Assembly: GCA_965204535.1 (NCBI GenBank)
Contig: CBDBEV010000001.1
Span: 1,888,001 to 1,952,000 of the forward strand
DNA length: 64,000 bases
From: a bacterium
GTDB lineage: Bacteria; UBA8248
Reading direction: 5' to 3'
Shown: one piece after another, positions 1-64,000 of the stretch
How the letters are laid out: each line of letters starts with the position of its first letter
How positions within the stretch are numbered: the first letter of the stretch is position 1
The notes under the pieces: generated by a model
What the model was told of the DNA's origin: nothing
The model's input: the letters and a program-made list of their open reading frames with translations, nothing else
Database searches by the model: none
Translations under genes and position numbers: made by a program

Positions 1-68
1 CCGCGCTGAACGATTTTCGCGAGAAAAACGGGATGCCGGTCGTCGAGCGCAAGGGCCACCACCACTAG
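1..68 (+). CDS. iscU: 3' end of probable Fe-S scaffold IscU (partial, runs off window)
   Basis: Frame reads ...ALNDFREKNGMPVVERKGHHH-TAG(66-68), resembling the IscU C-terminal helix; lies directly upstream of iscA-hscB-hscA-fdx-iscX. Confidence 0.6.
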   Translation, partial: ALNDFREKNGMPVVERKGHHH

Positions 69-99
69 AAGCGGGCGATTCGCGTGTAAGGGGCAGGAA

Positions 100-456
100 A
101 TGGATACGGCCGCGAAAAGACTGAGCATCGAGATTACCGACAAGGCGGTGGAGCACGTGAACCGCTTCATGGAGAAAGAAGGGGCGCAGGGCCACGTTCT
201 CCGCGTCGGCGTGAAGGGAGGAGGCTGCTCCGGGCTTTCCTACGTCCTCCAGTTCGAGGGCGAGGAACGCATCAACCCGCTGATGGATGAGGTGTTCGAG
301 AAAGACGGCGTCCGCGTGGTCGTGGACAAGAAGAGCCTCTTTTTCCTGGCGGGCACCACGCTGGATTTTGAAGACGGGCTGATGGGCAAGGGGTTTGTGT
401 TCAAGAACCCCAACGCACGCCAGTCCTGTGGTTGCGGGGAAAGTTTTTCCGCGTAA
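100..456 (+). CDS. iscA: Fe-S cluster assembly A-type carrier (HesB/IscA)
   Basis: GGGCSG and C-terminal CGCGESF motifs; isc gene order. Confidence 0.95.
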   Translation: MDTAAKRLSIEITDKAVEHVNRFMEKEGAQGHVLRVGVKGGGCSGLSYVLQFEGEERINPLMDEVFEKDGVRVVVDKKSLFFLAGTTLDFEDGLMGKGFVFKNPNARQSCGCGESFSA

Positions 457-469
457 CGCAACCGGGATG

Positions 470-517
470 AAACGCGCCGCGCCCATGCCGCATGGGATAG
501 CGACGCGTTTTTCTTTT
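470..517 (+). terminator. Intrinsic terminator-like hairpin between iscA and hscB
   Basis: AAACGCG...CCCATG-CCG-CATGGG...CGCGTTT stem followed by TTCTTTT. Confidence 0.5.
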
Positions 518-561
518 GGGTTCAAATCGCCCGGCGGTTCATGCGGGCCTGGAATCGCGAG

Positions 562-1203
562 ATGAGCGAAGCGACGAAAGAAAAGCCCTTTTCCGTATTC
601 AACGAAGACGGCGAAATAGAAGCCATTCCCGCCGAGGTCGATCATTTCGCCGTGCTCGGGGTTCGGCGAAAGTTCAAGGTCGACGCCGAGTCGCTCGAGT
701 CCAGGTTCTACGAACTGAATCGCAAGCTCCACCCCGATTTCTTCATGGATGCGCCCGTCGCGGTGCGGATTAGAAGTCTGGATGCGACCGCCCGCATCAA
801 CGAGGCGTACCAGACCCTCAAGGATCCGATTGCGCGCGTCGTCTACCTCGTGCAACTTGAAAGCGGAAAGCTCGAGGAGAACGAGCGGACGCCCCCGCCC
901 GAATTGTTCGAGGAGATATTCGAGGCCCAGGAGGCGGCAGAGGAGTTTCAGGGTTGCGTGGACGAAGAGGAAGCCGAGAACTTGCGCGAGCGCTTGAACG
1001 CGGCCATGGGTTGTTTTTCGGCGCTTAAGGACGGCCAGCGCACGGCGCTCGATGGGCTGGGCGCCGCATGGGACCAAGCGGTGGAGGAAGGCGATCCCGC
1101 GCCGCCTGATGTCGTCAGGAAAATGCGCTCCATCCTCGGGCAGAGAAACTACATCGAGAACACCCTCACGAGCCTCAAGCGCGCCCTGGAGGAGAGTGAA
1201 TGA
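562..1203 (+). CDS. hscB: Fe-S co-chaperone HscB (J-domain)
   Basis: J-domain with LHPD and [11 protein letters not shown]; stop overlaps the hscA start. Start at 562 is preferred, 541 is possible. Confidence 0.92.
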
Positions 1204-3035
1204 GCGAGATCGTCGGAATCGACCTGGGCACGACGAACAGCCTGGTCGCTTCCGTGTCGGGAGGAGAGCCGGCGATACTCGCGCCCGAGGGCGAGCGCGG
1301 CATCGTGCCCTCCGTGGTGAGCTTTCGCTCCGACCGTGTTTTCACCGGCGATGAGGCGCACGATGAGCGCGTCTCCAACAGCCGGAACACCATCTTTTCC
1401 GTCAAGCGATTCATGGGCAGGGGCTATGAGGACGTGAAGGACGATATGCGCCACTTGCCCTTCGATGCCGACCCCGATGAGCGAGACGTCGTCCATGTGC
1501 TGGCGCAGGGGCGCTCCTACAGCGCGCCCGAAATCAGCGCCCTGGTGCTGAGACGCCTGAAATCCCGAGCGGAGAAAACGCTCGGCCGGCCCGTCCTTCG
1601 GGCGGTGGTCACGGTGCCCGCGTATTTCAACGACGCGCAGCGCCAGGCGACGAAAGACGCGGGCAAACTCGCGGGCCTCGAAGTGCTCCGCATCATCAAC
1701 GAACCCACGGCGGCTTCTCTCGCCTATGGTCTTCACGAGCGGAACCGGGGCGTCGTCGCGGTCTACGACCTGGGCGGTGGCACGTTCGACATTTCGCTCC
1801 TGCGGATCAAGGACGGCGTGTTCGAGGTGCTCGCCACCGGCGGCGACACCCACCTGGGCGGAGACGATTTCGATCAGGCGATCTCTCTCCATATCCAGAA
1901 AGAAATCCTTGAACAGCACGGCGTGGATTTGAGCGAGACGCCCGAGGCGCTGGCCGAACTGACGCTTCTGGCCGAAAACGTCAAAAAGACGCTCTCGGAG
2001 GGCGATTCCACGGAGTACGTCATCGAAAACCCCGGCGGCGTTCCGCTCGCTCACAAGGGGAGCCTCACGCGGGAAGAGATGGAGGCGCTTCTCTGGCCCA
2101 TCGCCCAGCGTACGCTGGCGCCTTGCAAGCGCGCGCTTGCGGACGCGGGTCTCTCGCCCGGGGAGGTGGACGAGGTCGTTCTGGTGGGCGGGTCCACCCG
2201 CATGCCCCTCATACGCCGGATGGTGGAGGAGTTGTTCGAAAAGCGCCCGCATGCGGACCTGGACCCCGACGAAGTGGTGGCCCTGGGCGCGGCGGTGCAG
2301 GCGGATATCCTGGCGGGCGGCAGAAAGGACATGCTGCTCCTCGACGTGACGCCGCTTTCTTTGGGCATCGAGACGATGGGCGGCGTGATGGGATGGATCA
2401 TTCCGCGCAACACCACCATCCCCACGAGCGCGAGGGAGACCTACACCACCTTCAAGGACAACCAGACGGGCGTGGACATCCACGTGCTCCAGGGCGAGCG
2501 CGAACTGGTGAAGGACAACCGCTCGCTCGCGCGTTTCCGCTTAGCGGTCGACCCGGCGCCCGCCGGCCTCGCCCGGGTAGAGGTGACGTTTCTGCTCGAC
2601 GCGAACGGCATCCTGAACGTGACGGCCCGGGACCTCAAGAGCGGCAAGGCGGCCTCGGTGGAGGTGCAGCCTTCTTATGGGCTGACGGACGAGCAGGTCG
2701 AGCGCATGCTCATCGAATCTTTCGAACACGCCGAGCAGGACATCCGCTCCCGCCAGGTTCTGGACGCGAGAACCGAGGCGGAGACCATCCTCATGGCGGC
2801 GGCCCGCGCGATGAACGATTATGGAGAGGACGCCGTCTCTCCCGAGGAGCGCGCGAAGATTCAAGAAGCCGTGAGCGCGCTCGAAGAAGCCTGCCGGGGC
2901 GAGGACGCGGGCCTAATTCGCGATATGGTCGACGCGCTCAACGAAGTGACGATGCCGCTCGCAGAGCGGATGATGGATAATGTTTTGAAATCTGCCTTGG
3001 AGAACAAGAGGGTGAGTGAAGCCCTCAAAGACTAG
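1200..3035 (+). CDS. hscA: Fe-S chaperone HscA (Hsp70)
   Basis: [25 protein letters not shown] Hsp70 motifs; lies between hscB and fdx. Confidence 0.95.
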
Positions 3036-3074
3036 TAACCGCGGGGAGATTCCAGCGGGACGCAGGGGAAGAAA

Positions 3075-3431
3075 ATGGCGAAACTACATTTCACGGAAGA
3101 GAAACAGACGTTAGAGATCCACGTGGGCGAGAACATTCTCGAAGTGGCGCTTGAAAACGGCTTCGACCTGGATCATGCCTGCGGCGGCGTGTGCGCCTGC
3201 TCGACGTGCCACGTGAAGATCCGCACGGGCGCCGATTCGTTCAACGAGTCCACCGAGGATGAGGAAGATCAGCTCGACGACGCGCGCGACGTTGACCTCG
3301 ACAGCCGGCTGGCCTGCCAGGCGACGCTGGAGTCCGACACGGACGAGGTCATCGAGATCGAGGTGCCGTTCTGGAACGTGAACCTCGTGCAGGAAGGCCC
3401 GGACGCGGCCCGCGAACAACACGCCCATTAG
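3075..3431 (+). CDS. fdx: 2Fe-2S ferredoxin, ISC type
   Basis: HACGGVCACSTCHV ... SRLACQ adrenodoxin-type Cys pattern. Confidence 0.93.
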   Translation: MAKLHFTEEKQTLEIHVGENILEVALENGFDLDHACGGVCACSTCHVKIRTGADSFNESTEDEEDQLDDARDVDLDSRLACQATLESDTDEVIEIEVPFWNVNLVQEGPDAAREQHAH

Positions 3432-3456
3432 AAAATTCGGTTCAGGAGAGAAACTG

Positions 3457-3675
3457 GTGGACACGTTCGGCTGGGAAGACGCCGAGGACATCGGCATAGC
3501 GCTGTACGAGAAATTTCCGAAGATAGACCCGCTTTCCGTGCGTTTCACGGATCTGCACGAGTGGGTGTGCGAGCTCGAGGAGTTCGACGACGAGCCGATG
3601 TCCTCGACGGAGGGCAAGCTCGAAGCCATCCAGATGGCGTGGCTCGAAGAATACAAGGATGCGCAGGGAGATTAG
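3457..3675 (+). CDS. iscX: Fe-S assembly protein IscX
   Basis: WEDAEDIGIALYE, VRFTDLHEWV, LEAIQMAWLEE; last gene of the isc order; GTG start after a GGAGAG RBS. Confidence 0.93.
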   Translation: MDTFGWEDAEDIGIALYEKFPKIDPLSVRFTDLHEWVCELEEFDDEPMSSTEGKLEAIQMAWLEEYKDAQGD

Positions 3676-3765
3676 TTTTTCCCTTCTCGTTTGATGAGGG
3701 CGCGGCCTTACGGCCCAGACCATTGTCGGCTCATACGCAGCAGAGATTGATTCGAGGCGATTGAC

Positions 3766-4575
3766 GTGAGCGAAGAACAACGCGCGGACGGAAAAATACT
3801 CCTCTCCCGCAAGGACGCGGTGGCGACGATCACCTTTAACGCGCCCGAGCGGCTGAACGCCATCGAGTATGAGATGTGGGTGGAAATCGGCAGCCTCATG
3901 CCCGAACTCGACGCGGACGATTCGGTGCGCGCCGTCGTCTTCCGGGGCGCCGGCGAGCGCGCCTTCTCCGCCGGGGCGGACATCTCGCGCTTCAAGCAGG
4001 AGCGCTACAGTTCCGCGCAAGCCAAACACTTCTCGGAAACGGGATTCTTGCGCGGCCTGGACGCCGTGGACGCCTTCTCGAAACCCGTCATCTGTCTCAT
4101 TCGCGGCGCCTGCGTGGGGGGAGGCGTAGAGCTTGCCGCCGCCACGGATTTGCGGGTCGCGGGCGAGAGCTCGCGCTTCGGCATACCGGTCGCCAAACTC
4201 GGTCTCGTGGCGGGCTATTCCGAACTGAGGCGTTTCGTATACTCCATCGGCCCCGCGCGCACCCTGGACATGCTGCTCACCGCCAAGCTCTTCACGGCCC
4301 GGGAGATGCTCGACGCCGGCTTTCTGGCGCGCGTCGTGCCGGACGAGGAGGTGGAGGCCGCGGCGTATGAGATGGCCGAGCGCATCGTTTCCCTGGCGCC
4401 CCTCGTTCACAAGTGGCACAAGAGCTTTGTGAAGAAAGTGTTGCTGGACCCGGGCCTCTCCACTCTCACCGAAGAAGAAAAATCGCGCGAGGTCGCCTGC
4501 TTCGACACCGAAGATTTCCGAGAGGGCGTGGAGGCTTTCCTGAACAAACGCGCGCCTGAATTCCGGGGAAAATAG
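3766..4575 (+). CDS. Enoyl-CoA hydratase/isomerase family protein
   Basis: AFSAGADI, GACVGGGVELA, DFREGVEAFLNKRAP crotonase motifs. Confidence 0.9.
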   Translation: MSEEQRADGKILLSRKDAVATITFNAPERLNAIEYEMWVEIGSLMPELDADDSVRAVVFRGAGERAFSAGADISRFKQERYSSAQAKHFSETGFLRGLDAVDAFSKPVICLIRGACVGGGVELAAATDLRVAGESSRFGIPVAKLGLVAGYSELRRFVYSIGPARTLDMLLTAKLFTAREMLDAGFLARVVPDEEVEAAAYEMAERIVSLAPLVHKWHKSFVKKVLLDPGLSTLTEEEKSREVACFDTEDFREGVEAFLNKRAPEFRGK

Positions 4576-4580
4576 AACAG

Positions 4581-5783
4581 ATGAGCCGGAAGACGGGAGG
4601 CCCGCTCGAGGGCGTTCGCGTGCTGGAGGTCTGCCAGGTGATGGCGGGCCCGTTCTGCGGGTGCCTGCTGGCGGATATGGGCGCGGACGTCATCAAGATC
4701 GAAAACCCCGACGGCGGCGACAGCGCGCGCCGGCTGGGCCGCTACTACGACGGCGGCGAAGCCCACGGCTTCATGAACCTGAACCGCAACAAGCGCAGCT
4801 TGGCGGTGGACATGAAGACGCCCGAAGGCGTCGCGCTCATGAAAGAACTCGCCCAAAAAGTCGACGTGTTCGTCGAGAACATACGGCCCGGCATCATGAC
4901 CAGGCTCGGCCTGGGCTATGAGGACTTGAAAGAACTGAATCCGGGCCTCGTATACGCCTCCATCTCCGGTTACGGCGATACGGGGCCTTTCGCGGGCAAG
5001 GGCGGGTTCGACCTGGTCTCGCAGGGCCTCTCGAGCCTCATGAGCTTCACGGGAGAGCCGGGCGGCGCGCCCGCGAAGATACCCGTGCCGATTTGCGACC
5101 TGAACGCAGGCATGTACACGGCGCTCTCCATCCTCTCCGCCTATATCCACAAGCAGCGCACGGGCGAAGGACAGCGCATCGACATGGCGCTGACCGACGC
5201 AGGCCTCGGCTACACCTTCTGGCAGGCATCGCAGTTCTTCCCCTCAGGCGAGCCGCCGGAACCGCTCGGCTCAGCCCACGAGATGACGGCGCCCTACCAG
5301 GCCTTTCAGTGCAAGGACGGCTATCTGGCCCTGGGCGCCGCCAACCAGAGGAACTGGGAGCTTTTCTGCGGGACCATCGGGCGCGAAGACCTCCTGGAGC
5401 GTGAGGAATACGCGAGCGACGGCTTGAGGCGCGAGAACTATCTCGCACTCGCGAGCGAACTCGAAACGGTGTTCATCGAAAAGACGCGCGACGAGTGGGT
5501 GGCGCTTCTGGATTCGGGCGGTATCCCCTGCGGGCCGATCCTGAACATGGCGGAGACTTTTGCGCATCCGCAAATTCAGGCCAGGGAGATGAGCGTCGAT
5601 ATGGAACATCCCGCGGCGGGCCCGATCCAGGTTCTGGGTTTCCCGCCCAAGCTGTCTCGGACGCGCGTCGGCGTGAGGACGCCCGCGCCCCTGCTGGGCG
5701 AGCACACCGACGAGGTGCTGCGCGAGTTCGGAACGAGTGAGGATGAAATAAAGAGCCTCCGAGAAGCGGGCGTCGTGGCCTGA
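4581..5783 (+). CDS. CaiB/BaiF family III CoA-transferase
   Basis: LADMGADVIKIE, NRNKRS, ENIRPG, GFD, APLLGEHT. Confidence 0.92.
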   Translation: MSRKTGGPLEGVRVLEVCQVMAGPFCGCLLADMGADVIKIENPDGGDSARRLGRYYDGGEAHGFMNLNRNKRSLAVDMKTPEGVALMKELAQKVDVFVENIRPGIMTRLGLGYEDLKELNPGLVYASISGYGDTGPFAGKGGFDLVSQGLSSLMSFTGEPGGAPAKIPVPICDLNAGMYTALSILSAYIHKQRTGEGQRIDMALTDAGLGYTFWQASQFFPSGEPPEPLGSAHEMTAPYQAFQCKDGYLALGAANQRNWELFCGTIGREDLLEREEYASDGLRRENYLALASELETVFIEKTRDEWVALLDSGGIPCGPILNMAETFAHPQIQAREMSVDMEHPAAGPIQVLGFPPKLSRTRVGVRTPAPLLGEHTDEVLREFGTSEDEIKSLREAGVVA

Positions 5784-5787
5784 GCGC

Positions 5788-6501
5788 ATGGCCAAACCGC
5801 CGCCGCCCCTCTCCCCCGGCGTCTATCTCGTCGCCACCCCGATCGGCAATCTCGAAGACATCACGGAACGCGCTTTCAGGGTCTTGCGCGAGTGCGACCT
5901 CATCGCGTGCGAGGACACGCGCCACACGGGCAGGCTGCTCTCACGCCTCGGCATCAAGAAACCGCTCCTAAGCTATCACGAACACAACGAGGCGAGGCGC
6001 GCGGGCGAGCTGGCCGGGCGCGCGCTTGGGGGCGAGTGCGTCGCCGTGGTGTCCGACGCGGGCACGCCGGGGGTTTCCGATCCCGCCTACCGGGTGGTGC
6101 GCGCCGCGATAGAGGCGGGCGTCCAGGTCGTTCCCGTACCCGGCGCATCTTCCGTTCTCGCCGCGCTCACCGCCTCGGGTCTTCCCACCGACAGCTTCGT
6201 CTTCGAGGGGTTTCTTCCCTCCAAGGGCCGGAAGAGACTTCAAAAGATTGAAGCGCTGCTCGATGAGGAGCGCACGGTCGTCCTGTTCGAATCCCCCCAC
6301 AGAACGCCAAGGCTCGTGAGCGAGATCGCCGCCATCGCTCCCGCGCGGCCCTTGGCCCTTGCGCGCGAGATCACGAAACTGCACGAGGAAATCCTGAGGG
6401 ATGGGGCGCAGGCTCTTGCCGAAGCGATCAAGGACAAGAAAATCAGGGGCGAGTGCGTCCTCCTCATCGGGCCGAAGCGGATGGAAAAGACGGACGATTG
6501 A
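5788..6501 (+). CDS. rsmI: 16S rRNA C1402 2'-O-methyltransferase
   Basis: YLVATPIGNLEDIT, ACEDTR, VSDAGTPGVSDP, FESPHR, AREITKLHEE. Confidence 0.95.
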   Translation: MAKPPPPLSPGVYLVATPIGNLEDITERAFRVLRECDLIACEDTRHTGRLLSRLGIKKPLLSYHEHNEARRAGELAGRALGGECVAVVSDAGTPGVSDPAYRVVRAAIEAGVQVVPVPGASSVLAALTASGLPTDSFVFEGFLPSKGRKRLQKIEALLDEERTVVLFESPHRTPRLVSEIAAIAPARPLALAREITKLHEEILRDGAQALAEAIKDKKIRGECVLLIGPKRMEKTDD

Positions 6502-6579
6502 GGGCGGAAGGCAGCCCCGCGCGATTTGTTGTATGCTCTCTCTTTCCTCATTGCCTGCCATATTTTCAGGAGACACGTC

Positions 6580-7449
6580 ATGACGCGCCCACACGTCACA
6601 AAAATTGCAGCGCTCACCCTTGCGGCCTTTCTCGCTCTCGGCGTCTCGGCGTCCGCCGCGCCCAAGAGCGGCTCGAAGGCGGCTGAGGAGAGCATCGTCG
6701 CGCACGTCGGAGGAATGCCGATAACGCTCGGGGCATTCAACGCCTTCATCCACCAGTTGCCCGCCAACATGCAGGCCCAGGCGGATGCGAACAAGGCGGC
6801 GTTCCTGGAGGCCCTCATTCAGCGCAGGCTCATGCTCCGGCATGCGGATGAGAGTAATTTTCTGGGCATCGAGCGGGTGAAGATGCAAATCGATCGAGCG
6901 CGGCGCGAGATTCTCATCGGCGAGGCCCTCCGCAGGATCGAGGAGGGCGCGCGGCCCAAGGCGTCCGATATTCGCGCGGAGTATGAGCGCAACAAGGTGA
7001 AATACACGGAGGGGGGCAAGGTCACCGCGGCGCACATCATGGTCTCGTCCGAGAAAGAGGCGAAGGATCTGCTGGCGAAGATCGCCGGGGGAGAGGATTT
7101 CGCCGAACTGGCGAAGAAGTATTCCCTGGCGCCCGAGCGCGCGCTCGGCGGGAGCCTGGGCGAGATGAGCCGGGGCCACAGCAAGAGGACGGGCCTGCCC
7201 GAGATAATCGAGCAGACGGCGTTCGCACTCGATCCGGGCGCGCACAGCGGTGTCGTGCAGAGCATCTACGGCTGGCACGTCGTGAAAACCTCCAAGAAGG
7301 AGGGGGCCAAGCAGCTCGATTTCTCGGAAGTGGCGGAGAAAATCACCAAGGAGATGGGCGAGCGCAACAGGCAGGAAGCGATGCGCCAGAAGTTTATCGA
7401 ACTCACCGAACGCTACGAGGTGAAGCGGTATCTCGAAAACCTGAAATAA
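6580..7449 (+). CDS. Exported PpiC/parvulin-type peptidyl-prolyl isomerase (PrsA-like)
   Basis: Signal peptide after a GGAG RBS; AHIMV, FAELAKKYS, GGSLG, YGWHVV rotamase motifs. Confidence 0.88.
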   Translation: MTRPHVTKIAALTLAAFLALGVSASAAPKSGSKAAEESIVAHVGGMPITLGAFNAFIHQLPANMQAQADANKAAFLEALIQRRLMLRHADESNFLGIERVKMQIDRARREILIGEALRRIEEGARPKASDIRAEYERNKVKYTEGGKVTAAHIMVSSEKEAKDLLAKIAGGEDFAELAKKYSLAPERALGGSLGEMSRGHSKRTGLPEIIEQTAFALDPGAHSGVVQSIYGWHVVKTSKKEGAKQLDFSEVAEKITKEMGERNRQEAMRQKFIELTERYEVKRYLENLK

Positions 7450-7455
7450 CGGCCC

Positions 7456-7511
7456 CTACCTCGGCTCCAGGCCGTGTTTTTTCATGTAGGCCTGCAGCCA
7501 GAGCGCGAGGG
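7456..7511 (-). repeat. 56-bp direct repeat, copy 1: orphan duplicate of the MFS gene 3' end
   Basis: Matches 9554-9609 with 3 mismatches. Confidence 0.92.
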
Positions 7512-7514
7512 CTA

Positions 7515-8396
7515 TCATTCTGGTTTCCAAGGCAGGTTCCGATAAAATTCCAAGATGCGGGCGAAACAGCGCTCAAAATCCGGCACTTCGCCTAACTCCA
7601 ATTTCATCGTTTGCCACTCTGCGCGAGACCTTGTTTTGACCTCGGGGTCGTCTAGGGACGAACGTGTCGGCTCTATACGGCGCGACCGGCATTTCGCAAT
7701 GAAAACATCCAGGATTTGCGTGCGGAGAATGTCATCGATCCGATGCATTCTAAGCAGCAAATCGAGATCATAGACATCTTGTCGCCGGTTACGCCTTCGT
7801 GGCACTTGTTGAAGCATAGCGCGATATTTTTCGGCGATGAGATCGACGAGGCCATAAGCTTGCAGCTCCTGTCCACCGGTTAGTTCTAATACTTGGATAT
7901 GTTGCAAGGTTTCGTTGAATGAAATATCTAGGTCAATCACCTCAGAAACTTTGTCCTCCAAAAGCCTCATTTCTTGTTTTGTCCCTCGGCGCGCATAAGC
8001 GATTTTGAGTTTTAGGGCGGGGAAATCCGCTGTTTCAAAGATTGTTTTCTTAGGCATCTTTTTTGCCGAGTGAGTTTTAAGGACGAGGTCGGCATAACCC
8101 AGCGCTGCGGCCGCGCGAGGGAAAGCTGAATCCAATAGTGTTTTGACCCTGTCTGCGGTTTCGCTTCGGGCCATAAGATTTGTCGACATATCGATGTCGG
8201 TTGTTTGCCTTGGGCTGTCATAGGCGAGACCCATGAGAATGCCGCCTTTCAGGAACATCTTTGCGTTAAGGGGGACCGTCATCGCTATAGCGTTGAGGAC
8301 TATTTCCACCGTCTGGCGTTGCTGGTAGGCGACCGGGTCGGCCTTCGCATTTTCGACCCACCTGGCAACGTCAATTTTAAGATTGGGTTCAGGCAT
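7515..8396 (-). CDS. AbiEii/AbiGii-type nucleotidyltransferase toxin (type IV TA)
   Basis: FLKGG...RQTTDID, AEKYRAM and RRQDVYD motifs; start overlaps the antitoxin gene; lower GC than flanks. Confidence 0.88.
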   Translation of the reverse strand: MPEPNLKIDVARWVENAKADPVAYQQRQTVEIVLNAIAMTVPLNAKMFLKGGILMGLAYDSPRQTTDIDMSTNLMARSETADRVKTLLDSAFPRAAAALGYADLVLKTHSAKKMPKKTIFETADFPALKLKIAYARRGTKQEMRLLEDKVSEVIDLDISFNETLQHIQVLELTGGQELQAYGLVDLIAEKYRAMLQQVPRRRNRRQDVYDLDLLLRMHRIDDILRTQILDVFIAKCRSRRIEPTRSSLDDPEVKTRSRAEWQTMKLELGEVPDFERCFARILEFYRNLPWKPE

Positions 8397-9297
8397 TGAG
8401 GGAAATCATCCATTTTTCTGAATAGGTCGGCGCAAAGGCCTTGGCCGGATCGAGCTTGCGACTACCGCCGCGCTGAGCGCATGATTGCCAGCGCTCTATT
8501 TCGCGGTGATGCAACCCTAACCGTTCTTCAAGGATGTAGCCGGCCCGGCTTTTGACGATCCCGCTTTTGGCGGTCCCGACCGATGCGACAATTTCGCTGA
8601 AATAGGTTTCAGCGTGTTCTTCCCAAATATCGAGAACATGCGACATCCCCCCGCAAAGATCGGGTCTTTGAAGCATGTCGAGGAAAGTTTGTCCGATAGT
8701 CGAGAGAGACACTCCATCCCCCCGGTTCTTCAAAAACGCCCCTGCGGTTTTGCTTTCATGAACGTGGACGGCCCGCCTTCGGACACGAGCGGGATGACCG
8801 ACGATCTTCAGCGGAAAGAGATTGGTTTCTCCTGTTCCCAGAATTTTCGACGTGTGTGCTTTTAAGTGGGTTATGGCGGTCTTGCGATCCGGGCGCGTCA
8901 GCATCAGGGCATCCGGTCTTCGGTCGGTGAGTCCCCACCGCTGCATAGCGGAGAGATGGGAAATGTAGCATGTCGGATCGACGAGGCAGACGATGCCTTC
9001 AGCCGGAAGGTCCGAAACGGCCAACACCCTGATGATGCGCGCGCCATAATCCCGATCAGGCCCGATTACGCCTTGCCTATTCAAGTTTGACCTGAGACGA
9101 AAGCAGTCTGCCCGGCTAGGAGTATCGTGGCGCAGATATAGTTTCTTGTCGGGTGATTCTCGGTACATTTGGCGAATGATTTGCAAAAAATCGAGCTGGG
9201 TCAGAACCGGCTTGTTGTTTTCTTCGAGCAAGCCTGCCAGGTAGCTGGTGGCTCGGGTCGGTTTTCCTTTATATGCTCCCGGAGAGTATACCGCCAT
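8389..9297 (-). CDS. AbiEi-like antitoxin / transcriptional regulator (type IV TA)
   Basis: YISHLSAMQRWGLT and STIGQTFLDMLQRPDLCGG motifs; upstream of and overlapping AbiEii. Confidence 0.85.
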   Translation of the reverse strand: MAVYSPGAYKGKPTRATSYLAGLLEENNKPVLTQLDFLQIIRQMYRESPDKKLYLRHDTPSRADCFRLRSNLNRQGVIGPDRDYGARIIRVLAVSDLPAEGIVCLVDPTCYISHLSAMQRWGLTDRRPDALMLTRPDRKTAITHLKAHTSKILGTGETNLFPLKIVGHPARVRRRAVHVHESKTAGAFLKNRGDGVSLSTIGQTFLDMLQRPDLCGGMSHVLDIWEEHAETYFSEIVASVGTAKSGIVKSRAGYILEERLGLHHREIERWQSCAQRGGSRKLDPAKAFAPTYSEKWMISLNA

Positions 9298-9325
9298 TAT
9301 CTCACGTCTTATATGGAATTGAAAA

Positions 9326-9368
9326 ATTCGGCATGGTAAACGTCCTAAGGACGTTTACCATGCCGAAT
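9326..9368. promoter_or_regulatory. Perfect 43-bp inverted repeat, probable AbiEi operator 1
   Basis: ATTCGGCATGGTAAACGTCCT-A-AGGACGTTTACCATGCCGAAT upstream of abiEi. Confidence 0.7.
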
Positions 9369-9422
9369 ATAATAAAGTCAAGGCACTCAGCGACTAAAAA
9401 GAGCCATTTTCAAAAATGTAAT

Positions 9423-9465
9423 ATAACCTTATGTATACGTCCTTAGGACGTATACATAAGGTTAT
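9423..9465. promoter_or_regulatory. Perfect 43-bp inverted repeat, probable AbiEi operator 2
   Basis: ATAACCTTATGTATACGTCCT-T-AGGACGTATACATAAGGTTAT; same ACGTCCTnAGGACGT core as operator 1. Confidence 0.7.
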
Positions 9466-9553
9466 TATATATGTCAAGTTTTATATGCTGTGAATTAGTG
9501 AATAGCGACAAAGCAATAATATATCTGATACGGCCAGCAAAAGATGGCAATTA

Positions 9554-9609
9554 CTACCTTGGTTCGAGGCCGTGTTTTTTCATGTAGGCCTGCAGCCAGA
9601 GCGCGAGGG
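9554..9609 (-). repeat. 56-bp direct repeat, copy 2: current 3' end of the MFS gene
   Basis: Matches 7456-7511 with 3 mismatches. Confidence 0.92.
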
Positions 9610-10861
9610 TTAACGAGACGAACATGAAGAAGATGATCGTCAGGAAGGGAATGAAGTAGCTTTTCGTGTAATCGAACATGAACCCCGCGAATGGCGCGCC
9701 GACGACGCCTCCCAGCCCGTAGCAGATCTCCATGAAGCCGATGATGACGCCGTAGGTACGGCCCCCGAAGCAATCCCCCGCCAGGGCGGAATAGCACGCG
9801 CTCATGGCGCCGATGCCGATTCCGTACACGAGTGCAAAGGCGTAGCCCGGCAGGATACCCCCGCCGAAATGGGGGATGAGGATGAGCAGCGTCAGGCCCG
9901 CCGCCACCACCACGGCGGCGAGCGCCACGCCGCGCCCGCGCCCGATGAGGTCGCCCACCCATCCGCCGCCGATGCTGCCGAACGTCCGGATGAAGCCGAC
10001 GGAGCCGAAGATGAGGGCCGCAAGGGCGGTGCCGTATCCCACGTCGACGAGATAGAGCTGCAACTGGCTCATGATGGTGTTGTTGTTGAGCCCGATGGCG
10101 AAGACCATCAGGATGAGGCACCAAAACCGGATGTCGCGCCTCACGGCCGAGAAGACCTCCCACACGCCCTTACCCTCGCCGCCGTGGCCGACGCCGGCTC
10201 TCGTCAGCTCCTCGGGGGTGCGCGGCGGGCCGCCGTCCGGCCCCTGCCCGACGTCTTCCGGCACGTCGCGCAGCAGGAGAAAGCTCGCGGGAGAGACGAC
10301 GCACAGAATGATCAGGCCGAAGATCACATACGTGTAGCGCCAGCCGACGGACGCGATGAGCCGCTCGATGAGGGGCGCTAGGACGAGGATGCCGATTCCG
10401 ATGCCCGATAGCGCGATTCCCGTGGCGCGGCCTCTTTTCTTCACGAACCAGCGGGGCATGATGGCGCTGTGCGTGGAGAAGCCGCTCAGCGAGAGGCCGT
10501 AGCCGGCGAAGAGCCCGAACAGGATGTAGAGGTGCCACAGCGAGGAGACGAAGTAGCACGAGATGAACGTGAGGCCCAGTATCACCGAACCCCACGGCAT
10601 GATGGCGCGCGGGCCTTTTTTCTCAAGTAACGAGCCAGCAAACGGCGCGCCCAAGGCGTAGGTGGCCATCGAGAGCGAGAACGCCCCGCTCAGGAGACCC
10701 CGGCTCCAGCCGAATTCCTCAAGCAGGGGAACCTGGAAGATACCGAAGGAAAACCGCGTGACGACGTGGAAGCCCAGCGTGAAGAAAGACAGCCAGACGA
10801 TGAGCCAGCCGTAGTAGAATTTCGGTTTTTTGGCGGGGCCGCTTTGCGGGAACGTAGTCAT
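9554..10861 (-). CDS. MFS transporter (OFA/MCT-like)
   Basis: About 12 hydrophobic segments; FYYGWLIV, EFGWSRG, RWFVKKRGRATGI. Confidence 0.9.
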   Translation of the reverse strand: MTTFPQSGPAKKPKFYYGWLIVWLSFFTLGFHVVTRFSFGIFQVPLLEEFGWSRGLLSGAFSLSMATYALGAPFAGSLLEKKGPRAIMPWGSVILGLTFISCYFVSSLWHLYILFGLFAGYGLSLSGFSTHSAIMPRWFVKKRGRATGIALSGIGIGILVLAPLIERLIASVGWRYTYVIFGLIILCVVSPASFLLLRDVPEDVGQGPDGGPPRTPEELTRAGVGHGGEGKGVWEVFSAVRRDIRFWCLILMVFAIGLNNNTIMSQLQLYLVDVGYGTALAALIFGSVGFIRTFGSIGGGWVGDLIGRGRGVALAAVVVAAGLTLLILIPHFGGGILPGYAFALVYGIGIGAMSACYSALAGDCFGGRTYGVIIGFMEICYGLGGVVGAPFAGFMFDYTKSYFIPFLTIIFFMFVSLTLALWLQAYMKKHGLEPR

Positions 10862-10937
10862 TCGCTTCCTTGTTCAGGTGAGCCACGGAATTTCAGGGGA
10901 GTATACACACAGCCCCCGCTTCGGGAGAAGCGAGAAC

Positions 10938-11840
10938 TCAATTTTCCCAAAAACAGGTCGCCGTCTGAAGGTGGATGTCCACCGTGTCCGCAGGATTGAG
11001 GGCGTATCCGCCGCCCAGGGTGCCCGCGACGGGAATCCCGCGCGCCCGGCATTCTCCCAGAACGTACGCATCGCGCCGCCTCAAGCCCTCCTTCGAGAGC
11101 TTGAGCGTTCCGAGCTGATCCCCCGAATACGGGTCCGCCCCCGCCTGGTACATCACCAGGTCGGGCCTGTGCTCATCGAGAATCTTCGGGATGTGTTTTT
11201 CGAGATGCGGGAGGTATTCCTCTTCCGTCGCGAGATCGTAGAGGCCGACGTCCAAATCGCTTCTCTTCTTTTGCGGATAGATGTTCTCCTGGTGGATGGA
11301 AAAGGTGAACACCGCCTCCTCGCGGCGGAAGATGACGGCGGTGCCGTTTCCCTGGTGCAGGTCGCAGTCGATCACGGCCGCCCTTTGGATGGCGCCCTCT
11401 TTTATCAAGACCCGCACGGCGACCGCCAAATCGTTGATATAGCAGAAACCTTCCGCCTGATCGGCGAAGGCGTGGTGGAAGCCCCCGGTCAGGTTGATGG
11501 CGCGGCCTCTTGCGAGCGCCTCGCGCGCGGCGAGGATCGTGCCGCCCGTCGCGAGAAAGCTCGTGTCCACAATCTGCTTGCTGATGGGGAGCTCGCTCGG
11601 CGCCGTGCGCGCGGTGTGAACGCCCGAGCGCAGGTCCGCCAGATACTCCTGCGTATGGACGAGGGCCAGTTCTTCTTCCGTCGCGGTGGAGGGCGCCAGA
11701 AAGGCGCTATCGGGCAGCCCTGCCTCCTTCAGTCTGGCGTGGGTTTTCTGGTATTTCTCGGCTTGCAGGACGTGCTGGCCGATGTAGGCGTAATAACCTT
11801 CGTGAAAGATGAAAACGCAGTGCTTAGGCGGCGCTCTCAT
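10938..11840 (-). CDS. Histone deacetylase family (Zn-dependent deacylase)
   Basis: GGFHHA, GFCYIND, DCDLHQGNGT, YQAGADP, GGGY motifs. Confidence 0.92.
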   Translation of the reverse strand: MRAPPKHCVFIFHEGYYAYIGQHVLQAEKYQKTHARLKEAGLPDSAFLAPSTATEEELALVHTQEYLADLRSGVHTARTAPSELPISKQIVDTSFLATGGTILAAREALARGRAINLTGGFHHAFADQAEGFCYINDLAVAVRVLIKEGAIQRAAVIDCDLHQGNGTAVIFRREEAVFTFSIHQENIYPQKKRSDLDVGLYDLATEEEYLPHLEKHIPKILDEHRPDLVMYQAGADPYSGDQLGTLKLSKEGLRRRDAYVLGECRARGIPVAGTLGGGYALNPADTVDIHLQTATCFWEN

Positions 11841-11848
11841 CGCGGAGG

Positions 11849-13048
11849 CTAGATGACGCCCTTGTCTCTTAAGCCGGCGATGGCCGAGGCGTCGTAGCCG
11901 ATTCCTTCCAGCACCTCGTCGGTGTGCTTGCCCATCGGAGGCCCGGCCCAGCGGATGGTGCCCGGCGAGCCGTTCAGCCTCGGGATCACGTTTTGCATCT
12001 TGATGGGGCCTAATTCCTCATCCTCCACGGTGGTGATGGTCTCGCGCGCCTGCACATGGGGGTCGGCCATGAACTGGGCCACGTCGTAGATGGGACCCAG
12101 GGCGCATTCGTGTTTTTCGAAATGGGCAATCGTCTCATCGAGCGTGTGCTCGCCTATCCACGCCTGGATGGCGCCGTCGAGCTCGGCCATGTTCGCCACC
12201 CGGCCCGCCTGGGTGACCATTCTCGGGTCATCGCCCAGGTCCTCGCGCCCCACGGCGCGCATGACGCGCTTGAAGATGTTCTCCGCACTCGCGGATATCA
12301 CGACGTAGCGCCCGTCCTTGCAGCGGTAGGCGTTCCTGGGCGCGGCGAAGGGAATCGCGTTTCCGGTGCGCATCTGGACGTAGCCGAGCTGGTCGTATTC
12401 GAGGGGCTGGGGGCCGAGCACCATGGTGATGGGCTCGTAGATGGCGATGTCGATCTCCTGCCCGGGCGCGTCGTGCACGTCGCGGTGGTAGAGCGCCATC
12501 ATCACGGCGTATGTGCCGCAAAGCGCGCTGATGCCGTCGGCCAGGGCGAAGGGTGGCAGCGTGGGCGGCCCGTCGGGAAAGCCTGTGATGTGCGCGAAGC
12601 CGCTCATGGCTTCCGCCAGCGTGCCGAAGCCGGGCCTTTGCGCGTAGGGGCCCTTCTGCCCGAAGCCGCTCGTCCGCGCGAGGATGAGCTTGGGGTTCAG
12701 GGCGTGGAGGCTCTCCCAGGAGAAGCCCCATCGCTCCATCGTGCCGGGGCGGAAGTTCTCCACCAGAACGTCCGCGCTCTCGCACAGCTTGCGGAGGATC
12801 TCCTGGCCCTCGGGCGAGGAGATGTTGCAGGTGATGGATTTCTTGTTGCGGCTCGCGAGTTTCCACCACAAAGAGACGCCGTCTTTCTGGGAGGCGAAGT
12901 TTCTCAGGGAATCGCCGCGCGGGTGCTCGATCTTGATCACCTCGGCCCCGAAATCCGCCATGTAAGTGGCTATCCAGGGGCCGGCGAACAGGGTCCCGAT
13001 GTCGATGACACGGACGCCCTCGAGCGGCATTTTCTTGTGTTCGTTCAT
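11849..13048 (-). CDS. CaiB/BaiF family III CoA-transferase
   Basis: MADFGAEVIKIE, SRNKKS, ENFRPG, GFGQKGP. Confidence 0.92.
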   Translation of the reverse strand: MNEHKKMPLEGVRVIDIGTLFAGPWIATYMADFGAEVIKIEHPRGDSLRNFASQKDGVSLWWKLASRNKKSITCNISSPEGQEILRKLCESADVLVENFRPGTMERWGFSWESLHALNPKLILARTSGFGQKGPYAQRPGFGTLAEAMSGFAHITGFPDGPPTLPPFALADGISALCGTYAVMMALYHRDVHDAPGQEIDIAIYEPITMVLGPQPLEYDQLGYVQMRTGNAIPFAAPRNAYRCKDGRYVVISASAENIFKRVMRAVGREDLGDDPRMVTQAGRVANMAELDGAIQAWIGEHTLDETIAHFEKHECALGPIYDVAQFMADPHVQARETITTVEDEELGPIKMQNVIPRLNGSPGTIRWAGPPMGKHTDEVLEGIGYDASAIAGLRDKGVI

Positions 13049-13252
13049 GGAACCGGCGCTTCCTCGGGTTCAGGGGCCGACGCCTCACGGCCCGGGACAA
13101 GTTCAAAGAATTACGTTTCGCGGGACGCCCCGATGGTAGCAGAGGGCGAATGCCCCGGCAACGATTTGCGGAGTTTCCGCCGCCCCGGCCTCCGCGTCCT
13201 GCGAGCCGGGGCCCTCGCCCGGCGAGTGGGTCGATTCAATCCCCCACCCATA

Positions 13253-13399
13253 TCCTGAGCAGCCCTCATCCTGACCGGCGCGAACTTCCCCTCCCCTCAA
13301 CCTGAGTAGCGGCGAAGCCGCGTATCGAAGGGCGCATATCATGGAGGTCGAGGAGGGACATCCTTCGATACGGCGCATTCGCGCCTGCTCAGGATGAGG
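13253..13399. repeat. Palindromic intergenic repeat (CCTGAGTAGC...GTATCGAAGG family)
   Basis: Inverted pair CCTGAGTAGCGGCGAAGCCGCGTATCGAAGG / CCTTCGATACGGC...CTGCTCAGGATGAGG; related copy at about 35305-35480. Confidence 0.65.
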
Positions 13400-13467
13400 A
13401 GAGCAGGCCTGCGCGTAATGGGGCTGTTGAAAAAGTCCGAGGAGAGAGGAATCACTCCCCCCTTGAG

Positions 13468-14983
13468 GGGGCTGTTGAAAAACCCTGTTTTGAAGCAGGG
13501 GGTATGGCGGCTCACGCGGCTTGGGAGAGGAAGCCCAATCGGCGCGTGAGGCCGCGAGGAACGCGCAGACGGCGTCTCCGGGCGGCCCAGGCCCTCCACA
13601 GAGCGAATATACCCGCCGCAAAAGCGGCGGCCAGCCGCTTGAGGTTCACCGCAGTCGCCGTCAGGTAGGCCTGGATCTTCACGTTCGCAAGACCCCGGCG
13701 TACCGCCCGCGCCAGTCCGTGCCGACTCTTCGCCTCGCCGTGGTAGCCCTCCGAACGCGACATGTGGCGGCGCCACAGCCGGCCCTCCTCCTCCCCCCGG
13801 CGCGCGTGGCGACGGCGCGCGCGCAACAGCGCCGGATACTCGTGCGGAATCAGAACCGCCCTGCTCGTGCGAGACGCCGACAGACAATCGGCCTTGAGCG
13901 CGCACCCCGCGCAATCGCGGGTCCTCGATACATACCAGCGCCCCCGCTCCGTCTCCTTCCGGGGACGCAGCGTCTTGCCACCCGGACACTTCACCACCTT
14001 GTGCCGCTCGTCGTAGCGGAACAGTTGCAGCGGAACACGGCTCTGGGAAGGCTCCTTCTTCGCCGGAATCACCGCGTCCACACCCCGACGCTCCAATGCG
14101 CCGTACACCTTCGAATACGCATAGCCACTATCCGCCGTCACCACCGCGGGCGCGCGCCCCGTGAGTTCGCAAACCGCGTCCAACTGCGGCTCCATCATCT
14201 CCCGCTCGTTCAACGTCCCCTCCGTCACCTCTACGTCGAGAACCACCCCACGCTCATCGTCCACCACCGCGTGGTGCTTGTAGCTCGGCTCGAACCCCGC
14301 CCGAGCGCTCTTGCGCGCCAGGCGAGCGTCGGGGTCCGTTCGGCTCACCGGACCCGAACCCCCGCCGCCGCCCTTCTTCCCCGTCTCATCCTCCGAGTCG
14401 TTCTCCCGCACCACCTTCTCCGCGTGGCGCTCCGCCAGACTCTCCCAGCTCACGTCCGCGCGTATCAAAGACGCGTCCATGTGAACCACTTCTCCCTTCG
14501 CCACCTTCGCCTCCACGCAAGACTGAACCGTGCGCCGAAATATCTCCTTGAACCGCTCCTCCCCCCAGCGCTGACGGATACGCGTCAGGCTCGAATGATC
14601 CGGCAAATCCTCGTCCAGCCTGTACCCGATGAACCACCGGATCGCCAGGTGCGCCTGCGCCTCGCGCAGCAGGCGGCGGTCCTCCGCGTAGCCCAGCAGC
14701 AGGCCCGCCAGCATCAACCGGATCACCACTTCCGGGTCGATCCCCGGTCGACCGTTGTCCGCGCAATAGCACGCCGCCACTTCCTCGCGAAGCCAACTCA
14801 AATCCAGTACGCGGTCCACCTGGCGCAATATGTGATCTTCGGGAATCAACTTCTCCAGCGGGCCGGCCACGAACAAGTCCATCTGCCCGCGCCTCTTGCG
14901 GTCCAACATCGGGGAATCTCCCATCTCGGGCGAGGGGGGATACATCCATACGATCATAAAACCAGGGGTTTTTCAACAGGCCC
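13468..14983 (-). mobile_element. IS1182-family insertion sequence (about 1516 bp) with TTGAG target duplication
   Basis: TIRs GGGGCTGTTGAAAAACCC / GGGTTTTTCAACAGGCCC; TTGAG at 13463-13467 and 14984-14988; single transposase ORF. Confidence 0.9.
13512..14909 (-). CDS. IS1182-family DDE transposase
   Basis: IPEDHILR, GRPGIDPE, PDHSSLTRIR, VHMDASLI, SRTDPDAR, ADSGY, a Cys cluster and EGYHGEAK. Start at 14909 is preferred, 14957 is possible. Confidence 0.92.
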   Translation of the reverse strand: MLDRKRRGQMDLFVAGPLEKLIPEDHILRQVDRVLDLSWLREEVAACYCADNGRPGIDPEVVIRLMLAGLLLGYAEDRRLLREAQAHLAIRWFIGYRLDEDLPDHSSLTRIRQRWGEERFKEIFRRTVQSCVEAKVAKGEVVHMDASLIRADVSWESLAERHAEKVVRENDSEDETGKKGGGGGSGPVSRTDPDARLARKSARAGFEPSYKHHAVVDDERGVVLDVEVTEGTLNEREMMEPQLDAVCELTGRAPAVVTADSGYAYSKVYGALERRGVDAVIPAKKEPSQSRVPLQLFRYDERHKVVKCPGGKTLRPRKETERGRWYVSRTRDCAGCALKADCLSASRTSRAVLIPHEYPALLRARRRHARRGEEEGRLWRRHMSRSEGYHGEAKSRHGLARAVRRGLANVKIQAYLTATAVNLKRLAAAFAAGIFALWRAWAARRRRLRVPRGLTRRLGFLSQAA

Positions 14984-15526
14984 TTGAGGGGGAGTCGAAG
15001 AGCTGAGGGCGTAAGCCCGAAAGCGATTCGGTGGGGGGTATAATTCGGAATGGCGATAAAACGCATTTTACCCCCCACCGATTCAGCCTTCGCACAAACC
15101 GCTCGGCTTCACCGACTCCCCCTCAAGGGGGGAGTGAAATGCAAAACTTGCGCTCAACCAAAATCGCTCCACGGGACTTTTTCAACAGGCCCGACAAGGG
15201 GGGGTAGGGGGGGTTGCTTTTATGGGATTTCCCTTTCAAGGGGGTTGCCATTACCCTCTCAGGGGGTTTTTCAACAAACCCCTCAAGGGGGGAGGGAAGT
15301 TTCCTGCCTCCCCAGTCGGCTCCACTCACCGAATCACGAATTGGGGACTTTTTCAACAACCCCGCAATGAGGGGATTCAGGGGCTACGTACGGAAACCGC
15401 CGGACCCCTGGATGCGCGCGACATCCGCGATCCCTGCCCCGCAATGGACTTGGGCTCCCGATATTGGGATAATCAGAGCAGTAGAGACGCCCGTCTTTCG
15501 GGCCTGGCCGCATTCGGAGGTATCGC

Positions 15527-16648
15527 ATGAAGTCTTTTCTCATCGCCGCACTGTTCACATTGCTGTTCCTGGCTCCCGCGCATCTTGGCGCGCCCGCGCG
15601 CACCCCGGATGGCCTGGTTCTGGTGACCCAGGACGCCGAGGCGAGGCGCTTCGGCGGGTTCCGCTCCTTCGGGTTCCGCGGCTCGCGCGGGTTCGGCAGT
15701 TTCGGGCGCAGGGGCTTCTCGAGGCGCTCGTTCGGCTCGCGCTCCCGGGCGCGCAGCTTCTCGCGAAGGCCGCTCCAGAGATCCTCGTTCCTGGGCGGTG
15801 GTTTGGGGTCCGGATTATTCGCGGGCATCGGCGGGTTTTTGCTCGGCGGTATGCTGGGGCGGATGCTCTTCGGCGGCATGGGCGGCATGGGCGGCATGGG
15901 AATGGGGGGAGGTTTCGGGCTGCTGGAAATTCTCCTGATCGGCGGGGTCATCTTCTTCGTCTTCCGGATGATGCGCAACCGCGCCTCCGCCTCCTACCAG
16001 GAGCCCCGCTATTCGGGGGACCGCTACGCCGAGGCCGACCCCTACGGCGTGGGGGGTTACGAGGAGGAGCCGCGCGGGGGGTACGAAGCGCCCGGCAGGC
16101 ACGAGAGGTCGGGCGGCGTGTACCGCGGCCCCGACATCGGCGCCGCCGGCGGCGCAACCCGCTCGGCGGGAGGCCATAGCGCAGGCCCGCGCCGTGATTC
16201 GGCGAGCGATGCGGCGCTCAAGAGTATGAGTGAGAACGACGCATCTTTCTCGGAACAAGCCTTCGTCGGTCTGGCGAAGGAGAACTTCATCCGCTTCCAG
16301 AACGCCTGGACGGCGCGTGATCTCTCCCCCGTACGCGACCTGATGGACAAGGAGATTTACGGGGAAGTCCAGCGCGACGTCGAAGGCTTGAAGAGCGAGG
16401 GGAAGATCAACAAGCTCGACGACGTGGAGGTTCAGAAAGCCGAGATCGTCGAGGCCTGGAACGAGGAGGGCTTCGAATTCATCACCGTGCGCTACGAGGC
16501 GAGCCTTTGCGACTACGTGGTGGACGAGAGAAGCGGGGATCTGGTCGAGGGCAGCCGCACGCAGCGCGTGAGTTTCGCCGAACACTGGACGTGGGCGCGG
16601 CCCGAGGGGCCGAACCAGTGGTTCCTCTCCGCCATCGAGCAGGCGTGA
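15527..16648 (+). CDS. Tim44-like domain membrane protein
   Basis: Signal peptide, AEARRFGG, Arg/Gly-rich low-complexity region, TM segment, C-terminal FQNAW...FAEHWTW...WFLSAIEQ. Confidence 0.85.
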   Translation: MKSFLIAALFTLLFLAPAHLGAPARTPDGLVLVTQDAEARRFGGFRSFGFRGSRGFGSFGRRGFSRRSFGSRSRARSFSRRPLQRSSFLGGGLGSGLFAGIGGFLLGGMLGRMLFGGMGGMGGMGMGGGFGLLEILLIGGVIFFVFRMMRNRASASYQEPRYSGDRYAEADPYGVGGYEEEPRGGYEAPGRHERSGGVYRGPDIGAAGGATRSAGGHSAGPRRDSASDAALKSMSENDASFSEQAFVGLAKENFIRFQNAWTARDLSPVRDLMDKEIYGEVQRDVEGLKSEGKINKLDDVEVQKAEIVEAWNEEGFEFITVRYEASLCDYVVDERSGDLVEGSRTQRVSFAEHWTWARPEGPNQWFLSAIEQA

Positions 16649-16661
16649 AGCCTAGAAAATC

Positions 16662-17030
16662 CTACGGAGCAGAAATCTTATCCGAATCGGGAGCCGGTTC
16701 CTCGGCTTTTTCCTCGCCATAGCGTCTGCCGCCTTCCAGGTCCTTGAGCGACCACCAGAAATAGATGATGGCGCCCAGAATCGCCGCCATGACGAGGGCG
16801 AAGCCCACGAGGAAATAAGGGGGCAGTAGCGAGCGGTAGGTGGCGGGCGGAGCGTTCGCGCCCGGTGCGGCTCCGGGCGCTTTCGTTGCGGGCGGGGCCA
16901 CCCGCGCCTGCGTGATGGCCTGTTCGGCCTGAAACGCCGTGTAGCCCCAGTAAATCATCCCGCCCAGGAGCGCGAGAATCACGACGGTGCATACGGGCCA
17001 TTTGAGGCCTGTTTTTTTCGCCTCGCTCAA
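16662..17030 (-). CDS. Small two-TM membrane protein
   Basis: Two hydrophobic helices around an Ala/Pro linker; start overlaps the LLM gene stop. Confidence 0.65.
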   Translation of the reverse strand: MSEAKKTGLKWPVCTVVILALLGGMIYWGYTAFQAEQAITQARVAPPATKAPGAAPGANAPPATYRSLLPPYFLVGFALVMAAILGAIIYFWWSLKDLEGGRRYGEEKAEEPAPDSDKISAP

Positions 17031-17977
17031 TCTCTCACCTCCGGGATCACCTCTTCCGCCAATAGCGCCATCTGATCCATCTCCTCATCCGCGGGACCCG
17101 CGTGCTTGAAGATGAAATGCCTTGCGCCCGCTTCCTGAAATTCCGCTATCTGCTCCAGGCAGCGCTCGCGCGGCCCATAGAATAAATACTTTTGGGCGAT
17201 ACCGTCAAAATCCATGTTGTAGCGTCTCGACAGATTCCGGATGCCCTCGCGCAGGGCGTGCTCCGCGTCCTCATGAACGTATATGAACGCATGGTGCGCC
17301 GGCGTCCACCCGCCTCCTTCGATGTCGAGGGGCTTCCCCGCTTCTTCCGCCCACCCCTTCATGTCTTCCAGCCCCTTGGCGAAGCGCGGAGCCGAGAACA
17401 TGTAGGAGACATAGCCCTCGCCCATGAGCGCGGCTCTTCTGCGGGCGGCGTCGCTGCGGCCTCCCACCCAGATGGGCGGCCCGCCGGGCGTGAGCGGGGC
17501 GGGCGTCTGGCGCGCGTCGGCAAAGCGCCAGAAGCGCCCCTCGTGGCTCACCGCCTCGCCGCTCCAGAGCTTTCGCACGATTTCGATGGACTCGTTCGTT
17601 CTCGCGCCGCGCTCCTTGACGTTCACGCCGCAAAGCTCGAACTCGGTTTTTCCCTCGCCCCCCACGCCGACGCCGAAGATGAAGCGCCCCCCGCCCGTCA
17701 GGTAGTCCACCGTGGCCGCGGTCTTGGCGGCGATGGCGGGACGTCTCAGCGGCAGGAGATATACGCCCACTCCCAGCGTGATGCGGCTGGTGCGGGCCGC
17801 GAAGGCGGCCAGCGTGGTGAGGCTCTCGGTGTAGTGGCCGTAAAAGGAGATGTGATCCCCAATCCACAAGGCGTCATAACCGAGCGTTTCGGCGGATTCC
17901 GCGAACGCATACATTTCCTCGGGCGTGAAGATGCGCTCGGGGTGCATGGTGAAACTGACGCCGAATTTTGTTTTCAT
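17027..17977 (-). CDS. LLM-class flavin/F420-dependent oxidoreductase
   Basis: GYDALWIGDH, AARTSRITLG, FGVGVG, PPIWVGGRS. Confidence 0.9.
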   Translation of the reverse strand: MKTKFGVSFTMHPERIFTPEEMYAFAESAETLGYDALWIGDHISFYGHYTESLTTLAAFAARTSRITLGVGVYLLPLRRPAIAAKTAATVDYLTGGGRFIFGVGVGGEGKTEFELCGVNVKERGARTNESIEIVRKLWSGEAVSHEGRFWRFADARQTPAPLTPGGPPIWVGGRSDAARRRAALMGEGYVSYMFSAPRFAKGLEDMKGWAEEAGKPLDIEGGGWTPAHHAFIYVHEDAEHALREGIRNLSRRYNMDFDGIAQKYLFYGPRERCLEQIAEFQEAGARHFIFKHAGPADEEMDQMALLAEEVIPEVRD

Positions 17978-18074
17978 CTTTCATTCCTTTGTTTTATCTC
18001 TTAGTCGCGGATCCACGGGTAATGGCGAGGAAACTAGAGCACGCGATCGCTCAGGTCAACTCGCGCCCCGAAAC

Positions 18075-18275
18075 GGGGCTGTTGAAAAAGTCCTGATGAG
18101 GGAGGGGTTTGTTCCGTAGGGGCCGTTCGCGAACGGCCCTTGCCAGAGAAACGGGCGCTTCACGAAGCGCCCCTACGACACCCTTCCGGAGAGATCGCAA
18201 CCCCCGCCATTCCGGCGAAAGCCAGAATGACGGGGGTGGTCAATTCCGATCGGGGATGACTTTTTCAACAAACCC
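18075..18275. mobile_element. MITE-like element with IS1182-type ends carrying a REP pair
   Basis: GGGGCTGTTGAAAAAGTC ... GACTTTTTCAACAAACCC; internal GTAG-REP doublet at 18116-18176; no matching target duplication. Confidence 0.65.
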
Positions 18276-18536
18276 CTCAAGGGGAAGCGGATATGGAATT
18301 CTCCTGGATGGGGAGCGATCCTGGCGGGGGCGGCTCACCGGGTATTCAGCAGCTCCTTCGGGAGACTGCTTCGCCCTGTCGTCAGATGGTTTGACCCGAT
18401 ACCCTGAACCTGCTCTAATGAATCCAATCGTAAAATTTGGGGAGCAGCGTAACCGCGTCGGAAAAACTCGCAGCGAACGAGTTCTCGTCAGACTTGTTCT
18501 TGGAAAATCCGTTTCACCGTAAAAGGAGAGGCAAAT

Positions 18537-19547
18537 ATGAAACGTTCCATCAAGTCGATTCTCGTGATTTTGCTGATTGCCGGGTTCGTGGCGTTCACAT
18601 CCCACGCAGCCGTGGCGCAAAAAGCCAACCTCATCTTCTACTCCTCGCTCACCACCGCCGCACAGGCCACTCTGGTGAAGGGCATCGAGAAGAAATTCCC
18701 GGACATCAAGGTGCAGTCCATCACCGCGGGCGGCGTCAGCCTCTATCAGCGTTTCGTGGCCGAGCGCAGCGTGGGCAAGGGCAAGATCGACCTGCTGCAC
18801 TTCAGCTACACGCCGGGCTGGTATGACCTCGCCAAAAGAGGCTACGTGAAGAACGTGACGCAATTCCCCGAGGCCAAGAAATTCCCGGCATGGGGCAAGG
18901 ACGAAAAGGCCCAGTGGGTCGGCCTCCGCGCGCCGACGCTGCAGGTCATCTACAACACCGATAACGTGAAGCCCGGCGAGGCGCCGACGAGCTTTGCGGA
19001 ACTGACGAAGCCCAAATGGAAGAACCGTCTCGTGCTCGTCGACCCGTTCCAGTCCGCGGGCCTGTGGGATTTCTTCTACGGCGCGGAGGGATTCGGCGAA
19101 GAATACATCAAGGGCCTGCTCTATAACGGCGCGCTGGTGCAATCGCGCATGGGCGCCTCCACCGAGCGCGTCGCCACGGGCGAGCGTGACGTGACGATGG
19201 TGTTCGAATACATCGCCATCCGGCGCATCAACAAGGGTGCGAAGATCAAGATCGCCAAGATGGCCGAGGGTACGCCGGTCATCCCCGCTTCGTTCGGGAT
19301 GATCAAGGACGGCCCGAACCCCAAGAACGCGGAGCGCGTATACCGCTGGATCCTCTCCAAGGAAGGCCAGACGGTCATCACCCAGAACGTGAAGATCAAC
19401 TCCGCGCGTTCGGACGTGCCGCACGTGAAGGGCATTCCTTACCCCTTCAAGCCGCTGTATGCGAACTGGGAGAAGGTGTTCAAGGATCAGAAGAAATACC
19501 GCGCCTTCATGACCAAGCACATTCGTGAAGCGAAGAGAAAGAAATAA
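18537..19547 (+). CDS. ABC transporter substrate-binding protein (Fe3+/thiamine/polyamine-type family)
   Basis: Signal peptide; LIFYSS, IYNT, PKWK, PNPKNA..WILSKEGQ. Confidence 0.88.
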   Translation: MKRSIKSILVILLIAGFVAFTSHAAVAQKANLIFYSSLTTAAQATLVKGIEKKFPDIKVQSITAGGVSLYQRFVAERSVGKGKIDLLHFSYTPGWYDLAKRGYVKNVTQFPEAKKFPAWGKDEKAQWVGLRAPTLQVIYNTDNVKPGEAPTSFAELTKPKWKNRLVLVDPFQSAGLWDFFYGAEGFGEEYIKGLLYNGALVQSRMGASTERVATGERDVTMVFEYIAIRRINKGAKIKIAKMAEGTPVIPASFGMIKDGPNPKNAERVYRWILSKEGQTVITQNVKINSARSDVPHVKGIPYPFKPLYANWEKVFKDQKKYRAFMTKHIREAKRKK

Positions 19548-19565
19548 CCGGCTTCGGACCGGTCG

Positions 19566-21290
19566 ATGACTGAGATGCGTCCCCGTTCGTTTGCCATGTT
19601 CAGGCTTCCGGGCACCGTACGGGTACTCGAATGGGGATGTCTTCTCGTCATCGGCTTCATCGTCCTGTACCCGCTGTTCTGGCTGGTGCTGGGCAGCTTC
19701 CGGCCCGACCCGATAAGCACGGACTTCACCCTCGACGCCTACTTCGCCATATTCGAAGAAGAGTACATGGGCGAGGTGTTGTGGAACACCGCCGTCATGT
19801 CGGTCGGGGTCACGAGCCTGTCCGTCCTGATCGGCGTTCCGCTCGCCTGGATCGTCGGGCGCACCGACACGCCGCTCAAGAACTACATCAACATGATAGC
19901 GATTCTGCCCTTCATCATGCCGCCCGTGGTGGTGGCGGTGGCCTGGGCCTATCTCGGCACGCCGCGCGTGGGCTTCGTGAACCTGTTCTGGAAGTGGCTG
20001 GTCGGCACCAAAGAGCCGCTGTTCGACATCTTCACCATGGGCGGGCTCATCTTCGTGATGGCGCTCTCGCTTGCGCCCTACGTGTTCATCTTCACGGTCA
20101 CGGCGTTCAAGAACATGGACCCGACGCTCGAGAACGCCGCCCACGTCAGCGGCGCGAACCAGTGGCAAACGACGATTTGGATCACGCTGCCCATGGCGGC
20201 GCCGGCCATACTCTCCGGCGCGCTGCTCACGTTCATCCAGTCGCTGGAGGTTTTCGCCATACCGGCGACCATCGGCGTCTCGGGCGGCATATACGTGTTC
20301 TCGACCCAGCTCTGGCGCATGATGCTCGGCATCCCGCCGAACTTCTCGCACGCCGCCGCCCTGTCGATCCCCATCCTGCTGGTTTGCGGTCTGGCGCTCT
20401 GGGGGCAGACCCGGGCGCTGGGGCGAAGCGCCAGGTACACCACGGTCGCGGGCAAGAGCTTCCGGCCCCGGCTCGTGGAGCTGGGCCCGTGGAAATACGT
20501 CTCGCTGAGCTTCGCCGCCTTCTATCTTCTGGTGTCGGCGATCCTGCCGGTGCTGACGCTCATCTACGGCACGTTCATCTCCAACCGCGGACGCCCCCCG
20601 ACCCTGGAATACCTCACCCTGGGCCATCTGGTGGAGATCATCACCGGAGACGGGGGCGCGGTCATCCTCCGGTCCATCCAGAACAGCCTGCTTCTCAGTT
20701 TCATGGGCGCTACCATCGGCATCGCGCTCTCCGCCGTGGTCGCCTACTTCGTGGTGCGCAGCACCTGGAAGGGCCGGGGCACGCTCGATTTCCTCGCGCT
20801 CATCCCGGTGGCCATTCCGGGCGCGGTCATCGCCATCGCCATGCTCTGGGCCTACATCCGCGAGCCGTTCAACCTGTATCACACGCTGTGGATCATCCTC
20901 ATCGCCTACATCACGCGCTTCCTGCCGTTCGGCGTGCGGGCGGTTTCGAATTCCATCACGCAAATCCATGAGGAGCTGGAGCGCGCCGCCGCGGTGAGCG
21001 GCGCGAACTGGGGCGTCGTCTTCTGGAAAATCCTCGTGCCCCTGGCCATGCCGGGCATCGTCGCCGGCTGGATCATCCTGTTCGTATCGATGATGCGCGA
21101 ACTGTCTGCCTCTATCATGCTGTTCAGTTCGAACAAGGAGGTGATCAGCACCATCCTGATCCAGCTCTACGACGAGGGGCTCTTCTCGCACGTGTGCATT
21201 CTCTCGCTCATCATTGTTATCCTGTCGCTGGGTTCGGTCGCGCTGGTGCGCTGGCTCACGAAACAAACGGACGTGGAGGGTCTCACCTGA
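19566..21290 (+). CDS. ABC transporter permease (FbpB-like, duplicated TM domain)
   Basis: Two EAA loops: LENAAHVSGA and LERAAAVSGA. Confidence 0.92.
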   Translation: MTEMRPRSFAMFRLPGTVRVLEWGCLLVIGFIVLYPLFWLVLGSFRPDPISTDFTLDAYFAIFEEEYMGEVLWNTAVMSVGVTSLSVLIGVPLAWIVGRTDTPLKNYINMIAILPFIMPPVVVAVAWAYLGTPRVGFVNLFWKWLVGTKEPLFDIFTMGGLIFVMALSLAPYVFIFTVTAFKNMDPTLENAAHVSGANQWQTTIWITLPMAAPAILSGALLTFIQSLEVFAIPATIGVSGGIYVFSTQLWRMMLGIPPNFSHAAALSIPILLVCGLALWGQTRALGRSARYTTVAGKSFRPRLVELGPWKYVSLSFAAFYLLVSAILPVLTLIYGTFISNRGRPPTLEYLTLGHLVEIITGDGGAVILRSIQNSLLLSFMGATIGIALSAVVAYFVVRSTWKGRGTLDFLALIPVAIPGAVIAIAMLWAYIREPFNLYHTLWIILIAYITRFLPFGVRAVSNSITQIHEELERAAAVSGANWGVVFWKILVPLAMPGIVAGWIILFVSMMRELSASIMLFSSNKEVISTILIQLYDEGLFSHVCILSLIIVILSLGSVALVRWLTKQTDVEGLT

Positions 21291-22387
21291 TGCAAAACGT
21301 ACGGGTCGAGAAACTGGTCAAGAGATTCGGCGACGTGGTCGCCGTCGGCGGGGTTTCCTTCGAGGTGCCCAAGGGCAAGCTGCTGACCCTGCTGGGGCCG
21401 AGCGGCTGCGGTAAGACGACCACCCTGAACATCATCGCCGGTTTCGAGACCCCCGACGACGGAGACGTCCACGTCGGCGAGAGGCTCATATCGAGCGCGT
21501 CCGAGAACGTGCTGGTGCCGGCGCACAAGCGAAACCTCGGCATGGTCTTTCAGTCCTACGGGCTGTGGCCGCACTTGCGGGTGCGCGACAACGTCGCTTT
21601 CGGCCTGCAGATGCGCAAGACGCCGAAAAGCGAAATCGCAGGCGCCGTGGAGCGCGCCCTGGGGCTCGTGCGGCTCGAAGGTCTGGGGGAGCGCTACCCC
21701 TCGCAGCTCTCCGGCGGCCAGCAGCAGCGCGTCGCCTTCGCCCGCGCGCTGGTGTACGAACCCGACGTGCTGCTCCTCGACGAACCCCTCTCGAACCTCG
21801 ATGCGGCGCTGCGCGAGGAGATGCGCTTGGAGCTCAAGGAACTGCAAACCGAATCCGGCATCACCACCATATTCGTCACCCACGACCAGGTCGAGGCGAT
21901 GGTGATGAGCGACATCATCGTGGTCATGAACGAGGGGCGCATCGAACAGATGGGCTCGCCGAGCGACGTCTACCAGAACCCCGCCAACCAGTTCGTCGCC
22001 GGTTTCGTCGGCATCTCGAACTTCCTGGAAGGCGAAGTCGTCGCCGCAGGCGTGGGCGACGCGCAGACGGCGGTGAAGGTCGGCGAGGTGACGCTGCTGT
22101 GCAGAACCGCTGGCGTTTCGGAAGGATCGAGAGTGTTGCTCTCGATCCGGCCCGAGGATTGCGTCGCAAGCACGGAAGCGCCTCACGAGGGGACCCCGAA
22201 CGTCATCGAGTGCAGCGTCGACAAGGCGGTGTACATGGGCGGGGTGCTGGAACTCTGGCTGTCTGCCTCCGGCCAGAAAATCCGCGTCCACGGCCACCGG
22301 CTGCCGATACTCGAATCGGGGGCTACGATTTACGTTTCCATCGACCCCGCCTCAATCAACGCGATCAAAGGCGGGTCTTCGACATAA
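21290..22387 (+). CDS. ABC transporter ATP-binding protein (FbpC/PotA-like)
   Basis: GPSGCGKTT, LSGGQQQR, LLLDEP, VTHDQ; ATG overlaps the permease stop (TGATG). Confidence 0.94.
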   Translation: MQNVRVEKLVKRFGDVVAVGGVSFEVPKGKLLTLLGPSGCGKTTTLNIIAGFETPDDGDVHVGERLISSASENVLVPAHKRNLGMVFQSYGLWPHLRVRDNVAFGLQMRKTPKSEIAGAVERALGLVRLEGLGERYPSQLSGGQQQRVAFARALVYEPDVLLLDEPLSNLDAALREEMRLELKELQTESGITTIFVTHDQVEAMVMSDIIVVMNEGRIEQMGSPSDVYQNPANQFVAGFVGISNFLEGEVVAAGVGDAQTAVKVGEVTLLCRTAGVSEGSRVLLSIRPEDCVASTEAPHEGTPNVIECSVDKAVYMGGVLELWLSASGQKIRVHGHRLPILESGATIYVSIDPASINAIKGGSST

Positions 22388-22451
22388 GGATGCCGGGAGA
22401 GTTCCCGCAGGATTGAGCGGCGCCCCGGGGCGCCTGAACGAGGAGGCGTAC

Positions 22452-23846
22452 ATGAGCGTTACCGAACGGATGGCGGAGTTCGTCGTCGAGACGAAGTGGG
22501 CGGATTTTCCGGCGCTGGTGGTCGAGCGCGCGAAAAAGGCGGTGGTCGACACCGTGGGCGTGACGCTGGCGGGGGTGAATGAGCCCGTCGGGCGTATCGT
22601 GGCCGATTTCGCGCGGAAAATGGGTGGCGCGCCCGAGGCGATCATTATCGGGGTGAACGCCCGCGCCGCGGCGCCGATGGCCGCCCTCGTCAACGGGGCG
22701 ATGGGCCACGCGCTCGATTTCGACGATTCGAGCTATCTGCTGAACGGCCACCCCAGCGTGGTCTTGTTGCCCGCCGTCCTGGCGCAAGGAGAGGCGCAGG
22801 GAGCGTCCGGCCGCGAGGTTCTGGAGGCCTTCATCATCGGCTACGAGATTTCGACGAAGCTGGGCGAGGGCATGAATCCCGAACACTACGGCGCGGGCTG
22901 GCATTCCACCTGCACGCTCGGCACGATGGGCGCGGCGGCGGCGGCCGCCCACCTGCGCGGGTTTGACGCCGAGACGACGCGCCACGCGCTCGGCATCGCG
23001 GCCTCTCACGCCTCGGGCGTTCACGCGAACTTCGGCACGATGACGAAGCCGCTCCACGCAGGGCTCGCGCCCGAGGCCGGCCTTCGCGCGGCGGAACTCG
23101 CAGCGGCGGGCCTCACGGCGAGCACGACGATTCTCGAAGCGCCGCGCGGATTTTTCGACGTATACGCGGGCGGCGGCTCGCCTGATGGCGAGGCGATCAT
23201 CGAGAGCCTCGGGCGGCCCTACGCCCTGGCGGAGCCGGGCATGAACATGAAGCCCTACCCGTGCTGCCTCTCGACCCACCCGGCGGTGGACGCGCTCTAC
23301 GACCTGGTGGAGGAGGCGGGCGTTACGGCGGCGGACGTGGCGCGCATCGATGTTTCCCTGGTCGAGATCGCCACGCAGGTGCTTCGCTATCACGCGCCCC
23401 AAACGGGGCTCGAGGGCAAATTCTCCATCGAGTACTGCCTCGCGCGCATGCTGCTGGATAGGGACTTGCGCCTGGAGACCTTCACGGACGAAGCGGTGCA
23501 AAAACCCTTGCTCCAGGAGTGGATGGGGCGAGTTCACGTGAGCACAGACGATATGGGCTGGCAGCCCGGTATGCGTAAGCCGAGCGAGGTGCGGGTATAC
23601 CTGAGCGATGGAAGCACCCTCAAAAAGAGAACGGACGTCTCGCGCGGCTGCGCGCTCTGGCCGATGGAGAATGAGAAGATACGCTCCAAATTCCGCGATT
23701 GCGCGAAATCCGCTCTGGAAGCAGAGGAGTACGAAGAGGTTCTCTCGCGTCTCGAATCCTTGGAAGCGGAACCCGGGATCGATTCGCTGATGCGTCTTTT
23801 AGGCGGCGCGGGCGCGCGGGAGCGGACGGCGGGACAGACGGCGTGA
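22452..23846 (+). CDS. MmgE/PrpD family protein
   Basis: NGAMGHALDFDD, GHPS, GWHST, TKPLHAG, KPYPCC; AGGAGG RBS before 22452. Confidence 0.92.
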   Translation: MSVTERMAEFVVETKWADFPALVVERAKKAVVDTVGVTLAGVNEPVGRIVADFARKMGGAPEAIIIGVNARAAAPMAALVNGAMGHALDFDDSSYLLNGHPSVVLLPAVLAQGEAQGASGREVLEAFIIGYEISTKLGEGMNPEHYGAGWHSTCTLGTMGAAAAAAHLRGFDAETTRHALGIAASHASGVHANFGTMTKPLHAGLAPEAGLRAAELAAAGLTASTTILEAPRGFFDVYAGGGSPDGEAIIESLGRPYALAEPGMNMKPYPCCLSTHPAVDALYDLVEEAGVTAADVARIDVSLVEIATQVLRYHAPQTGLEGKFSIEYCLARMLLDRDLRLETFTDEAVQKPLLQEWMGRVHVSTDDMGWQPGMRKPSEVRVYLSDGSTLKKRTDVSRGCALWPMENEKIRSKFRDCAKSALEAEEYEEVLSRLESLEAEPGIDSLMRLLGGAGARERTAGQTA

Positions 23847-23876
23847 GGGCCCTGGAGTCTTCGTAACGATCGATGG

Positions 23877-24446
23877 CTAGCGGTGCAGCCTCTCGCACCG
23901 GGCGATGGCGGCGGATAGTTTTTCCTGCGGCTCCGTCCCGATGTTCACCGCGAATTTGAGCCCCGAGAGCTTCTGGATGCACGCCTCGTAGGGGAGATTC
24001 CGGAAGGCCAAGGCGAAGCGCTCGCATCCGTCCGCATTCCCGTCGAAGCTGAACCCTATGATATTCTCCGCTTCGTCGGCTTCCACCTTGATCGTGCAGT
24101 GGTGGAGCACCGTTTTTTCCACCTGATGCGTTTCGCACACTCTCCTCACTTCGCGGCGGCCCCGGGGGTGGAACACGATCTCATCCCGGCAGATGGTCTC
24201 CGGCGCGAGGTACGTGAAGGCTTTTCTGTGGTCCCAGGTGTAGACTTTCCGGTCGCCGACGCTGACGTCGCTCTCCGGATACCCTATCTGCTGGACGAGG
24301 CTCTCGACGGGAGCGCCCACCATAGAGGACAGCCCCTCCCGCAGCACGCCGATGGTGGGGAACGTCTGGACCGCGCAGCCCGTGAGCAAGAGGGCGAATG
24401 CAATGGCGGTGGAGCATTTGAGCCCTTGGGCGTTAAGGCGGGGCAT
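23877..24446 (-). CDS. Putative lipoprotein
   Basis: Lipobox LLLTGC after a hydrophobic stretch; GGAGG RBS upstream. Confidence 0.6.
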   Translation of the reverse strand: MPRLNAQGLKCSTAIAFALLLTGCAVQTFPTIGVLREGLSSMVGAPVESLVQQIGYPESDVSVGDRKVYTWDHRKAFTYLAPETICRDEIVFHPRGRREVRRVCETHQVEKTVLHHCTIKVEADEAENIIGFSFDGNADGCERFALAFRNLPYEACIQKLSGLKFAVNIGTEPQEKLSAAIARCERLHR

Positions 24447-24703
24447 GCGGAACTTCCTCCGGGAATTCTTGCGTGAAACAGCGGCTTGCGAATGAGATAT
24501 TACCACATTCTTGAATTGCCGAATCGCCCGCAAGCGCACCCCGTGGTTCTCGTGCGTATAACGGATGGATTCTATAGAATGGGCGAACCCGGTGTTGCAG
24601 ATGAAAGGGTTCCCGAGCGCCCGATTGCTCCAACCGGCAAGGGGTTATGGCGTGCACCCTCTACGAAATATGGGGAGCAATAGACAGGAGGAGACGTATT
24701 AAA

Positions 24704-25108
24704 ATGCCGTTTTACAGAGCATCCGAGATGGCCGAATCGCACGTCGCCGCACAGCCCATGGGCCGCTTCAAGGGGCTGGCGGGGGAGTTGATGAAGGTGG
24801 GCTTCGTCACCTATCCCAAGGGCAAGATGTCGAGACCCCACTACCACCCGAACGAGGAGCAGTTCCTCTTCATCCTCGAAGGCAGGCAGTGGATGATCGT
24901 GGGCGATGAGGAGAGTCTGGTCGTCGCGGGCGATCTCGTCCACATCCCCCGTGGGGCGAAGCACGGCGGCGTCATCATCGACGAGGTGCGCATGTTCACC
25001 GCCAAGAGTCCCGCCGGCGACGGGCGTCTCGATCAGGATCACCACGACGCGGAGGACGCCGAAGCGATCGTCCGCCGCCTGCAAGAAAAACTCAGCGAAT
25101 ATACCTAA
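24704..25108 (+). CDS. Cupin domain protein
   Basis: PHYHPNEEQ..ILEG and GDLVHIPRGAKHG cupin motifs. Confidence 0.88.
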   Translation: MPFYRASEMAESHVAAQPMGRFKGLAGELMKVGFVTYPKGKMSRPHYHPNEEQFLFILEGRQWMIVGDEESLVVAGDLVHIPRGAKHGGVIIDEVRMFTAKSPAGDGRLDQDHHDAEDAEAIVRRLQEKLSEYT

Positions 25109-25119
25109 AGGAGAAAATC

Positions 25120-25533
25120 ATGCCGTTCTACAAGATTTCCGAGATGGAAGAGGTCCGCGCCGCGATATCGCCTGCGACCGCCAAGACAGTGCCCGGCGAA
25201 CTGATGAAGGTGGGTATTGTGACGTACCTGAAGGGCGAGGGCGCGACGCCGCACTACCACCCCAACGAGGAGCAGTTCTACCTCGTCCTCGAAGGCAAGC
25301 GCTTCGTGATCGTGGGCGATGAGGAGCGGGTCGTCGAGCCGGGCGACCTCGTCCACATCCCCCGGAACACGCGCCACGGCGGGCGCACCATCGGTGAGAA
25401 GTCCGTGTTCTTCGTCGTGAAGAGCCCCTGCGGCGACGGCGATCTGGCGCAGGACTACAACGCGGCATCCGACGCCGCCGAGGTTATCGACCGGCTCGAG
25501 AGCAAGCTGGACGAACTGAGCGGGGAGGGGTAG
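25120..25533 (+). CDS. Cupin domain protein (tandem paralogue)
   Basis: PHYHPNEEQ..VLEG and GDLVHIPRNTRHG. Confidence 0.88.
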   Translation: MPFYKISEMEEVRAAISPATAKTVPGELMKVGIVTYLKGEGATPHYHPNEEQFYLVLEGKRFVIVGDEERVVEPGDLVHIPRNTRHGGRTIGEKSVFFVVKSPCGDGDLAQDYNAASDAAEVIDRLESKLDELSGEG

Positions 25534-25656
25534 TTCAGGTCGTTGCCGCGTCCGGGGTCGACGAACAGAATTTGCATCAAATAAAACTAAGCAACGATGG
25601 TTTGGTGGAGCGAAGTCATAGAAGCATCCGAAGTTCATACTGCTCGTGTTTGAAGT

Positions 25657-27399
25657 GTGGACGAAGTGGAGAAAATGGGCCCTATGCCGAGCTATGAGCA
25701 CAAGAGACTGGTCGAGCGCATCAAGCATCTCGACGAATTGCCGGAAGACGAAGCGGAGTATGCAAACTGGATCAAGGCTGAAGGACATCTCGGTTTGTTG
25801 CGGGATAACGCGGAAGAAGATGAGCTAATCATGTATGCGTCAGGTGCTAATCCATTAGGAATCTTCATTCGTGCTGTTGTTGTCGATGAGAACAGCATCT
25901 TCCCTTTAGATAAAGATGATTTGCTACGTTGGTGCGCCAATCCGAATAGTTCTTTGGCAAGCTATAACTTTGAAATGGGGAAAGAAATTGTCTGGATGGA
26001 AAGAAACGAACATCTTTTGGGCAGCGAGGCTCTCAGTAAAGCACAACAGCTTGTGTTTAGTCGCCACTTCGATGGCTTGCAAGTAAAAGATAGCTCATAT
26101 TTCGAGATTAAACAGGAATATGCACATCTCAACGAAATCCACTGGCGTCCTGAGCGGAGCGCCTATTGTCGTTTCGATAGGAGTGGAGAATTCGACCATA
26201 TCGTTTCGGTCACATCCAGGAAAGACAAAGAAGACGTGGCACTCGTATCGTTCAAGCGCGAACCTCTGGAACTGTATCTCGCCGCCTCAAACTCTGTACT
26301 GATTCGCATCTTTAACTTCCAATTGTGGCGACAAGGGAATACTGATCGCTGGTCCGGTGGAGATGAAAAAAGGGTAATCGAGAGCGACACCTTCTTTTAT
26401 TTGCAAAAAGTCATTGGTGGATACGCAGGGTACTCCCGGGGCGTGCAAATCATCCGCCCGAGCCACCCGAAATCGCAGATTTTTTCTTCTTTTACAAGAC
26501 AATGGTTTGGGCATGAAGAAGCGGAGCATGTTGAGTTTATAGCGTACGATTGTCGTAATGAGCGGGTCACAAAGATTTCGACAGACCCGGCAGCCACGAC
26601 CGACTATTTTCAAGCTAAGGAAAACGCCCTTCCATACAAGTATTCCCCCGCATTTTTTCACCCTGACGTTTTGCTGAAATACAAAGGGGATAGCGACAAA
26701 TACACGGTCAGCGAACGAGACATCTATTGCCGAGGTGGATGGATGCTCGGTAGCTACGACGTGAACGAGGCCGGACAAGTGCATACCTACATATCTGATC
26801 TTCAGGCTCTACCCCATCAGGAACAACTGTACTGGCTGAGCTACAACGAGAAACCTAAAGCGGGGATTTCCAAACGCGCTATGGAAACTGATTTCAAAGG
26901 AGAATGGGCCGACCCCAGTCCTCTTGAGGATGTTGTATCCATTCTGCGCAAATGGACTGAATCAAACCGTACATGGTGGAAGCTTCGAGAAGAAGCGTTG
27001 CTAGAGCGCGTTCATATACCTCGCACGTCAAGCCGCGACGAGTGGGGGAGCGCGTTCGGGCTTCTCGCGAATTTGATCATCGAGGGCTTTCAAATCAAAG
27101 CTATTCGCGCAAAGCTTGAAAAAACGAACATTGCCTTTGGCAAAGATGATCAGAGCTTGGCGTTGCTGGAAAAATTCCTCATCGGACGTGAGAAGTTCGA
27201 CGAAGGTCAGAGGCTTGAAGGGCTAAGAACGGTTCAACGTATCCGAAGCGTAGGGAGTAACACCCATCCCCGTGGTGATACGGCCAGCGATTTGGCGAAT
27301 AATGCTTTGAAAGAACATGGCGCATATTCCGCTCATTTTGAAAGCGTTTGCAGAACGGTCAAAAGCGAACTCGAATTGATTGAGGAGGCTCTTTCATAA
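25657..27399 (+). CDS. Hypothetical lower-GC protein with C-terminal HEPN-like R-x6-H motif
   Basis: 580-codon ORF with lower GC than flanks; helical C-terminus contains IRSVGSNTH. Start may be 25675 or 25684. Confidence 0.7.
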   Translation: MDEVEKMGPMPSYEHKRLVERIKHLDELPEDEAEYANWIKAEGHLGLLRDNAEEDELIMYASGANPLGIFIRAVVVDENSIFPLDKDDLLRWCANPNSSLASYNFEMGKEIVWMERNEHLLGSEALSKAQQLVFSRHFDGLQVKDSSYFEIKQEYAHLNEIHWRPERSAYCRFDRSGEFDHIVSVTSRKDKEDVALVSFKREPLELYLAASNSVLIRIFNFQLWRQGNTDRWSGGDEKRVIESDTFFYLQKVIGGYAGYSRGVQIIRPSHPKSQIFSSFTRQWFGHEEAEHVEFIAYDCRNERVTKISTDPAATTDYFQAKENALPYKYSPAFFHPDVLLKYKGDSDKYTVSERDIYCRGGWMLGSYDVNEAGQVHTYISDLQALPHQEQLYWLSYNEKPKAGISKRAMETDFKGEWADPSPLEDVVSILRKWTESNRTWWKLREEALLERVHIPRTSSRDEWGSAFGLLANLIIEGFQIKAIRAKLEKTNIAFGKDDQSLALLEKFLIGREKFDEGQRLEGLRTVQRIRSVGSNTHPRGDTASDLANNALKEHGAYSAHFESVCRTVKSELELIEEALS

Positions 27400-27480
27400 G
27401 GATTGCGTTGTGTATTCTTTTCTAGGAACTTCTCGAATCTTCATGATTCACCCCGAAACCATCCGCCAAAGAATCCACCC

Positions 27481-27690
27481 ATGAAGGCGATGCGGCTGGA
27501 GGAGGTGGATGAGCCTGCGCGGGGCGAGTTGCTCGTGCGGATGAGGGCGGCGGGTGCGAACCCGAGCGACGTCGCCACCCGCTCGGGCAAGAGCCATCAC
27601 TCGGGCCACCATACGCCGCCTTATATTCCCGGCTTGGAAGCCTCGGGGGAGGTGATCGGAATCGGCGCGTGCCGCTTGAGGCAGACGCGG
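27481..27690 (+). pseudogene. Truncated NADPH:quinone oxidoreductase (MDR family) fragment
   Basis: MKAMRLEEV..GELLVRMRAAGANPSD..PPYIPGLEASGEVIGIG is the N-terminus only; homology ends at the convergent gene. Confidence 0.7.
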
Positions 27691-29808
27691 TCAGTCTCCC
27701 ATCTCCTTGCGTCGGGCGCGATCCAAAATATCGTCTAACCCCAGGTGGCTGCCGGGATCTTCTTGCGGTTCGCTCAAACCCATAAAAGAATTCCGCATGT
27801 GTTTTCTCAACTTGTAATATGCCCGTTCGATTTCATCTGCGTTTTCGGGTCTTCCCTCCTGGTATATCGACGCCATACAGGCATCCAGATAGTCGGACAT
27901 GATGGGTTCGCTTTCTTCCGCTTGCCAGAAGGAATGTTCCGATGACTCTTTCAGTTTCTCATACAGGCGTCGCGGCTCCCATTGCGGGCGCTTCGTTGCC
28001 TTGCACAGGTGGAAATACAGCCAATAAGCGGTTGAATAAGCGTCGTTCGCCCATTCTCCGGCCTGGAGTTTTTCCTTTACCGGACGATATTCCACAAGCG
28101 CCGAGCGGCCCACGATATCGATGATGCGCACAAGTAGTTCGCTTCCTTCGGCGTCGGTCAATCGCAGGTCTTCACCGGGGGCGAAATGAACCGGTTGTTG
28201 TTTTCCTTCGTTGATAGCGATGTTGGATGCGTAAAGGTAGGTTCGGTCATGGGTATCCCGAATGGGATTAAGCCTGCCCTTGAGGCCTGGGAGGTAACCG
28301 GTCGCCTCGGAGAAAATAACGGCGCCTCCTTCTCGTAGAGTATCAAGCTCTATTGCGAGTGCTCCACGGTTCGGCATCCATTCCCGTATCAAATGTGCGG
28401 CGTACCCAGGAGCCGCGGTGAACACTGTCATGGGAAGGTGCGTGGTGTGCAGATCGACGCTCGCCTCGCCGTACTCGTTCGTTGTCGCTCGCTTCCAGGT
28501 CTTGTTTGGAAATATGATTAACAGGTTGGCTCCGGGCAGAGGCCGGCCGGAGGAGCGGACGGTGATAACGGCGCGGGCAGGACTTTGATCCTGCACTGCC
28601 GCGGGAATGGTCAGGCGCACTTCCGATTCGTCGATCAGTTCGTATTTCGGTGATTCCCCGCAGAGTTCCCGGGTTTCGCGCAGAATGATTGGAACGCCGT
28701 CTCCGCGCCGCTCCATGAAATACTGTCTGTCCTCGGAGCCCTGGATTCCCGTTACCGACATTTTCCCCAGAGCGGAAGTCAGCGCCTCGTTGCGGGTTGC
28801 TTGCCGCACTTCCATGCTGTCCACCGTCAGGTTGTTCGGCAGTGAACCGGGCGACTGAATTTCCAGGCGGTCGTCGAACATCGACAAGCGAATCTTGCTG
28901 CCTTGTATCGAATAGTCGCGATGTGCAACGGCGTTGACGAGCGCCTCGAACAGCGCCTTTTCACTGTACTGAGGAAGGTCCACGCGCCCCGGCTCCTTGC
29001 GCGCCGCGACGCGCATGTTCCGCGCCATGAAGGCCATCCCTTCGGCGATCTGCCGGTTCAGCGGGCCGGTGATCTCCCGGGCGTCAATCTGACCAGAGGC
29101 GCGGTCTCCACCTCCGTACCGTGCCGCCGTAATGCAGGCGTTGGGGAGCCACTGCTCGGGGTTGTGAGTACATAACAGGACACCGGCTACGGTGGCCCTG
29201 GTGATACCGGCCGTGTCATGCGTCAAAAGAGCTAGTTTCGTGAGCGCCGATTCGGGATTCACAGCGCCTTCGGCACTCAGTAGCGGCTTCCAAAGCGACT
29301 CGTCCAGGGTATTGAGGCCGGTGCCGGAAACATCCTGCTTGTCGAGTGACGGGAAACGCGCTTGACCACGCCGTTGCGCCAAGCGCAACCTTTCGTCACT
29401 CGTCATCTTTCGCTTCGAGCCGCCTACCCGCAGGTAGCTTCCTCCGGGGCTGTCATGCTGCGAGTCCCCTTCTGGAATTTCTGCCAGCAGAAACGGCTTG
29501 CCCTCGAGTTCCCTGTGATACGTGTGGATGCGCACGGGCGGCTTGATGGAGTCGGTGCTCGTCTCGACCAAGAGTGCGTCCAGCGCGACGAGTTGTTCGC
29601 GGGACATGCCCGGCACCTCGCCCTTGTCCGTAACGCCGCAGAGGAGCACACCCCCGTTCGCATTGGCGAAGGCCGCGATTTCGTTCGCCAAATCATCGCG
29701 GCTCAGGTCTTTTAGGCGATTGCCCCCGGATTCGACCTCCTTGAATTCCCACCGGCTGTCTTCGGCCAATCGCAATTGGCGCGCGATCTCTTCGTCGCTG
29801 TAATTCAT
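27691..29808 (-). CDS. AlbA_2 (Schlafen-like) plus HATPase_c_4 (RecG C-terminal-like) protein with long C-terminal extension
   Basis: EDSRWEFKE, IAAFANANGGVLLCGVTD, EALVNAVAHRDY, DRLEIQSPG, MERRGDG. Confidence 0.85.
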   Translation of the reverse strand: MNYSDEEIARQLRLAEDSRWEFKEVESGGNRLKDLSRDDLANEIAAFANANGGVLLCGVTDKGEVPGMSREQLVALDALLVETSTDSIKPPVRIHTYHRELEGKPFLLAEIPEGDSQHDSPGGSYLRVGGSKRKMTSDERLRLAQRRGQARFPSLDKQDVSGTGLNTLDESLWKPLLSAEGAVNPESALTKLALLTHDTAGITRATVAGVLLCTHNPEQWLPNACITAARYGGGDRASGQIDAREITGPLNRQIAEGMAFMARNMRVAARKEPGRVDLPQYSEKALFEALVNAVAHRDYSIQGSKIRLSMFDDRLEIQSPGSLPNNLTVDSMEVRQATRNEALTSALGKMSVTGIQGSEDRQYFMERRGDGVPIILRETRELCGESPKYELIDESEVRLTIPAAVQDQSPARAVITVRSSGRPLPGANLLIIFPNKTWKRATTNEYGEASVDLHTTHLPMTVFTAAPGYAAHLIREWMPNRGALAIELDTLREGGAVIFSEATGYLPGLKGRLNPIRDTHDRTYLYASNIAINEGKQQPVHFAPGEDLRLTDAEGSELLVRIIDIVGRSALVEYRPVKEKLQAGEWANDAYSTAYWLYFHLCKATKRPQWEPRRLYEKLKESSEHSFWQAEESEPIMSDYLDACMASIYQEGRPENADEIERAYYKLRKHMRNSFMGLSEPQEDPGSHLGLDDILDRARRKEMGD

Positions 29809-30092
29809 TACTCCTCTCCAAATCCCAACACGGTGAGGCGCGCCGTTTTCTCATCTGCCGGAGCATCTCCCAGCGCCTTTTTCTTTTCTTTCCACACTCA
29901 ACACCTCCCTTCGGGCCGGTCTTTATGCCCTTTGGTGAAAGGTGGATATTATGAACCAACATATAACCTATCGCTAAATGTCTTACAATTCGGAATGCGG
30001 GTGTTCCATGATCGGTGGAGGGGTGTTTCCGGGGACGTAGAGGGTTTGTGCAAGCGGTCTGTCTTCAGACATCTTTCGGCCCGGCGCACTCC

Positions 30093-31775
30093 CTAAAACA
30101 ACCCCGTGATCTTCCCGTCGGCGGTGATGTCCATCCCGGCCGAGGCGGGGGTCTTGGCGAGGCCGGGCATCTGCATGATGTTCCCGGCGATGGCGACGAC
30201 GAACCCCGCCCCTGCGGACACGTAGGCCTCGCGCACGTTCAGGATGAAGCCCTCGGGCGCGCCCGGCTTCTTGGGGTCGTCCGAGAGGGAGGCCTGCGTC
30301 TTCGCGATGCAGACCGGAAGCTCGCCGTAGCCCAGCCTTGTTAAGGAGCGCAGGCTGCGCGCCGCTCCCGGCTCGAAGCGCACGGCACCCGCGCGGTAGA
30401 TGCGCGTCGCGATGGCCTCTATCTTCTCCGCGAGCGGCATATCGAGCGAATAAAGCGGCGTGTAGGGCGCATCGTTCGCGGCGGCGAGATCGAAAGCCGT
30501 CTCGGCGAGTTCTACGCCCCCCTCGCCGCCTTTGGCGTGAAGCTCATGCGCGTGGCACGGCGCTCCCGCCTCGGCGCAAAGCTCCTTCACGCGCGCGATT
30601 TCGGCGTCCGTATCCGAAGCGAAGCGGTTCACGGCCACCACCACGGGCGCGCCGAAGCCCTGGATGTTCTCGATGTGGACTTTGAGGTTCGCGAAGCCTT
30701 CCGCGAGGGCGTCCACGTTCTCCTCCGCCAGCGCGTCCACATCGAAGGGAACGCCCCCGTGGAGCTTGAGCGCGCGGACGGTGGCGACGAGCACCACTGC
30801 GTCCACGCTCAGGCCCCCCGTGCGCGCGGTGATGTCGAAGAATTTCTCCGCCCCAAGGTCGGAGCCGAATCCCGCCTCCACCACCATGACGTCGCCCAGC
30901 TTTAACGCCAGCTTGTCCGCGATGAGCGAGTTCGTGCCGTGGGCGATGTTGCCGAAAGGCCCCCCGTGGACGAAGGCGGGCGAGCCCTCGAGCGTCTGCA
31001 CCAGATTGGGCTTGATGGCGTCTTTCAGGAGCAGGGCCATCGCGCCCGCGGCGTTCAGATCGCCCGCGGTGATGGGCGCGCCCTTCCGCGTGTAGCCGAC
31101 GACGATGCGCGCGATGCGTTCTTTCATGTCCTGCGGGTCGCGCGCGAGGCACAGCACGGCCATGACCTCGGACGCCGCCGTGATCATGAAGCCCTCTTCC
31201 CTGGGCACGCCGTGCGTCCTGCCGCCGAGACCCACGAGGACGTGGCGCAACGCTCGGTCGTTCATGTCCAGCACGCGCTTCCAGGTGACGCGGTTCACGT
31301 CCAGGCTGAGATCGTTTCCGTGGAATACGTGCGCGTCCAGCAGGGCGGAGAGCAGGTTGTGGGCGGAGGTGACGGCGTGGATGTCGCCCGTGAAGTGGAG
31401 ATTGATGTCCTCCATCGGCAACACCTGGGACATGCCGCCGCCGGCCGCGCCCCCCTTGATGCCGAACACGGGGCCGAGCGAGGGTTCGCGCACGCAGATG
31501 ACGCTTTTCTTGCCGAGCCGCGCCAACGCCTGGCCGAGCCCCACCGTGGTGAGCGTCTTGCCCTCGCCCAGCGGGGTGGGCGTCATGGCGGTGACGAGGA
31601 TGAGCCTGCCGTCCGGCGCGTCCTTTCGGCGTTCGAGCGCATCGAGGCTCACCTTGGCCTTGTGCGCGCCGTAGAGTTCTATCTCCTCCGGCCCCAGGCC
31701 CAGTTCTTCAGCGATTTCCGTGATGGGTTTGAGCTTCGCGGCTTGCGCGATTTCCACATCCGATGCGATGGCCAT
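30093..31775 (-). CDS. fhs: Formate--tetrahydrofolate ligase
   Basis: PTPLGEGKT, GIKGGAAGGG, INLHFTGD, HGGPFGNIAHG, VCIAKTQ, MPGL. Confidence 0.97.
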   Translation of the reverse strand: MAIASDVEIAQAAKLKPITEIAEELGLGPEEIELYGAHKAKVSLDALERRKDAPDGRLILVTAMTPTPLGEGKTLTTVGLGQALARLGKKSVICVREPSLGPVFGIKGGAAGGGMSQVLPMEDINLHFTGDIHAVTSAHNLLSALLDAHVFHGNDLSLDVNRVTWKRVLDMNDRALRHVLVGLGGRTHGVPREEGFMITAASEVMAVLCLARDPQDMKERIARIVVGYTRKGAPITAGDLNAAGAMALLLKDAIKPNLVQTLEGSPAFVHGGPFGNIAHGTNSLIADKLALKLGDVMVVEAGFGSDLGAEKFFDITARTGGLSVDAVVLVATVRALKLHGGVPFDVDALAEENVDALAEGFANLKVHIENIQGFGAPVVVAVNRFASDTDAEIARVKELCAEAGAPCHAHELHAKGGEGGVELAETAFDLAAANDAPYTPLYSLDMPLAEKIEAIATRIYRAGAVRFEPGAARSLRSLTRLGYGELPVCIAKTQASLSDDPKKPGAPEGFILNVREAYVSAGAGFVVAIAGNIMQMPGLAKTPASAGMDITADGKITGLF

Positions 31776-31830
31776 GAATCCTCTCCCGGACCGGCGACGT
31801 GCTATGGAGGACGTGTTGGAGTCTCCAACC

Positions 31831-31859
31831 AACCTAGCGAGGGGCAGGATGAGTGTCAA
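31831..31859 (-). promoter_or_regulatory. Sigma70-type promoter of fhs
   Basis: Minus strand TTGACA-17 nt-TAGGTT, about 55 nt upstream of the ATG. Confidence 0.6.
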
Positions 31860-31905
31860 GGAAAACTATCCGGGCGGCCCGATGCGGGCAAAAGGCCTGA
31901 AGAAC

Positions 31906-31989
31906 AATTCACGTTATTTAAGTAGTTTAACGTGAATTAAGTGCGATTTATGGGGTTCATTCACGGGACATTGATGTTTTAACGTGAAT
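31906..31989. promoter_or_regulatory. Two ATTCACG...CGTGAAT inverted repeats upstream of fic (probable operators)
   Basis: AATTCACGTTA-N11-TAACGTGAATT (31906-31938) and ATTCACG-N17-CGTGAAT (31959-31989) in AT-rich DNA. Confidence 0.55.
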
Positions 31990-32005
31990 ACATTATAGTA
32001 ACGGC

Positions 32006-32878
32006 ATGACTACTCCGGGGCCGATGAAAGATCGCATCGGGGCTCTCAAGCGGGAATACGACGCCTTGCGCCGGGGCAGGGAATCGCTTCTGGCAATGAT
32101 CGACGAGGTCGAAATCCCCGAGAGCGTCTACAACTCGAACGCGATTGAAAACTCCACCCTCACACTCGATGAGACCGAAAGAATCCTGCTGGAGCAATCC
32201 CTCGCGCGCGAGGTGTCGGTGCGGGAGGTTTTTGAAGCCAGGAATCTGGCCCGCGTCACCGAATACAAGCGCACCAGAGCGGAAGATAGCGAACTGGATG
32301 AGGAGTTGATATTGCTCTTGCACCAGATGCTCATCGGCGGCATCGACGACGCCATTGCGGGCCGGTTTCGGAGACAGGGAGAGTACGTGCGCGTGGGTAC
32401 GCATATCGCGCCCGCGCCCGAGCACGTGGAGCGCATGATGGAGAACATCCTCATCACATATTCGAGCGATCTGGATTCCTACTGCCTCGACAAGATTGCC
32501 CGGTTCCATCTGGATTTCGAGACGATTCATCCCTTTTGCGACGGCAACGGCCGCATCGGTCGGGTGATCATCAACTTCCAGCTTCTGCGACTCGGCCTGC
32601 CGCGCCTCATCATTCGCAACTCGGACAAGGAGCACTACTACCAGGCGTTCAACGACTATCGCGACCGCCGGACGGCCCGGACGATGGAGAACATCCTGGC
32701 GCTCGCTCTCCTGGAGTCGCTTCACAAGCGGGTGACCTGCCTGCGGGGAGAATCGGTCGTGCGGCTCTCCGACTACATCAGAAAGAGAGGCCTCTCGGCC
32801 CCCGCCACGACCAACGCCGCCCGCCGCCAGACCATCCCCGCTTTCCGGGAGAAGGGCGTCTGGAAGATCGGAGAGTGA
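32006..32878 (+). CDS. Fic family AMPylase with N-terminal inhibitory helix and C-terminal HTH-like tail
   Basis: HPFCDGNGRIGR Fic motif; SNAIEN (S/T)xxxE(G/N) motif. Confidence 0.92.
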   Translation: MTTPGPMKDRIGALKREYDALRRGRESLLAMIDEVEIPESVYNSNAIENSTLTLDETERILLEQSLAREVSVREVFEARNLARVTEYKRTRAEDSELDEELILLLHQMLIGGIDDAIAGRFRRQGEYVRVGTHIAPAPEHVERMMENILITYSSDLDSYCLDKIARFHLDFETIHPFCDGNGRIGRVIINFQLLRLGLPRLIIRNSDKEHYYQAFNDYRDRRTARTMENILALALLESLHKRVTCLRGESVVRLSDYIRKRGLSAPATTNAARRQTIPAFREKGVWKIGE

Positions 32879-33075
32879 GGGGAAGTGATCTTGAAGATTA
32901 AAGGGCGTCGCGCGGCGGCTGAGCGCTCGCCCCCGCCGCCGCATCTGGCGGGCTTCGCCGTGATGCGGCATAATGGGGACATCATGTTCGAGGATAAGCC
33001 TGAGCCCCGCTGATGGTACCCGCCGCGCGCGAACCGGGGCCGAACCGATACGGTTCGCACCTTGAGGGCCGACCA

Positions 33076-34266
33076 ATGACCCAGGAATTCCTCGCCGATT
33101 TAGCCGGCCGGATCGAAACGCTGAAGGCCGACGGCCTGTTCAAGCAGGAGCAGGTCATCTCCTCGCCGCAGCAGGGCGAGGTCACCCTCGAGACGGGTGC
33201 GGCCTGCATCAACCTGTGCGCCAACAACTACCTGGGCCTCTCCAATCACCCACGCCTCGTCGAGGCGGCCAGGGCCGCGCTGTCCCGGTATGGTTTCGGA
33301 ATGTCGTCGGTCCGGTTCATCTGCGGCACCCAGGTTCCCCACAAGCAGTTGGAGGAGCGTCTGAGCGCGTTCCTGGGAACCGAGGACACGATCCTCTTCC
33401 CGAGTTGTTTCGACGCCAACGCGGGGCTGTTCGAGAGCCTACTGGGCGAGGAGGATGCGATCATATCCGATGCGCTGAACCACGCGTCGATCATCGACGG
33501 CGTGCGTCTTTGCCGCGCGAAGCGGCTGCGCTACGCCAACAACGACATGAAGGACCTGGAAGCCAGGCTGAAAGAAGCGGCCGGCGCGCGCTACCGCCTG
33601 ATCGCCACGGACGGGGTCTTTTCGATGGACGGCTACATGGCCGATTTGCCGGCCATCTGCGACCTGGCGGAAAGACACGACGCCCTCGTGATGGTGGACG
33701 ACAGCCATGCCGTCGGCTTCGTCGGCGAAAACGGACGGGGCACGCCCGAGCGCTTTGGCGTCGCAGGAAGGGTCGACATCCTCACGGGGACCCTCGGCAA
33801 GGCGCTGGGAGGCGCGGCGGGGGGTTACGTCTCGGCCCGGCGCGTCATCGTGGAGTGGCTGCGCCAGAGCGCACGGCCCTACATCTTCTCCAACACGCCG
33901 GCCCCCGTCATCGCCCAGACCGGCCTGGCGGCGCTGGATCTTCTCGCCGGCTCGGCGGAGCTGCGGGATCGGCTCTGGCGCAATACGAGGCGCTTCCGCG
34001 CCGAAATGACCGCCCTGGGGTTCGAACTGCTGCCGGGCGAGCACCCCATCATCCCCCTGATGCTGCGCGACCCGAAGCTGGCGCAGAACTTCGCCGCCGG
34101 ACTCCGCGAGGAGGGCGTGTTGGTCACCGCGTTCTCGTTTCCCGTCGTCCCGCGCGGGGGGGACAGGATACGCACGCAGATGTCGGCGGCCCACGATACG
34201 GGAGACCTCGACCGCGCCATCGGCGCATTCGCCGAGGTGGGCCGCAAACTCGGGGTAATCACCTAG
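33076..34266 (+). CDS. kbl: Glycine C-acetyltransferase (2-amino-3-ketobutyrate CoA ligase)
   Basis: [53 protein letters not shown]. Confidence 0.95.
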
Positions 34267-34276
34267 CGCACGGGAG

Positions 34277-35077
34277 ATGAGCATGCTCACACTTGAAGGA
34301 CAGGCGGCTATCGTCACCGGCGGCGCGAGCGGCATCGGACGCGCCACCGCGCAGACGCTGGCGGATGCGGGTGCCGCCGTCGTCATCGCCGACCTGAACG
34401 AGGAGGCGGGTGCTGCGGCAGCGGAAGAGCTCAAAGCGGGGGGCGCCGAAGCGCTGTTCGTCCGGACCGACGTGGCCGAGGCCCGCGACGTCGAAGCGCT
34501 CATCGAGGCGGTGACGGAGCGGTTCGGCTCGCTGGAAATCCTGATGCACTTCGCGGGAATCGGTGTGGAAATACACGCTCTCGAAACCACTCTCGAGGAT
34601 TGGAACCGCATCATCGCCGTCAACCTCACGGGAAGTTTCCTGATGATGCAGGCCGCCGGCGCCGTGATGGTCGAGGCGGGATACGGCCGGATCGTGTCGA
34701 TGTCCTCAGTCGCGGGGCTGCGGGGCGGGACGGGGCGCGCGGCCTACGGCGCGTCCAAGGGCGGCGTCGCGGCGTTGACGAGGGTGTTGGCGACCGAGTG
34801 GGCGGAGTCCGGCGTGACGGTCAACACCCTGGCGCCGGGGCCCGTCGAAACCCCGCTGGTGAAGGAAATGCACGACGAGGAGACCCGCCGGGCCTATCTC
34901 CAGAGCGTTCCGATGAACCGCTACGGGGCGCCGGAGGAGGTGGCGGCCGCGGCCCTCTACCTGGCGCTGCCGCAATCGGGCTACATCAACGGCGTGACGC
35001 TGCCCGTGGACGGCGGCTTCGACGCCGGCGGCGTCATCAAGCGCGGCCCCGGAGGGTTCGGAGAGACGGCCTCCTGA
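34277..35077 (+). CDS. SDR family oxidoreductase
   Basis: TGGASGIG and YGASKGG motifs. Confidence 0.92.
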   Translation: MSMLTLEGQAAIVTGGASGIGRATAQTLADAGAAVVIADLNEEAGAAAAEELKAGGAEALFVRTDVAEARDVEALIEAVTERFGSLEILMHFAGIGVEIHALETTLEDWNRIIAVNLTGSFLMMQAAGAVMVEAGYGRIVSMSSVAGLRGGTGRAAYGASKGGVAALTRVLATEWAESGVTVNTLAPGPVETPLVKEMHDEETRRAYLQSVPMNRYGAPEEVAAAALYLALPQSGYINGVTLPVDGGFDAGGVIKRGPGGFGETAS

Positions 35078-35078
35078 A

Positions 35079-35638
35079 GCGGCTGTTGAAAAATCCTTGT
35101 CGGGAAGAATTCCTCCTTCTTCAGTTGGAATTCACCCCCCCAACCCCATGTCAGCGGGGCTTTTTGCTTTTACCCCCCTGTCAAGGGGGGGTAGGGGGGG
35201 TTGCCTTTCATGCAGGGGGCCTTTGAAGCTCCCTCATCGGTCGCGTCAAACCCTCGATACAGCCCTTGTGGACCTGTTCGGAATGAAGAAGTTTTTCGTT
35301 CTCCTCACCCTGAGTAGCCGCCGGAGGCAGCGTATCGAAGGGCAATCGCGCCCAATGCGGAAGCGATGCGTCGCACGCCGGTAGAGGTTTTTTGACCCTC
35401 TCTCTTCGGTCGGGTCAAATCTTCGATACAAACGCTCTTTCATCAGTCGCGTTTGACCAGCGCGCCTACTCGGGATGAGGTTTTGTAGCCGTCTGTGTGG
35501 TAGAAAGGAGAACCGCCTCGTAATCCGCCATACCATCCGCTCGCCCTCGACTCGAAAACCAACCCCCCCTACCCCCCCCTTAACAGGGGGGTAAAAAAAG
35601 AAGGCCCCCCTGACAAGGGGGGCTTTTTCAACAACCTC
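35079..35638. mobile_element. MITE-like element with IS1182-type ends filled with palindromic repeats
   Basis: GCGGCTGTTGAAAAA ... TTTTTCAACAACCTC flanked by TGAA on both sides; interior has CCCCCCTACCCCCCCTT-type and CCTGAGTAGC..GTATCGAAGG repeats. Confidence 0.7.
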
Positions 35639-35728
35639 TGAAGCACGGCGCGCATCCCCTCCGCATGGCGTTTTGGGCGCACGAAAGATTAAGCCCTTGA
35701 TGGATGGGATACGACGCCCCCTTCGCGC

Positions 35729-36181
35729 CTACCCGGGTCTCCTTGCGAAGAACTCGCGGTACTTGGGCGCCAGCGGCGCGTCGCGCCAGTCGAAGCCGGT
35801 GGCGTCGGCGGCCCCCTCCATCTCCCGCGCGCTCCAGTCGTTCTCATCCGCCAGATGGTTCAGCGAGCAAATCCCGGCCCGCCCCGTGGCCTTTCAGTGC
35901 ACGAACGCAGGGCCGTGGGCCTTGGCTTCTGAGAGCGCGCGGCTCACCTCGGCCAGCGAGGCGGGGCTGAACTCGGCCGGCGAGACGGGGACGTTCACGT
36001 AGCGCATCCCCAGCGCCTCGGCCTCTGCCTTGGCGCGCTCGGGCGGCAATTCGCCCTGGTCTTCTTCGGGAAAGCGCGTGTTGATGATGGTCTTGACGCC
36101 TCTTGCGGCGAGGGATTCCAGATCCGCGGGCTCGGGCTGCGAGCCGAAGGCGATGTCTTCAGATGCGTGGAAGTATTCCAT
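35729..36181 (-). CDS. Predicted selenoprotein: DUF442/Blh-like sulfurtransferase-phosphatase fold protein (150 aa, Sec at codon 96)
   Basis: GSQP..DL..L...GVKTIINTR..E, GMRYVNVPV, then GPAFVH-TGA(35894-35896)-KATGRAG, matching the HCxxxxR active-site loop; frame stays open to TAG at 35729; SECIS-like hairpin follows; selC in window. Confidence 0.85.
35862..35883 (-). promoter_or_regulatory. Putative bacterial SECIS of the DUF442-like gene
   Basis: mRNA UGA-AAGGCCACGG-GGCGGGC-CGGGAUUU-GCUCGCU: 6-7 bp stem starting about 11 nt after UGA, G-rich loop. Confidence 0.6.
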
Positions 36182-36203
36182 GTAAAAACTCCAGGTATGG
36201 GGG

Positions 36204-36764
36204 TTAATCCGCCGTCACGCCCTCTATCTTGAAGGGCTCGCCGTTCACCTCCACGGTGGAGTGGAGCGGCACCGGCTCGGTGATGAGGGCCTCGGCGAAA
36301 CAGCCGTTCTTCGCGTTCTTGATGAGGTGCGCGAGCTTCTCCGCAGGCTCGTCCGATTCGACTTTGAGATGCGTGTCCACGGCCTCCCACTTGTTGAACA
36401 CGGTGCCCTTGAGCACCGAGCCGCCCAGCAGCTTTCGGAACCGCACCGAGACGCTCGCTCCCTTGATCTCCATTTTCATCATGTGCGCGTACCGCGACAC
36501 CTGGGTGAGCAGTCAGAACCCCGTCGCCATGGCGAGATAGGCCATCGGCGTGGGGTATTGCGCCGTGCCGCCGATGTTCGCGCCCTCGTCGCAGAAAATC
36601 TCGAACTTGCCCGCCGTGCCGCGCTTGAGCTGCAGGGAGCCTTCGTGCATCTCGGTGTGGACGGTGTTGTCGGTATACAGCCCCCCTTTGGGGAGTTCGG
36701 GCTTGTCGATGACGCGCTCGCCCGGCACGGTGGAGGTGCTGTGTCCATCTACAGGACCTGTCAT
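36204..36764 (-). CDS. Predicted selenoprotein: OsmC/Ohr-like protein (186 aa, Sec at codon 84)
   Basis: ORFs 36513-36764 and 36204-36500 are in frame across one TGA (36513-36515): DEGANIGGTAQYPTPMAYLAMATGF-U-LLTQV. Second Cys in AKNGCFAE; GAGGAG RBS at the upstream start. Confidence 0.9.
36483..36500 (-). promoter_or_regulatory. Putative bacterial SECIS of the OsmC-like gene
   Basis: mRNA UGA-N12-GUG-U(bulge)-CGC-GGUAC-GCG-CAC; spacing, bulged U and GGU loop resemble the E. coli fdhF SECIS. Confidence 0.7.
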
Positions 36765-36982
36765 GGATTTCTCCTCATGAATATGTGGTTCGCATGATTT
36801 CGTCGATGCGCGCAGGATACGACAAACGCTTCGCCAAGTATAGTTTCCGGAGAGTGGAACCGGCGGGCTTGATTGAGGAATTCCGGCGAGCCTGCTAAAC
36901 AGGTGGTCACCAAATCTATGAATGGCCAGTGCGGCGAAGGGAGCGCGTTCCGCCGCCGCGCCCGGCCGGGAGGAATGCGGAT

Positions 36983-37381
36983 ATGTTCAACAAATTTCAT
37001 CACATCGGCGTCGCGGTGAAGGACATGGACGCCGCCATCGCCCTGTACGAGGGCATGGGCGCGAAGCTGCTCGCGCGGGAGACCTCCGCCGACGGCGCGA
37101 CCGATCTGGCCATGCTGGATTTGGGCGGCGACCTCATCGAGCCCATCTCGCCCATCCAGCAGGATTCGCCTCTCGCCAAGTTTATCGAGGAGCGCGGCGA
37201 GGGCCTCCACCACGTGGCCTTCGACGTGAAGAACATCGACGGCGTGCTGGCCGACATGAAGGCGCAGGGCTTCGAGTTGATTGATGAGAAATCGAGGCCC
37301 GGCTTCGGCGGACACCTCATCGCCTTCATCAAGCCCAAGAGCACGATGGGCACGCTGTGGGAGCTGGTGGAGGACGTTTAA
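36983..37381 (+). CDS. VOC family protein, methylmalonyl-CoA epimerase-like
   Basis: HHIGVAV, GEGLHHVAFDV, AFIKPKSTMGTLWELVE. Confidence 0.85.
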   Translation: MFNKFHHIGVAVKDMDAAIALYEGMGAKLLARETSADGATDLAMLDLGGDLIEPISPIQQDSPLAKFIEERGEGLHHVAFDVKNIDGVLADMKAQGFELIDEKSRPGFGGHLIAFIKPKSTMGTLWELVEDV

Positions 37382-37385
37382 GTCC

Positions 37386-37499
37386 GTAGGGGCGATCCCC
37401 CGTGGTCGCCCATTCGTCCATTCAAGGACAGGCACGGGGGCCTGTCCCTACGCCTCGTTTCAAGCGCGGGTTTCCGTAGGGGCGCTTCGCGAAGCGCCC
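37386..37499. repeat. GTAG-type REP cluster
   Basis: GTAGGGGCGATCCCCCGTGGTCGCCC, GGACAGGCACGGGGGCCTGTCCCTAC, GTAGGGGCGCTTCGCGAAGCGCCC. Confidence 0.8.
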
Positions 37500-37581
37500 G
37501 CACCCTTCGGTATGGTCCGTTCCCGAGCGGCGGGGCGGCCCCGAGGAGGGGCTGCCGTAAGGTTCAGGAAAAATTATTTCC

Positions 37582-38343
37582 TCAGTCGCCCCGTACGAGG
37601 CCTTCTCTCACTTTCGGCATCGTTTGCGCGATGTCCCGTATGGGCAGGCCGTGCGTCGGCGCGACGACTTCGACGTCCAGTTCATCCATCAACTCTTCGA
37701 GCTTGTCGGCGTAGACGTTCATGTCGGTGAAGGTCGTCCAGTACAGGGCGCGTTCGGCGAAAACGCCCAGCACGTCGACCAGATCGAGCGAGGTGGCCTC
37801 TTCGGCGAACATCCCGCAGTGGCCGTCCGTATGGTAGTGGCTGTAGGCGAAGCCGTCTCCCGGAAACAGCACGCGCCCTTTGGTCTCGAACCCCCAGAGA
37901 GAACTCCGCAAGTCCCGGATCACCGGCTCCACGGCCATGAACTTCGTATCGCCCAGGTCGATGGCGTCTCCCACGCGCATCTCCCGGAAGCGGCCCTCGT
38001 GCTGGGGAAACGCCAGGTGGTAGTCGCACATGTCCCCGTGGATGGTGAGGTCGGGGTATCGGTCGAGCACGCGGCCCAGACCGCCCGAGTGGGGGGTCTC
38101 CTGATGGGTCAGGAACAGGTGTTCGAGCGGGCCTCCGCCGCGGGCCAGGATGTCCCTCATCTGGCGCTCGATGATGGGGAAATCCTTGGGGTGTCCCGTC
38201 TCTATCAGCATGGAGGCTTCTGAGCCGATGATGAGGAAGGCCGCGTTGTAGGAGTGATAGATCTTGCCCTGGGAGTGTTGGACCAGGCAGTCGCCGAGCC
38301 AGAAGACGCCGGGCGATATTTCGCGGGGCAGGGGATGGCTCAT
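37582..38343 (-). CDS. Metallo-beta-lactamase-fold protein (FprA/ODP-like di-metal domain)
   Basis: LIETG, THQETPHSGG, LFPGDGF, VAPTHG. Confidence 0.82.
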   Translation of the reverse strand: MSHPLPREISPGVFWLGDCLVQHSQGKIYHSYNAAFLIIGSEASMLIETGHPKDFPIIERQMRDILARGGGPLEHLFLTHQETPHSGGLGRVLDRYPDLTIHGDMCDYHLAFPQHEGRFREMRVGDAIDLGDTKFMAVEPVIRDLRSSLWGFETKGRVLFPGDGFAYSHYHTDGHCGMFAEEATSLDLVDVLGVFAERALYWTTFTDMNVYADKLEELMDELDVEVVAPTHGLPIRDIAQTMPKVREGLVRGD

Positions 38344-38351
38344 GTGTGCTC

Positions 38352-39215
38352 CTATCTTTCGAGGCCCAGCGCGACGTATTGGGGTTTGACGACGCCCCGG
38401 TCGAGACCCGCCAAAACCTCATCCAGCACGGCGAATTGTTGCTCGACCAGACGGCGCCCGCGCAGGATGGCGCCGTATCCCGGAGCGATGGTCTCGATGT
38501 CGTAGCGCTCGAAGACTTCGGTGATGCCTTTTCGGATGGAGTCCGTCCTCGCGCCCTCGAGCCACCAGTAGCGCGTGTTCAGCAGGAACGAGCGGACGAA
38601 AGCGGTCGTCGTCACCTCGTCTTCATCCAGCAGCCAGGGGCCTTCCGCCCCCTCCGCCCAGAGGTGGCTGAACATGTCCGAGGTGAACAGGATACGCGTG
38701 GCCGCATCGTAAATCCAGCGGGTGCTGATGAGGCGGATCGGCGCGTTCATCACCTCGATGTATCTATCGCCGATTTCAAGGGGATGGAGCGGCTTCAGTA
38801 TCGTGGTGGGCAGGATGGGGTTGCCGTTGTTCGCTTCGTTCGGCTCGATCGCTTCGAACTCGAGCCACTCGTTGATTTCCGGCACGGGGGCGAGGCACTC
38901 CACCACGTTGAAGCGCTTGGCGACCGCCATGGCGTTTCCCACCGACATGAATTCGTTGATGCGCAGCGGGAGCAGGTGCAGCGGCGTATCGGGCTCGATG
39001 AGGGATTCCAGCTGCGCCAGAATCTCGGCTTCGTGGGCGGCGTAGCCCGTGTCGAGCAGGAGCGCGCCCGCGTCTTCTTTCAGGAGAAAGCAGTTCGATA
39101 CGCTGTGCCCGCGCGCGCTGATGGGGTATGCGCTGATGCGCCCGTCCAGCGGGAACGTGTTGTGGAGGGCGTAGACCTTTCCCTCCGCGAGTTCGGCAAT
39201 CCCGGAATACGACAT
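38352..39215 (-). CDS. MBL-fold protein with degenerate metal site
   Basis: LLLDTG, LFTSDMF, IAPGYG scaffold, but the His-rich motif is replaced by LRINEFMSVGN. Confidence 0.75.
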   Translation of the reverse strand: MSYSGIAELAEGKVYALHNTFPLDGRISAYPISARGHSVSNCFLLKEDAGALLLDTGYAAHEAEILAQLESLIEPDTPLHLLPLRINEFMSVGNAMAVAKRFNVVECLAPVPEINEWLEFEAIEPNEANNGNPILPTTILKPLHPLEIGDRYIEVMNAPIRLISTRWIYDAATRILFTSDMFSHLWAEGAEGPWLLDEDEVTTTAFVRSFLLNTRYWWLEGARTDSIRKGITEVFERYDIETIAPGYGAILRGRRLVEQQFAVLDEVLAGLDRGVVKPQYVALGLER

Positions 39216-39405
39216 GCGTACGGCGGCCTTTCCTTGTCGGCGACGAACAGAAGACTTGCGCCGAGGGAATTTGCGACCAGATGACTAAAAATCCATTGTA
39301 ACCCCATTCCGCGTGAATTGGCGATGCCCGCAGCATTTCTCTTTAGAATCGATTCTGACCTAGAGGGGAAGAGACATTACAATCTCTTGTAGAGCACTCA
39401 ACAAC

Positions 39406-39852
39406 CACTCCCCCCTTGAGGGGGTCGGGCTTTCCCCTCGGGAAGCCCGACAGAGGCCGAGTCCTTTGGACGAAGGCCGATGTGGTGGGGGGACATGCCA
39501 CAGAAAAAGCTCCCCCCACCGACTCGTTTGCGGGCTTCGCCCTTACCTCGTCGACTCCCCCTCAAGGGGGGAGTGAAGCGTGACTTCCACCGAACTCCCC
39601 AACCCCCTTCTCAGGGGATAAAGGCAACCCCCCCTACCCCCCCTTGTCAGGGGGGTATGAAAAGGCGACGCCCGCCGCCGGGAGAGGGGCTTTTGTTTTT
39701 TCTTGCCCCCTGACATGGGGGTCTTTCTTTTTTTGCCCCCCTGACAAGGGGGGGTAGGGGGGGGTGGTTTTCGAGTCGAGGGAGGGCCGGCGGGGAGAGA
39801 GCGATTTCTCGGCTTGGGAGTTTGCTCGTCATTCCGGTGGATGCCGGAATGA
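39406..39852. repeat. Cluster of palindromic intergenic repeats
   Basis: CACTCCCCCCTTGAGGGGG...CCCCCTCAAGGGGGGAGTG element (39406-39575), inverted CCCCCCTACCCCCCCTTGTCAGGGGGG pair, and GTCATTCCGGTGGATGCCGGAATGAC hairpin. Confidence 0.8.
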
Positions 39853-39939
39853 CGGTGTTATCGACTTGGCGCGTTATTTCCCCTTGAGCGTCGTCTTCTC
39901 AAACAGGATTCCCCTAACGCCATGTTATATGGATGGTTA

Positions 39940-40198
39940 TCCGCCGCGTGGTTCGCCGTCACCAAAATGGCGGCGCCTCCGCTTCCCAAAGGCCGGGGGA
40001 CGGGGTAGGATTTATGGAAGAGCCTGCGATGGATTCGGCCGGTTGGGTCTCGTGCGGCGGGAGCCCGCGAACCCCGTCAGGTCCGGAAGGAAGCAGCGGT
40101 AAGTGGACACTCCCGGGCGCCACGAGGGCGCCTGACCGGTCGACTCCATCGCAGGGTCTGCGCGCCGCTCACGGGGTATGGGGCCCTTCAACGGCGGA
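39940..40198 (+). ncRNA. ffs: Signal recognition particle RNA (core 40023-40155; probably long form)
   Basis: GAACCCCGTCAGGTCCGGAAGGAAGCAGCGG helix-8 motif; stem CCTGCGATGGA/TCCATCGCAGG; directly upstream of dnaX. Outer limits are inferred from TCCGCCG/CGGCGGA pairing. Confidence 0.9.
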
Positions 40199-40219
40199 AA
40201 TCCTTGGGATGGATTCTTG

Positions 40220-41950
40220 ATGGCCTTCATCGGCAGCGCCAGGAAATGGCGTCCGCAGCGTTTCGAGGAACTCATCGGCCAGGAGCACATCCGGCGAACG
40301 CTCTCGAACGCGCTCGCCTCGGGGCGCGTCGCGTCCGCCTATCTGTTCAGCGGGACGCGCGGGGTCGGCAAGACGACCACCGCGCGCATTCTCGCCAAGG
40401 CGCTCAACTGCGAATCGGGAGACGGCCCTCTGCCCGAGCCGTGCAACGAGTGTTCATCGTGCGAAGAGATCACCGCAGGAAGCCATCCCGATATTCTCGA
40501 AATCGATGCCGCCACCTATACGGGGGTGGACAACGTGCGCGAGTTGCGCGAAGGGCTGCGCTACCAGCCCGCGCGCGGGCGCTACAAGACGGTTATTTTC
40601 GATGAAGTGCACATGCTCTCCAAAAGCTCCTTCAACGCGCTGCTCAAGACGCTCGAGGAACCCCCGCCCCACGTCGTCTTCATTCTGGCCACCACGGAGA
40701 TCAAGAACGTCCCCGACACGATCTTGAGCCGCTGCCAGGTGTTCGAGTTCCGGCGGATCACGACCTCGGTCATCGCGGAACATCTTTTGAGGATCGTCGA
40801 GGCGCAGGAGAGGAAGATGGACGAGGCGGCCGTCAAGCTGCTGGCGCGGATGGGAGAGGGCAGCATCCGCGATGCGCAGTCCCTGCTCGATCAGGCACTC
40901 GCTTTCTCCGCCGAGGACCCGGTATCGAGCGAGGAAGTGGAAAAAGTGCTCGGGGTGCCGTCGGGCAGTATCTATAAAGCCCTGGTCGAGGCGGTGGTCG
41001 CGCGCGACGGCAACAAGGCGCTCACCGAGCTCAAGAACCTCTTCGACGCGGGTCACGACCTCAAGCTCTTCTCCTCGAACCTGCTGGAGTATCTGCGCGA
41101 CTGCATGGTGCTCCTGTCGGCAGGCGACGATGAGGCGCTCTTCGACGTGGCGGCTTCTGAGATCGAAGAGCGCAGGCAGGTGGCCGCGAAGATGAGCTTC
41201 GCCGAGGCGCATCAGGCGTATTCCATTCTGCAGGGTGCCGAGTTCGAGCTCAGGACGTCGGATCATCCCCGCATGACGCTCGAGGTCGCGATTCTGCGCA
41301 TGTGCCAGATCGAGCCGATAGCCGATTTGGGCGCATTGATGGAGCGGCTCGAATCCATGAGCGGGGGAGCGGCGCCGAATCCCCCCCGCGCCCCCTCGCC
41401 GGGAGGAGAGGTTCCCGCCGCCGCGCCGCCTCCGGTGCCCCGGGAAACCACGGCGCCCGAGCCTGCGCCGCCTGCGAGTGAACCTGCTTCGGGGGGTTCT
41501 CCCGTCGCGCAAGTAGAAGTGCAGGAGTGGAACTCCGTCGAGGCGCGGCGCGTGTGGGCCGGAGCGGTGGAGGCCTTGCGCCCGATGAGGCGCCCGCTCT
41601 TTCACGGCGTGGAACTCGATCTGGAAACGGAAGGAACCATCCGCGTGGTGCTCGCCCGGGAGAATCGAAACGCGCAGGGCCTGCACATGGCGCAGGAGGT
41701 GCGGCCCGAAATCGAGAAGTTTTTCCGGGAGCATTCCCCCTGGAGCGCGAGGGTCGAGATAGCGGGCGCGGAAAACGGCGCGCGTTCGCAAACCGGACAG
41801 GGGGCCGGGGAGACGAGCAATGCGGGTGGCCGGAAACGGGATGATAATGAAGAGGCCGTGATCCAGGAGATCGTGGATTTGTTCAACGGAAAGATAGTCG
41901 ACATTCGCCAGGGGCGGATGCGAAAATCGGGTGGAAATACATTCGCTTGA
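40220..41950 (+). CDS. dnaX: DNA polymerase III subunit gamma/tau
   Basis: ARKWRPQRF, GTRGVGKTT, DEVHML, NALLKTLEEPP, TILSRCQ. Confidence 0.97.
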   Translation: MAFIGSARKWRPQRFEELIGQEHIRRTLSNALASGRVASAYLFSGTRGVGKTTTARILAKALNCESGDGPLPEPCNECSSCEEITAGSHPDILEIDAATYTGVDNVRELREGLRYQPARGRYKTVIFDEVHMLSKSSFNALLKTLEEPPPHVVFILATTEIKNVPDTILSRCQVFEFRRITTSVIAEHLLRIVEAQERKMDEAAVKLLARMGEGSIRDAQSLLDQALAFSAEDPVSSEEVEKVLGVPSGSIYKALVEAVVARDGNKALTELKNLFDAGHDLKLFSSNLLEYLRDCMVLLSAGDDEALFDVAASEIEERRQVAAKMSFAEAHQAYSILQGAEFELRTSDHPRMTLEVAILRMCQIEPIADLGALMERLESMSGGAAPNPPRAPSPGGEVPAAAPPPVPRETTAPEPAPPASEPASGGSPVAQVEVQEWNSVEARRVWAGAVEALRPMRRPLFHGVELDLETEGTIRVVLARENRNAQGLHMAQEVRPEIEKFFREHSPWSARVEIAGAENGARSQTGQGAGETSNAGGRKRDDNEEAVIQEIVDLFNGKIVDIRQGRMRKSGGNTFA

Positions 41951-41980
41951 GTGGTGAGGGACTACCTCGGGGAGATTCTC

Positions 41981-42298
41981 ATGTTGAAAGGCGGCATCGG
42001 CAATCTGATGAAACAGGCGCGCCAGATCCAGGACAAGATGGCCAAGCTTCAGGAGGAGATGGCGGCGAAGACGGTGGAGGCCTCCGCCGGCGGGGGGATG
42101 GTGAACGTGGTCGCCAACGGGGCGGGCGAAGTGGTCTCGGTGAAGATAGACCCGCAGGTGGTCGACCCCGACGACGTGGAGATGCTCGAGGACCTGGTGC
42201 GCGCCGCGTGCAACGAGGCGTCCCGAAAAGGCAAGGACATGATGTCCGAGGAGATGAAGAAACTCACCGGCGGCCTGCCCATTCCCGGCATGTTCTGA
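41981..42298 (+). CDS. ybaB: YbaB/EbfC nucleoid-associated protein
   Basis: LMKQA, ASAGGGMV, DVEMLEDLV; lies between dnaX and recR. Confidence 0.95.
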   Translation: MLKGGIGNLMKQARQIQDKMAKLQEEMAAKTVEASAGGGMVNVVANGAGEVVSVKIDPQVVDPDDVEMLEDLVRAACNEASRKGKDMMSEEMKKLTGGLPIPGMF

Positions 42299-42389
42299 GC
42301 AGGTGCGCGGCCTCCGCCCCGCGCATCGTTTTATATCGTCATTATCGTCGTTTCCGGCCCGCCGCCTGAAACCCGAGTGAGAAAACGCC

Positions 42390-42998
42390 ATGCAGTTGAG
42401 CCGCTTTCCCGCCATCGAAGAGTGCATCGAGGCGTTCCGCCGTCTTCCGGGGGTGGGGCCGAAGAGCGCGCAGCGAATCGTCTTTCATCTGCTGGGCAAG
42501 GACCCCGAGGCCGCCGGGAAAATCGCCGCCTCCTGCGAGGCGCTGCATGAAAAGGTGGGCCTGTGCGGCACATGTTCCATGCTCGTGGAAGGCGAAGCGG
42601 GAGGTGCCGACTGCGCGGTGTGCGGCGCGCGCGACCCGAGCGTCATCTGCGTGGTGGAAGAACCCGCCGACGTGTTCGCGGTCGAGCGCGCGGGAGGCGT
42701 GAAGGGACGCTACCACGTGCTGATGGGCGTCATCTCCCCCTTGGACGGCGTGGAGCCCGAAGACCTCACCATCGCCGGGCTCATCGAGCGCGTGAAGGCG
42801 GGCGATGTGAAAGAAGTGATCCTGGCCCTGAACCCCAACATGGCGGGCGAGGGGACTTCCCTTTATCTCGCCCAGGTGCTCAAGCCGCTCGGCGTGCGCG
42901 TGACCCAACTGGCGCACGGCCTTCCCATGGGCAGCCACCTCGAATACGCGGACGAGATGACGCTCACCCGCTCGCTCGAAGGCCGCCGCGAGATGTAG
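42390..42998 (+). CDS. recR: Recombination mediator RecR
   Basis: LPGVGPKSAQR, C4 Zn finger, ICVVEE, YHVLMG, EYADEMTL. Confidence 0.97.
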   Translation: MQLSRFPAIEECIEAFRRLPGVGPKSAQRIVFHLLGKDPEAAGKIAASCEALHEKVGLCGTCSMLVEGEAGGADCAVCGARDPSVICVVEEPADVFAVERAGGVKGRYHVLMGVISPLDGVEPEDLTIAGLIERVKAGDVKEVILALNPNMAGEGTSLYLAQVLKPLGVRVTQLAHGLPMGSHLEYADEMTLTRSLEGRREM

Positions 42999-43009
42999 CC
43001 TTGCGCGCG

Positions 43010-43629
43010 GGCGTTGTTGAGAAAGCCCTGATTACGTGATCCGGTGAATGGAGTAAGCCGGGAAGGGAGGGGTAGGGACAGGTCGCGACCTGTCCCTACA
43101 GGTGCGATTCGGTTTTGTTCGTCATTCCAGCGGCGGTCAATACCGACCGGGAAGAGGTATCCGTAGGGACAGGCCCCCGTGCCTGTCCGTGGCCCCCGTG
43201 TCCTTCCTGTATCGGAGTGAATACGACCGACGGGCGGCCACAGGGTCAGACATATATGTCTGACCCCTACGGCCTCCATTCGGGGGGCGCAGGCCTTTTT
43301 TAACAGTCCCCCCAAAGGGGGAGTGGTTTGGCCCGACCCGCTCGTGCTCTTTTCTCCGGAAGTCAGGGTTTTCCTGTAGGGGCCGCATATATGCGGCCCG
43401 TGTAGTGGGTGAAAAAAATCAGGGTCGCATATATGCGACCCCTACACTCCTCCCTTGGCTTTTGATCGTCATTCCGGTGTCGGAGCCGACCGCAGAGGAA
43501 GGGTTCGACGGAATGACGAACAAAGCCGCACCGTCTCGTAGGGACAGGTCGCGACCTGTCCCTACAGCACCCCTTTCCCGGTTGGTTCCATACGCCGAAT
43601 CACGGAATCGGGCCTTTCCCAACAACCCC
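43010..43629. repeat. Dense GTAG-REP cluster inside degenerate IS1182-type MITE ends
   Basis: GTAGGGACAGGTCGCGACCTGTCCCTAC twice, GTAGGGGCCGCATATATGCGGCCC, GGGTCGCATATATGCGACCCCTAC and others; ends GGCGTTGTTGAGAAAG / CTTTCCCAACAACCCC. Confidence 0.75.
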
Positions 43630-43632
43630 GGT

Positions 43633-44463
43633 TCAGGGGGTATAGAGCCGGATCGAGATGATCCGCACCTCTTGTTGCGGCATGCTCCCCGTCCCTACGG
43701 GGGTTGCGCCGATTTTCTCCACGATGTCCATCCCTTTGACCACTTTTCCGAAGACCGTGTGCTTGCCGGTGAGCCAGGGGGTGTCGATCAGGTTGATGAA
43801 AAACTGCGAGCCGTTCGTGTCGGGGCCGGAGTTCGCCATCGCGAGCACGCCCTTCAGGGGCGGACGCGATTTGAGCTTCGCGTTGAAGCGATAGCCCATG
43901 TTCTCGTACGCGTCCTTGAGCGTGAGATCGTCGATGCGCTTCCTCACTTCTTCCCTGCGCTTGTCGAGGTCGGCCTGGGAGCGGATGCCCATCTTCTGGA
44001 ACAGGGGATGCACCAGGGTGCGCTGGAAGTCGCTCTGGTTCCTGATGGGCAGGAAGGCGTGGGGACGCCCGTCCTTCAAGGCCTTCATTTTGTGCAGGCC
44101 CAGGGCGTCGGCGTTGATCTCATCCTCGAACTTATAGCCCGGCCCCCCGGTTCCGTTTCCCCTGGGGTCGCCGCCCTGGATCATGAACTCCTTGATGACG
44201 CGGTGAAACTTCAGCCCGTCGTAAAAGGGGCGCTTCACCTTTTTGCTGGTCTTGTGGTCCGTGAAGAAGCGCTCCCCCGTGGCGAGGCCCATGAAGTTCG
44301 CCACCGTCTTGGGCGCTTCTTCGGGGAACAACTCGATGTAGACGTCGCCGAAATTCGTCTTCATCAAGAGAACCGGGTTGGTGGGTTTTTCCTTTGCGAT
44401 CTCCTGCGCGAAAGAGGCCGAAGCCACGAGGAGCGAGAGCGCGGTTGCGAGTATGATTTTCAT
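43633..44463 (-). CDS. Exported cyclophilin-type peptidyl-prolyl isomerase with internal insertion
   Basis: Signal peptide; APKTVANF, FHRVIKEFMIQGGDP, LAMANSGPDTNGSQFFI, KHTVFGKV. Confidence 0.93.
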   Translation of the reverse strand: MKIILATALSLLVASASFAQEIAKEKPTNPVLLMKTNFGDVYIELFPEEAPKTVANFMGLATGERFFTDHKTSKKVKRPFYDGLKFHRVIKEFMIQGGDPRGNGTGGPGYKFEDEINADALGLHKMKALKDGRPHAFLPIRNQSDFQRTLVHPLFQKMGIRSQADLDKRREEVRKRIDDLTLKDAYENMGYRFNAKLKSRPPLKGVLAMANSGPDTNGSQFFINLIDTPWLTGKHTVFGKVVKGMDIVEKIGATPVGTGSMPQQEVRIISIRLYTP

Positions 44464-44595
44464 TGCGTGTCTCCGGGTGCTTGCGTGAAGAGGTGTGTTG
44501 TCCCGTCCACCCGGGCGGCTCGGGTGATGCGAGTCCCGCCGGGTGTCTCATGTTCTATAGCGTGTCGTGCTCCAAGTCCATAGAGGGGAGCATAT

Positions 44596-45066
44596 TCAAT
44601 TCATCCGCCCGAAGCGCTGCGTGAGCGCCTCTTCGCGGTAGGAGAAGATGCGGCGCAGTTGGCGGCTCACCATGAAGCTGTCGGCCAGGAACGAGAAGGG
44701 CCCCAGCGGCAGCTTGTAGTGGATGATGTCGCGCATCTCCACGCCGCCCTCGATCGGCAGAAAATGGTGCTGGTGGTGCCAGAAGCGATAGGGGCCGAAG
44801 CGCTGCTCGTCCACGAAGAGGCGGCCTTCCTCCACGTGGGTGATCTCCGTGACCCAGTGCACCGGAATCCCGAGAAGGGGCTTCACCCGGTAGCAGATGA
44901 GGACGCCGGGGTGCATCCTTTCAGGCAGTTCGTTCTCGACGACCAGGTGAAGCTCGGGCGGTGTTATCTCCGCGAGGTTCTGCGGGTTCGAGAAAAACGC
45001 CCAGGCGGCGCCGGGTTCGATGGGAAGCTGCTGGGCCGCGTCCAGGCGAAAGAAGTTGCGCCGCAT
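44596..45066 (-). CDS. SRPBCC family protein
   Basis: AWAFFSNPQNLAEITP, FVDEQRFGPYRFWHHQH, IFSYR; GGAGGGAG RBS upstream. Confidence 0.85.
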   Translation of the reverse strand: MRRNFFRLDAAQQLPIEPGAAWAFFSNPQNLAEITPPELHLVVENELPERMHPGVLICYRVKPLLGIPVHWVTEITHVEEGRLFVDEQRFGPYRFWHHQHHFLPIEGGVEMRDIIHYKLPLGPFSFLADSFMVSRQLRRIFSYREEALTQRFGRMN

Positions 45067-45332
45067 CGTATTCTCCCTCCTGCCGGGTTCCGGGCAAGGG
45101 TCGTCTTCATCCGAACCACCGGGAGGAACGAGGCGGCGCCGGTGATGTGCCGGGAGCCAGTTTACCACCGATGCGAGCGCATGACAGCTTCCCGCCCGTT
45201 CCGTCTTGAATCTGGTGGACCCGGGCGATCTCTCCGCAGCCTTTGCGCATGGCCTTCGGATGAATTTTCGGAAACCCGCTTGCAACACGACGTGTATCAT
45301 GCGATGATTCCGCCATGAGGAGGGAATCCCCG

Positions 45333-45596
45333 ATGCCCATGCGCAACCCGACGCATCCCGGTGAGAGCATCCGCGAAGCGTTGCAAGCCGCCGAATGGAC
45401 GGTGACGGACGCCGCCGGGCGGCTCGGCGTTACGCGCAACACGCTCTCGCGCCTCGTGAACGGGCGCATCGGCATTTCGCCGGAAATGGCTCTGGCCCTG
45501 GAGCGGGTCGGCTGGAGCAACGCCGAATTCTGGATGAGGAGACAGGCCGCATACGATCTGGCGCGGGCAAGACGCGCACGGGATTCGGCGGCGTAA
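45333..45596 (+). CDS. higA: HigA-family HTH antitoxin (no adjacent toxin)
   Basis: PTHPGE, LGVTRNTLSRLVNG, ISPEMALAL, AEFWMRRQAAYDL. Confidence 0.88.
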   Translation: MPMRNPTHPGESIREALQAAEWTVTDAAGRLGVTRNTLSRLVNGRIGISPEMALALERVGWSNAEFWMRRQAAYDLARARRARDSAA

Positions 45597-45670
45597 CCAC
45601 AACGCCGCCGGGAACCTCGCAGCAGGTTCTCGATTCACGGGCGATATATTCGATAGGCGGGTTTGCGCGT

Positions 45671-45762
45671 TGGCGGAGAGAGAGGGATTCGAACCCTCGA
45701 GGCCGGTTTCCCAGCCTACTCGCTTAGCAGGCGAGCGCCTTCAGCCACTCGGCCATCTCTCC
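45671..45762 (-). tRNA. tRNA-Ser(GCT)
   Basis: GGAGAGA acceptor stem, anticodon arm CTCGC-CT-GCT-AA-GCGAG, long variable arm, GGTTCGAATCC, encoded CCA. Confidence 0.97.
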
Positions 45763-45894
45763 GCGAGGGCCGCCATTCTATATCATAAGCGGGGGCGGCG
45801 GCTATCCTCCGCAGGAGAAATCGCCCCCGCGAGGGGTTTTGAAAAAGCCCTCCCACAAACAGAGAATGGATTTCTCAATCGACATAAGCTTATG

Positions 45895-46408
45895 AATCAA
45901 CTCCCCCCTTGAGGGGGAGTCGAAGAGCTAAGGGCGTAAGCCCGAAAGCGATTCGGTGGGGGGACATGCCACAGAAAAAACTCCCCCCACCGGTTCGGTT
46001 TCGGATAAAATCCCCCTCACCTCACCGTCTGGCTTTCCCCTCGGGAAGCCAGACCCTCAAGGGCCTGTTGAAAAACCCCTCGTCGAGCGGAATTGATTGC
46101 CGGAATGACAATCAAAAGCACATTCACCCGTAGGGGCGGCCCCCTGTGGCCGCCCTGCCCCGTGGCTACGCTTAGCACGGACAGGCACGGGGGCCTGTCC
46201 CTACGGTGAACAATTCGATGATTGGGATTCCTTCCCCACCGGAGGGTTTTTCAACAAACCCCTCAAGGGGGGAGTTGATTTCCTTGTTTCCAGGTCGGCA
46301 ACTACCTTCAAGAGGGAGTGTTCTCTTCTCCCTCCCCGGTCGTGTTCGACCTTCAATCCTCCTTCTCAGGGGATAAAGGCAACCCCCCCTACCCCCCCTT
46401 GTCAGGGG
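45895..46408. repeat. Palindromic element (45895-46280) plus CCCCCCTACCCCCCCTTGTCAGGGG repeat
   Basis: Terminal IRs AATCAACTCCCCCCTTGAG / CTCAAGGGGGGAGTTGATT; interior similar to 14984-15136 and 39406-39575. Confidence 0.8.
46061..46261. mobile_element. 201-bp MITE with IS1182-type ends and CTCAA target duplication
   Basis: CTCAA-GGGCCTGTTGAAAAACCC ... GGGTTTTTCAACAAACCC-CTCAA; carries a GTAG-REP pair (46130-46204). Confidence 0.85.
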
Positions 46409-46441
46409 TCAAAACCGACCGGGGGAGCGCCGCCCGGCGGC

Positions 46442-48895
46442 TCAGAACGCCCGCCGCCAGCCGGCGAGGAACGTGAGCCTGGAACCGGCGGAGGCGCTGT
46501 GGCCGGGGTTCTGGCTCCAGACGACGCCGAGTCGCAGCCGCCCCGCCGCCAGCGGCCTCTCCCAGGTGGCGGCCAGGTCGATCTGGCGCGCCTCGGGCGC
46601 GAGCGGCGAGGTGAGGGACGTGCGCAGCACCCGCCCCAGTTTGGTCCGCGCAGCAGGGAGAGTCAGCGCCGCCCGGCCGTCCTCGACGCGCAGGGGTTGC
46701 GCCAGGGAGAAGCGCACGGTGTCCCGACCCGTCACGGCGGCGCGCGCGTGCAGCGCGAACGCGCTGGTCGAGATCGGCGATACCTCCTCGATGAGCCCGC
46801 CACGGACTTGGGCGCGCGCGCTCCCCCATTCCGCGTCCGCCCCGAGACGCCACGCGCCGAGTCTCACGTCTCCCTCGAGGCGGATGAAGGCGGTGTCCGC
46901 CGCCAGCGACCCGAAGGCCCCCCGGCCCTCGCCCCCGAGGACGGTTCCACCCTCGGTGATCCACCCGAGGCGGAGGCCGAGCGGTGAGCCTTCCGGCCGC
47001 CAGCCCAGCGTCCCGCCCGTCGCGTCGCGCTCCCTGTTCGTCCCGAACACCGAGGCGGAAAGGCCCGCCCGGCCGGTGAGGGTCGCCGTCATCCCCCCCT
47101 CGGCGAGCGAGAGGTGGCCGCCGCCGGCTTCCGCCGGGGTCGTCTGCGCGCCGACCCCCCGCCGTTCGGGAACGGCCTCGCGCGCCCCGCCCGCCAGAAA
47201 ACGCCTGACTCTCGCGTCCACCGCCGGGCCCTTCGCCGTCGTCACGAAATCGCCCAGCCGGTACCAGAACGGCGCGCCCAGATCGTCGAGCGCCATGATC
47301 TCGTGGTTCCCGACCGACCGCGCGAGGGCGTTCCCGAACGGCGCTCCGAGACGCAGGCGCGTGGCGCGCAGATTGCTCCCGGCCCCGTTCGCGTTCGCGG
47401 CGACGGGAACCTCCGGGACGCCCACGGGGTGCGTGGCGGCGGCGAGGTCGAGTTTCCCCCTGCCGTAAACGGCCCTGTTCGCGTAGGCGCCGGTGTCGTC
47501 GGCGGTCTCGAAGAGGCGCGTCACCAGTTCGGTGTTCGAGAGCTGGTCCCGGAAGAGTTGCTTCATGATAGCGAGCCCGCCGGACACCATCGGCGCGGCG
47601 ACGGATGTTCCGCTGCTCCTCCCGACGCCCCGGACGGGCCGGGACGTGTCGGGATGGGGCCCGAACCAGGCGACCCGGACGTCTTCTCCGGGCGCCGCGA
47701 TGCAATAGTCCGCCGCGATGCCGCAGCGGTTGGAGAAGTCCGCGATGGTTCCGCCCGGCCCCAGCGCCGCGACGGCGACCGTATGTCCCCGGAGCTCCTC
47801 GACCCGCGCGGCGAGGCCCGCCAGCACCTCGGGCGAAACGGCGTTGATTTTCCCGTTCTCGCAGTGGGCCAGCGACGAAGCGCACGGCCTTCCGTGGGCG
47901 TTGCCGGCCGCCCAGACGAAAACGGCCTTATCAATGGCGCCCGCCTGCGCCATCGCGGTGATCGTCCGCCCCAGGCTGGCGCGGAGGTCGGCCTCATCGT
48001 AGTCGTCGATGATGCCTGGATAGCCGATGCTCAAGTTCAGGATGTCTACGCGCCTCGGGCCGTTTCGCCACGCCAGGACCCGGTTGAACCGCGACGCCCA
48101 CGAGGTGTCTGCGCCTCCCGGGCTCGCGAGAGAGACGGGGTTGTAATCGCCGACCGGGCTTTCCACGGGAATGGCGAACATGGCGATGTCGGCGTCCCAG
48201 GCGACGCCGTGCGGGCCGCGGGCGATGGTGTGGTCCCGGATTCCGGCGGCGACGCTCGCGACGGCCGTGCCGTGGGAGGACCTCGTGCCCGTCTCTTTCG
48301 AGGCGCCGCTCATGAACACCTCGGTGATCGTCTTTCCCGCGAACATCCGGTGTGCGGTATCGATGCCGCTGTCGATGAAGCCGATGGTCACGCCCGCGCC
48401 AGCGCCTGCGCCCTTGAGCAGGTGGACGTGGGCGTAGGCTCGGTCTGCGCCGACCGCCGCGAGACCCGGCTGGTTCCTGAAATTCCGGTGTCCGGCGTAT
48501 GTGCCGGCGAGCCGCCGCGCCCGGCTGTTGAAATCGTCGACCGGGGAGCAGGTTCCGTCGTGGAGCGGAACGCATTCTTGCGCCGGCGGTTGTTGGGGCG
48601 GCTGCGGCGGTTGTTGCGGTGGCGGCTGCGGTCGCACGGGCTCCGGCGGGGGTGGTTGCGGCTGCGGGGTTTTGGGCGTCACCGCGGCTTGCGGGCGCGC
48701 TCCCGAACCGCCGCCCCCGCAGTTCGTGAGGACGAGCATCGCGCAAAGGAGGACGGCGCATGCGGAGGCCCGGTTCAGCGCGAAGGCGGCGCCGACGCGC
48801 CCCCCATTCACGAGGAAGCGGCGCGGATGAACGCCGTCCGCGCCCTCGCACCGGCCCTTCGCCCCGCGTCCCGTTCCCCGTCCGGCAATCGCCAT
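46442..48895 (-). CDS. S8 subtilase with Pro/Gln linker and probable C-terminal beta-barrel (autotransporter-like lipoprotein)
   Basis: Triad FIDSG, SHGTAVA, GTSVAAP; WAAGN; LTNCGGGG lipobox-like; ends WRRAF. Start uncertain. Confidence 0.85.
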   Translation of the reverse strand: MAIAGRGTGRGAKGRCEGADGVHPRRFLVNGGRVGAAFALNRASACAVLLCAMLVLTNCGGGGSGARPQAAVTPKTPQPQPPPPEPVRPQPPPQQPPQPPQQPPAQECVPLHDGTCSPVDDFNSRARRLAGTYAGHRNFRNQPGLAAVGADRAYAHVHLLKGAGAGAGVTIGFIDSGIDTAHRMFAGKTITEVFMSGASKETGTRSSHGTAVASVAAGIRDHTIARGPHGVAWDADIAMFAIPVESPVGDYNPVSLASPGGADTSWASRFNRVLAWRNGPRRVDILNLSIGYPGIIDDYDEADLRASLGRTITAMAQAGAIDKAVFVWAAGNAHGRPCASSLAHCENGKINAVSPEVLAGLAARVEELRGHTVAVAALGPGGTIADFSNRCGIAADYCIAAPGEDVRVAWFGPHPDTSRPVRGVGRSSGTSVAAPMVSGGLAIMKQLFRDQLSNTELVTRLFETADDTGAYANRAVYGRGKLDLAAATHPVGVPEVPVAANANGAGSNLRATRLRLGAPFGNALARSVGNHEIMALDDLGAPFWYRLGDFVTTAKGPAVDARVRRFLAGGAREAVPERRGVGAQTTPAEAGGGHLSLAEGGMTATLTGRAGLSASVFGTNRERDATGGTLGWRPEGSPLGLRLGWITEGGTVLGGEGRGAFGSLAADTAFIRLEGDVRLGAWRLGADAEWGSARAQVRGGLIEEVSPISTSAFALHARAAVTGRDTVRFSLAQPLRVEDGRAALTLPAARTKLGRVLRTSLTSPLAPEARQIDLAATWERPLAAGRLRLGVVWSQNPGHSASAGSRLTFLAGWRRAF

Positions 48896-49134
48896 GTCGC
48901 TTTCCGGTCCCCTCGACCGCTCGCTTCGGTCGCCGTCCCGGTGGACTGCATGCCATGGCCCTATTTTGCAGAAATGTTCCGGGCAAGTATAGCGCCGAAT
49001 CGCGGCGCCGTGCGTCCGGCGCTTCGGTGCGGACGGTGAAAAGGGGTCGGTGAGTTCCGATATGTGATCGGCGATGTCCGTATGGAAGGGCTGCGAGAAA
49101 CCCGGGTTTCCTTCAGACCCGCCCGTATGAAAGA

Positions 49135-49220
49135 TGGCGGAGGGAGAGGGATTCGAACCCCCGGAGCTTTCGCTCAGTGGTTTTCAAGACCACCGCCTTC
49201 GGCCGCTCGGCCATCCCTCC
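49135..49220 (-). tRNA. tRNA-Ser(TGA)
   Basis: GGAGGGA acceptor stem, anticodon arm GTGGT-CT-TGA-AA-ACCAC, variable arm, GGTTCGAATCC, CCA. Confidence 0.97.
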
Positions 49221-49274
49221 GCGAAAAAGCCGCTCCCATTATTCTAGCACGTCGAGATGGGGTTTTCCGCCGTC

Positions 49275-49350
49275 GTAGGGACAACCCCCCGTGGTTGTCC
49301 TTTCTTAGATCGGGCGCGTGTGTCGGACAGGCGCGGGGGCCTGTCCTTAC
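49275..49350. repeat. GTAG-type REP doublet
   Basis: GTAGGGACAACCCCCGTGGTTGTCC and inverted GGACAGGCGCGGGGGCCTGTCCTTAC. Confidence 0.75.
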
Positions 49351-49449
49351 GGGCTTGAACGGAAGATGAAAAGAAGTCTTTTTCCGGTTCGTGAGCGGTG
49401 ATAAACTGGAGGGTACGGAATCTTCGCCGGTCGGGAGGTTGAGCGCATC

Positions 49450-50154
49450 GTGAAAAAGCAGGTTTCACGCCATAGGGATTTGGCTCCGTTCGCCCTGAGC
49501 CTCGAAGAAATGCGGGGAGTCTGCTCTTCGTTGTCGGAGGAGTTCGACAATCCGGATGAAGTTTCTGTCTCGATCGACGTGAAACTCCCCGGCGGAGTGC
49601 GTCTGGAGTTTGAAAGCGTTGAAGAAATGATGGGGCATCCATCGTTACCCGACATCATCAAAGAATATAACATCCGGATCGGGGGGAAACGCATCTTTGA
49701 TAGGGACGGGAAAGAGCAATCTCTTCGGATTGGGTATTCAAATTTTTTGGGGGCGAAAGCGACCATTTCTGCGCGTTCCGAGAAAGAGGGGTGGTGCGCC
49801 GGAGTCATTGAGACAGCTTCCTCTGTTTTGCGCAAGCATAGGGTCTGGCATCATTGGGTTCCCCGCAATTTTTTCTTTTGGATGATTGTTTATCCTCTTT
49901 CCTGTTTTGGTTTTCTTCTTTATTTTGGATGGTCTGAGTACAAGGTTCGGTTTGATTTGCTACTTATTTCTTTGATTCCTGCTTGGCTCATGTGTTTTGC
50001 GTCAAACCGTATACTTCCTGCGAGTGCGATACGGGTGAGGGAGAAGGAAGGTTTTTTGCGCCGTTACTCTACAGAAATCAAAGTGGTTGCTGGTCTGGTT
50101 TCGGCTGTCGCCTTGACTATCGCCTTATTCAAAAATTGGACATTTGGTTCGTAG
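49450..50154 (+). CDS. Hypothetical membrane protein (soluble N-domain plus about 3 C-terminal TM helices)
   Basis: 234-codon lower-GC ORF with a GGAGG RBS-like motif; hydrophobic C-terminal segments. Confidence 0.65.
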   Translation: MKKQVSRHRDLAPFALSLEEMRGVCSSLSEEFDNPDEVSVSIDVKLPGGVRLEFESVEEMMGHPSLPDIIKEYNIRIGGKRIFDRDGKEQSLRIGYSNFLGAKATISARSEKEGWCAGVIETASSVLRKHRVWHHWVPRNFFFWMIVYPLSCFGFLLYFGWSEYKVRFDLLLISLIPAWLMCFASNRILPASAIRVREKEGFLRRYSTEIKVVAGLVSAVALTIALFKNWTFGS

Positions 50155-50407
50155 GCGGACGTTCTCCTCGCCGGCGCTTGCGCCACGCTCAGGTGAGGGC
50201 CTTGTTCATCGAATCGCATGAGAATGCAGTCACTTCTTCCCGCCGGTAGTTTGCACATATCGACTAAAATATGTGTTAATAATAAGTGTCTGGCAACGAT
50301 TAGTCGGCGAAAGGTGTTAATTTAACATGCTTCGCATATATATTGTTGGGATATGGTATTATGTTTTGATGTTTTTTGGGCCAATACACACCGAAAGGAA
50401 GTAGAGG

Positions 50408-51643
50408 GTGGATCATTCAGAAGAGATTTCTTTCCGAGCCAAAATAGGACTCGCTTTTCAGCCCGGAACGCCGATTGACAGCCTTGATTTGTTTTCCGGC
50501 AGACGAGAACAAACCAAAGACATTATAAATGCAGTCTTTCAGAAGGGGCAGCACGCCATCATTTTCGGGGAGCCCGGCGTAGGAAAAACTTCACTCGTTC
50601 GCGTACTCGCCGAAATTCTGTCCTTCGAGAACCTGCAGTTTCTCAGTTCCGGCACCATCAATTGCGATCGTCAGGATACCTTCGATTCATTGTGGGGCAA
50701 GGTTTTCCGGGAATTGAAATTCAATTTGACCAAGCTGGAGGCCGGGTTCGGTTCCGGAGAAAAGCAATTCGAAATCTCCATGGAAGGCGCTCGCACGCAG
50801 CAGCCGGATGACATCAGGCACGGCCTGGATTTGATTGGGCGTGAAATCATCATCATCATCGATGAGTTGGACAGATTGAAAAATGAAAGCGAAAATACAT
50901 CTGCATTGTTGGCCGATACCATCAAGAATCTATCCGACCACGCCACTAAGGTTACCATCATTCTCGTCGGTGTAGGCAACTCCGTGGATCAGCTTGTTTC
51001 GGAGCATAAATCTATCGAGCGGTGCCTTGTTCAGGTGCCGATGCCGAGGATGAGCAACGATGAATTGGTGTCTATTCTGGATACCGGAATGCAAAAGTGC
51101 GGCATGGAAATGAAAGACGAAGCGAAAGAATACATATCGAAGCTGTCTCAGGGGTTGCCTCATTTCACGCATTTGCTCGGGCAATACTCTGCATATGAGG
51201 CGCTGGAACGTCAAAGAACAAGCGTGGATGTAGAAGACGTGCATCACGCGATCAGAAACGCGGTGCAGAAATCGCACAGCCTGCTGAGCGTGCATACGAG
51301 AGCCGTTTCGAGTCCCCAAAAAAATATCTACAAGGAAGTCCTGACCGCATGCGCACTGACCGAAACGGATCCGCTCGGGTATTTCCCGGCATCGGCCGTT
51401 TCCGGGCCTCTTTCGGAAATCACGGGAAAAAACTACTACATTCCGGCTTTTGCGAGACATTTGAACGATTTTTGTCTGGACAAGCGCGGTTCGGTGCTTC
51501 AAAAAACCGGAGCGCCCAGAAGTTACAGATATCGTTTCGTTAATCCCCTGATGAGGCCCTTCACCGTCCTTCATGGACTCTCGACGAATTTGCTCAATGA
51601 TGAGATCATATACAAATCGAAGCAGAGCGAGGATATTGTTTAG
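50408..51643 (+). CDS. AAA+ ATPase (ORC1/CDC6- or STAND-like) with probable winged-helix C-terminus
   Basis: FSGRRE, Walker A GEPGVGKTS, Walker B IIIIDE, SQGLPHF. Confidence 0.85.
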   Translation: MDHSEEISFRAKIGLAFQPGTPIDSLDLFSGRREQTKDIINAVFQKGQHAIIFGEPGVGKTSLVRVLAEILSFENLQFLSSGTINCDRQDTFDSLWGKVFRELKFNLTKLEAGFGSGEKQFEISMEGARTQQPDDIRHGLDLIGREIIIIIDELDRLKNESENTSALLADTIKNLSDHATKVTIILVGVGNSVDQLVSEHKSIERCLVQVPMPRMSNDELVSILDTGMQKCGMEMKDEAKEYISKLSQGLPHFTHLLGQYSAYEALERQRTSVDVEDVHHAIRNAVQKSHSLLSVHTRAVSSPQKNIYKEVLTACALTETDPLGYFPASAVSGPLSEITGKNYYIPAFARHLNDFCLDKRGSVLQKTGAPRSYRYRFVNPLMRPFTVLHGLSTNLLNDEIIYKSKQSEDIV

Positions 51644-51784
51644 ACTTTTTTGTTTTTTCATGGTTCCGTTGTTTTTCGACGGGGCGGAATCCTGTCGCGC
51701 CCGCAAAACCCGCTTGAATCGGCGATGCGGGCATTTTAGGCTGTCGCCTCCCGCCCGTATGTGTAACCAAACTAGGGAACACCC

Positions 51785-53341
51785 ATGCCGACACTGAACT
51801 GGCTGACGAGAGACGAGGACGTTCACGCTACGTCGCGCACGCCCTACCGCCTGCTGGAGGAGGCGTCCGATCTGTCCGCTGGAGACAAAGAGACGGGCAA
51901 CATGCTCGTTCAGGGCGACAACCTGAAGGCGTTGAAAGCCCTTCTGCCCTTCTACGCCGGGCGGGTGAAGTGCGTCTACATTGACCCGCCCTACAACACG
52001 CGCTCCGCTTTCGAGCATTACGACGACAATCTGGAGCATACAAAATGGCTGGCGATGATGTGGCCTCGCCTCGAACTCCTGCGCGACCTGCTGGCGGATG
52101 ACGGGTCGATATGGGTGTCCATCGACGACAACGAGGGGCATTACCTTAAGGTCGTCATGGATGAGGTTTTTGGTCGACGTAACTTCATCGCCAATACCCT
52201 GTGGCAGAAGATATTCTCCCCCAAGAACACAGCACGCCACTTCTCAGACGATCATGACCATATTCTTATCTTTGCACGGAATGCGGAGCAGTGGATACCT
52301 AATCCAATGCCTCGTTCGGAGCGAATGAACAAAAACTATAAGAATCCCGACAACGATCCTCGTGGGCCTTGGACATCGGGTGATGTCTCGGCTCGGAATT
52401 TCTACGGTGCGGGTACATACTCCATTACATGTCCCAGCGGTCGCGTTATTCCAGGGCCACCGAATGGAATGTACTGGCGTGTATCCGAAGAGCGTTTCTG
52501 GGAAATGGATCGCGATGAGCGCATCTGGTGGGGAAAAGACGGGAATAACACACCGAGGATCAAGCGCTTCCTTTCTGAGGTGAAGCAAGGCGTTGTACCA
52601 CAAACCTTGTGGATGAATACGGAGGTTGGAAACACGCAAGAAGCCAAGAAAGAAGTGGTCGCGTTGTTTGGCGAAGTTAATTTTATGACCCCAAAGCCGG
52701 AACGTCTCATCCAACGCATTCTTCAAATCGCCACGAACCCCGGCGATTTCGTCCTAGATTCCTTTCTCGGCTCCGGCACGACGGCGGCGGTCGCGCACAA
52801 GATGGACCGCCGCTGGATCGGTGTCGAGATGGGCGAACACGCCGTAACGCACTGCGCGCCCCGAATGAACAAGGTTATCGAAGGGGAACAAGGCGGCGTG
52901 TCGAAATCCCTCGATTGGCGCGGTGGCGGGGGCTTTCGTTTCTACCGCCTGGGGCCGCCCGTGTTCGACGAAGAGGGCCATATTCGCAGCGACGTTCGCT
53001 TCCCCGTTCTGGCGGCCCACGTCTGGTTTAGTGAAACCGAACGCCCCTGGAGCGGAGAGGGGGATTCGCCCCTGCTCGGCGTCCACGGCGGGCGAGCCTA
53101 TGCGCTGCTCTACAACGGCGTTCTGGGCGACAGGCGAGTGAACGGCGGAAACGTGCTCACGCGCCCGGTGCTCAAGGCTATCCGGGAGAAGATCGCCGAA
53201 TCGCATCCGCGCTTTACCGAAGAAACGCCCGGCTATCCGCTCACCGTCTACGGAGAACGCTCGCGCCTGTCGGCGGCGACGCTGGAGCGCGAGGCGATTA
53301 CCTTCAAGCAGACGCCCTACGACGTGAAGGCGCGGGGCTGA
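51785..53341 (+). CDS. mod: Type III R-M DNA methyltransferase (Mod)
   Basis: QGDNL, YIDPPYNT, SIDDNE, TPKPERL, LDSFLGSGTT. Confidence 0.93.
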   Translation: MPTLNWLTRDEDVHATSRTPYRLLEEASDLSAGDKETGNMLVQGDNLKALKALLPFYAGRVKCVYIDPPYNTRSAFEHYDDNLEHTKWLAMMWPRLELLRDLLADDGSIWVSIDDNEGHYLKVVMDEVFGRRNFIANTLWQKIFSPKNTARHFSDDHDHILIFARNAEQWIPNPMPRSERMNKNYKNPDNDPRGPWTSGDVSARNFYGAGTYSITCPSGRVIPGPPNGMYWRVSEERFWEMDRDERIWWGKDGNNTPRIKRFLSEVKQGVVPQTLWMNTEVGNTQEAKKEVVALFGEVNFMTPKPERLIQRILQIATNPGDFVLDSFLGSGTTAAVAHKMDRRWIGVEMGEHAVTHCAPRMNKVIEGEQGGVSKSLDWRGGGGFRFYRLGPPVFDEEGHIRSDVRFPVLAAHVWFSETERPWSGEGDSPLLGVHGGRAYALLYNGVLGDRRVNGGNVLTRPVLKAIREKIAESHPRFTEETPGYPLTVYGERSRLSAATLEREAITFKQTPYDVKARG

Positions 53342-53349
53342 GGAGCGTC

Positions 53350-55983
53350 GTGGAACTCAAACGCTATCAGGCGGAGACCCTCGCCGTCCTGCGCCGCTTT
53401 CTGGAGGACGCACGGGTCGCCGGGCCGAAGGGAGCCTATGAGGCGATCACGGGTGAGCCGGAACAAGCCGCGCGGCTGCGCGACTACGGCGAGAGCTACG
53501 CGCCGCTCACAGCGCTGCCGGACGTTCCCTGCGTCTGTCTGCGCCTGCCCACGGGCGGGGGCAAGACGATTCTGGGCGCGCACGCCGTGGGAATCGCGCG
53601 CGACGCATGGATCGAAAAGGACTTTCCGCTCGTCCTCTGGCTCGCGCCGACGAACACCATCCGCCGCCAGACGGTAGAAGCGCTCAAGAACACACGCCAC
53701 GCGTACCGGCAAGTTCTCGATGCGTTGTTTGCGGGCCGGGTGCGCGTTTTCGACATCGCGGATTTCACGCACCTGCGCCCGCACGACGTGCGCGATAACT
53801 GCTGCGTCGTCGTCGGAACCATCCAGACGCTGCGGGTTACGAACACGGAAGGCCGCAAGGTCTACGCCCACAACGAAGAGATGGAGCCGCACTTCTCCGT
53901 CCTGCCGCAAACCGCGCCGGGTCTGGAGAGACTGAAGAACGGCGCAGTGAAGTTCTCCTTCGCCAACCTCATGCACGTTCACCGCCCGCTCATGATCGTG
54001 GACGAGTCGCACAACGCCGTAACAGGACTGACGCGCGAGATGCAGGCGCGGGTGAACCCGTGCGCCATCGTCGAGTTCACGGCGACGCCGAGGCGTGGGT
54101 CGAACATCCTGCACAGCGTGACGGCCCAGGAATTGAAAGACGAGGAGATGATCAAGCTGCCGGTCATGCTCTCCGAGCACCAGACCTGGCAGGAAGCGGT
54201 GAGCGGAGCTATCGCCACGCGGGCCGGGCTGGCCGAGAAGGCGAAGGGAGATAGAGACTACATCCGCCCCGTCGTTTTGTTTCAGGCGCAAAAAAGGAAT
54301 CAGGCGGTGCCAGTCGCCGCGCTGAAAGAATACTTGATGGACACAGAGAACATCCCCGAGGAGAAAATCGCCGTCGCTACGGGCAATCAGCGGGAACTGG
54401 ACGGGGTCGATCTCTTCGACAGAAACTGCCCTGTCGAATACGTCATCACGGTGGAAGCCTTGAAGGAAGGATGGGATTGCTCTTTCGCCTACGTCTTCTG
54501 CTCCGTCTCGCGCATCAAGAATGCGACGGACGTGGAGCAACTGCTGGGCCGCGTTCTGCGGATGCCCTACGCGAAACGGCGCGGAGACGCCGAACTGAAT
54601 AAGGCCCACGCCCATCTCTCCGAGCAGTCTTTCGGGACTTCGGCCCGTGCGCTCGTGGACAAACTGGTGGCGATGGGCTTCGAGGAAAGCGAGGCGCTCG
54701 ACAACATCGAGCCTGTTCAGCGTGAACTCATTCAACCCGGCGGTTTTTTTCCTCCGAGAGATAGACCCGTATTCCGGCACAAGGTGGCGGCGACGCCGGA
54801 AACGCTGGAGGTGCTGGAGAAGAGACAAGGCGCGGGCGTGGCCTTGCGCGAGACGAAAGCGGGCGAAGTCGAATTCGAGATAACTGGATGGGTGAGCGAG
54901 CGTCTGGAGAGAGAAATCGCAGGCGTGCTTCCCGATGCCGAGAGGGAGAACTTCACCCAAGAGGTGCGGAGCTATCGTGTCGAGGTAGAGGATCGGGTAT
55001 CCCCCGCCGAGCGGGGCGAGACGTTCAGAGCTCCCCGTTTGATGGCGGAAGTTCAGGGCGAACTGGTATTCGCCGAAACCGACAGGTTCATGGACGATCA
55101 CGACTGGTCGCTGCTCGATTACTCCTCCCGCATGGAGGAGGGGGAGTTCGCGGTACGGGCGACGGCGAACGTCTTCGAAGTCGATCTCGACGGAAAGCGC
55201 GTCATCTATCGCTCCGCCGGCGAGGAAGCGCAACTCCCGCTTGACGCCGGTCCCGAAGACTGGAAACCCGAGGGACTCGTCCGATGGCTCACCGGACAAA
55301 CCCGGCAGATCGACATCCATCCGCAAGAGCTTCTTAAATGGCTCTCGGAAATGGTTCACCACTTGATGCAGAATCGGGGCATCGCCATTTCCGCGCTGAT
55401 GCGGTGCAAGTTCATCCTCGCCCGCAAGGCGAAGGAGAAGATAGACGCGATCCGCCAACAGGAGCGCGAGAAGGTCTATCAGCGCCATCTGTTCGCGCCC
55501 GAAGCGAAGGTGGAGGCATCCTTCCACCATCCTTTTCTTTTCGAGGAGGAGATGTACGTCGAACAGCTACGCTATCGCGGAAGCTGGAGGCCGAACAAGT
55601 GCTTTTTCGCTTTCGACCGGATGCCCGCCTTCGACGGCGCGGAGGGCGGCGAAGAGTTTCAGTGCGCGCAGGTGATCGATTCTTTGCCGGGCCTCAAGCA
55701 TTGGATTCGCAACGTGGCCCGCCACCCGCGTTCGTTTTGTCTGCCTACGGCGATCGGCATGTTCTACCCGGACTTCGTCGCCGAGATGGAGGACGGGCGT
55801 CTCCTCGTCGTCGAATACAAGGGGGAGCATCTCGCCACGGGAGACGACACCGCTGAGAAGCGCGCCATCGGCGCACTATGGGAGAAGCAATCCGGCAACC
55901 TGTTCATCGTCGTGGAGAGGATGGTGGAGGGCAAGGACATGCGCGCACAACTCCTAGAGAAGATCGGCGCGGCGAGCGGGTAG
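53350..55983 (+). CDS. res: Type III R-M restriction subunit (Res; SF2 helicase plus PD-(D/E)xK nuclease)
   Basis: PTGGGKT, IVDESH, FTATP, LKEGWD, QLLGRVLR, FYPDF..VVEYKG. Confidence 0.92.
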   Translation: MELKRYQAETLAVLRRFLEDARVAGPKGAYEAITGEPEQAARLRDYGESYAPLTALPDVPCVCLRLPTGGGKTILGAHAVGIARDAWIEKDFPLVLWLAPTNTIRRQTVEALKNTRHAYRQVLDALFAGRVRVFDIADFTHLRPHDVRDNCCVVVGTIQTLRVTNTEGRKVYAHNEEMEPHFSVLPQTAPGLERLKNGAVKFSFANLMHVHRPLMIVDESHNAVTGLTREMQARVNPCAIVEFTATPRRGSNILHSVTAQELKDEEMIKLPVMLSEHQTWQEAVSGAIATRAGLAEKAKGDRDYIRPVVLFQAQKRNQAVPVAALKEYLMDTENIPEEKIAVATGNQRELDGVDLFDRNCPVEYVITVEALKEGWDCSFAYVFCSVSRIKNATDVEQLLGRVLRMPYAKRRGDAELNKAHAHLSEQSFGTSARALVDKLVAMGFEESEALDNIEPVQRELIQPGGFFPPRDRPVFRHKVAATPETLEVLEKRQGAGVALRETKAGEVEFEITGWVSERLEREIAGVLPDAERENFTQEVRSYRVEVEDRVSPAERGETFRAPRLMAEVQGELVFAETDRFMDDHDWSLLDYSSRMEEGEFAVRATANVFEVDLDGKRVIYRSAGEEAQLPLDAGPEDWKPEGLVRWLTGQTRQIDIHPQELLKWLSEMVHHLMQNRGIAISALMRCKFILARKAKEKIDAIRQQEREKVYQRHLFAPEAKVEASFHHPFLFEEEMYVEQLRYRGSWRPNKCFFAFDRMPAFDGAEGGEEFQCAQVIDSLPGLKHWIRNVARHPRSFCLPTAIGMFYPDFVAEMEDGRLLVVEYKGEHLATGDDTAEKRAIGALWEKQSGNLFIVVERMVEGKDMRAQLLEKIGAASG

Positions 55984-56006
55984 AGGGGACACCCCTCTCG
56001 ACTGGA

Positions 56007-56041
56007 AAAGCAACCCCCCCTACCCCCCCTTGTCAGGGGGG
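56007..56041. repeat. CCCCCCTACCCCCCCTTGTCAGGGGGG repeat copy
   Basis: Same unit as near 15193, 35174, 35564, 39628, 39737 and 46383. Confidence 0.75.
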
Positions 56042-56447
56042 TAAAAGCGATGCCCCCGAGGAGGGGGTCGGGGCGTTCGCGGCGGGGCGCATTTCCCCGC
56101 AATTGCCGTACTCTGTGAAATCGCGGATTCGGGTATCGTGCGCGCGGCGAAGAAAAGCGGGAATCGCCGCCCGCGCGCCCTCATCAGGAAGGGGCGGAAA
56201 TCGTTTCGAGGAGAGAAATCATGCTCATGGATTCAGGAATGACGGTGGAAATGAAAATAATGATATTTCCTGAAAAACTCGATAAATTCACGGGGTTTTT
56301 CGATAAATTTCTGAAAAATAATGGTCAGATAAAGCATTGTAATCAAAAGGATTATCATATAAATCTGAGCGTATCACACTCAGATATAGCGGCAAAAAAA
56401 GTTTTTCGCCTCCCGCGCATTTCCCCGCAACTGCCCGCAACAGGGCA

Positions 56448-57344
56448 TCACGGGTCAATCCTCGACGGCAGGCCTCCCATCTCGCGCAGCACCTCGTAGA
56501 AGGCGACGGTGTCCTCTTCCGCGTAGCCCCGCTCGTAGGTCATCTGCAGGACCTGCGACCAGATGTTCGTGAACAGCATGGGCGAGCCGTGGAGCCGGCC
56601 CTGCTCCAGCATGAGGCGCGAATCCTTGAGGGAGGTCTTCACCTGGCCCTGCTTCGAGTAATCCGCGTGAATCATCTTGGGGCCCTTGTCTATCATCGTC
56701 TTGGAGGAACAGGCGCCGTCTTTCAGCACCTCCAGAAGGGCCTCCATCTCGAGGCCCACCTTCGTGCCGAGCATCAGCCCCTCGGCCAGGGCGAGCCGGT
56801 TGCCCGCCAGGATCATGTTGATGACGAGCTTCGTCCGCGCGCCCGAGCCCACCGGCCCCATGTGGTAGGCCGCCCGGCTGAAGCCGGCGAAAACGGGGCG
56901 GCAGGCGTCGAAATCCTCCGCCTCCCCGCCCGCGATGACCACCAGATCCTTCGCCACCGCCATCGTGCTCGTCCCGCTCACGGCGGAATCGAGGAAGCGG
57001 ACCCCCCGCTCGGCCAGATCACTTGCCAGGCGAACCGAATCCTCGGGACGCGAGGTCGTCGTGTCGAGCAGGTAGAGGCCCTCTTTCGCGCCCTCGGCGA
57101 CCCCGCCCGGGCCGAAGGTGGCCTCCCGCGCGACGTCGCTGGTGGGCAGGGAGGTGATCACGAAATTCACGCCACCGGCGGCTGCCGCGGGTGAGTCGAC
57201 GGGATGGCCGCCTTGTTCGCTCAAGTCGTCCATGCGCTTAGGGTCCACGTCGAAGCCCTGCACCTCGAAGCCCGTCTCCCGCATGTTCTTGATGAACGCC
57301 TGGCCCATCAGCCCCATGCCCACGATACCCACGCGTTGCGACAT
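56448..57344 (-). CDS. NAD(P)-dependent beta-hydroxyacid dehydrogenase family protein
   Basis: VGMGLMG, LDSAVSG, GSGARTKLVIN, KDSRL. Confidence 0.9.
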   Translation of the reverse strand: MSQRVGIVGMGLMGQAFIKNMRETGFEVQGFDVDPKRMDDLSEQGGHPVDSPAAAAGGVNFVITSLPTSDVAREATFGPGGVAEGAKEGLYLLDTTTSRPEDSVRLASDLAERGVRFLDSAVSGTSTMAVAKDLVVIAGGEAEDFDACRPVFAGFSRAAYHMGPVGSGARTKLVINMILAGNRLALAEGLMLGTKVGLEMEALLEVLKDGACSSKTMIDKGPKMIHADYSKQGQVKTSLKDSRLMLEQGRLHGSPMLFTNIWSQVLQMTYERGYAEEDTVAFYEVLREMGGLPSRIDP

Positions 57345-57498
57345 TCTCGTTTCTCCTTTGGTGGCGATGAATTTTGTTTCGTTTTATGGCTTTCTCATCC
57401 CGAGGACAAGCGCCCTGGGGAACGGTTCGGAATCTTGCGGCGCGCCTTACCCAATGACGGTGCTTTCGGAACCACGCCTGCCGTTGTATTCTTTTCCC

Positions 57499-57595
57499 GG
57501 GAGCGCATCGGTGCTGGTGTGCCGCCTGGACTTCAAATCCAGTGGACGGGGCTAATCACTTCGTCGGTGGGTTCGACTCCCACGCGTTCCCGCCA
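57499..57595 (+). tRNA. selC: tRNA-Sec(TCA)
   Basis: 8-bp acceptor stem GGGAGCGC/GCGTTCCC, 6-bp D stem with TGGT loop, CTGGA-CT-TCA-AA-TCCAG, long variable arm, 5-bp T stem, GCCA end. Confidence 0.97.
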
Positions 57596-57611
57596 TTTTA
57601 CACCCGAAACA

Positions 57612-58355
57612 TCACACGATGGTCAAACCGCCGTCGAGCACCAGAACCTGGCCCGTCATGTAGGACGAACGCGGCGTCACCAGGTACTCCATCGCGTCGA
57701 GCACCTCATCCACCCGGCCGAACCTGCCCATGGGGGATTTCCGGTAGCGCTCCGCCAGGTTCCCGGGGTCGCCGTCTCCCTGGGATTCCCTGAGTTTCGT
57801 GAGCACCGGACCCGCCGCGATGGCGTTCACGCGGATGTTCGAATCCGCCAACTCCACGGCCAGTGCGCGCGTGAGGCCCTCGACGCCTCCCTTGACGGCG
57901 ACGTAGACCACGCGCTCCTTGGCCGGCGTTCGCGCGTAAAAGCTCGACATGTTGACGATGGCGCCGCCGCCCCGTTTTTTCATCTCCGCCGCCGCGCGCT
58001 TCGCGCACAGGATGCCGCCCTTGAGGCCCACGCCCAGCGCCAAGTCGACCGTGGCCTCCTCGATCTCCGCCAGGGGGCCGTTCCCCCGGATGACGGCGCA
58101 GTTGATGAGAACGTCCACGCCGCCGAATCTCTTCACTACAGCGTCGAAGGCATCCTCCACACCCTTCTCATTCGAGATGTCCGCACATACGCCGAGGATG
58201 GCGCCATCCGCTTCGGTTTCGAGCCTGCGCAGGCCGTCTTCTTCCACGTCCAGGGCCGCCACTTTCGCGCCCATGCCCGAAAAACGGCGCGCGGCGTCCG
58301 CGCCGATTCCTCGCGCCGCGCCCGTGATGACGAAAATTTTTCCGCTCAATTCCAC
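57612..58355 (-). CDS. SDR family oxidoreductase
   Basis: TGAARGIG, NMSS, YVAVKGG, DGG. Confidence 0.9.
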   Translation of the reverse strand: MELSGKIFVITGAARGIGADAARRFSGMGAKVAALDVEEDGLRRLETEADGAILGVCADISNEKGVEDAFDAVVKRFGGVDVLINCAVIRGNGPLAEIEEATVDLALGVGLKGGILCAKRAAAEMKKRGGGAIVNMSSFYARTPAKERVVYVAVKGGVEGLTRALAVELADSNIRVNAIAAGPVLTKLRESQGDGDPGNLAERYRKSPMGRFGRVDEVLDAMEYLVTPRSSYMTGQVLVLDGGLTIV

Positions 58356-58401
58356 GGTGCTCTTCCCGCACTTCGGTTAAATGGAGGGACAAGCCAAGTA
58401 T

Positions 58402-59412
58402 TCAAAACGAGATAACCCCCTCGCCCCGGAGGATCTCAATCCGCGTCCCCAGCTTCTTGGAGAGCGATTCAAGAGTGCCCAGGATTTCCGCCGATTTCGA
58501 CTCCTCCTCGCCGAGTAGCCGGGGGCTGCCGTCCTTTTCGATCAACACGGGTGATATCGCCACCCGACTGAGCGCTCCGCCTCTGAGAGTCAACTCCAGG
58601 CAAATCGTCTCGCGCGCGGAGGGCAGGAACATCGGGTGGTCGTGATCCAGGACGAAGTTGCCCAAGGCGTAAAAAACGGGCCGCCCGCGATACACCTCGA
58701 CCCCCTGCACGATATGGGGATGATGGCCGACGACGATGTCCACACCCGCCTCGACCGCCGCATGCGCCGCCGCCTGCTGGGAAAGCGTGAGCGTGCGGCT
58801 CTGGCTCGCGCCCCAGTGGAACGAGGCCAGAAGGAAATCGACCCTCGGCCGCGCGCGCTCGACGTCGGCGATCATCGCCTCCAAATCCTCCTCGTTGAGG
58901 TAGGGAGGGCCATAGAGCGCATCCTGCCGGATGGGCGCGACGCCGGGCTTTGAAGGGCCTGCCCCCCAGCTCAGGGGGAGTTCCAGCACGTAGGACAAGA
59001 ACCCGTATCGCACGCCCCCTCGCTCGATGACGGCGGGCGTTCGCGCTTCCTGGATGTTCCGGCCCGCGCCCGAATATGCGATTCCGTTACGCTCAAGCAG
59101 TTCCATCGTCTCGACGAACGGTTCGACCCCGTAGTCCATGCAATGGTTGCTGGCGAACGCCAATACGTCGAAGCCGCCTTCGAGATATCCCTGAACCATC
59201 ACCGGGTCATGGCGCATTACGATCTTCCCGCTCGCGGGCGCGCCCAGCCGGGACATCGAGGCTTCCAGACCGCCGAAGCGCAGATCGGCCGCTTCCAGAT
59301 ACGAGGCGACCTTCGAGAAAGTACTCCGGGGTTCTGCGCGGTCGATCTCCATGTCGCCTACAACGACGAGTGTGGATTCTTTATCCTGAACGTCTCCGGC
59401 TTCACCCGGCAA
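58402..59412 (-). CDS. CapA/PGA_cap family metallophosphoesterase-fold protein
   Basis: VGD, SNHCMDYG, FHWG, GHHPH, YALGNF. Confidence 0.88.
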   Translation of the reverse strand: MPGEAGDVQDKESTLVVVGDMEIDRAEPRSTFSKVASYLEAADLRFGGLEASMSRLGAPASGKIVMRHDPVMVQGYLEGGFDVLAFASNHCMDYGVEPFVETMELLERNGIAYSGAGRNIQEARTPAVIERGGVRYGFLSYVLELPLSWGAGPSKPGVAPIRQDALYGPPYLNEEDLEAMIADVERARPRVDFLLASFHWGASQSRTLTLSQQAAAHAAVEAGVDIVVGHHPHIVQGVEVYRGRPVFYALGNFVLDHDHPMFLPSARETICLELTLRGGALSRVAISPVLIEKDGSPRLLGEEESKSAEILGTLESLSKKLGTRIEILRGEGVISF

Positions 59413-59477
59413 GACTCACCTCCATTCCCGAAACAACATGCGTTTCGCCCCTCATTCAAAAGGGCGAATGCGATGTC

Positions 59478-60389
59478 CTATTTCTTGTTTTCCCGCTCCA
59501 GGTAGGAGAGATACACGGCCGCACTGTCCAGTTCTCCATTGCCTGCGCGCGCGCCTTCCCTGTACAGCGGCGCGCATGCGTTGCCTACCGGCGTCACGGC
59601 GCCGTATCTCCTGGCCAGTCTGAGACCAAGCCCGATGTCCTTCCGGATGACGTTCAGGGTGCTCCGGGGACGGCGATACCGGCCCCGCACCATGATGCCG
59701 CCGTGGCCATGGAACCCACTCGAGTCGCCCGCGCGGCTTCTCTTGAGCGTATCGAACAAAAAATCTTTCCCGAATCCGCTGCGCATTCCCAGCCGGAGGC
59801 CTTCGGCGATGACGCAGCGCCCCATGGAGGTCATGTAGTTCACGACCACTTTCATCTTGGCCCCGGAACCCGACGGCCCGCAGTAAACCTGATCGGATAG
59901 CATTGTCTCCAGAAGCGGCGCCACCTTGTCGTAGGCTTTCCTGTTCCCGCCCACGAGAAACAAGCCTTCCCGATTCGCCACATGGTCGCTGTTGCCGCTC
60001 ACGCTGGCGTCCAGGTAGGGAATCCCCCTCTCCCGGCAAAGTCCAGCGTGTTTTTTCGAATCCTCCGGATCCGAAGTCGTCGTGTCGAGTATGACATCAG
60101 GCGCGGATTCGGGTGCGCAGGCCAGATAACCGTTTTTCCCACGTGCGGTCTGAAGGGATATCTTCGAATTGGGAACGGAGATGAATACCACCTCGGCTGC
60201 TTCGGCCACGTCCCGGGGCGATTCGAGGGCCTCTCCCCCCAGGCGCCTGAATTTCCGCACCGCCCCCGCCTGCACGTCAGTCCCTACGAGGCGATGACCG
60301 TCTGCAATGAGATTTTTGGAAAACGCCTGTCCCATAAGGCCCAGTCCGATGAAACCGATGGTTATTTTCGTGTTCTTCTTTTTGGGCAT
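59478..60389 (-). CDS. NAD(P)-dependent beta-hydroxyacid dehydrogenase family protein
   Basis: IGLGLMG, LDASVSG, GSGAKMKVVVN, KDIGL. Confidence 0.88.
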   Translation of the reverse strand: MPKKKNTKITIGFIGLGLMGQAFSKNLIADGHRLVGTDVQAGAVRKFRRLGGEALESPRDVAEAAEVVFISVPNSKISLQTARGKNGYLACAPESAPDVILDTTTSDPEDSKKHAGLCRERGIPYLDASVSGNSDHVANREGLFLVGGNRKAYDKVAPLLETMLSDQVYCGPSGSGAKMKVVVNYMTSMGRCVIAEGLRLGMRSGFGKDFLFDTLKRSRAGDSSGFHGHGGIMVRGRYRRPRSTLNVIRKDIGLGLRLARRYGAVTPVGNACAPLYREGARAGNGELDSAAVYLSYLERENKK

Positions 60390-60446
60390 CTTGCCCCTCC
60401 CATTCAGTGATAATTTTGAAAAGTGCGAAGCAGGAGACGCGAGGGG

Positions 60447-61190
60447 CTACTCGCTCACGAGTTCCACTCTGTATCGGTGCTGGTCTCCGCGGTAATATAT
60501 CTGGGAGAATTCGACGGGTTCCCCGCTTTTGCTGTAGACGAAGGTTTCCACATACAAAACCGGCGCCAGGACGCCGATGGAAAGATGGTCGGCGACGTCG
60601 CTATCGGCGATGCGCGCTTCGAACGTCTGTTGAATCTTGCCCAGCGGGATATTCAGCCGACTCTTCAGGATGTGGAGCATGCTGCGGGTGCGGATATCTT
60701 CTTGCGGAATGTCTTCCGCGAGTTTTTGAGGCAGATAATTCATCACGTAGCAAAGGGGCGTTTCCTCCGCCATCCTCAAACGCTGAACCCTGGCCAACTT
60801 CTCCCCGTCGCCCAAGCCGAAGAATTTCTGAAGCCGGGCCGAAGCGTCTACCTCCTCCGTCGATATGACCCGCATGTCCTCACCGCCCGCGTCCTCCGCC
60901 CAGACGAGGCCGGTAAGTTGAATCATCTTCGATTTCACGCCCCCGTGGTTCACGAACGTGCCCTTACGTCGCTCGCGCGTCAGGAGCCCTTCTTTCTCCA
61001 GTATGGCGAGGGCTTGCCGCAGGGTGACCCGGCTGACGCCGAAATGCTTGGAAAGGTCCAGCTCCTTCGGGAGTTTCATGCCCGCGAACAGTTCTCCGCT
61101 TTCAATTTTGCCGCGCAGGTGATTCGCGATTTGGTAGTAGTAAGGGATGAACTCGTTCGAAAACGGTTTTTCGGCGATCAGTTCCCGCAT
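60447..61190 (-). CDS. GntR/HutC family regulator with UTRA domain
   Basis: YYQIA, KLPKELDL, VSRVTLRQAL, KGTFV, PVEFS..YRGD. Confidence 0.92.
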   Translation of the reverse strand: MRELIAEKPFSNEFIPYYYQIANHLRGKIESGELFAGMKLPKELDLSKHFGVSRVTLRQALAILEKEGLLTRERRKGTFVNHGGVKSKMIQLTGLVWAEDAGGEDMRVISTEEVDASARLQKFFGLGDGEKLARVQRLRMAEETPLCYVMNYLPQKLAEDIPQEDIRTRSMLHILKSRLNIPLGKIQQTFEARIADSDVADHLSIGVLAPVLYVETFVYSKSGEPVEFSQIYYRGDQHRYRVELVSE

Positions 61191-61313
61191 TCTCTCCTCG
61201 CTTTCACGTCCTCATAAACCAACGGGCTTCGGGCCTCAAGCAAGGCGCAAGTTTCACATATCGCAACATTGTTGAAAATGGTCATCTTCGAGAAAATTAC
61301 ACTTGCGGTTTCC

Positions 61314-61337
61314 AATGGTATTAAATATAATACCATT
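61314..61337. promoter_or_regulatory. Palindromic operator in the divergent GntR/SDR promoter
   Basis: AATGGTATTA-AATA-TAATACCATT with perfect 10-bp arms, overlapping a TATAAT box. Confidence 0.65.
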
Positions 61338-61443
61338 ATTCAAGGTTTAATTGCTCATCTTGTTCAAGGCACCAGAGGCGAGAATTGTTTTCGTTGGTAG
61401 CGGGAATACATATTTCTTCGTTCACGCTTTGGGTGAGTTCCGT

Positions 61444-62196
61444 ATGAAACTCGAAGGACGCGCCGCGCTGGTCACAGGCGCAACGCGCGGCATCGGCAAA
61501 GCCATCGCCAACGCATTGGCGCGAGAGGGCGCTTCAGTCGCCGTGCACTACCACGCTGGCGAGGAGGCGGCGCAGGAGGCGGCGAAAACGATTCGAGAAG
61601 CAGGAGGAAGCGCTTTCTGCGTTCAGGCCGACGTGAGCCGGCATGACGAGGTGAAGCGCATGTTCGGGGAATGCGAGAAGCAGATGGGCGGCGTGGACAT
61701 ACTCGTCAATAACGCGAGGCAACTGGTGAAGGGCAGAGCCTTTCTGGAGATGAACTGGGAGGAGGACTACGAGCCCCAGATTCAGGTGATGCTCAAGGGT
61801 GCTTTCCATTGCTGCCAGGCGGCGCTGCCGGGCATGCGCGAAAAGGGTTGGGGCCGCATCGTCAACGTCTTGTCCACCGTGCTGGGCGAGAAGCGCGCAC
61901 GCACGAATTCCTACGGGGCCGTCAAGTCCGCCCTGCTCTATTTTTCGCAAAACCTGGCCGTGGAAATGGGTCCCTACGGGGTCACGGTCAACATGGTCTC
62001 GCCGGGCCTCACCGAAACGGAGCGGCCCATCCTCCATGCGGAGGATTACCAACGGGAATACATCGACGCCATCCCGATGAAGCGCCTCGGGCGCTCTGAG
62101 GATGTCGGGGGCGCCGTGGTGTTTTTTTGCAGCGATGAGGCCGCTTATGTGACGGGCGTGAACATGGCCGTCTCGGGCGGTAAAGTAATCTTTTAA
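61444..62196 (+). CDS. SDR family oxidoreductase (FabG-like)
   Basis: TGATRGIG, LVNNA, YGAVK. Confidence 0.9.
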   Translation: MKLEGRAALVTGATRGIGKAIANALAREGASVAVHYHAGEEAAQEAAKTIREAGGSAFCVQADVSRHDEVKRMFGECEKQMGGVDILVNNARQLVKGRAFLEMNWEEDYEPQIQVMLKGAFHCCQAALPGMREKGWGRIVNVLSTVLGEKRARTNSYGAVKSALLYFSQNLAVEMGPYGVTVNMVSPGLTETERPILHAEDYQREYIDAIPMKRLGRSEDVGGAVVFFCSDEAAYVTGVNMAVSGGKVIF

Positions 62197-62223
62197 CGGT
62201 ACGCAATACGAAGGAGAGAAAAG

Positions 62224-63366
62224 TTGGGATTTTCGACCAAAGAGCGTGACCGCCGCCACGCGAATCTAAGAGAGGAAATGGAGCGCGAGGGTCTGGACGT
62301 TCTCGTCGTCTACGGCAACAGCGGCCGCCAGGGGCCGCGCACGGGCAACCTGGCCTACGTCAGCAATTTCATCTCATTCTCCGGCCAGCAGATGCTGGTT
62401 TTCCCCCGTGAGGGAGAACCCGTGCTGTTCGTGGGGGTGGAGAACCAGCGAATCGAATCCCTGCGAAACGGCTGGATTTCCGACACCCGCTGCGAGGCCA
62501 TGACGCCCGTTCCGAAGCAGGCATGCAACCATCTGAACGAGATCACCACTTCCAGTTCCAGAATCGGTATCTCCTCGCTCGCCCTCATTCCCGTCGCCTG
62601 GCACCAGCAGCTTCAGGATCAGGTGAGCGCGGAAGAATGGGTGGAAGCGGGAGAACTCGTCTGGAAGCTGCGCCTCGTTCAAAGCGAAGAGGAAGTCGAA
62701 ATGTCGCGCCACGCGGCACGGCTTGGTGACAAGGTGTGGGATCACCTCTGCGGTTTCATACGTGAAGGAGTAACGGAACTCGACATGCGCGCCGAGATGG
62801 ACCGGGTGATCATCCCCGAAGGGGGAGTTGAGAACTTCAACATGATGGGCCTGGCGAGCATGGCTGACGGCGGCGAAGCGCCCTGGGGCTACGTGATTCC
62901 CCAGACAGATCGGCCCATCAAGCAGGGCGACGCCGTCTTGCTGGAAATCTCCCCGCGCGTTCGCGGGTACTGGAACCAGATCGTGCGGGTTCTGGCGCTG
63001 GGCGAGGCGGAAAAGTGGCTGGTCGACGCCCACCAGGTGGTGCGCGAGGCGCGCGACGCCTCGCTGGAGCACATGAAGCCGGGAGAGCCGATGGTCGGCA
63101 TGGTCACGGCGATGAACGACGTTTTCGAAAAACACGGCTACGAGGTATGGCCCTACGGCCTGGTGCACCTCACGGGCTTGGACCTCACGGATTACATGAT
63201 CACGCCGGTATCCGAGGGAGAACTGCAGCCCGGAATGGTGGTGACGACGCATCCCATGTTCAACCTGGGACCCAACCGCCAGATTTTCTGGGGTGAAACC
63301 TATCTGGTCACGGACGATGGCTATGAACCGCTAAACACAAGTACGGATGAATTGGTTTGTCTTTGA
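62224..63366 (+). CDS. M24 / creatinase-aminopeptidase P family hydrolase
   Basis: Creatinase-type N-domain and pita-bread fold (GYW..IVR, HLTGLD, LQPGMVVTTHP, GETYLVT); metal ligands partly atypical. Confidence 0.82.
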   Translation: MGFSTKERDRRHANLREEMEREGLDVLVVYGNSGRQGPRTGNLAYVSNFISFSGQQMLVFPREGEPVLFVGVENQRIESLRNGWISDTRCEAMTPVPKQACNHLNEITTSSSRIGISSLALIPVAWHQQLQDQVSAEEWVEAGELVWKLRLVQSEEEVEMSRHAARLGDKVWDHLCGFIREGVTELDMRAEMDRVIIPEGGVENFNMMGLASMADGGEAPWGYVIPQTDRPIKQGDAVLLEISPRVRGYWNQIVRVLALGEAEKWLVDAHQVVREARDASLEHMKPGEPMVGMVTAMNDVFEKHGYEVWPYGLVHLTGLDLTDYMITPVSEGELQPGMVVTTHPMFNLGPNRQIFWGETYLVTDDGYEPLNTSTDELVCL

Positions 63367-63404
63367 CGGCTTGTTTGATTCTTACCTAAGAGGAGGAACA
63401 AGAG

Positions 63405-64000
63405 ATGAAAAGGCTTTGGCTCTGGATGGTTGTTCTATCGCTGTTGCTGTTCCCCGTGGGAGTGAAGGCGGCGCCCAAGGGGAAGGTGGTGCTGGGTATG
63501 GCCGGCGCGCTGACGACGTTCGATCCGCACACCTTCAGTTCCCTGCCGATTTCGATGCACCATCCGAATGTTTTCGAGACGCTGCTCGCGCGCGCGCCCG
63601 ACGGCTCCATGACGAACCAGCTCGCCGAGAGCTACAAGATGGTGGAGCCTACGGTTTGGGAGTTCAAGCTCAGGAAGGGCGTGAAGTTCAGCAATGGCGA
63701 CCCCGTGAACGCGGCGGCCGTCAAGTTCAGCTTCGAGCGGATTCTCGACCCCAAGATGAAATCAAGGCAGTACCGCTACTTCAAGAGTATGGCGAAACTG
63801 GAAGTGGTCGATGAGCATACGGTCCGGATTCACACGAAAAAACCCGACCCCATGCTCCCGCCGTTCCTGGCGATCTACGGCTTCATCGTGCCGCCCGACT
63901 ACTACAAGAAACACGACAAGAAACACCTCTCGCGCAATCCCGTGGGCAGCGGGCCCTTCGTGATGAAGAAATGGCGCAAGGGACAGGAAGTCGTCTACGA
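63405..64000 (+). CDS. Family 5 ABC substrate-binding protein (DppA/OppA-like), partial
   Basis: GAGGAGG RBS, signal peptide, TFDPH, VFETLL, WEFKLRKGVKFSNG, PVGSGPF; runs off the window end. Confidence 0.9.
   Translation, partial: MKRLWLWMVVLSLLLFPVGVKAAPKGKVVLGMAGALTTFDPHTFSSLPISMHHPNVFETLLARAPDGSMTNQLAESYKMVEPTVWEFKLRKGVKFSNGDPVNAAAVKFSFERILDPKMKSRQYRYFKSMAKLEVVDEHTVRIHTKKPDPMLPPFLAIYGFIVPPDYYKKHDKKHLSRNPVGSGPFVMKKWRKGQEVVY

Follow-up and report, generated by a model that had tools for sequence, protein, structure and literature searches.

Two neighboring genes on the minus strand of the locus studied here are each interrupted by one in-frame TGA, which raises the question of whether these codons are stops or specify selenocysteine (Sec), and whether the two gene products would then work together. 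The window, i.e., the whole stretch of DNA that was analyzed, is 64,000 nt long, and its host is a sponge-associated Nitrospinota-type bacterium. The relevant features are as follows.

36771..36776, minus strand: Shine-Dalgarno-like GAGGAG, 6 nt upstream of the gene A ATG (direct sequence reading)
36204..36764, minus strand: gene A, predicted OsmC-like selenoprotein of 186 aa, U84 in F-U-L-L-T (frame with TGA = U, profile matches)
36513..36515, minus strand: in-frame TGA at codon 84 of gene A, predicted to encode Sec (sequence and relatives)
36483..36500, minus strand: SECIS-like hairpin of gene A, 12 nt past the TGA (folding and comparison)
36189..36192, minus strand: Shine-Dalgarno-like GGAG, 7 nt upstream of the gene B ATG, within the A-B spacer (direct sequence reading)
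35729..36181, minus strand: gene B, DUF442 (PF04273) protein of 150 aa, U96 in the H-U-K-A-T-G-R loop (frame with TGA = U, profile match)
35894..35896, minus strand: in-frame TGA at codon 96 of gene B, predicted to encode Sec (sequence and relatives)
35862..35883, minus strand: SECIS-like hairpin of gene B, 10-11 nt past the TGA (folding and comparison)
35604..35623, minus strand: terminator-like hairpin GCCCCCC-TTGTCA-GGGGGGC, then CTTCTTTTTT, ~105 nt past the gene B stop (terminator-site scan)
57499..57595, plus strand: tRNA-Sec, anticodon TCA (ARAGORN)

Translation table 11 splits gene A into 83 + 98 aa and gene B into 95 + 30 aa, the next in-frame start past the TGA of the latter yielding just 30 aa. 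With TGA read as Sec, each gene forms one frame, of 186 aa (U84) and 150 aa (U96), respectively. The preliminary description of this locus had reported two co-oriented genes 22 nt apart, each with its own ribosome-binding site, and a tRNA-Sec gene. All of this was found again: the spacer runs over 22 nt from the TAA of gene A (36206-36204) to the ATG of gene B (36181), both Shine-Dalgarno-like sequences are in place, and ARAGORN detected the tRNA.

Gene A proved to belong to a documented family. Its product scored 168.2 bits against NF041052, "OsmC-related (seleno)protein" (cutoff, 95), and 49.1 bits against the Pfam family OsmC, PF02566 (cutoff, 27.5). The UxxT motif is present as F-U-L-L-T at residues 83 to 87, with U at the first conserved Cys of OsmC, and in an alignment with PDB 3cje both Cys residues of that structure paired with U84 and C155. 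The latter, found in K-N-G-C-F, is conserved as Cys in all of the 42 family members compared and lies at what we take to be the resolving position of OsmC/Ohr proteins. Of the 106 places matched, 100 contain exactly one TGA; these are spread over 31 of 41 genomes and reach down to 35% identity. Three paralogues of the family occur in the host genome. By homology to OsmC/Ohr, the product of gene A is presumably a hydroperoxide reductase-type enzyme, which we regard as likely. The OsmC-like selenoprotein family (COG1765/PF02566) has been in print since 2005 (Zhang, Fomenko & Gladyshev, PMC1088965), and an OsmC-like family with the UxxT motif is included in Table 1 of PMC13188914. With the NF041052 proteins gene A shares the UxxT motif, the second Cys, and a SECIS-like hairpin, with no essential difference; it is a member of this known selenoprotein family and adds nothing new.

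Gene B matched PF04273 (BLH_phosphatase) over residues 7 to 102 with 48.3 bits (gathering cutoff, 26.1), and its loop, H95-U96-K-A-T-G-R101, fits H-C-X4-R. Among 151 aligned homologues, the His is found in 148, a Cys at the TGA column in 135, and the Arg corresponding to R101 in 140; a full-length Cys form, P0034, is 53% identical to gene B and reads FVHCKAIGRAG. The catalytic Arg and the remaining P-loop are encoded 3′ of the TGA. Of the 59 places matched in the phylum, 57 carry the TGA, and these come from 35 of the 51 genomes sampled. A Candidatus Tectomicrobia MAG carries a TGA at the same column together with a nearly identical hairpin. The earlier claims that each TGA occupies the catalytic Cys position, with an open frame beyond, are borne out for both genes by the 3cje alignment and by these counts. 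The genes had also been called hidden. This holds for B, of which 55 of the 64 homologues in databases are cut short at 95 aa, but not for A, given its NF041052 match and its long-published family. A JGI metagenome search for the DNA of a further truncated lineage (P0154, 94 aa) returned only Cys-type relatives.

A structure model of gene B (AF2; pLDDT, 95.4) has a PTP-like fold, its best Foldseek matches being the DUF442 structures 3gxh and 2f46 (E ~5e-8; TM, 0.72 to 0.80). Classical PTP/DSP enzymes have a C-X5-R P-loop, whereas gene B has C(U)-X4-R, and the relatives with a C-X5-R loop (P0061-P0066; VHCRRGKDRTG) are just 33 to 37% identical to it. Of the earlier assignment as DUF442/Blh-like, the DUF442 part stands, and gene B may at most work like Blh, of which it is not a member: against the Blh equivalog NF040641, gene B reached 54 bits for a cutoff of 625, matched no more than profile positions 1 to 130 out of 423, and lacks the fused ETHE1-type dioxygenase domain that this equivalog requires. 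Nor is it a member of TIGR01244 (48.9 bits; cutoff, 85.85).

Rhodanese-type sulfur-transferase activity has been measured for Cys-form DUF442 domains, namely, the N-terminal domain of Blh from Xylella/Agrobacterium (PMC5823870) and that of the Cupriavidus SQR, with Cys94 as the catalytic residue (PMC9163753). With these two domains and with 2f46 and 3gxh, gene B shares the Pfam family, the PTP-like fold, the H-C-X4-R-A-G loop, and the catalytic column. It differs from the Blh and SQR domains in having Sec for Cys, in being a stand-alone protein of 150 aa unfused to ETHE1 or SQR, and in an extra Cys, C105, at +9 from the Sec, which is clade specific and absent from most Cys-type relatives. As gene B falls below the TIGR01244 and Blh cutoffs, sulfur-transferase activity would be extrapolated from distant relatives with 20 to 35% identity. 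Sec also takes the place of the active-site Cys in the rhodanese-like selenoproteins (PF00581 forms 1 to 5 in Table 1 of PMC13188914), so that comparable chemistry would be expected for gene B, with a Se-S adduct instead of a Cys persulfide, although the fold and Pfam family of those proteins are unrelated to the PTP-like DUF442.

Among the 119 selenoprotein families of Table 1 in PMC13188914 (2026), there is no counterpart under PF04273, DUF442, TIGR01244, or phosphatase, and text searches of the literature found no Sec-form DUF442 family. A text search of the BSepDB supplement gave no match even to "OsmC" and is hence uninformative on family content. Gene B is likely, as judged from its sequence relationships, a selenium form of the DUF442 sulfur-transferase that is unlisted in published catalogues.

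Sec insertion in bacteria would call for an RNA signal close to each UGA, and a hairpin begins 10 to 12 nt after the TGA in both genes, in agreement with the 11 to 12 nt given previously. The hairpin of gene A has 3 bp, a bulged U, 4 bp, and a GUA loop (-8.4 kcal/mol); that of gene B has 7 bp, two of them G-U, and the 8-nt loop CGGGAUUU (-10.5 kcal/mol), and it overlaps codons 100 to 107 (G-R-A-G-I-C-S-L). Both satisfy the published bSECIS rules (loop of 3 to 9 nt, stem of 4 to 16 bp, a G within the first two nucleotides of the loop, UGA-to-loop spacing of 16 to 37 nt, MFE of ≤ -7.5 kcal/mol), with UGA-to-loop spacings of 20 nt in A and 17 nt in B. The E. coli fdhF SECIS consists of two short stems separated by a bulged U and topped by an apical loop with G(G)U, ~11 to 12 nt past the UGA. 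The gene A hairpin has this layout with a different sequence, whereas that of gene B differs in its 8-nt loop and has no bulge. Neither a SECIS nor any other relevant family was detected when positions 35000 to 37500 were scanned against Rfam (E ≤ 10).

Single-sequence folds of both hairpins were no better than those of shuffled sequences in this G+C-rich DNA (z, -0.1 to -1.8), and the case against chance therefore rests on comparison across relatives. In gene A, compensatory changes affect 3 of 6 pairs (19 cells), a score that 0 of 500 shuffles reached, and codons 91 (CGG, 42/42) and 92 (TAC, 41/41) of the hairpin are monomorphic; the orthologue clade has the bulged-U register, and the gene A paralogues have an unbulged 6-bp stem. 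In gene B, all 231 cells are paired, and G-U is replaced by A-U in 15 of 33 sequences; a double compensatory change was looked for across relatives and not found. Codons 100, 102, 103, 105, and 106 of gene B are each represented by one codon throughout 39 to 41 sequences, synonymous variation being suppressed. These five are all the monomorphic codons among 43 conserved degenerate columns, and every one lies within codons 100 to 106 (hypergeometric probability of ~2e-5, calculated by hand). They hold across paralogues that are 36 to 46% identical as proteins, and across two phyla. The invariant stretch overlaps the conserved peptide GRAGICS, so that RNA and protein constraints are partly confounded and the codon-level analysis alone separates them. 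The compensatory changes in A and the monomorphic codons in B show that both candidate SECIS elements are under constraint at the RNA level. In G010, one paralogue carries an additional TGA as well as a mismatch in the hairpin, which suggests that some copies may be decaying.

That the host decodes UGA as Sec, as the preliminary description presupposed, agrees with its gene content: selA (572.8 bits), selB (389 bits), and selD (331.5 bits) all score above their cutoffs, and together with tRNA-Sec the machinery is present; the selD gene itself contains one TGA. Elsewhere in the window TGA is an ordinary stop, as in an SDR gene that ends at 35077 under table 11 and is longer only under TGA = U, and several orthologues of A and B terminate in TGA. 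Both genes combine a conserved in-frame UGA, Cys in homologues, and a conserved downstream frame. On this comparative evidence, A and B are very probably both selenoproteins, with Sec at the catalytic-Cys column. If the TGAs were instead true stops, we would be dealing with pseudogenes or with genes for shortened products of 83 and 95 aa, in line with database annotation. Public gene calls do end at the TGA, as in the 55 short homologues of B, and one paralogue bears a second TGA; yet we find this hardly credible, given frames past the TGA that are open and protein-conserved down to 35 to 36% identity (~100 places for A, 57 for B), a TGA exactly on the catalytic Cys column in both genes, a catalytic Arg (B) and a presumed resolving Cys (A) downstream of it, conserved hairpins with covariation, and full Sec machinery in the genome. 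A reading of UGA as a residue other than Sec, e.g., Cys or Trp, by near-cognate decoding or a lineage-wide code change, has nothing specific in its favor, apart from the fact that a shortage of selenium can lead to Cys insertion at Sec codons. Both in the window and in relatives, TGA terminates ordinary genes, each recoded site is a lone one at a Cys column with a SECIS-like hairpin after it, and tRNA-Sec, selA, selB, and selD are all present, which makes such a reading very improbable as well.

The arrangement of the two genes bears on whether their products cooperate. Gene A lies ≤3 kb upstream of gene B at 20 of 21 ortholog loci and at 0 of 21 paralog or other-lineage loci. Within the genus, the tight arrangement, with a spacing of 22 to 25 nt, is found in 17 of 23 genomes. 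The separation is 700 nt in G009 and 6.8 kb in G015. In two other genera B lies between a Transglut_core2 gene and ilvD, as does its paralogue B2, and the Tectomicrobia copy has different neighbors. Families f3 and f4 contain A and lack B, and the A family is widespread without B. From these comparisons, the close A-B adjacency is young and confined to one genus.

Terminator-like sites numbered 8, against 1.8 expected. Those on the minus strand all lie downstream of gene B and none between A and B, and the two genes are therefore probably co-transcribed. Contigs from metatranscriptome libraries (sponge or marine, two studies) cover the pair and may include DNA, and one 2115-nt RNA-library contig spans 35735-36798 but cannot prove transcription, strand, or a single mRNA; parts not covered by such contigs carry no meaning. 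The terminator-like hairpin past gene B belongs at the same time to a C6-N6-G6 repeat family.

Among the genes examined beside B (33013-39215 of the window), there is no PDO or SQR gene. The upstream MBL-fold gene (37582-38343) was considered as the persulfide dioxygenase of a split Blh and rejected, as its best matches are to the diiron domain of flavodiiron proteins (FprA, NorV), not to ETHE1; moreover, a divergent methylmalonyl-CoA epimerase gene intervenes between it and gene A. Known selenoprotein operons (grdA-grdB, prdB-prdC, Prx/SelW-like, Prx-like/AhpD-like, SAO, and Tso) are adjacent co-oriented pairs like A-B. The combination of OsmC-like and DUF442 is not among these pairings, and the A-B pair is limited to one genus. 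To that extent the pairing is undescribed, as had been supposed, with the qualification that the OsmC-like family itself has long been known.

We consider it highly probable that in each of these co-oriented genes the UGA is read through as Sec by the SelA/SelB/SelD/tRNA-Sec machinery of the host, and that the products, an OsmC-like enzyme (A) and a sulfur-carrying DUF442 protein (B), are co-expressed and independent. Each candidate SECIS would lie inside the coding sequence, 10 to 12 nt past the UGA, and in B it would overlap codons of the active-site loop. By analogy with relatives, the substrate would oxidize U84 of gene A, with C155 as the resolving residue, and in gene B sulfane sulfur (or selenium) would be held on the Sec as a Se-S(e) adduct before its handover to a thiol acceptor. 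A different chemistry has some points in its favor: PDB depositors call DUF442 structures "putative phosphatase", many DSP/PTP phosphatases match the fold, ranking after the DUF442 entries, and there are weak Pfam matches to PTP-NADK and PTP-SAK. Gene B would then be a phosphatase-fold hydrolase or reductase with a Sec nucleophile (phosphatase/arsenate-reductase-like chemistry) and no sulfur transferase. This appears rather improbable in view of the C-X4-R loop, as opposed to C-X5-R in PTP/DSP enzymes, of PF04273 as the best family match, with no phosphatase family above threshold, and of the rhodanese activity of the assayed DUF442 domains (PMC5823870, PMC9163753).

The preliminary description had proposed a relay module, of which two predicted selenoproteins stand, whereas the relay itself rests on an adjacency confined to one genus. 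In a dedicated relay, A would be reduced by B or would receive sulfane sulfur or selenium from it, or the roles would be exchanged, and the operon would form a single functional entity. The spacing of 22 to 25 nt without a terminator between the genes, the retention of the tight arrangement by 17 of the 23 genomes in this genus, the clade-specific second Cys, C105, of B, and the fact that other operon-paired selenoproteins are known from a review to share one pathway all argue for it. Against it stand the restriction of the adjacency to one genus, the Transglut_core2/ilvD context of B elsewhere and of B2, the other neighbors of the Tectomicrobia B, the 6.8-kb and 700-nt separations (G015 and G009), and the wide occurrence of the A family without B, including in f3 and f4; also, the conservation of C105 may be an RNA effect, because its TGC codon contributes to the stem of the SECIS. 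We regard such a relay as unlikely. Similarly doubtful, taken as a whole, is a scenario in which Sec-DUF442 is a new family of at least two phyla, with its SECIS within active-site-loop codons, and in which a duplicate was recruited behind the OsmC-like gene as a relay from a Sec carrier to a Sec peroxidase-type enzyme. As the juxtaposition arose within one genus, we interpret it as the joint expression of two selenoenzymes independent of each other rather than as a proven relay.

One half of the A-B observation (A) is known, and the other half (B) is likely a new selenoprotein family. Gene B would add the PTP-fold DUF442 to the list of bacterial selenoprotein families, and its family is mis-annotated throughout public data as a 95-aa "sulfur transferase domain" fragment; a curated HMM with a Sec flag would mend dozens of gene calls in sponge-associated Nitrospinota-type MAGs. 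Gene B, set beside P0034 and ~870 Cys-type relatives, offers a natural Sec/Cys pair from which one may learn what selenium buys a persulfide-carrying active site, and its hairpin may indicate how strongly an active-site loop can be fixed at the codon level by an RNA signal.

Read with table 11, the locus contains two minus-strand genes that are each cut at a single TGA codon. With these codons read as selenocysteine (U), the genes code for an OsmC-like protein (gene A) and a DUF442/PF04273 protein (gene B), arranged as follows.

36764..36204, minus strand: gene A, 186 aa with the TGA read as U, U84
6 nt before the ATG of A, minus strand: GAGGAG, from the sequence
36181..35729, minus strand: gene B, 150 aa with the TGA read as U, U96
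7 nt before the ATG of B, minus strand: GGAG, from the sequence
57499-57595: tRNA-Sec, in the window

Gene A stops at a TAA codon (36206-36204) and B starts 22 nt further on. A terminator scan found no terminator-like hairpin between the two genes; such a hairpin, followed by a T-run, is present ~105 nt past B. The preliminary description of the pair proved exact in its coordinates, frames, TGA codons, ribosome-binding sites, spacing and tRNA-Sec, all of which were checked in the sequence. The selA, selB and selD genes, which it had proposed to look for, were found in the same genome (4.56 Mb, two contigs, with the window at C2:1888001-1952000) at 572.8, 389 and 331.5 bits, respectively, each above its curated cut-off, and selD has one TGA inside the gene. 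Otherwise, TGA acts as an ordinary stop codon: it terminates the SDR gene (34277-35077) and also several A and B orthologues.

Gene A is an ordinary member of an already known selenoprotein family. It scored 168.2 bits against NCBIfam NF041052, "OsmC-related (seleno)protein" (cut-off, 95), and 49 bits against Pfam OsmC. U84 lies within F-U-L-L-T, i.e., the UxxT motif that the Sargasso Sea study (PMC1088965) and Table 1 of a 2026 catalogue (PMC13188914) assign to OsmC-like selenoproteins, and U84 and C155 line up with both Cys residues of the OsmC-like structure 3cje. Of 41 related genomes, 31 gave matches to A, in 106 listed places; exactly one TGA is present in 100 of these (identity as low as 35%), and the remainder comprise an N-terminal fragment and five weak matches (24-29% identity). 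The source genome, G000, has three OsmC-like paralogues. Besides A, the OsmC-like selenoprotein genes in G000 are located at C1:444930-445478 (L058) and C2:2519419-2519943 (L059); the gene in L059 is immediately followed by an AIR-synthase-related (PurM/SelD-like) gene, with a TauE/SafE sulfite-exporter-family gene nearby.

Gene B scored 48.3 bits against Pfam PF04273 (cut-off, 26.1) and remained under the cut-offs of TIGR01244 and the Blh equivalog. A profile built from 12 members of the B family retrieved 6070 proteins at E <=1e-3 and 873 at E <=1e-10 from 1.84 billion representatives. When the top 147 profile hits were aligned with four reference sequences, the U96 column held C in 135, S in 6, D in 3, G in 1, L in 1 and a gap in 5 of the 151 sequences. 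The gaps come from truncated gene calls, and two "C" entries stand in for U; 148 sequences retain H95 and 140 retain R101. The TGA of B thus falls on the Cys of an H-C-X4-R-A-G motif. More distant relatives (33-37% identical) have C-X5-R instead, and P0034, a database homologue 53% identical to B, is a full-length Cys form (FVHCKAIGRAG). The AlphaFold2 model of B is confident (pLDDT, 95.4; pTM, 0.91), and a comparison with the PDB ranked the DUF442 structures 3gxh and 2f46 first and DSP/PTP phosphatases next. Rhodanese activity has been measured for Cys-type DUF442 domains, with thiosulfate:cyanide and thiosulfate:GSH transfer by Xylella Blh (PMC5823870), and the DUF442 domain of Cupriavidus SQR has Cys94 as its catalytic residue (PMC9163753).

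The TGA of B is conserved among relatives. With P0002 as the query, exactly one TGA was found in 45 of the 49 listed places and two in another (26 of 41 genomes); of the remaining places, one is a fragment at the end of a contig and two are weak matches of partial length. The family profile matched 35 of 51 genomes of the phylum, all from one family (34/41 without G000, versus 0/9 in the other three families), and TGA is present in 57 of the 59 places, 53 times alone, three times with a TAA as well and once with a second TGA. The matches with both TGA and TAA belong to three genomes of genus g2 (G054:C92, G056:C338 and G057:C95), where the TAA may represent either a disruption or a natural stop placed somewhat earlier, close to the C-terminus. 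The second in-frame TGA was observed in L079 (G010:C5:285649-286089), a B2 paralogue, at a conserved Trp (F-D-W to F-D-U); a C-to-T change in its hairpin also turns a G-C pair into G-U, and this copy may be decaying, or the changes may be errors of sequencing or assembly. G000 itself has a second Sec-DUF442 gene at C1:709102-709545 (L057), 45% identical and with the same hairpin. No Cys form of B was found in the searched genomes of the phylum. Outside the phylum, this column holds TGA in a Candidatus Tectomicrobia MAG (51% identity, H-U-R-E-G-E-R-A-G-I-C-S) and Cys in an Abditibacterium MAG (28% identity). As the next in-frame start past the TGA leaves only 30 aa, with the catalytic Arg and the remaining loop residues lying in between, the part of B beyond the TGA could not be made alone.

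Both genes have a hairpin shortly after the UGA, and both hairpins conform to the published bSECIS rules. That of A (GUG-U-CGCG-GUA-CGCG-CAC) starts 12 nt past the UGA (-8.4 kcal/mol). In an alignment of 31 distinct sequences from 42 collected (20 orthologues, the other 22 being paralogues or distant members), both sides change in three of the six stem pairs (C-G to G-C or A-U, G-C to A-U, and U-A to G-C), giving 19 compensated cells and a covariation score attained by 0 of 500 shuffles; sliding the register lowers the score greatly. Where the two outer pairs have unpaired cells, these come mostly from the orthologue clade, which has a bulged-U register instead, and pairing co-varies with the residues encoded at these positions (S/A/G/K and H/S). 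The hairpin of B (G-GCGGGC-CGGGAUUU-GCUCGC-U) starts 10-11 nt past the UGA (-10.5 kcal/mol). In 33 distinct of 42 sequences (orthologues, paralogues of 36-46% protein identity and the Tectomicrobia copy), 231 of 231 cells pair, the sole common change being G-U to A-U (15/33). There is no double change among these 33, so shuffle controls say nothing here. Of 43 conserved degenerate amino-acid columns of B, 38 use two to six codons; the five single-codon columns (GGG100, GCC102, GGG103, TGC105 and TCG106), invariant in all 39-41 sequences, all fall within the hairpin, a placement with a chance of ~2e-5 as calculated by hand. Judging from these alignments, the B hairpin is under RNA-level constraint, visible in codons rather than in covariation.

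Sequencing runs containing the stretch, DNA or RNA, are mostly labeled sponge metagenome. Contigs of four metatranscriptome libraries from two studies cover A and B at 85-99% identity; a 2115-nt contig extends over 35735-36798, and others, of lesser length, run across the A-B junction and across the TGA in A. These contigs are a weak hint of expression, as DNA may be included, and they do not establish a single transcript. One contig of run X15 stops at 36798, running into Illumina adapter 34 nt upstream of the ATG of A (minus strand); this single contig may mark a transcript 5' end. An intergenic palindrome family, C6-7/N4-6/G6-7 (CCCCCC-TGACAA/TTGTCA/TTAACA-GGGGGG), gave 10 matches in the window versus 0.12 expected, at six distinct sites.

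35173-35191, 35572-35591, 35605-35622, 39637-39655, 39736-39754, 56023-56041: palindrome sites

Several of these could also serve as terminator-like hairpins in both directions. The very high summed depth of RNA-library contigs at 35551-35601 (274 in X15) is as expected of a dispersed REP-like repeat.

Among relatives, the adjacency of A and B holds within the genus but not beyond. Of the 21 loci L080-L100 (20 of this genus and L098 of genus g3), all but L098 have A upstream of B within a 3-kb flank. Farther upstream there are usually three more genes: one unknown gene that recurs among the loci, one with an MBL fold and one for a divergent methylmalonyl-CoA epimerase. A is near B in 0 of 21 other loci (paralogues, other genera and other phyla). 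Among 23 genomes of the genus, the A-B gap is <=30 nt in 17, 76-211 nt in three, 700 nt in one and 6.8 kb in one, with one genome giving no value. The order Transglut_core2-B-ilvD is found for the B2 paralogue and for B of two other genera, and a tree shows a deep split between the B2 clade and that of B1, the orthologues paired with A. We therefore consider the pairing a genus-level acquisition. A spacer of 24-68 nt separates the Transglut_core2 (SirB1-like) gene (L102:2135-2977, L120:2014-2946 and L098:1424-2266) from the Sec-DUF442 gene downstream, which ilvD follows; conservation of this B2 or ancestral context is wider than that of the OsmC pairing.

The MBL-fold gene upstream of A and B is similar to the diiron domain of flavodiiron O2/NO reductases rather than to a persulfide dioxygenase. 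The neighbourhood thus hints at oxidative-stress defence rather than a split Blh. The product of the MBL-fold gene, a stand-alone 253-aa protein (37582-38343, minus strand), is FprA/NorV-related and devoid of a flavodoxin domain. It is preceded by a gene for a conserved 287-aa protein (38352-39215, minus strand) with no Pfam or NCBIfam hit, and both genes are syntenic with A-B throughout the genus.

A length of exactly 95 aa and a final ...VH are shared by 55 of the 64 homologues of B in the database, one of which carries the name [quoted passage not shown]; a 53-aa entry is the orphaned C-terminal piece. A text search of the literature, with subscription papers outside its scope, found no description of a Sec-containing DUF442 protein (DUF442/TIGR01244/PF04273), and the domain of B is absent from Table 1 of the 2026 catalogue (119 families), where OsmC-like is listed (PMC13188914). 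The pairing is compatible with selected co-expression and speaks only faintly for a shared mechanism; a Sec-dependent relay between A and B, as proposed in the preliminary description, is a hypothesis. Both A and B are very probably true selenoprotein genes, and the case for B as a new selenoprotein family is well supported.

Follow-up and report, generated by a model that had tools for sequence, protein, structure and literature searches.

The locus raises the question of whether an in-frame TGA ends a short protein of 95 residues or is read as selenocysteine (Sec) at the catalytic position of a complete DUF442 (PF04273) domain. The gene lies on the minus strand at 35729..36181 of the window, by which we mean the whole analysed stretch of 64,000 nucleotides. 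Starting from the ATG at 36181, the frame runs for 95 codons to the TGA (35896-35894) and for 54 more to a TAG (35731-35729), and this TGA, located between GPAFVH and KATGRAGICSL, is the only internal stop in the 150 codons. The preliminary description, made from the sequence alone, had placed the TGA on the nucleophile codon of a 150-residue read-through domain, and this was borne out: it is codon 96 of 150. It named no strand, and its count of 54 further codons is right for the total after the TGA, but only 43 remain after the peptide that it quoted. A GGAG ribosome-binding site (36189..36192, minus strand) is located 7 nt 5' of the ATG, and GGAG-like sequences are present in the orthologues. 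We saw no signal peptide in the gene product by eye, and no match to a sigma-70 promoter was found within 35400-37050. A DNA contig from a sequencing run, which may be the source sample itself, matches 35565-37500 with one difference. RNA contigs of relatives span the DUF442 gene and the OsmC-related gene upstream of it, and are patchy over 36800-50000; these contigs carry no information on strand, level or a single transcript.

We examined how consistently the TGA is kept at this position (35894..35896, minus strand), which the alignment of TGA and Cys loci identifies as that of the nucleophile. The codon aligned with residue 96 was TGA in all 30 homologous loci of related genomes, and the possibility considered beforehand, that no other genome would have TGA here, was thereby dismissed. 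In the first sample, taken from the same family, the gene was present in all 24 other genomes, with TGA in 46 of 49 matches. Within the phylum (51 genomes), matches were obtained in 35 of the 41 other family members and in none of the nine genomes of other families; 57 of these 60 matches, from six genera and two paralogues, had the TGA inside, and the remaining three were one decayed copy, one fragment and one distant Cys protein. Among the 79 matches listed in a GTDB scan, TGA was present in 42 of 42 close loci and TGC or TGT in 37 of 37 more distant loci, and among the 80 matches listed in a metagenome scan TGA was present in four, all belonging to this clade. The stop in the 58 Sec loci was always TGA and never TAA or TAG, down to 42% identity. 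For first copies (22 sequences), dN/dS was 0.18 upstream and 0.22 downstream of the TGA; the corresponding ratios for 17 second copies were 0.16 and 0.21. A downstream ratio of about 0.2 points to purifying selection on that part of the frame.

The genome also carries selA, selB and selD, each over its cut-off, as well as a tRNA-Sec gene (selC, 57499..57591, plus strand) with the anticodon TCA (ARAGORN; Rfam RF01852, 75.9 bits versus 47), which was the only TCA-anticodon tRNA found by ARAGORN. UBA8248 is named among the most selenoprotein-rich genomes in BSepDB, with 48-54 genes, in the available text of PMC13326102. The genome has a further Sec-DUF442 gene (L035, G000:C1:709102-709563), 45% identical, with the TGA, a UKGVGR loop and the same hairpin; it is flanked by a SirB1-like gene and by ilvD in convergent orientation. 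Second copies in two other genomes are decaying (L217 in G010 and L218 in G009), one with an extra TGA at Trp132 and the other with a stop and a frameshift.

Such decay is what would be expected if the TGA were a true stop, leaving a pseudogene or a 95-residue protein; the fact that 56 of the 64 top database matches, obtained in a search with the DUF442 protein, end at the His before the TGA also speaks for a true stop, and the few copies with an ATG directly after the TGA (MASGR type) would fit a stop-restart split. However, a true stop agrees poorly with the exclusive use of TGA in 58 loci and with the purifying selection downstream, and in most copies the TGA is followed by a codon for Lys or Arg and not by a start. 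As for a Trp codon, the only TCA-anticodon tRNA is tRNA-Sec, the orthologues end on TGA too, and Trp is encoded by TGG in the gene. We regard these readings as extremely improbable; nonsense mutation, sequencing error, stop-restart and TGA as Trp were ruled out on the basis of TGA conservation, downstream selection and the tRNA set. TGA 96 almost certainly encodes selenocysteine, and the protein would be a genuine selenoprotein of the DUF442 family. The proposal of a selenocysteine variant made in the preliminary description is thus upheld by the conserved TGA, the Sec machinery, the hairpin described below and the Cys found in distant relatives. Current gene calls truncate the Sec-DUF442 proteins at the catalytic His.

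The SECIS-type hairpin of the DUF442 gene is located at 35862..35883 (minus strand), with a 7-bp stem formed by nucleotides +11 to +17 and +26 to +32 after the TGA and a loop of 8 nt, which has G in position 2 and GGNU at +20 to +23. The bSECIS model, as given in Fig. 2 of PMC13188914, allows a loop of 3-9 nt, a stem of 4-16 bp, G in the first two loop positions, a spacing of 16-37 nt and an MFE of at most -7.5. All values for our hairpin fall within these limits, with 8 nt in the loop, 7 bp in the stem, G as the second loop nucleotide, a spacing of 17 nt and an MFE of -10.5 kcal/mol. The seven stem pairs were kept in 58 of 58 TGA loci, which comprise 41 distinct sequences; three of the pairs showed changes, on one side only. 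Two-sided compensatory change in the stem was not found, with five of the seven pairs never varying, and the stability of the hairpin was not above that of shuffled sequences (z -0.07). Since there is no two-sided covariation and the energy is no better than that of shuffles, the case for a SECIS element consists of its position, the one-sided changes and the constraint on synonymous sites. This constraint is substantial: pS over the hairpin codons was 0.039, in comparison to 0.37 and 0.32 on the flanks, which is an approximately tenfold cut in synonymous change. Arg101 is encoded by CGG or CGA alone in 43 of 43 cases, although CGC makes up 42% of Arg codons genome-wide. The hairpin overlaps codons Gly100 to Leu107, and because the invariant stretch RAG[IVL]CSL coincides with the stem, its constancy is at least partly an RNA constraint. 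The SECIS element here constrains the protein sequence of a helix at the active site. The Sec-tRNA would, with near certainty, be brought to the UGA by hairpin-bound SelB.

The family and fold of the read-through protein were in agreement with the DUF442/PTP-like assignment made at the outset. The protein scored 48.3 bits against PF04273 (gathering cut-off 26.1), and the AlphaFold model, obtained with a 17-sequence alignment, was a PTP-type domain with a pLDDT of 93.5. Helices 99-114, 118-127 and 138-146 of the model are all C-terminal to the TGA; the part after the TGA both aligns and folds, and the initial concern that it might not align with the family did not materialise. The proposed check with Pfam and TIGR01244 gave a divided result: PF04273 was over its cut-off, but membership in TIGR01244 (sulfur transferase subfamily) was not found (48.9 bits versus a curated cut-off of 85.85). 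The paralogues scored 53.0 and 50.7 with this model and a close Cys relative scored 67.2. TIGR01244 and Blh were the only NCBIfam matches, both under cut-off, which indicates that the library has no model for the Sec-DUF442 protein, and PF00581 (rhodanese) gave no match at E <= 0.1. A single-sequence search of the PDB returned nothing significant (best E 0.084), whereas a profile search did find a match, with an alignment to NMA1982. The best structural match was 3GXG, a DUF442 protein of Shewanella (Z 17.8, rmsd 2.6, 140 aligned), followed by 2F46, which is NMA1982 (Z 16.8, rmsd 2.4, 139 aligned; by Foldseek, E 2.2e-7 and TM 0.76). The best 50 rows of the structure search were all PTP-type, and the Z scores of PTP-fold phosphatases differed from those of the two DUF442 proteins by no more than about 1 unit. 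The Cx5R signature of classical and dual-specificity PTPs was absent, as the loop is x4R; Cx5R proteins formed a separate clade in the trees.

Across 53 Sec copies, His95, residue 96, Arg101 and the E-loop residues Asn34, Arg36 and Glu40 were nearly or fully invariant. Arg101 (35879..35881, minus strand) is the invariant Arg at the end of the Ux4R motif, and Glu40, which aligns with E53 of NMA1982, is its predicted partner on the strength of this alignment. The first three loop residues are variable, with 15 loop variants in 58 Sec loci, RSGGR included. Gly is present at +3 in 6 of the 53 Sec copies versus 97 of 122 Cys relatives, and at +4 in 52 of 53 Sec copies, so the remark that the KATGR loop departs from the family pattern was justified; the altered substrate specificity that it was taken to suggest is at most a possibility, given the variable first loop residues and the overlap of RAG[IVL]CSL with the stem. 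As Lys, Gln, Glu or Arg at +4 would be compatible with the stem too, RNA alone does not force this shift of Gly. The loop motif of the TIGR01244 sulfur transferases is given as CRxGxR in the available text of PMC11094781; the loop in the window, UKATGR, does not match it, and URSGGR is present in two deep-branching copies.

Cys105 was invariant as well, in 53 of 53 Sec copies and in both Cys proteins nested among them. The aligned residue is Phe, Leu or Met in 98 of the 122 Cys relatives, and the stem fixes the Cys105 codon as NGC. Cys105 thus looks like a buried core residue imposed by the RNA, possibly offset by the clade-invariant Trp132. A second Cys at position 132, in the loop after helix 118-127, is present in 26 of the 122 Cys relatives, and all Sec copies have Trp there.

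The upstream neighbour is an OsmC-related gene of 186 codons (36204..36764, minus strand), with its own TGA at codon 84 (36515-36513), which scored 168.2 bits with NF041052 (cut-off 95) when the TGA was read through. It lies 22 nt upstream of the DUF442 start and has a SECIS-type hairpin at 36483..36500 (minus strand), whose GG at +20/+21 matches that of the DUF442 hairpin; the two genes form a probable two-selenoprotein operon. The OsmC gene is directly upstream in 20 of 21 KATGR-type copies, a linkage limited to one genus. In 20 of 21 non-KATGR copies a SirB1-like gene is upstream, usually with ilvD alongside, and this is the older context. In the genus of the window the DUF442 gene has moved beside the OsmC-type selenoprotein, which may hint at a shared role in sulfur metabolism or oxidative stress.

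Several other features of the surroundings were recorded. Intergenic, G+C-rich palindromic repeats with a terminator-like score lie at 35544-35640 and 37420-37484 (also at about 39450-39880 and 43000-43600); many unrelated contigs pile up on them, and they have the look of a REP-type element. A divergent VOC gene (36929-37381, plus strand; 115.2 versus 114.95 for methylmalonyl-CoA epimerase, just over the cut-off) and a pair of ODP/flavodiiron-like genes of the metallo-beta-lactamase fold (37582-39215, minus strand) are syntenic in most of the genus. On the other side, a Fic-domain gene (32006-32878, plus strand), followed by a PLP-dependent aminotransferase-class gene and an SDR gene (33013-35077, plus strand), converges on the DUF442 gene and varies between genomes. 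A small SRP RNA (40041-40140) and two tRNA-Ser genes (45674-45762 and 49138-49220) are also present. A genome-wide scan for in-frame TGA gave 571 noisy candidates and was left unused in favour of a motif scan. The latter gave nine AhpD-like CxxU, three OsmC-like and three Prx-like ITUPP genes, SelD, two rhodanese domains and several WUxxC candidates, most of them with GG-loop hairpins; with the exception of SelD and the rhodaneses, this list is motif evidence alone.

The function of Sec-DUF442 was considered in the light of its characterized relatives. DUF442 domains are described as sulfurtransferases in Xylella Blh (available text of PMC5823870), in Cupriavidus, where Cys94 and Arg99 are required (parts of PMC9163753 and PMC8533005), and in Hyphomicrobium Rhd442 (excerpts of PMC11094781). 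NMA1982, on the other hand, is described in the accessible part of PMC10716126 as a slow phosphatase whose activity requires its Cys and Arg, with D71 as the general acid; its kcat as a phosphatase is 4.4e-5 /s, versus 4.89 /s for sulfur transfer by the Cupriavidus protein. We propose that Sec-DUF442 is probably a rhodanese-like sulfurtransferase. Arg101, held by Glu40, would bind a donor of sulfane sulfur (thiosulfate, persulfide or polysulfide), the Sec96 selenolate would take the sulfur to give an enzyme selenopersulfide, and this sulfur would then be handed to an acceptor thiol by a ping-pong mechanism; "probably" applies to donor binding, selenopersulfide formation and transfer taken jointly.

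Five of the seven close Cys loci inspected adjoin sulfur-relay genes (persulfide-dioxygenase-like, rhodanese, DsrE and TauE). The domains found in 23 longer relatives scanned were two rhodanese and two metallo-beta-lactamase domains (one relative has both) and one peroxiredoxin-type domain, and the Cys relatives P0073 and P0075, fused to rhodanese (one also to metallo-beta-lactamase), fall next to the Sec clade in the trees. The neighbours of the Cys loci and the rhodanese fusions favour sulfur transfer through a selenopersulfide. Against this reading, the Sec copies themselves lie outside sulfur operons: their neighbourhoods showed no fusion or co-location with a persulfide dioxygenase or SQR, and the genes are stand-alone. 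One copy (L060), the only such case, is near a thiosulfate-reductase-like operon, in convergent orientation and with a match under cut-off. The genome of the window has 11 rhodanese domains and one TusA; two of the rhodanese domains have TGA in x4R loops, a type already known among Sec sulfurtransferases, and these speak for sulfur transfer. On the negative side, the genome has no close persulfide dioxygenase (best E 3e-7, 28% identity), DsrE and TauE queries gave no match in it, and no glutathione synthetase was over the cut-off (82 versus 299 bits).

Cys105, invariant in all 53 Sec copies as well as in the two nested Cys proteins, could instead point to a thiol-redox enzyme, a peroxidase or small-molecule reductase, in which the substrate would oxidise Sec96 and either Cys105 or an OsmC-type partner would resolve it. 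The tight linkage to the OsmC-type selenoprotein in the KATGR copies (20 of 21) and the mostly redox nature of the catalogued selenoproteins, as stated in the available text of PMC13188914, would agree with it. We consider it unlikely, however, as Cys105 lies in the SECIS stem with its codon fixed as NGC, is replaced by Phe, Leu or Met in relatives and so looks RNA-forced, is located inside helix 99-114 of the AlphaFold model, and the OsmC link is found in one genus alone.

The PTP fold and the invariant Arg and E-loop Glu are equally what a phosphatase acting through a phospho-selenocysteine intermediate would show, in the manner of the Cx4R phosphatase NMA1982. Position 70, which aligns with the general acid D71 of NMA1982, is Glu in the window, but only in 26 of the 53 Sec copies, with Asn in 15 and Thr in 7, and the general-acid Asp of PTPs is not conserved in the Sec clade. 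Arg101 is followed by Ala in each of the 53 Sec copies; in the PTP motif, Ser or Thr follows the loop Arg. Loop Gly at +3, kept in just 6 of the 53, likewise counts against a phosphatase, and no kinase domain was found in the 23 longer relatives scanned. The activity of NMA1982 is measurable and depends on its Cys and Arg, but its turnover is very low, and the loop glycine is said to be fully conserved in its homologues (accessible part of PMC10716126). A phosphatase seems to us improbable, and it is to the same degree doubtful that DUF442 would provide the first natural Sec phosphatase, in which Sec would serve outside redox chemistry and would have been recruited on two separate occasions, in the sponge- and water-dwelling family of the window and in secreted proteins of Vicinamibacterales.

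The older gene order raises one more reading, namely a carrier of sulfur or selenium for a dedicated client, either in the repair of the Fe-S enzyme IlvD or in selenium delivery to SelD. In most older loci ilvD adjoins the gene, on the same strand in six of them (L054, L065, L210, L211, L214 and L215), and the genome has many TGA-containing redox genes. In other loci, however, ilvD is convergent (L057, L058, L206, L207 and L220), so that the link may be inherited synteny, and no link to selA, selB or selD was seen in the neighbourhoods of Sec-DUF442 genes. We regard such a carrier as very unlikely, and a rhodanese-like sulfurtransferase remains our preferred reading.

The history of Sec in the family was followed in trees for which a selection of rows was used and the catalytic residue was masked. 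The Cys proteins P0033 and P0066 (51% identity) joined the Sec proteins in one clade (support 100/99), with P0033 nested among the Sec proteins in three trees; the AU test did not reject a Sec-only clade without P0033 (p 0.114). P0033 and P0066, known from protein sequence alone, keep Cys105 and Trp132 and relax residues 106-107. A Sec-to-Cys reversion is likely in these two, an event called rare in bacteria in the available text of PMC13188914. A profile search of 201 genomes from the phylum of G059 (Acidobacteriota) gave one DUF442 match with TGA. The codon falls on the catalytic position, and the N-terminus of the protein resembles a signal peptide. The match represents a second Sec-DUF442 subfamily, HUAGG[GS]R, from Vicinamibacterales (L227:979-1521 of G201:C1, minus strand; also L231-L233). 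Four of 29 parsed loci of these relatives had TGA and 25 had Cys, and one further locus was unparsed. The selB gene was over the cut-off in three of the four TGA genomes, in a fifth genome whose DUF442 copy is frameshifted and in one of three Cys-only genomes, and selA was present in the one TGA genome of this type that was checked. As many as 116 of the best 120 matches in the Vicinamibacterales search end at the catalytic His, with over 100 truncated clusters. In these genes, too, a 7-bp hairpin follows the TGA, at a distance greater by three bases; its synonymous rate, 0.43, is not depressed in the four sequences available. A tree holding both Sec groups together was rejected (AU p 4.5e-92; 44 rows, LG+G4), which makes two origins likely; Sec thus appears to have arisen twice independently in DUF442. 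In a search for further Sec lineages, no TGA was found inside 62 matches (57 of 201 genomes) from the phylum of G060 or inside two matches (six genomes) from that of G058. P0133, a 94-residue singleton that ends at the catalytic His and is more distant than the other truncated matches, is possibly another deep Sec member.

The suggestion that this variant is not among the known selenoprotein families also stood. Neither PF04273 nor TIGR01244, nor any phosphatase, is listed in the May 2026 catalogue of 119 families (PMC13188914 Table 1). Term searches found no DUF442 selenoprotein in deep-Sep (main text and four supplements) or in the accessible part of a 2022 review, and no literature naming the DUF442 family with selenoprotein terms was found, BSepDB Table S2 being outside the comparison. 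Sec-DUF442 is an uncatalogued selenoprotein form of DUF442, and its first Sec clade is that of a family of sponge- and water-dwelling bacteria. A PTP-type fold is thereby added to the bacterial selenoproteome, and an enzyme family is revealed that was hidden by truncated gene calls in sponge-associated, marine and Vicinamibacterales genomes. Cys appears to have been replaced by Sec twice, independently and with a different hairpin register each time, and this, together with the existence of Cys proteins at 51-78% identity, provides natural Sec/Cys pairs, which make testable both the gain from selenium in sulfur transfer and the choice between sulfurtransferase and phosphatase for DUF442.

Among known systems, Blh (Xylella, Agrobacterium), the SQR-fused DUF442 domain (Cupriavidus) and Rhd442 (Hyphomicrobium) have in common with Sec-DUF442 the PF04273 domain, the PTP-type fold, the E-loop Glu and a six-residue loop from the nucleophile to Arg. 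Unlike Blh, the Cupriavidus domain and Rhd442, Sec-DUF442 has Sec for Cys, Gly mostly at +4 instead of +3 and a score under the TIGR01244 cut-off, and its gene stands alone instead of adjoining dioxygenase, SQR or shdr genes. NMA1982 (PDB 2F46) and 3GXG/3GXH have the same fold and x4R loop at an identity of about 20%, but their nucleophile is Cys. The rhodanese-domain selenoproteins (PF00581 forms 1-5, PMC13188914 Table 1) also have Sec heading a short active-site loop and are, like Sec-DUF442, predicted sulfurtransferases; DUF442, however, is another Pfam family, and its best-matching folds are PTP-type.
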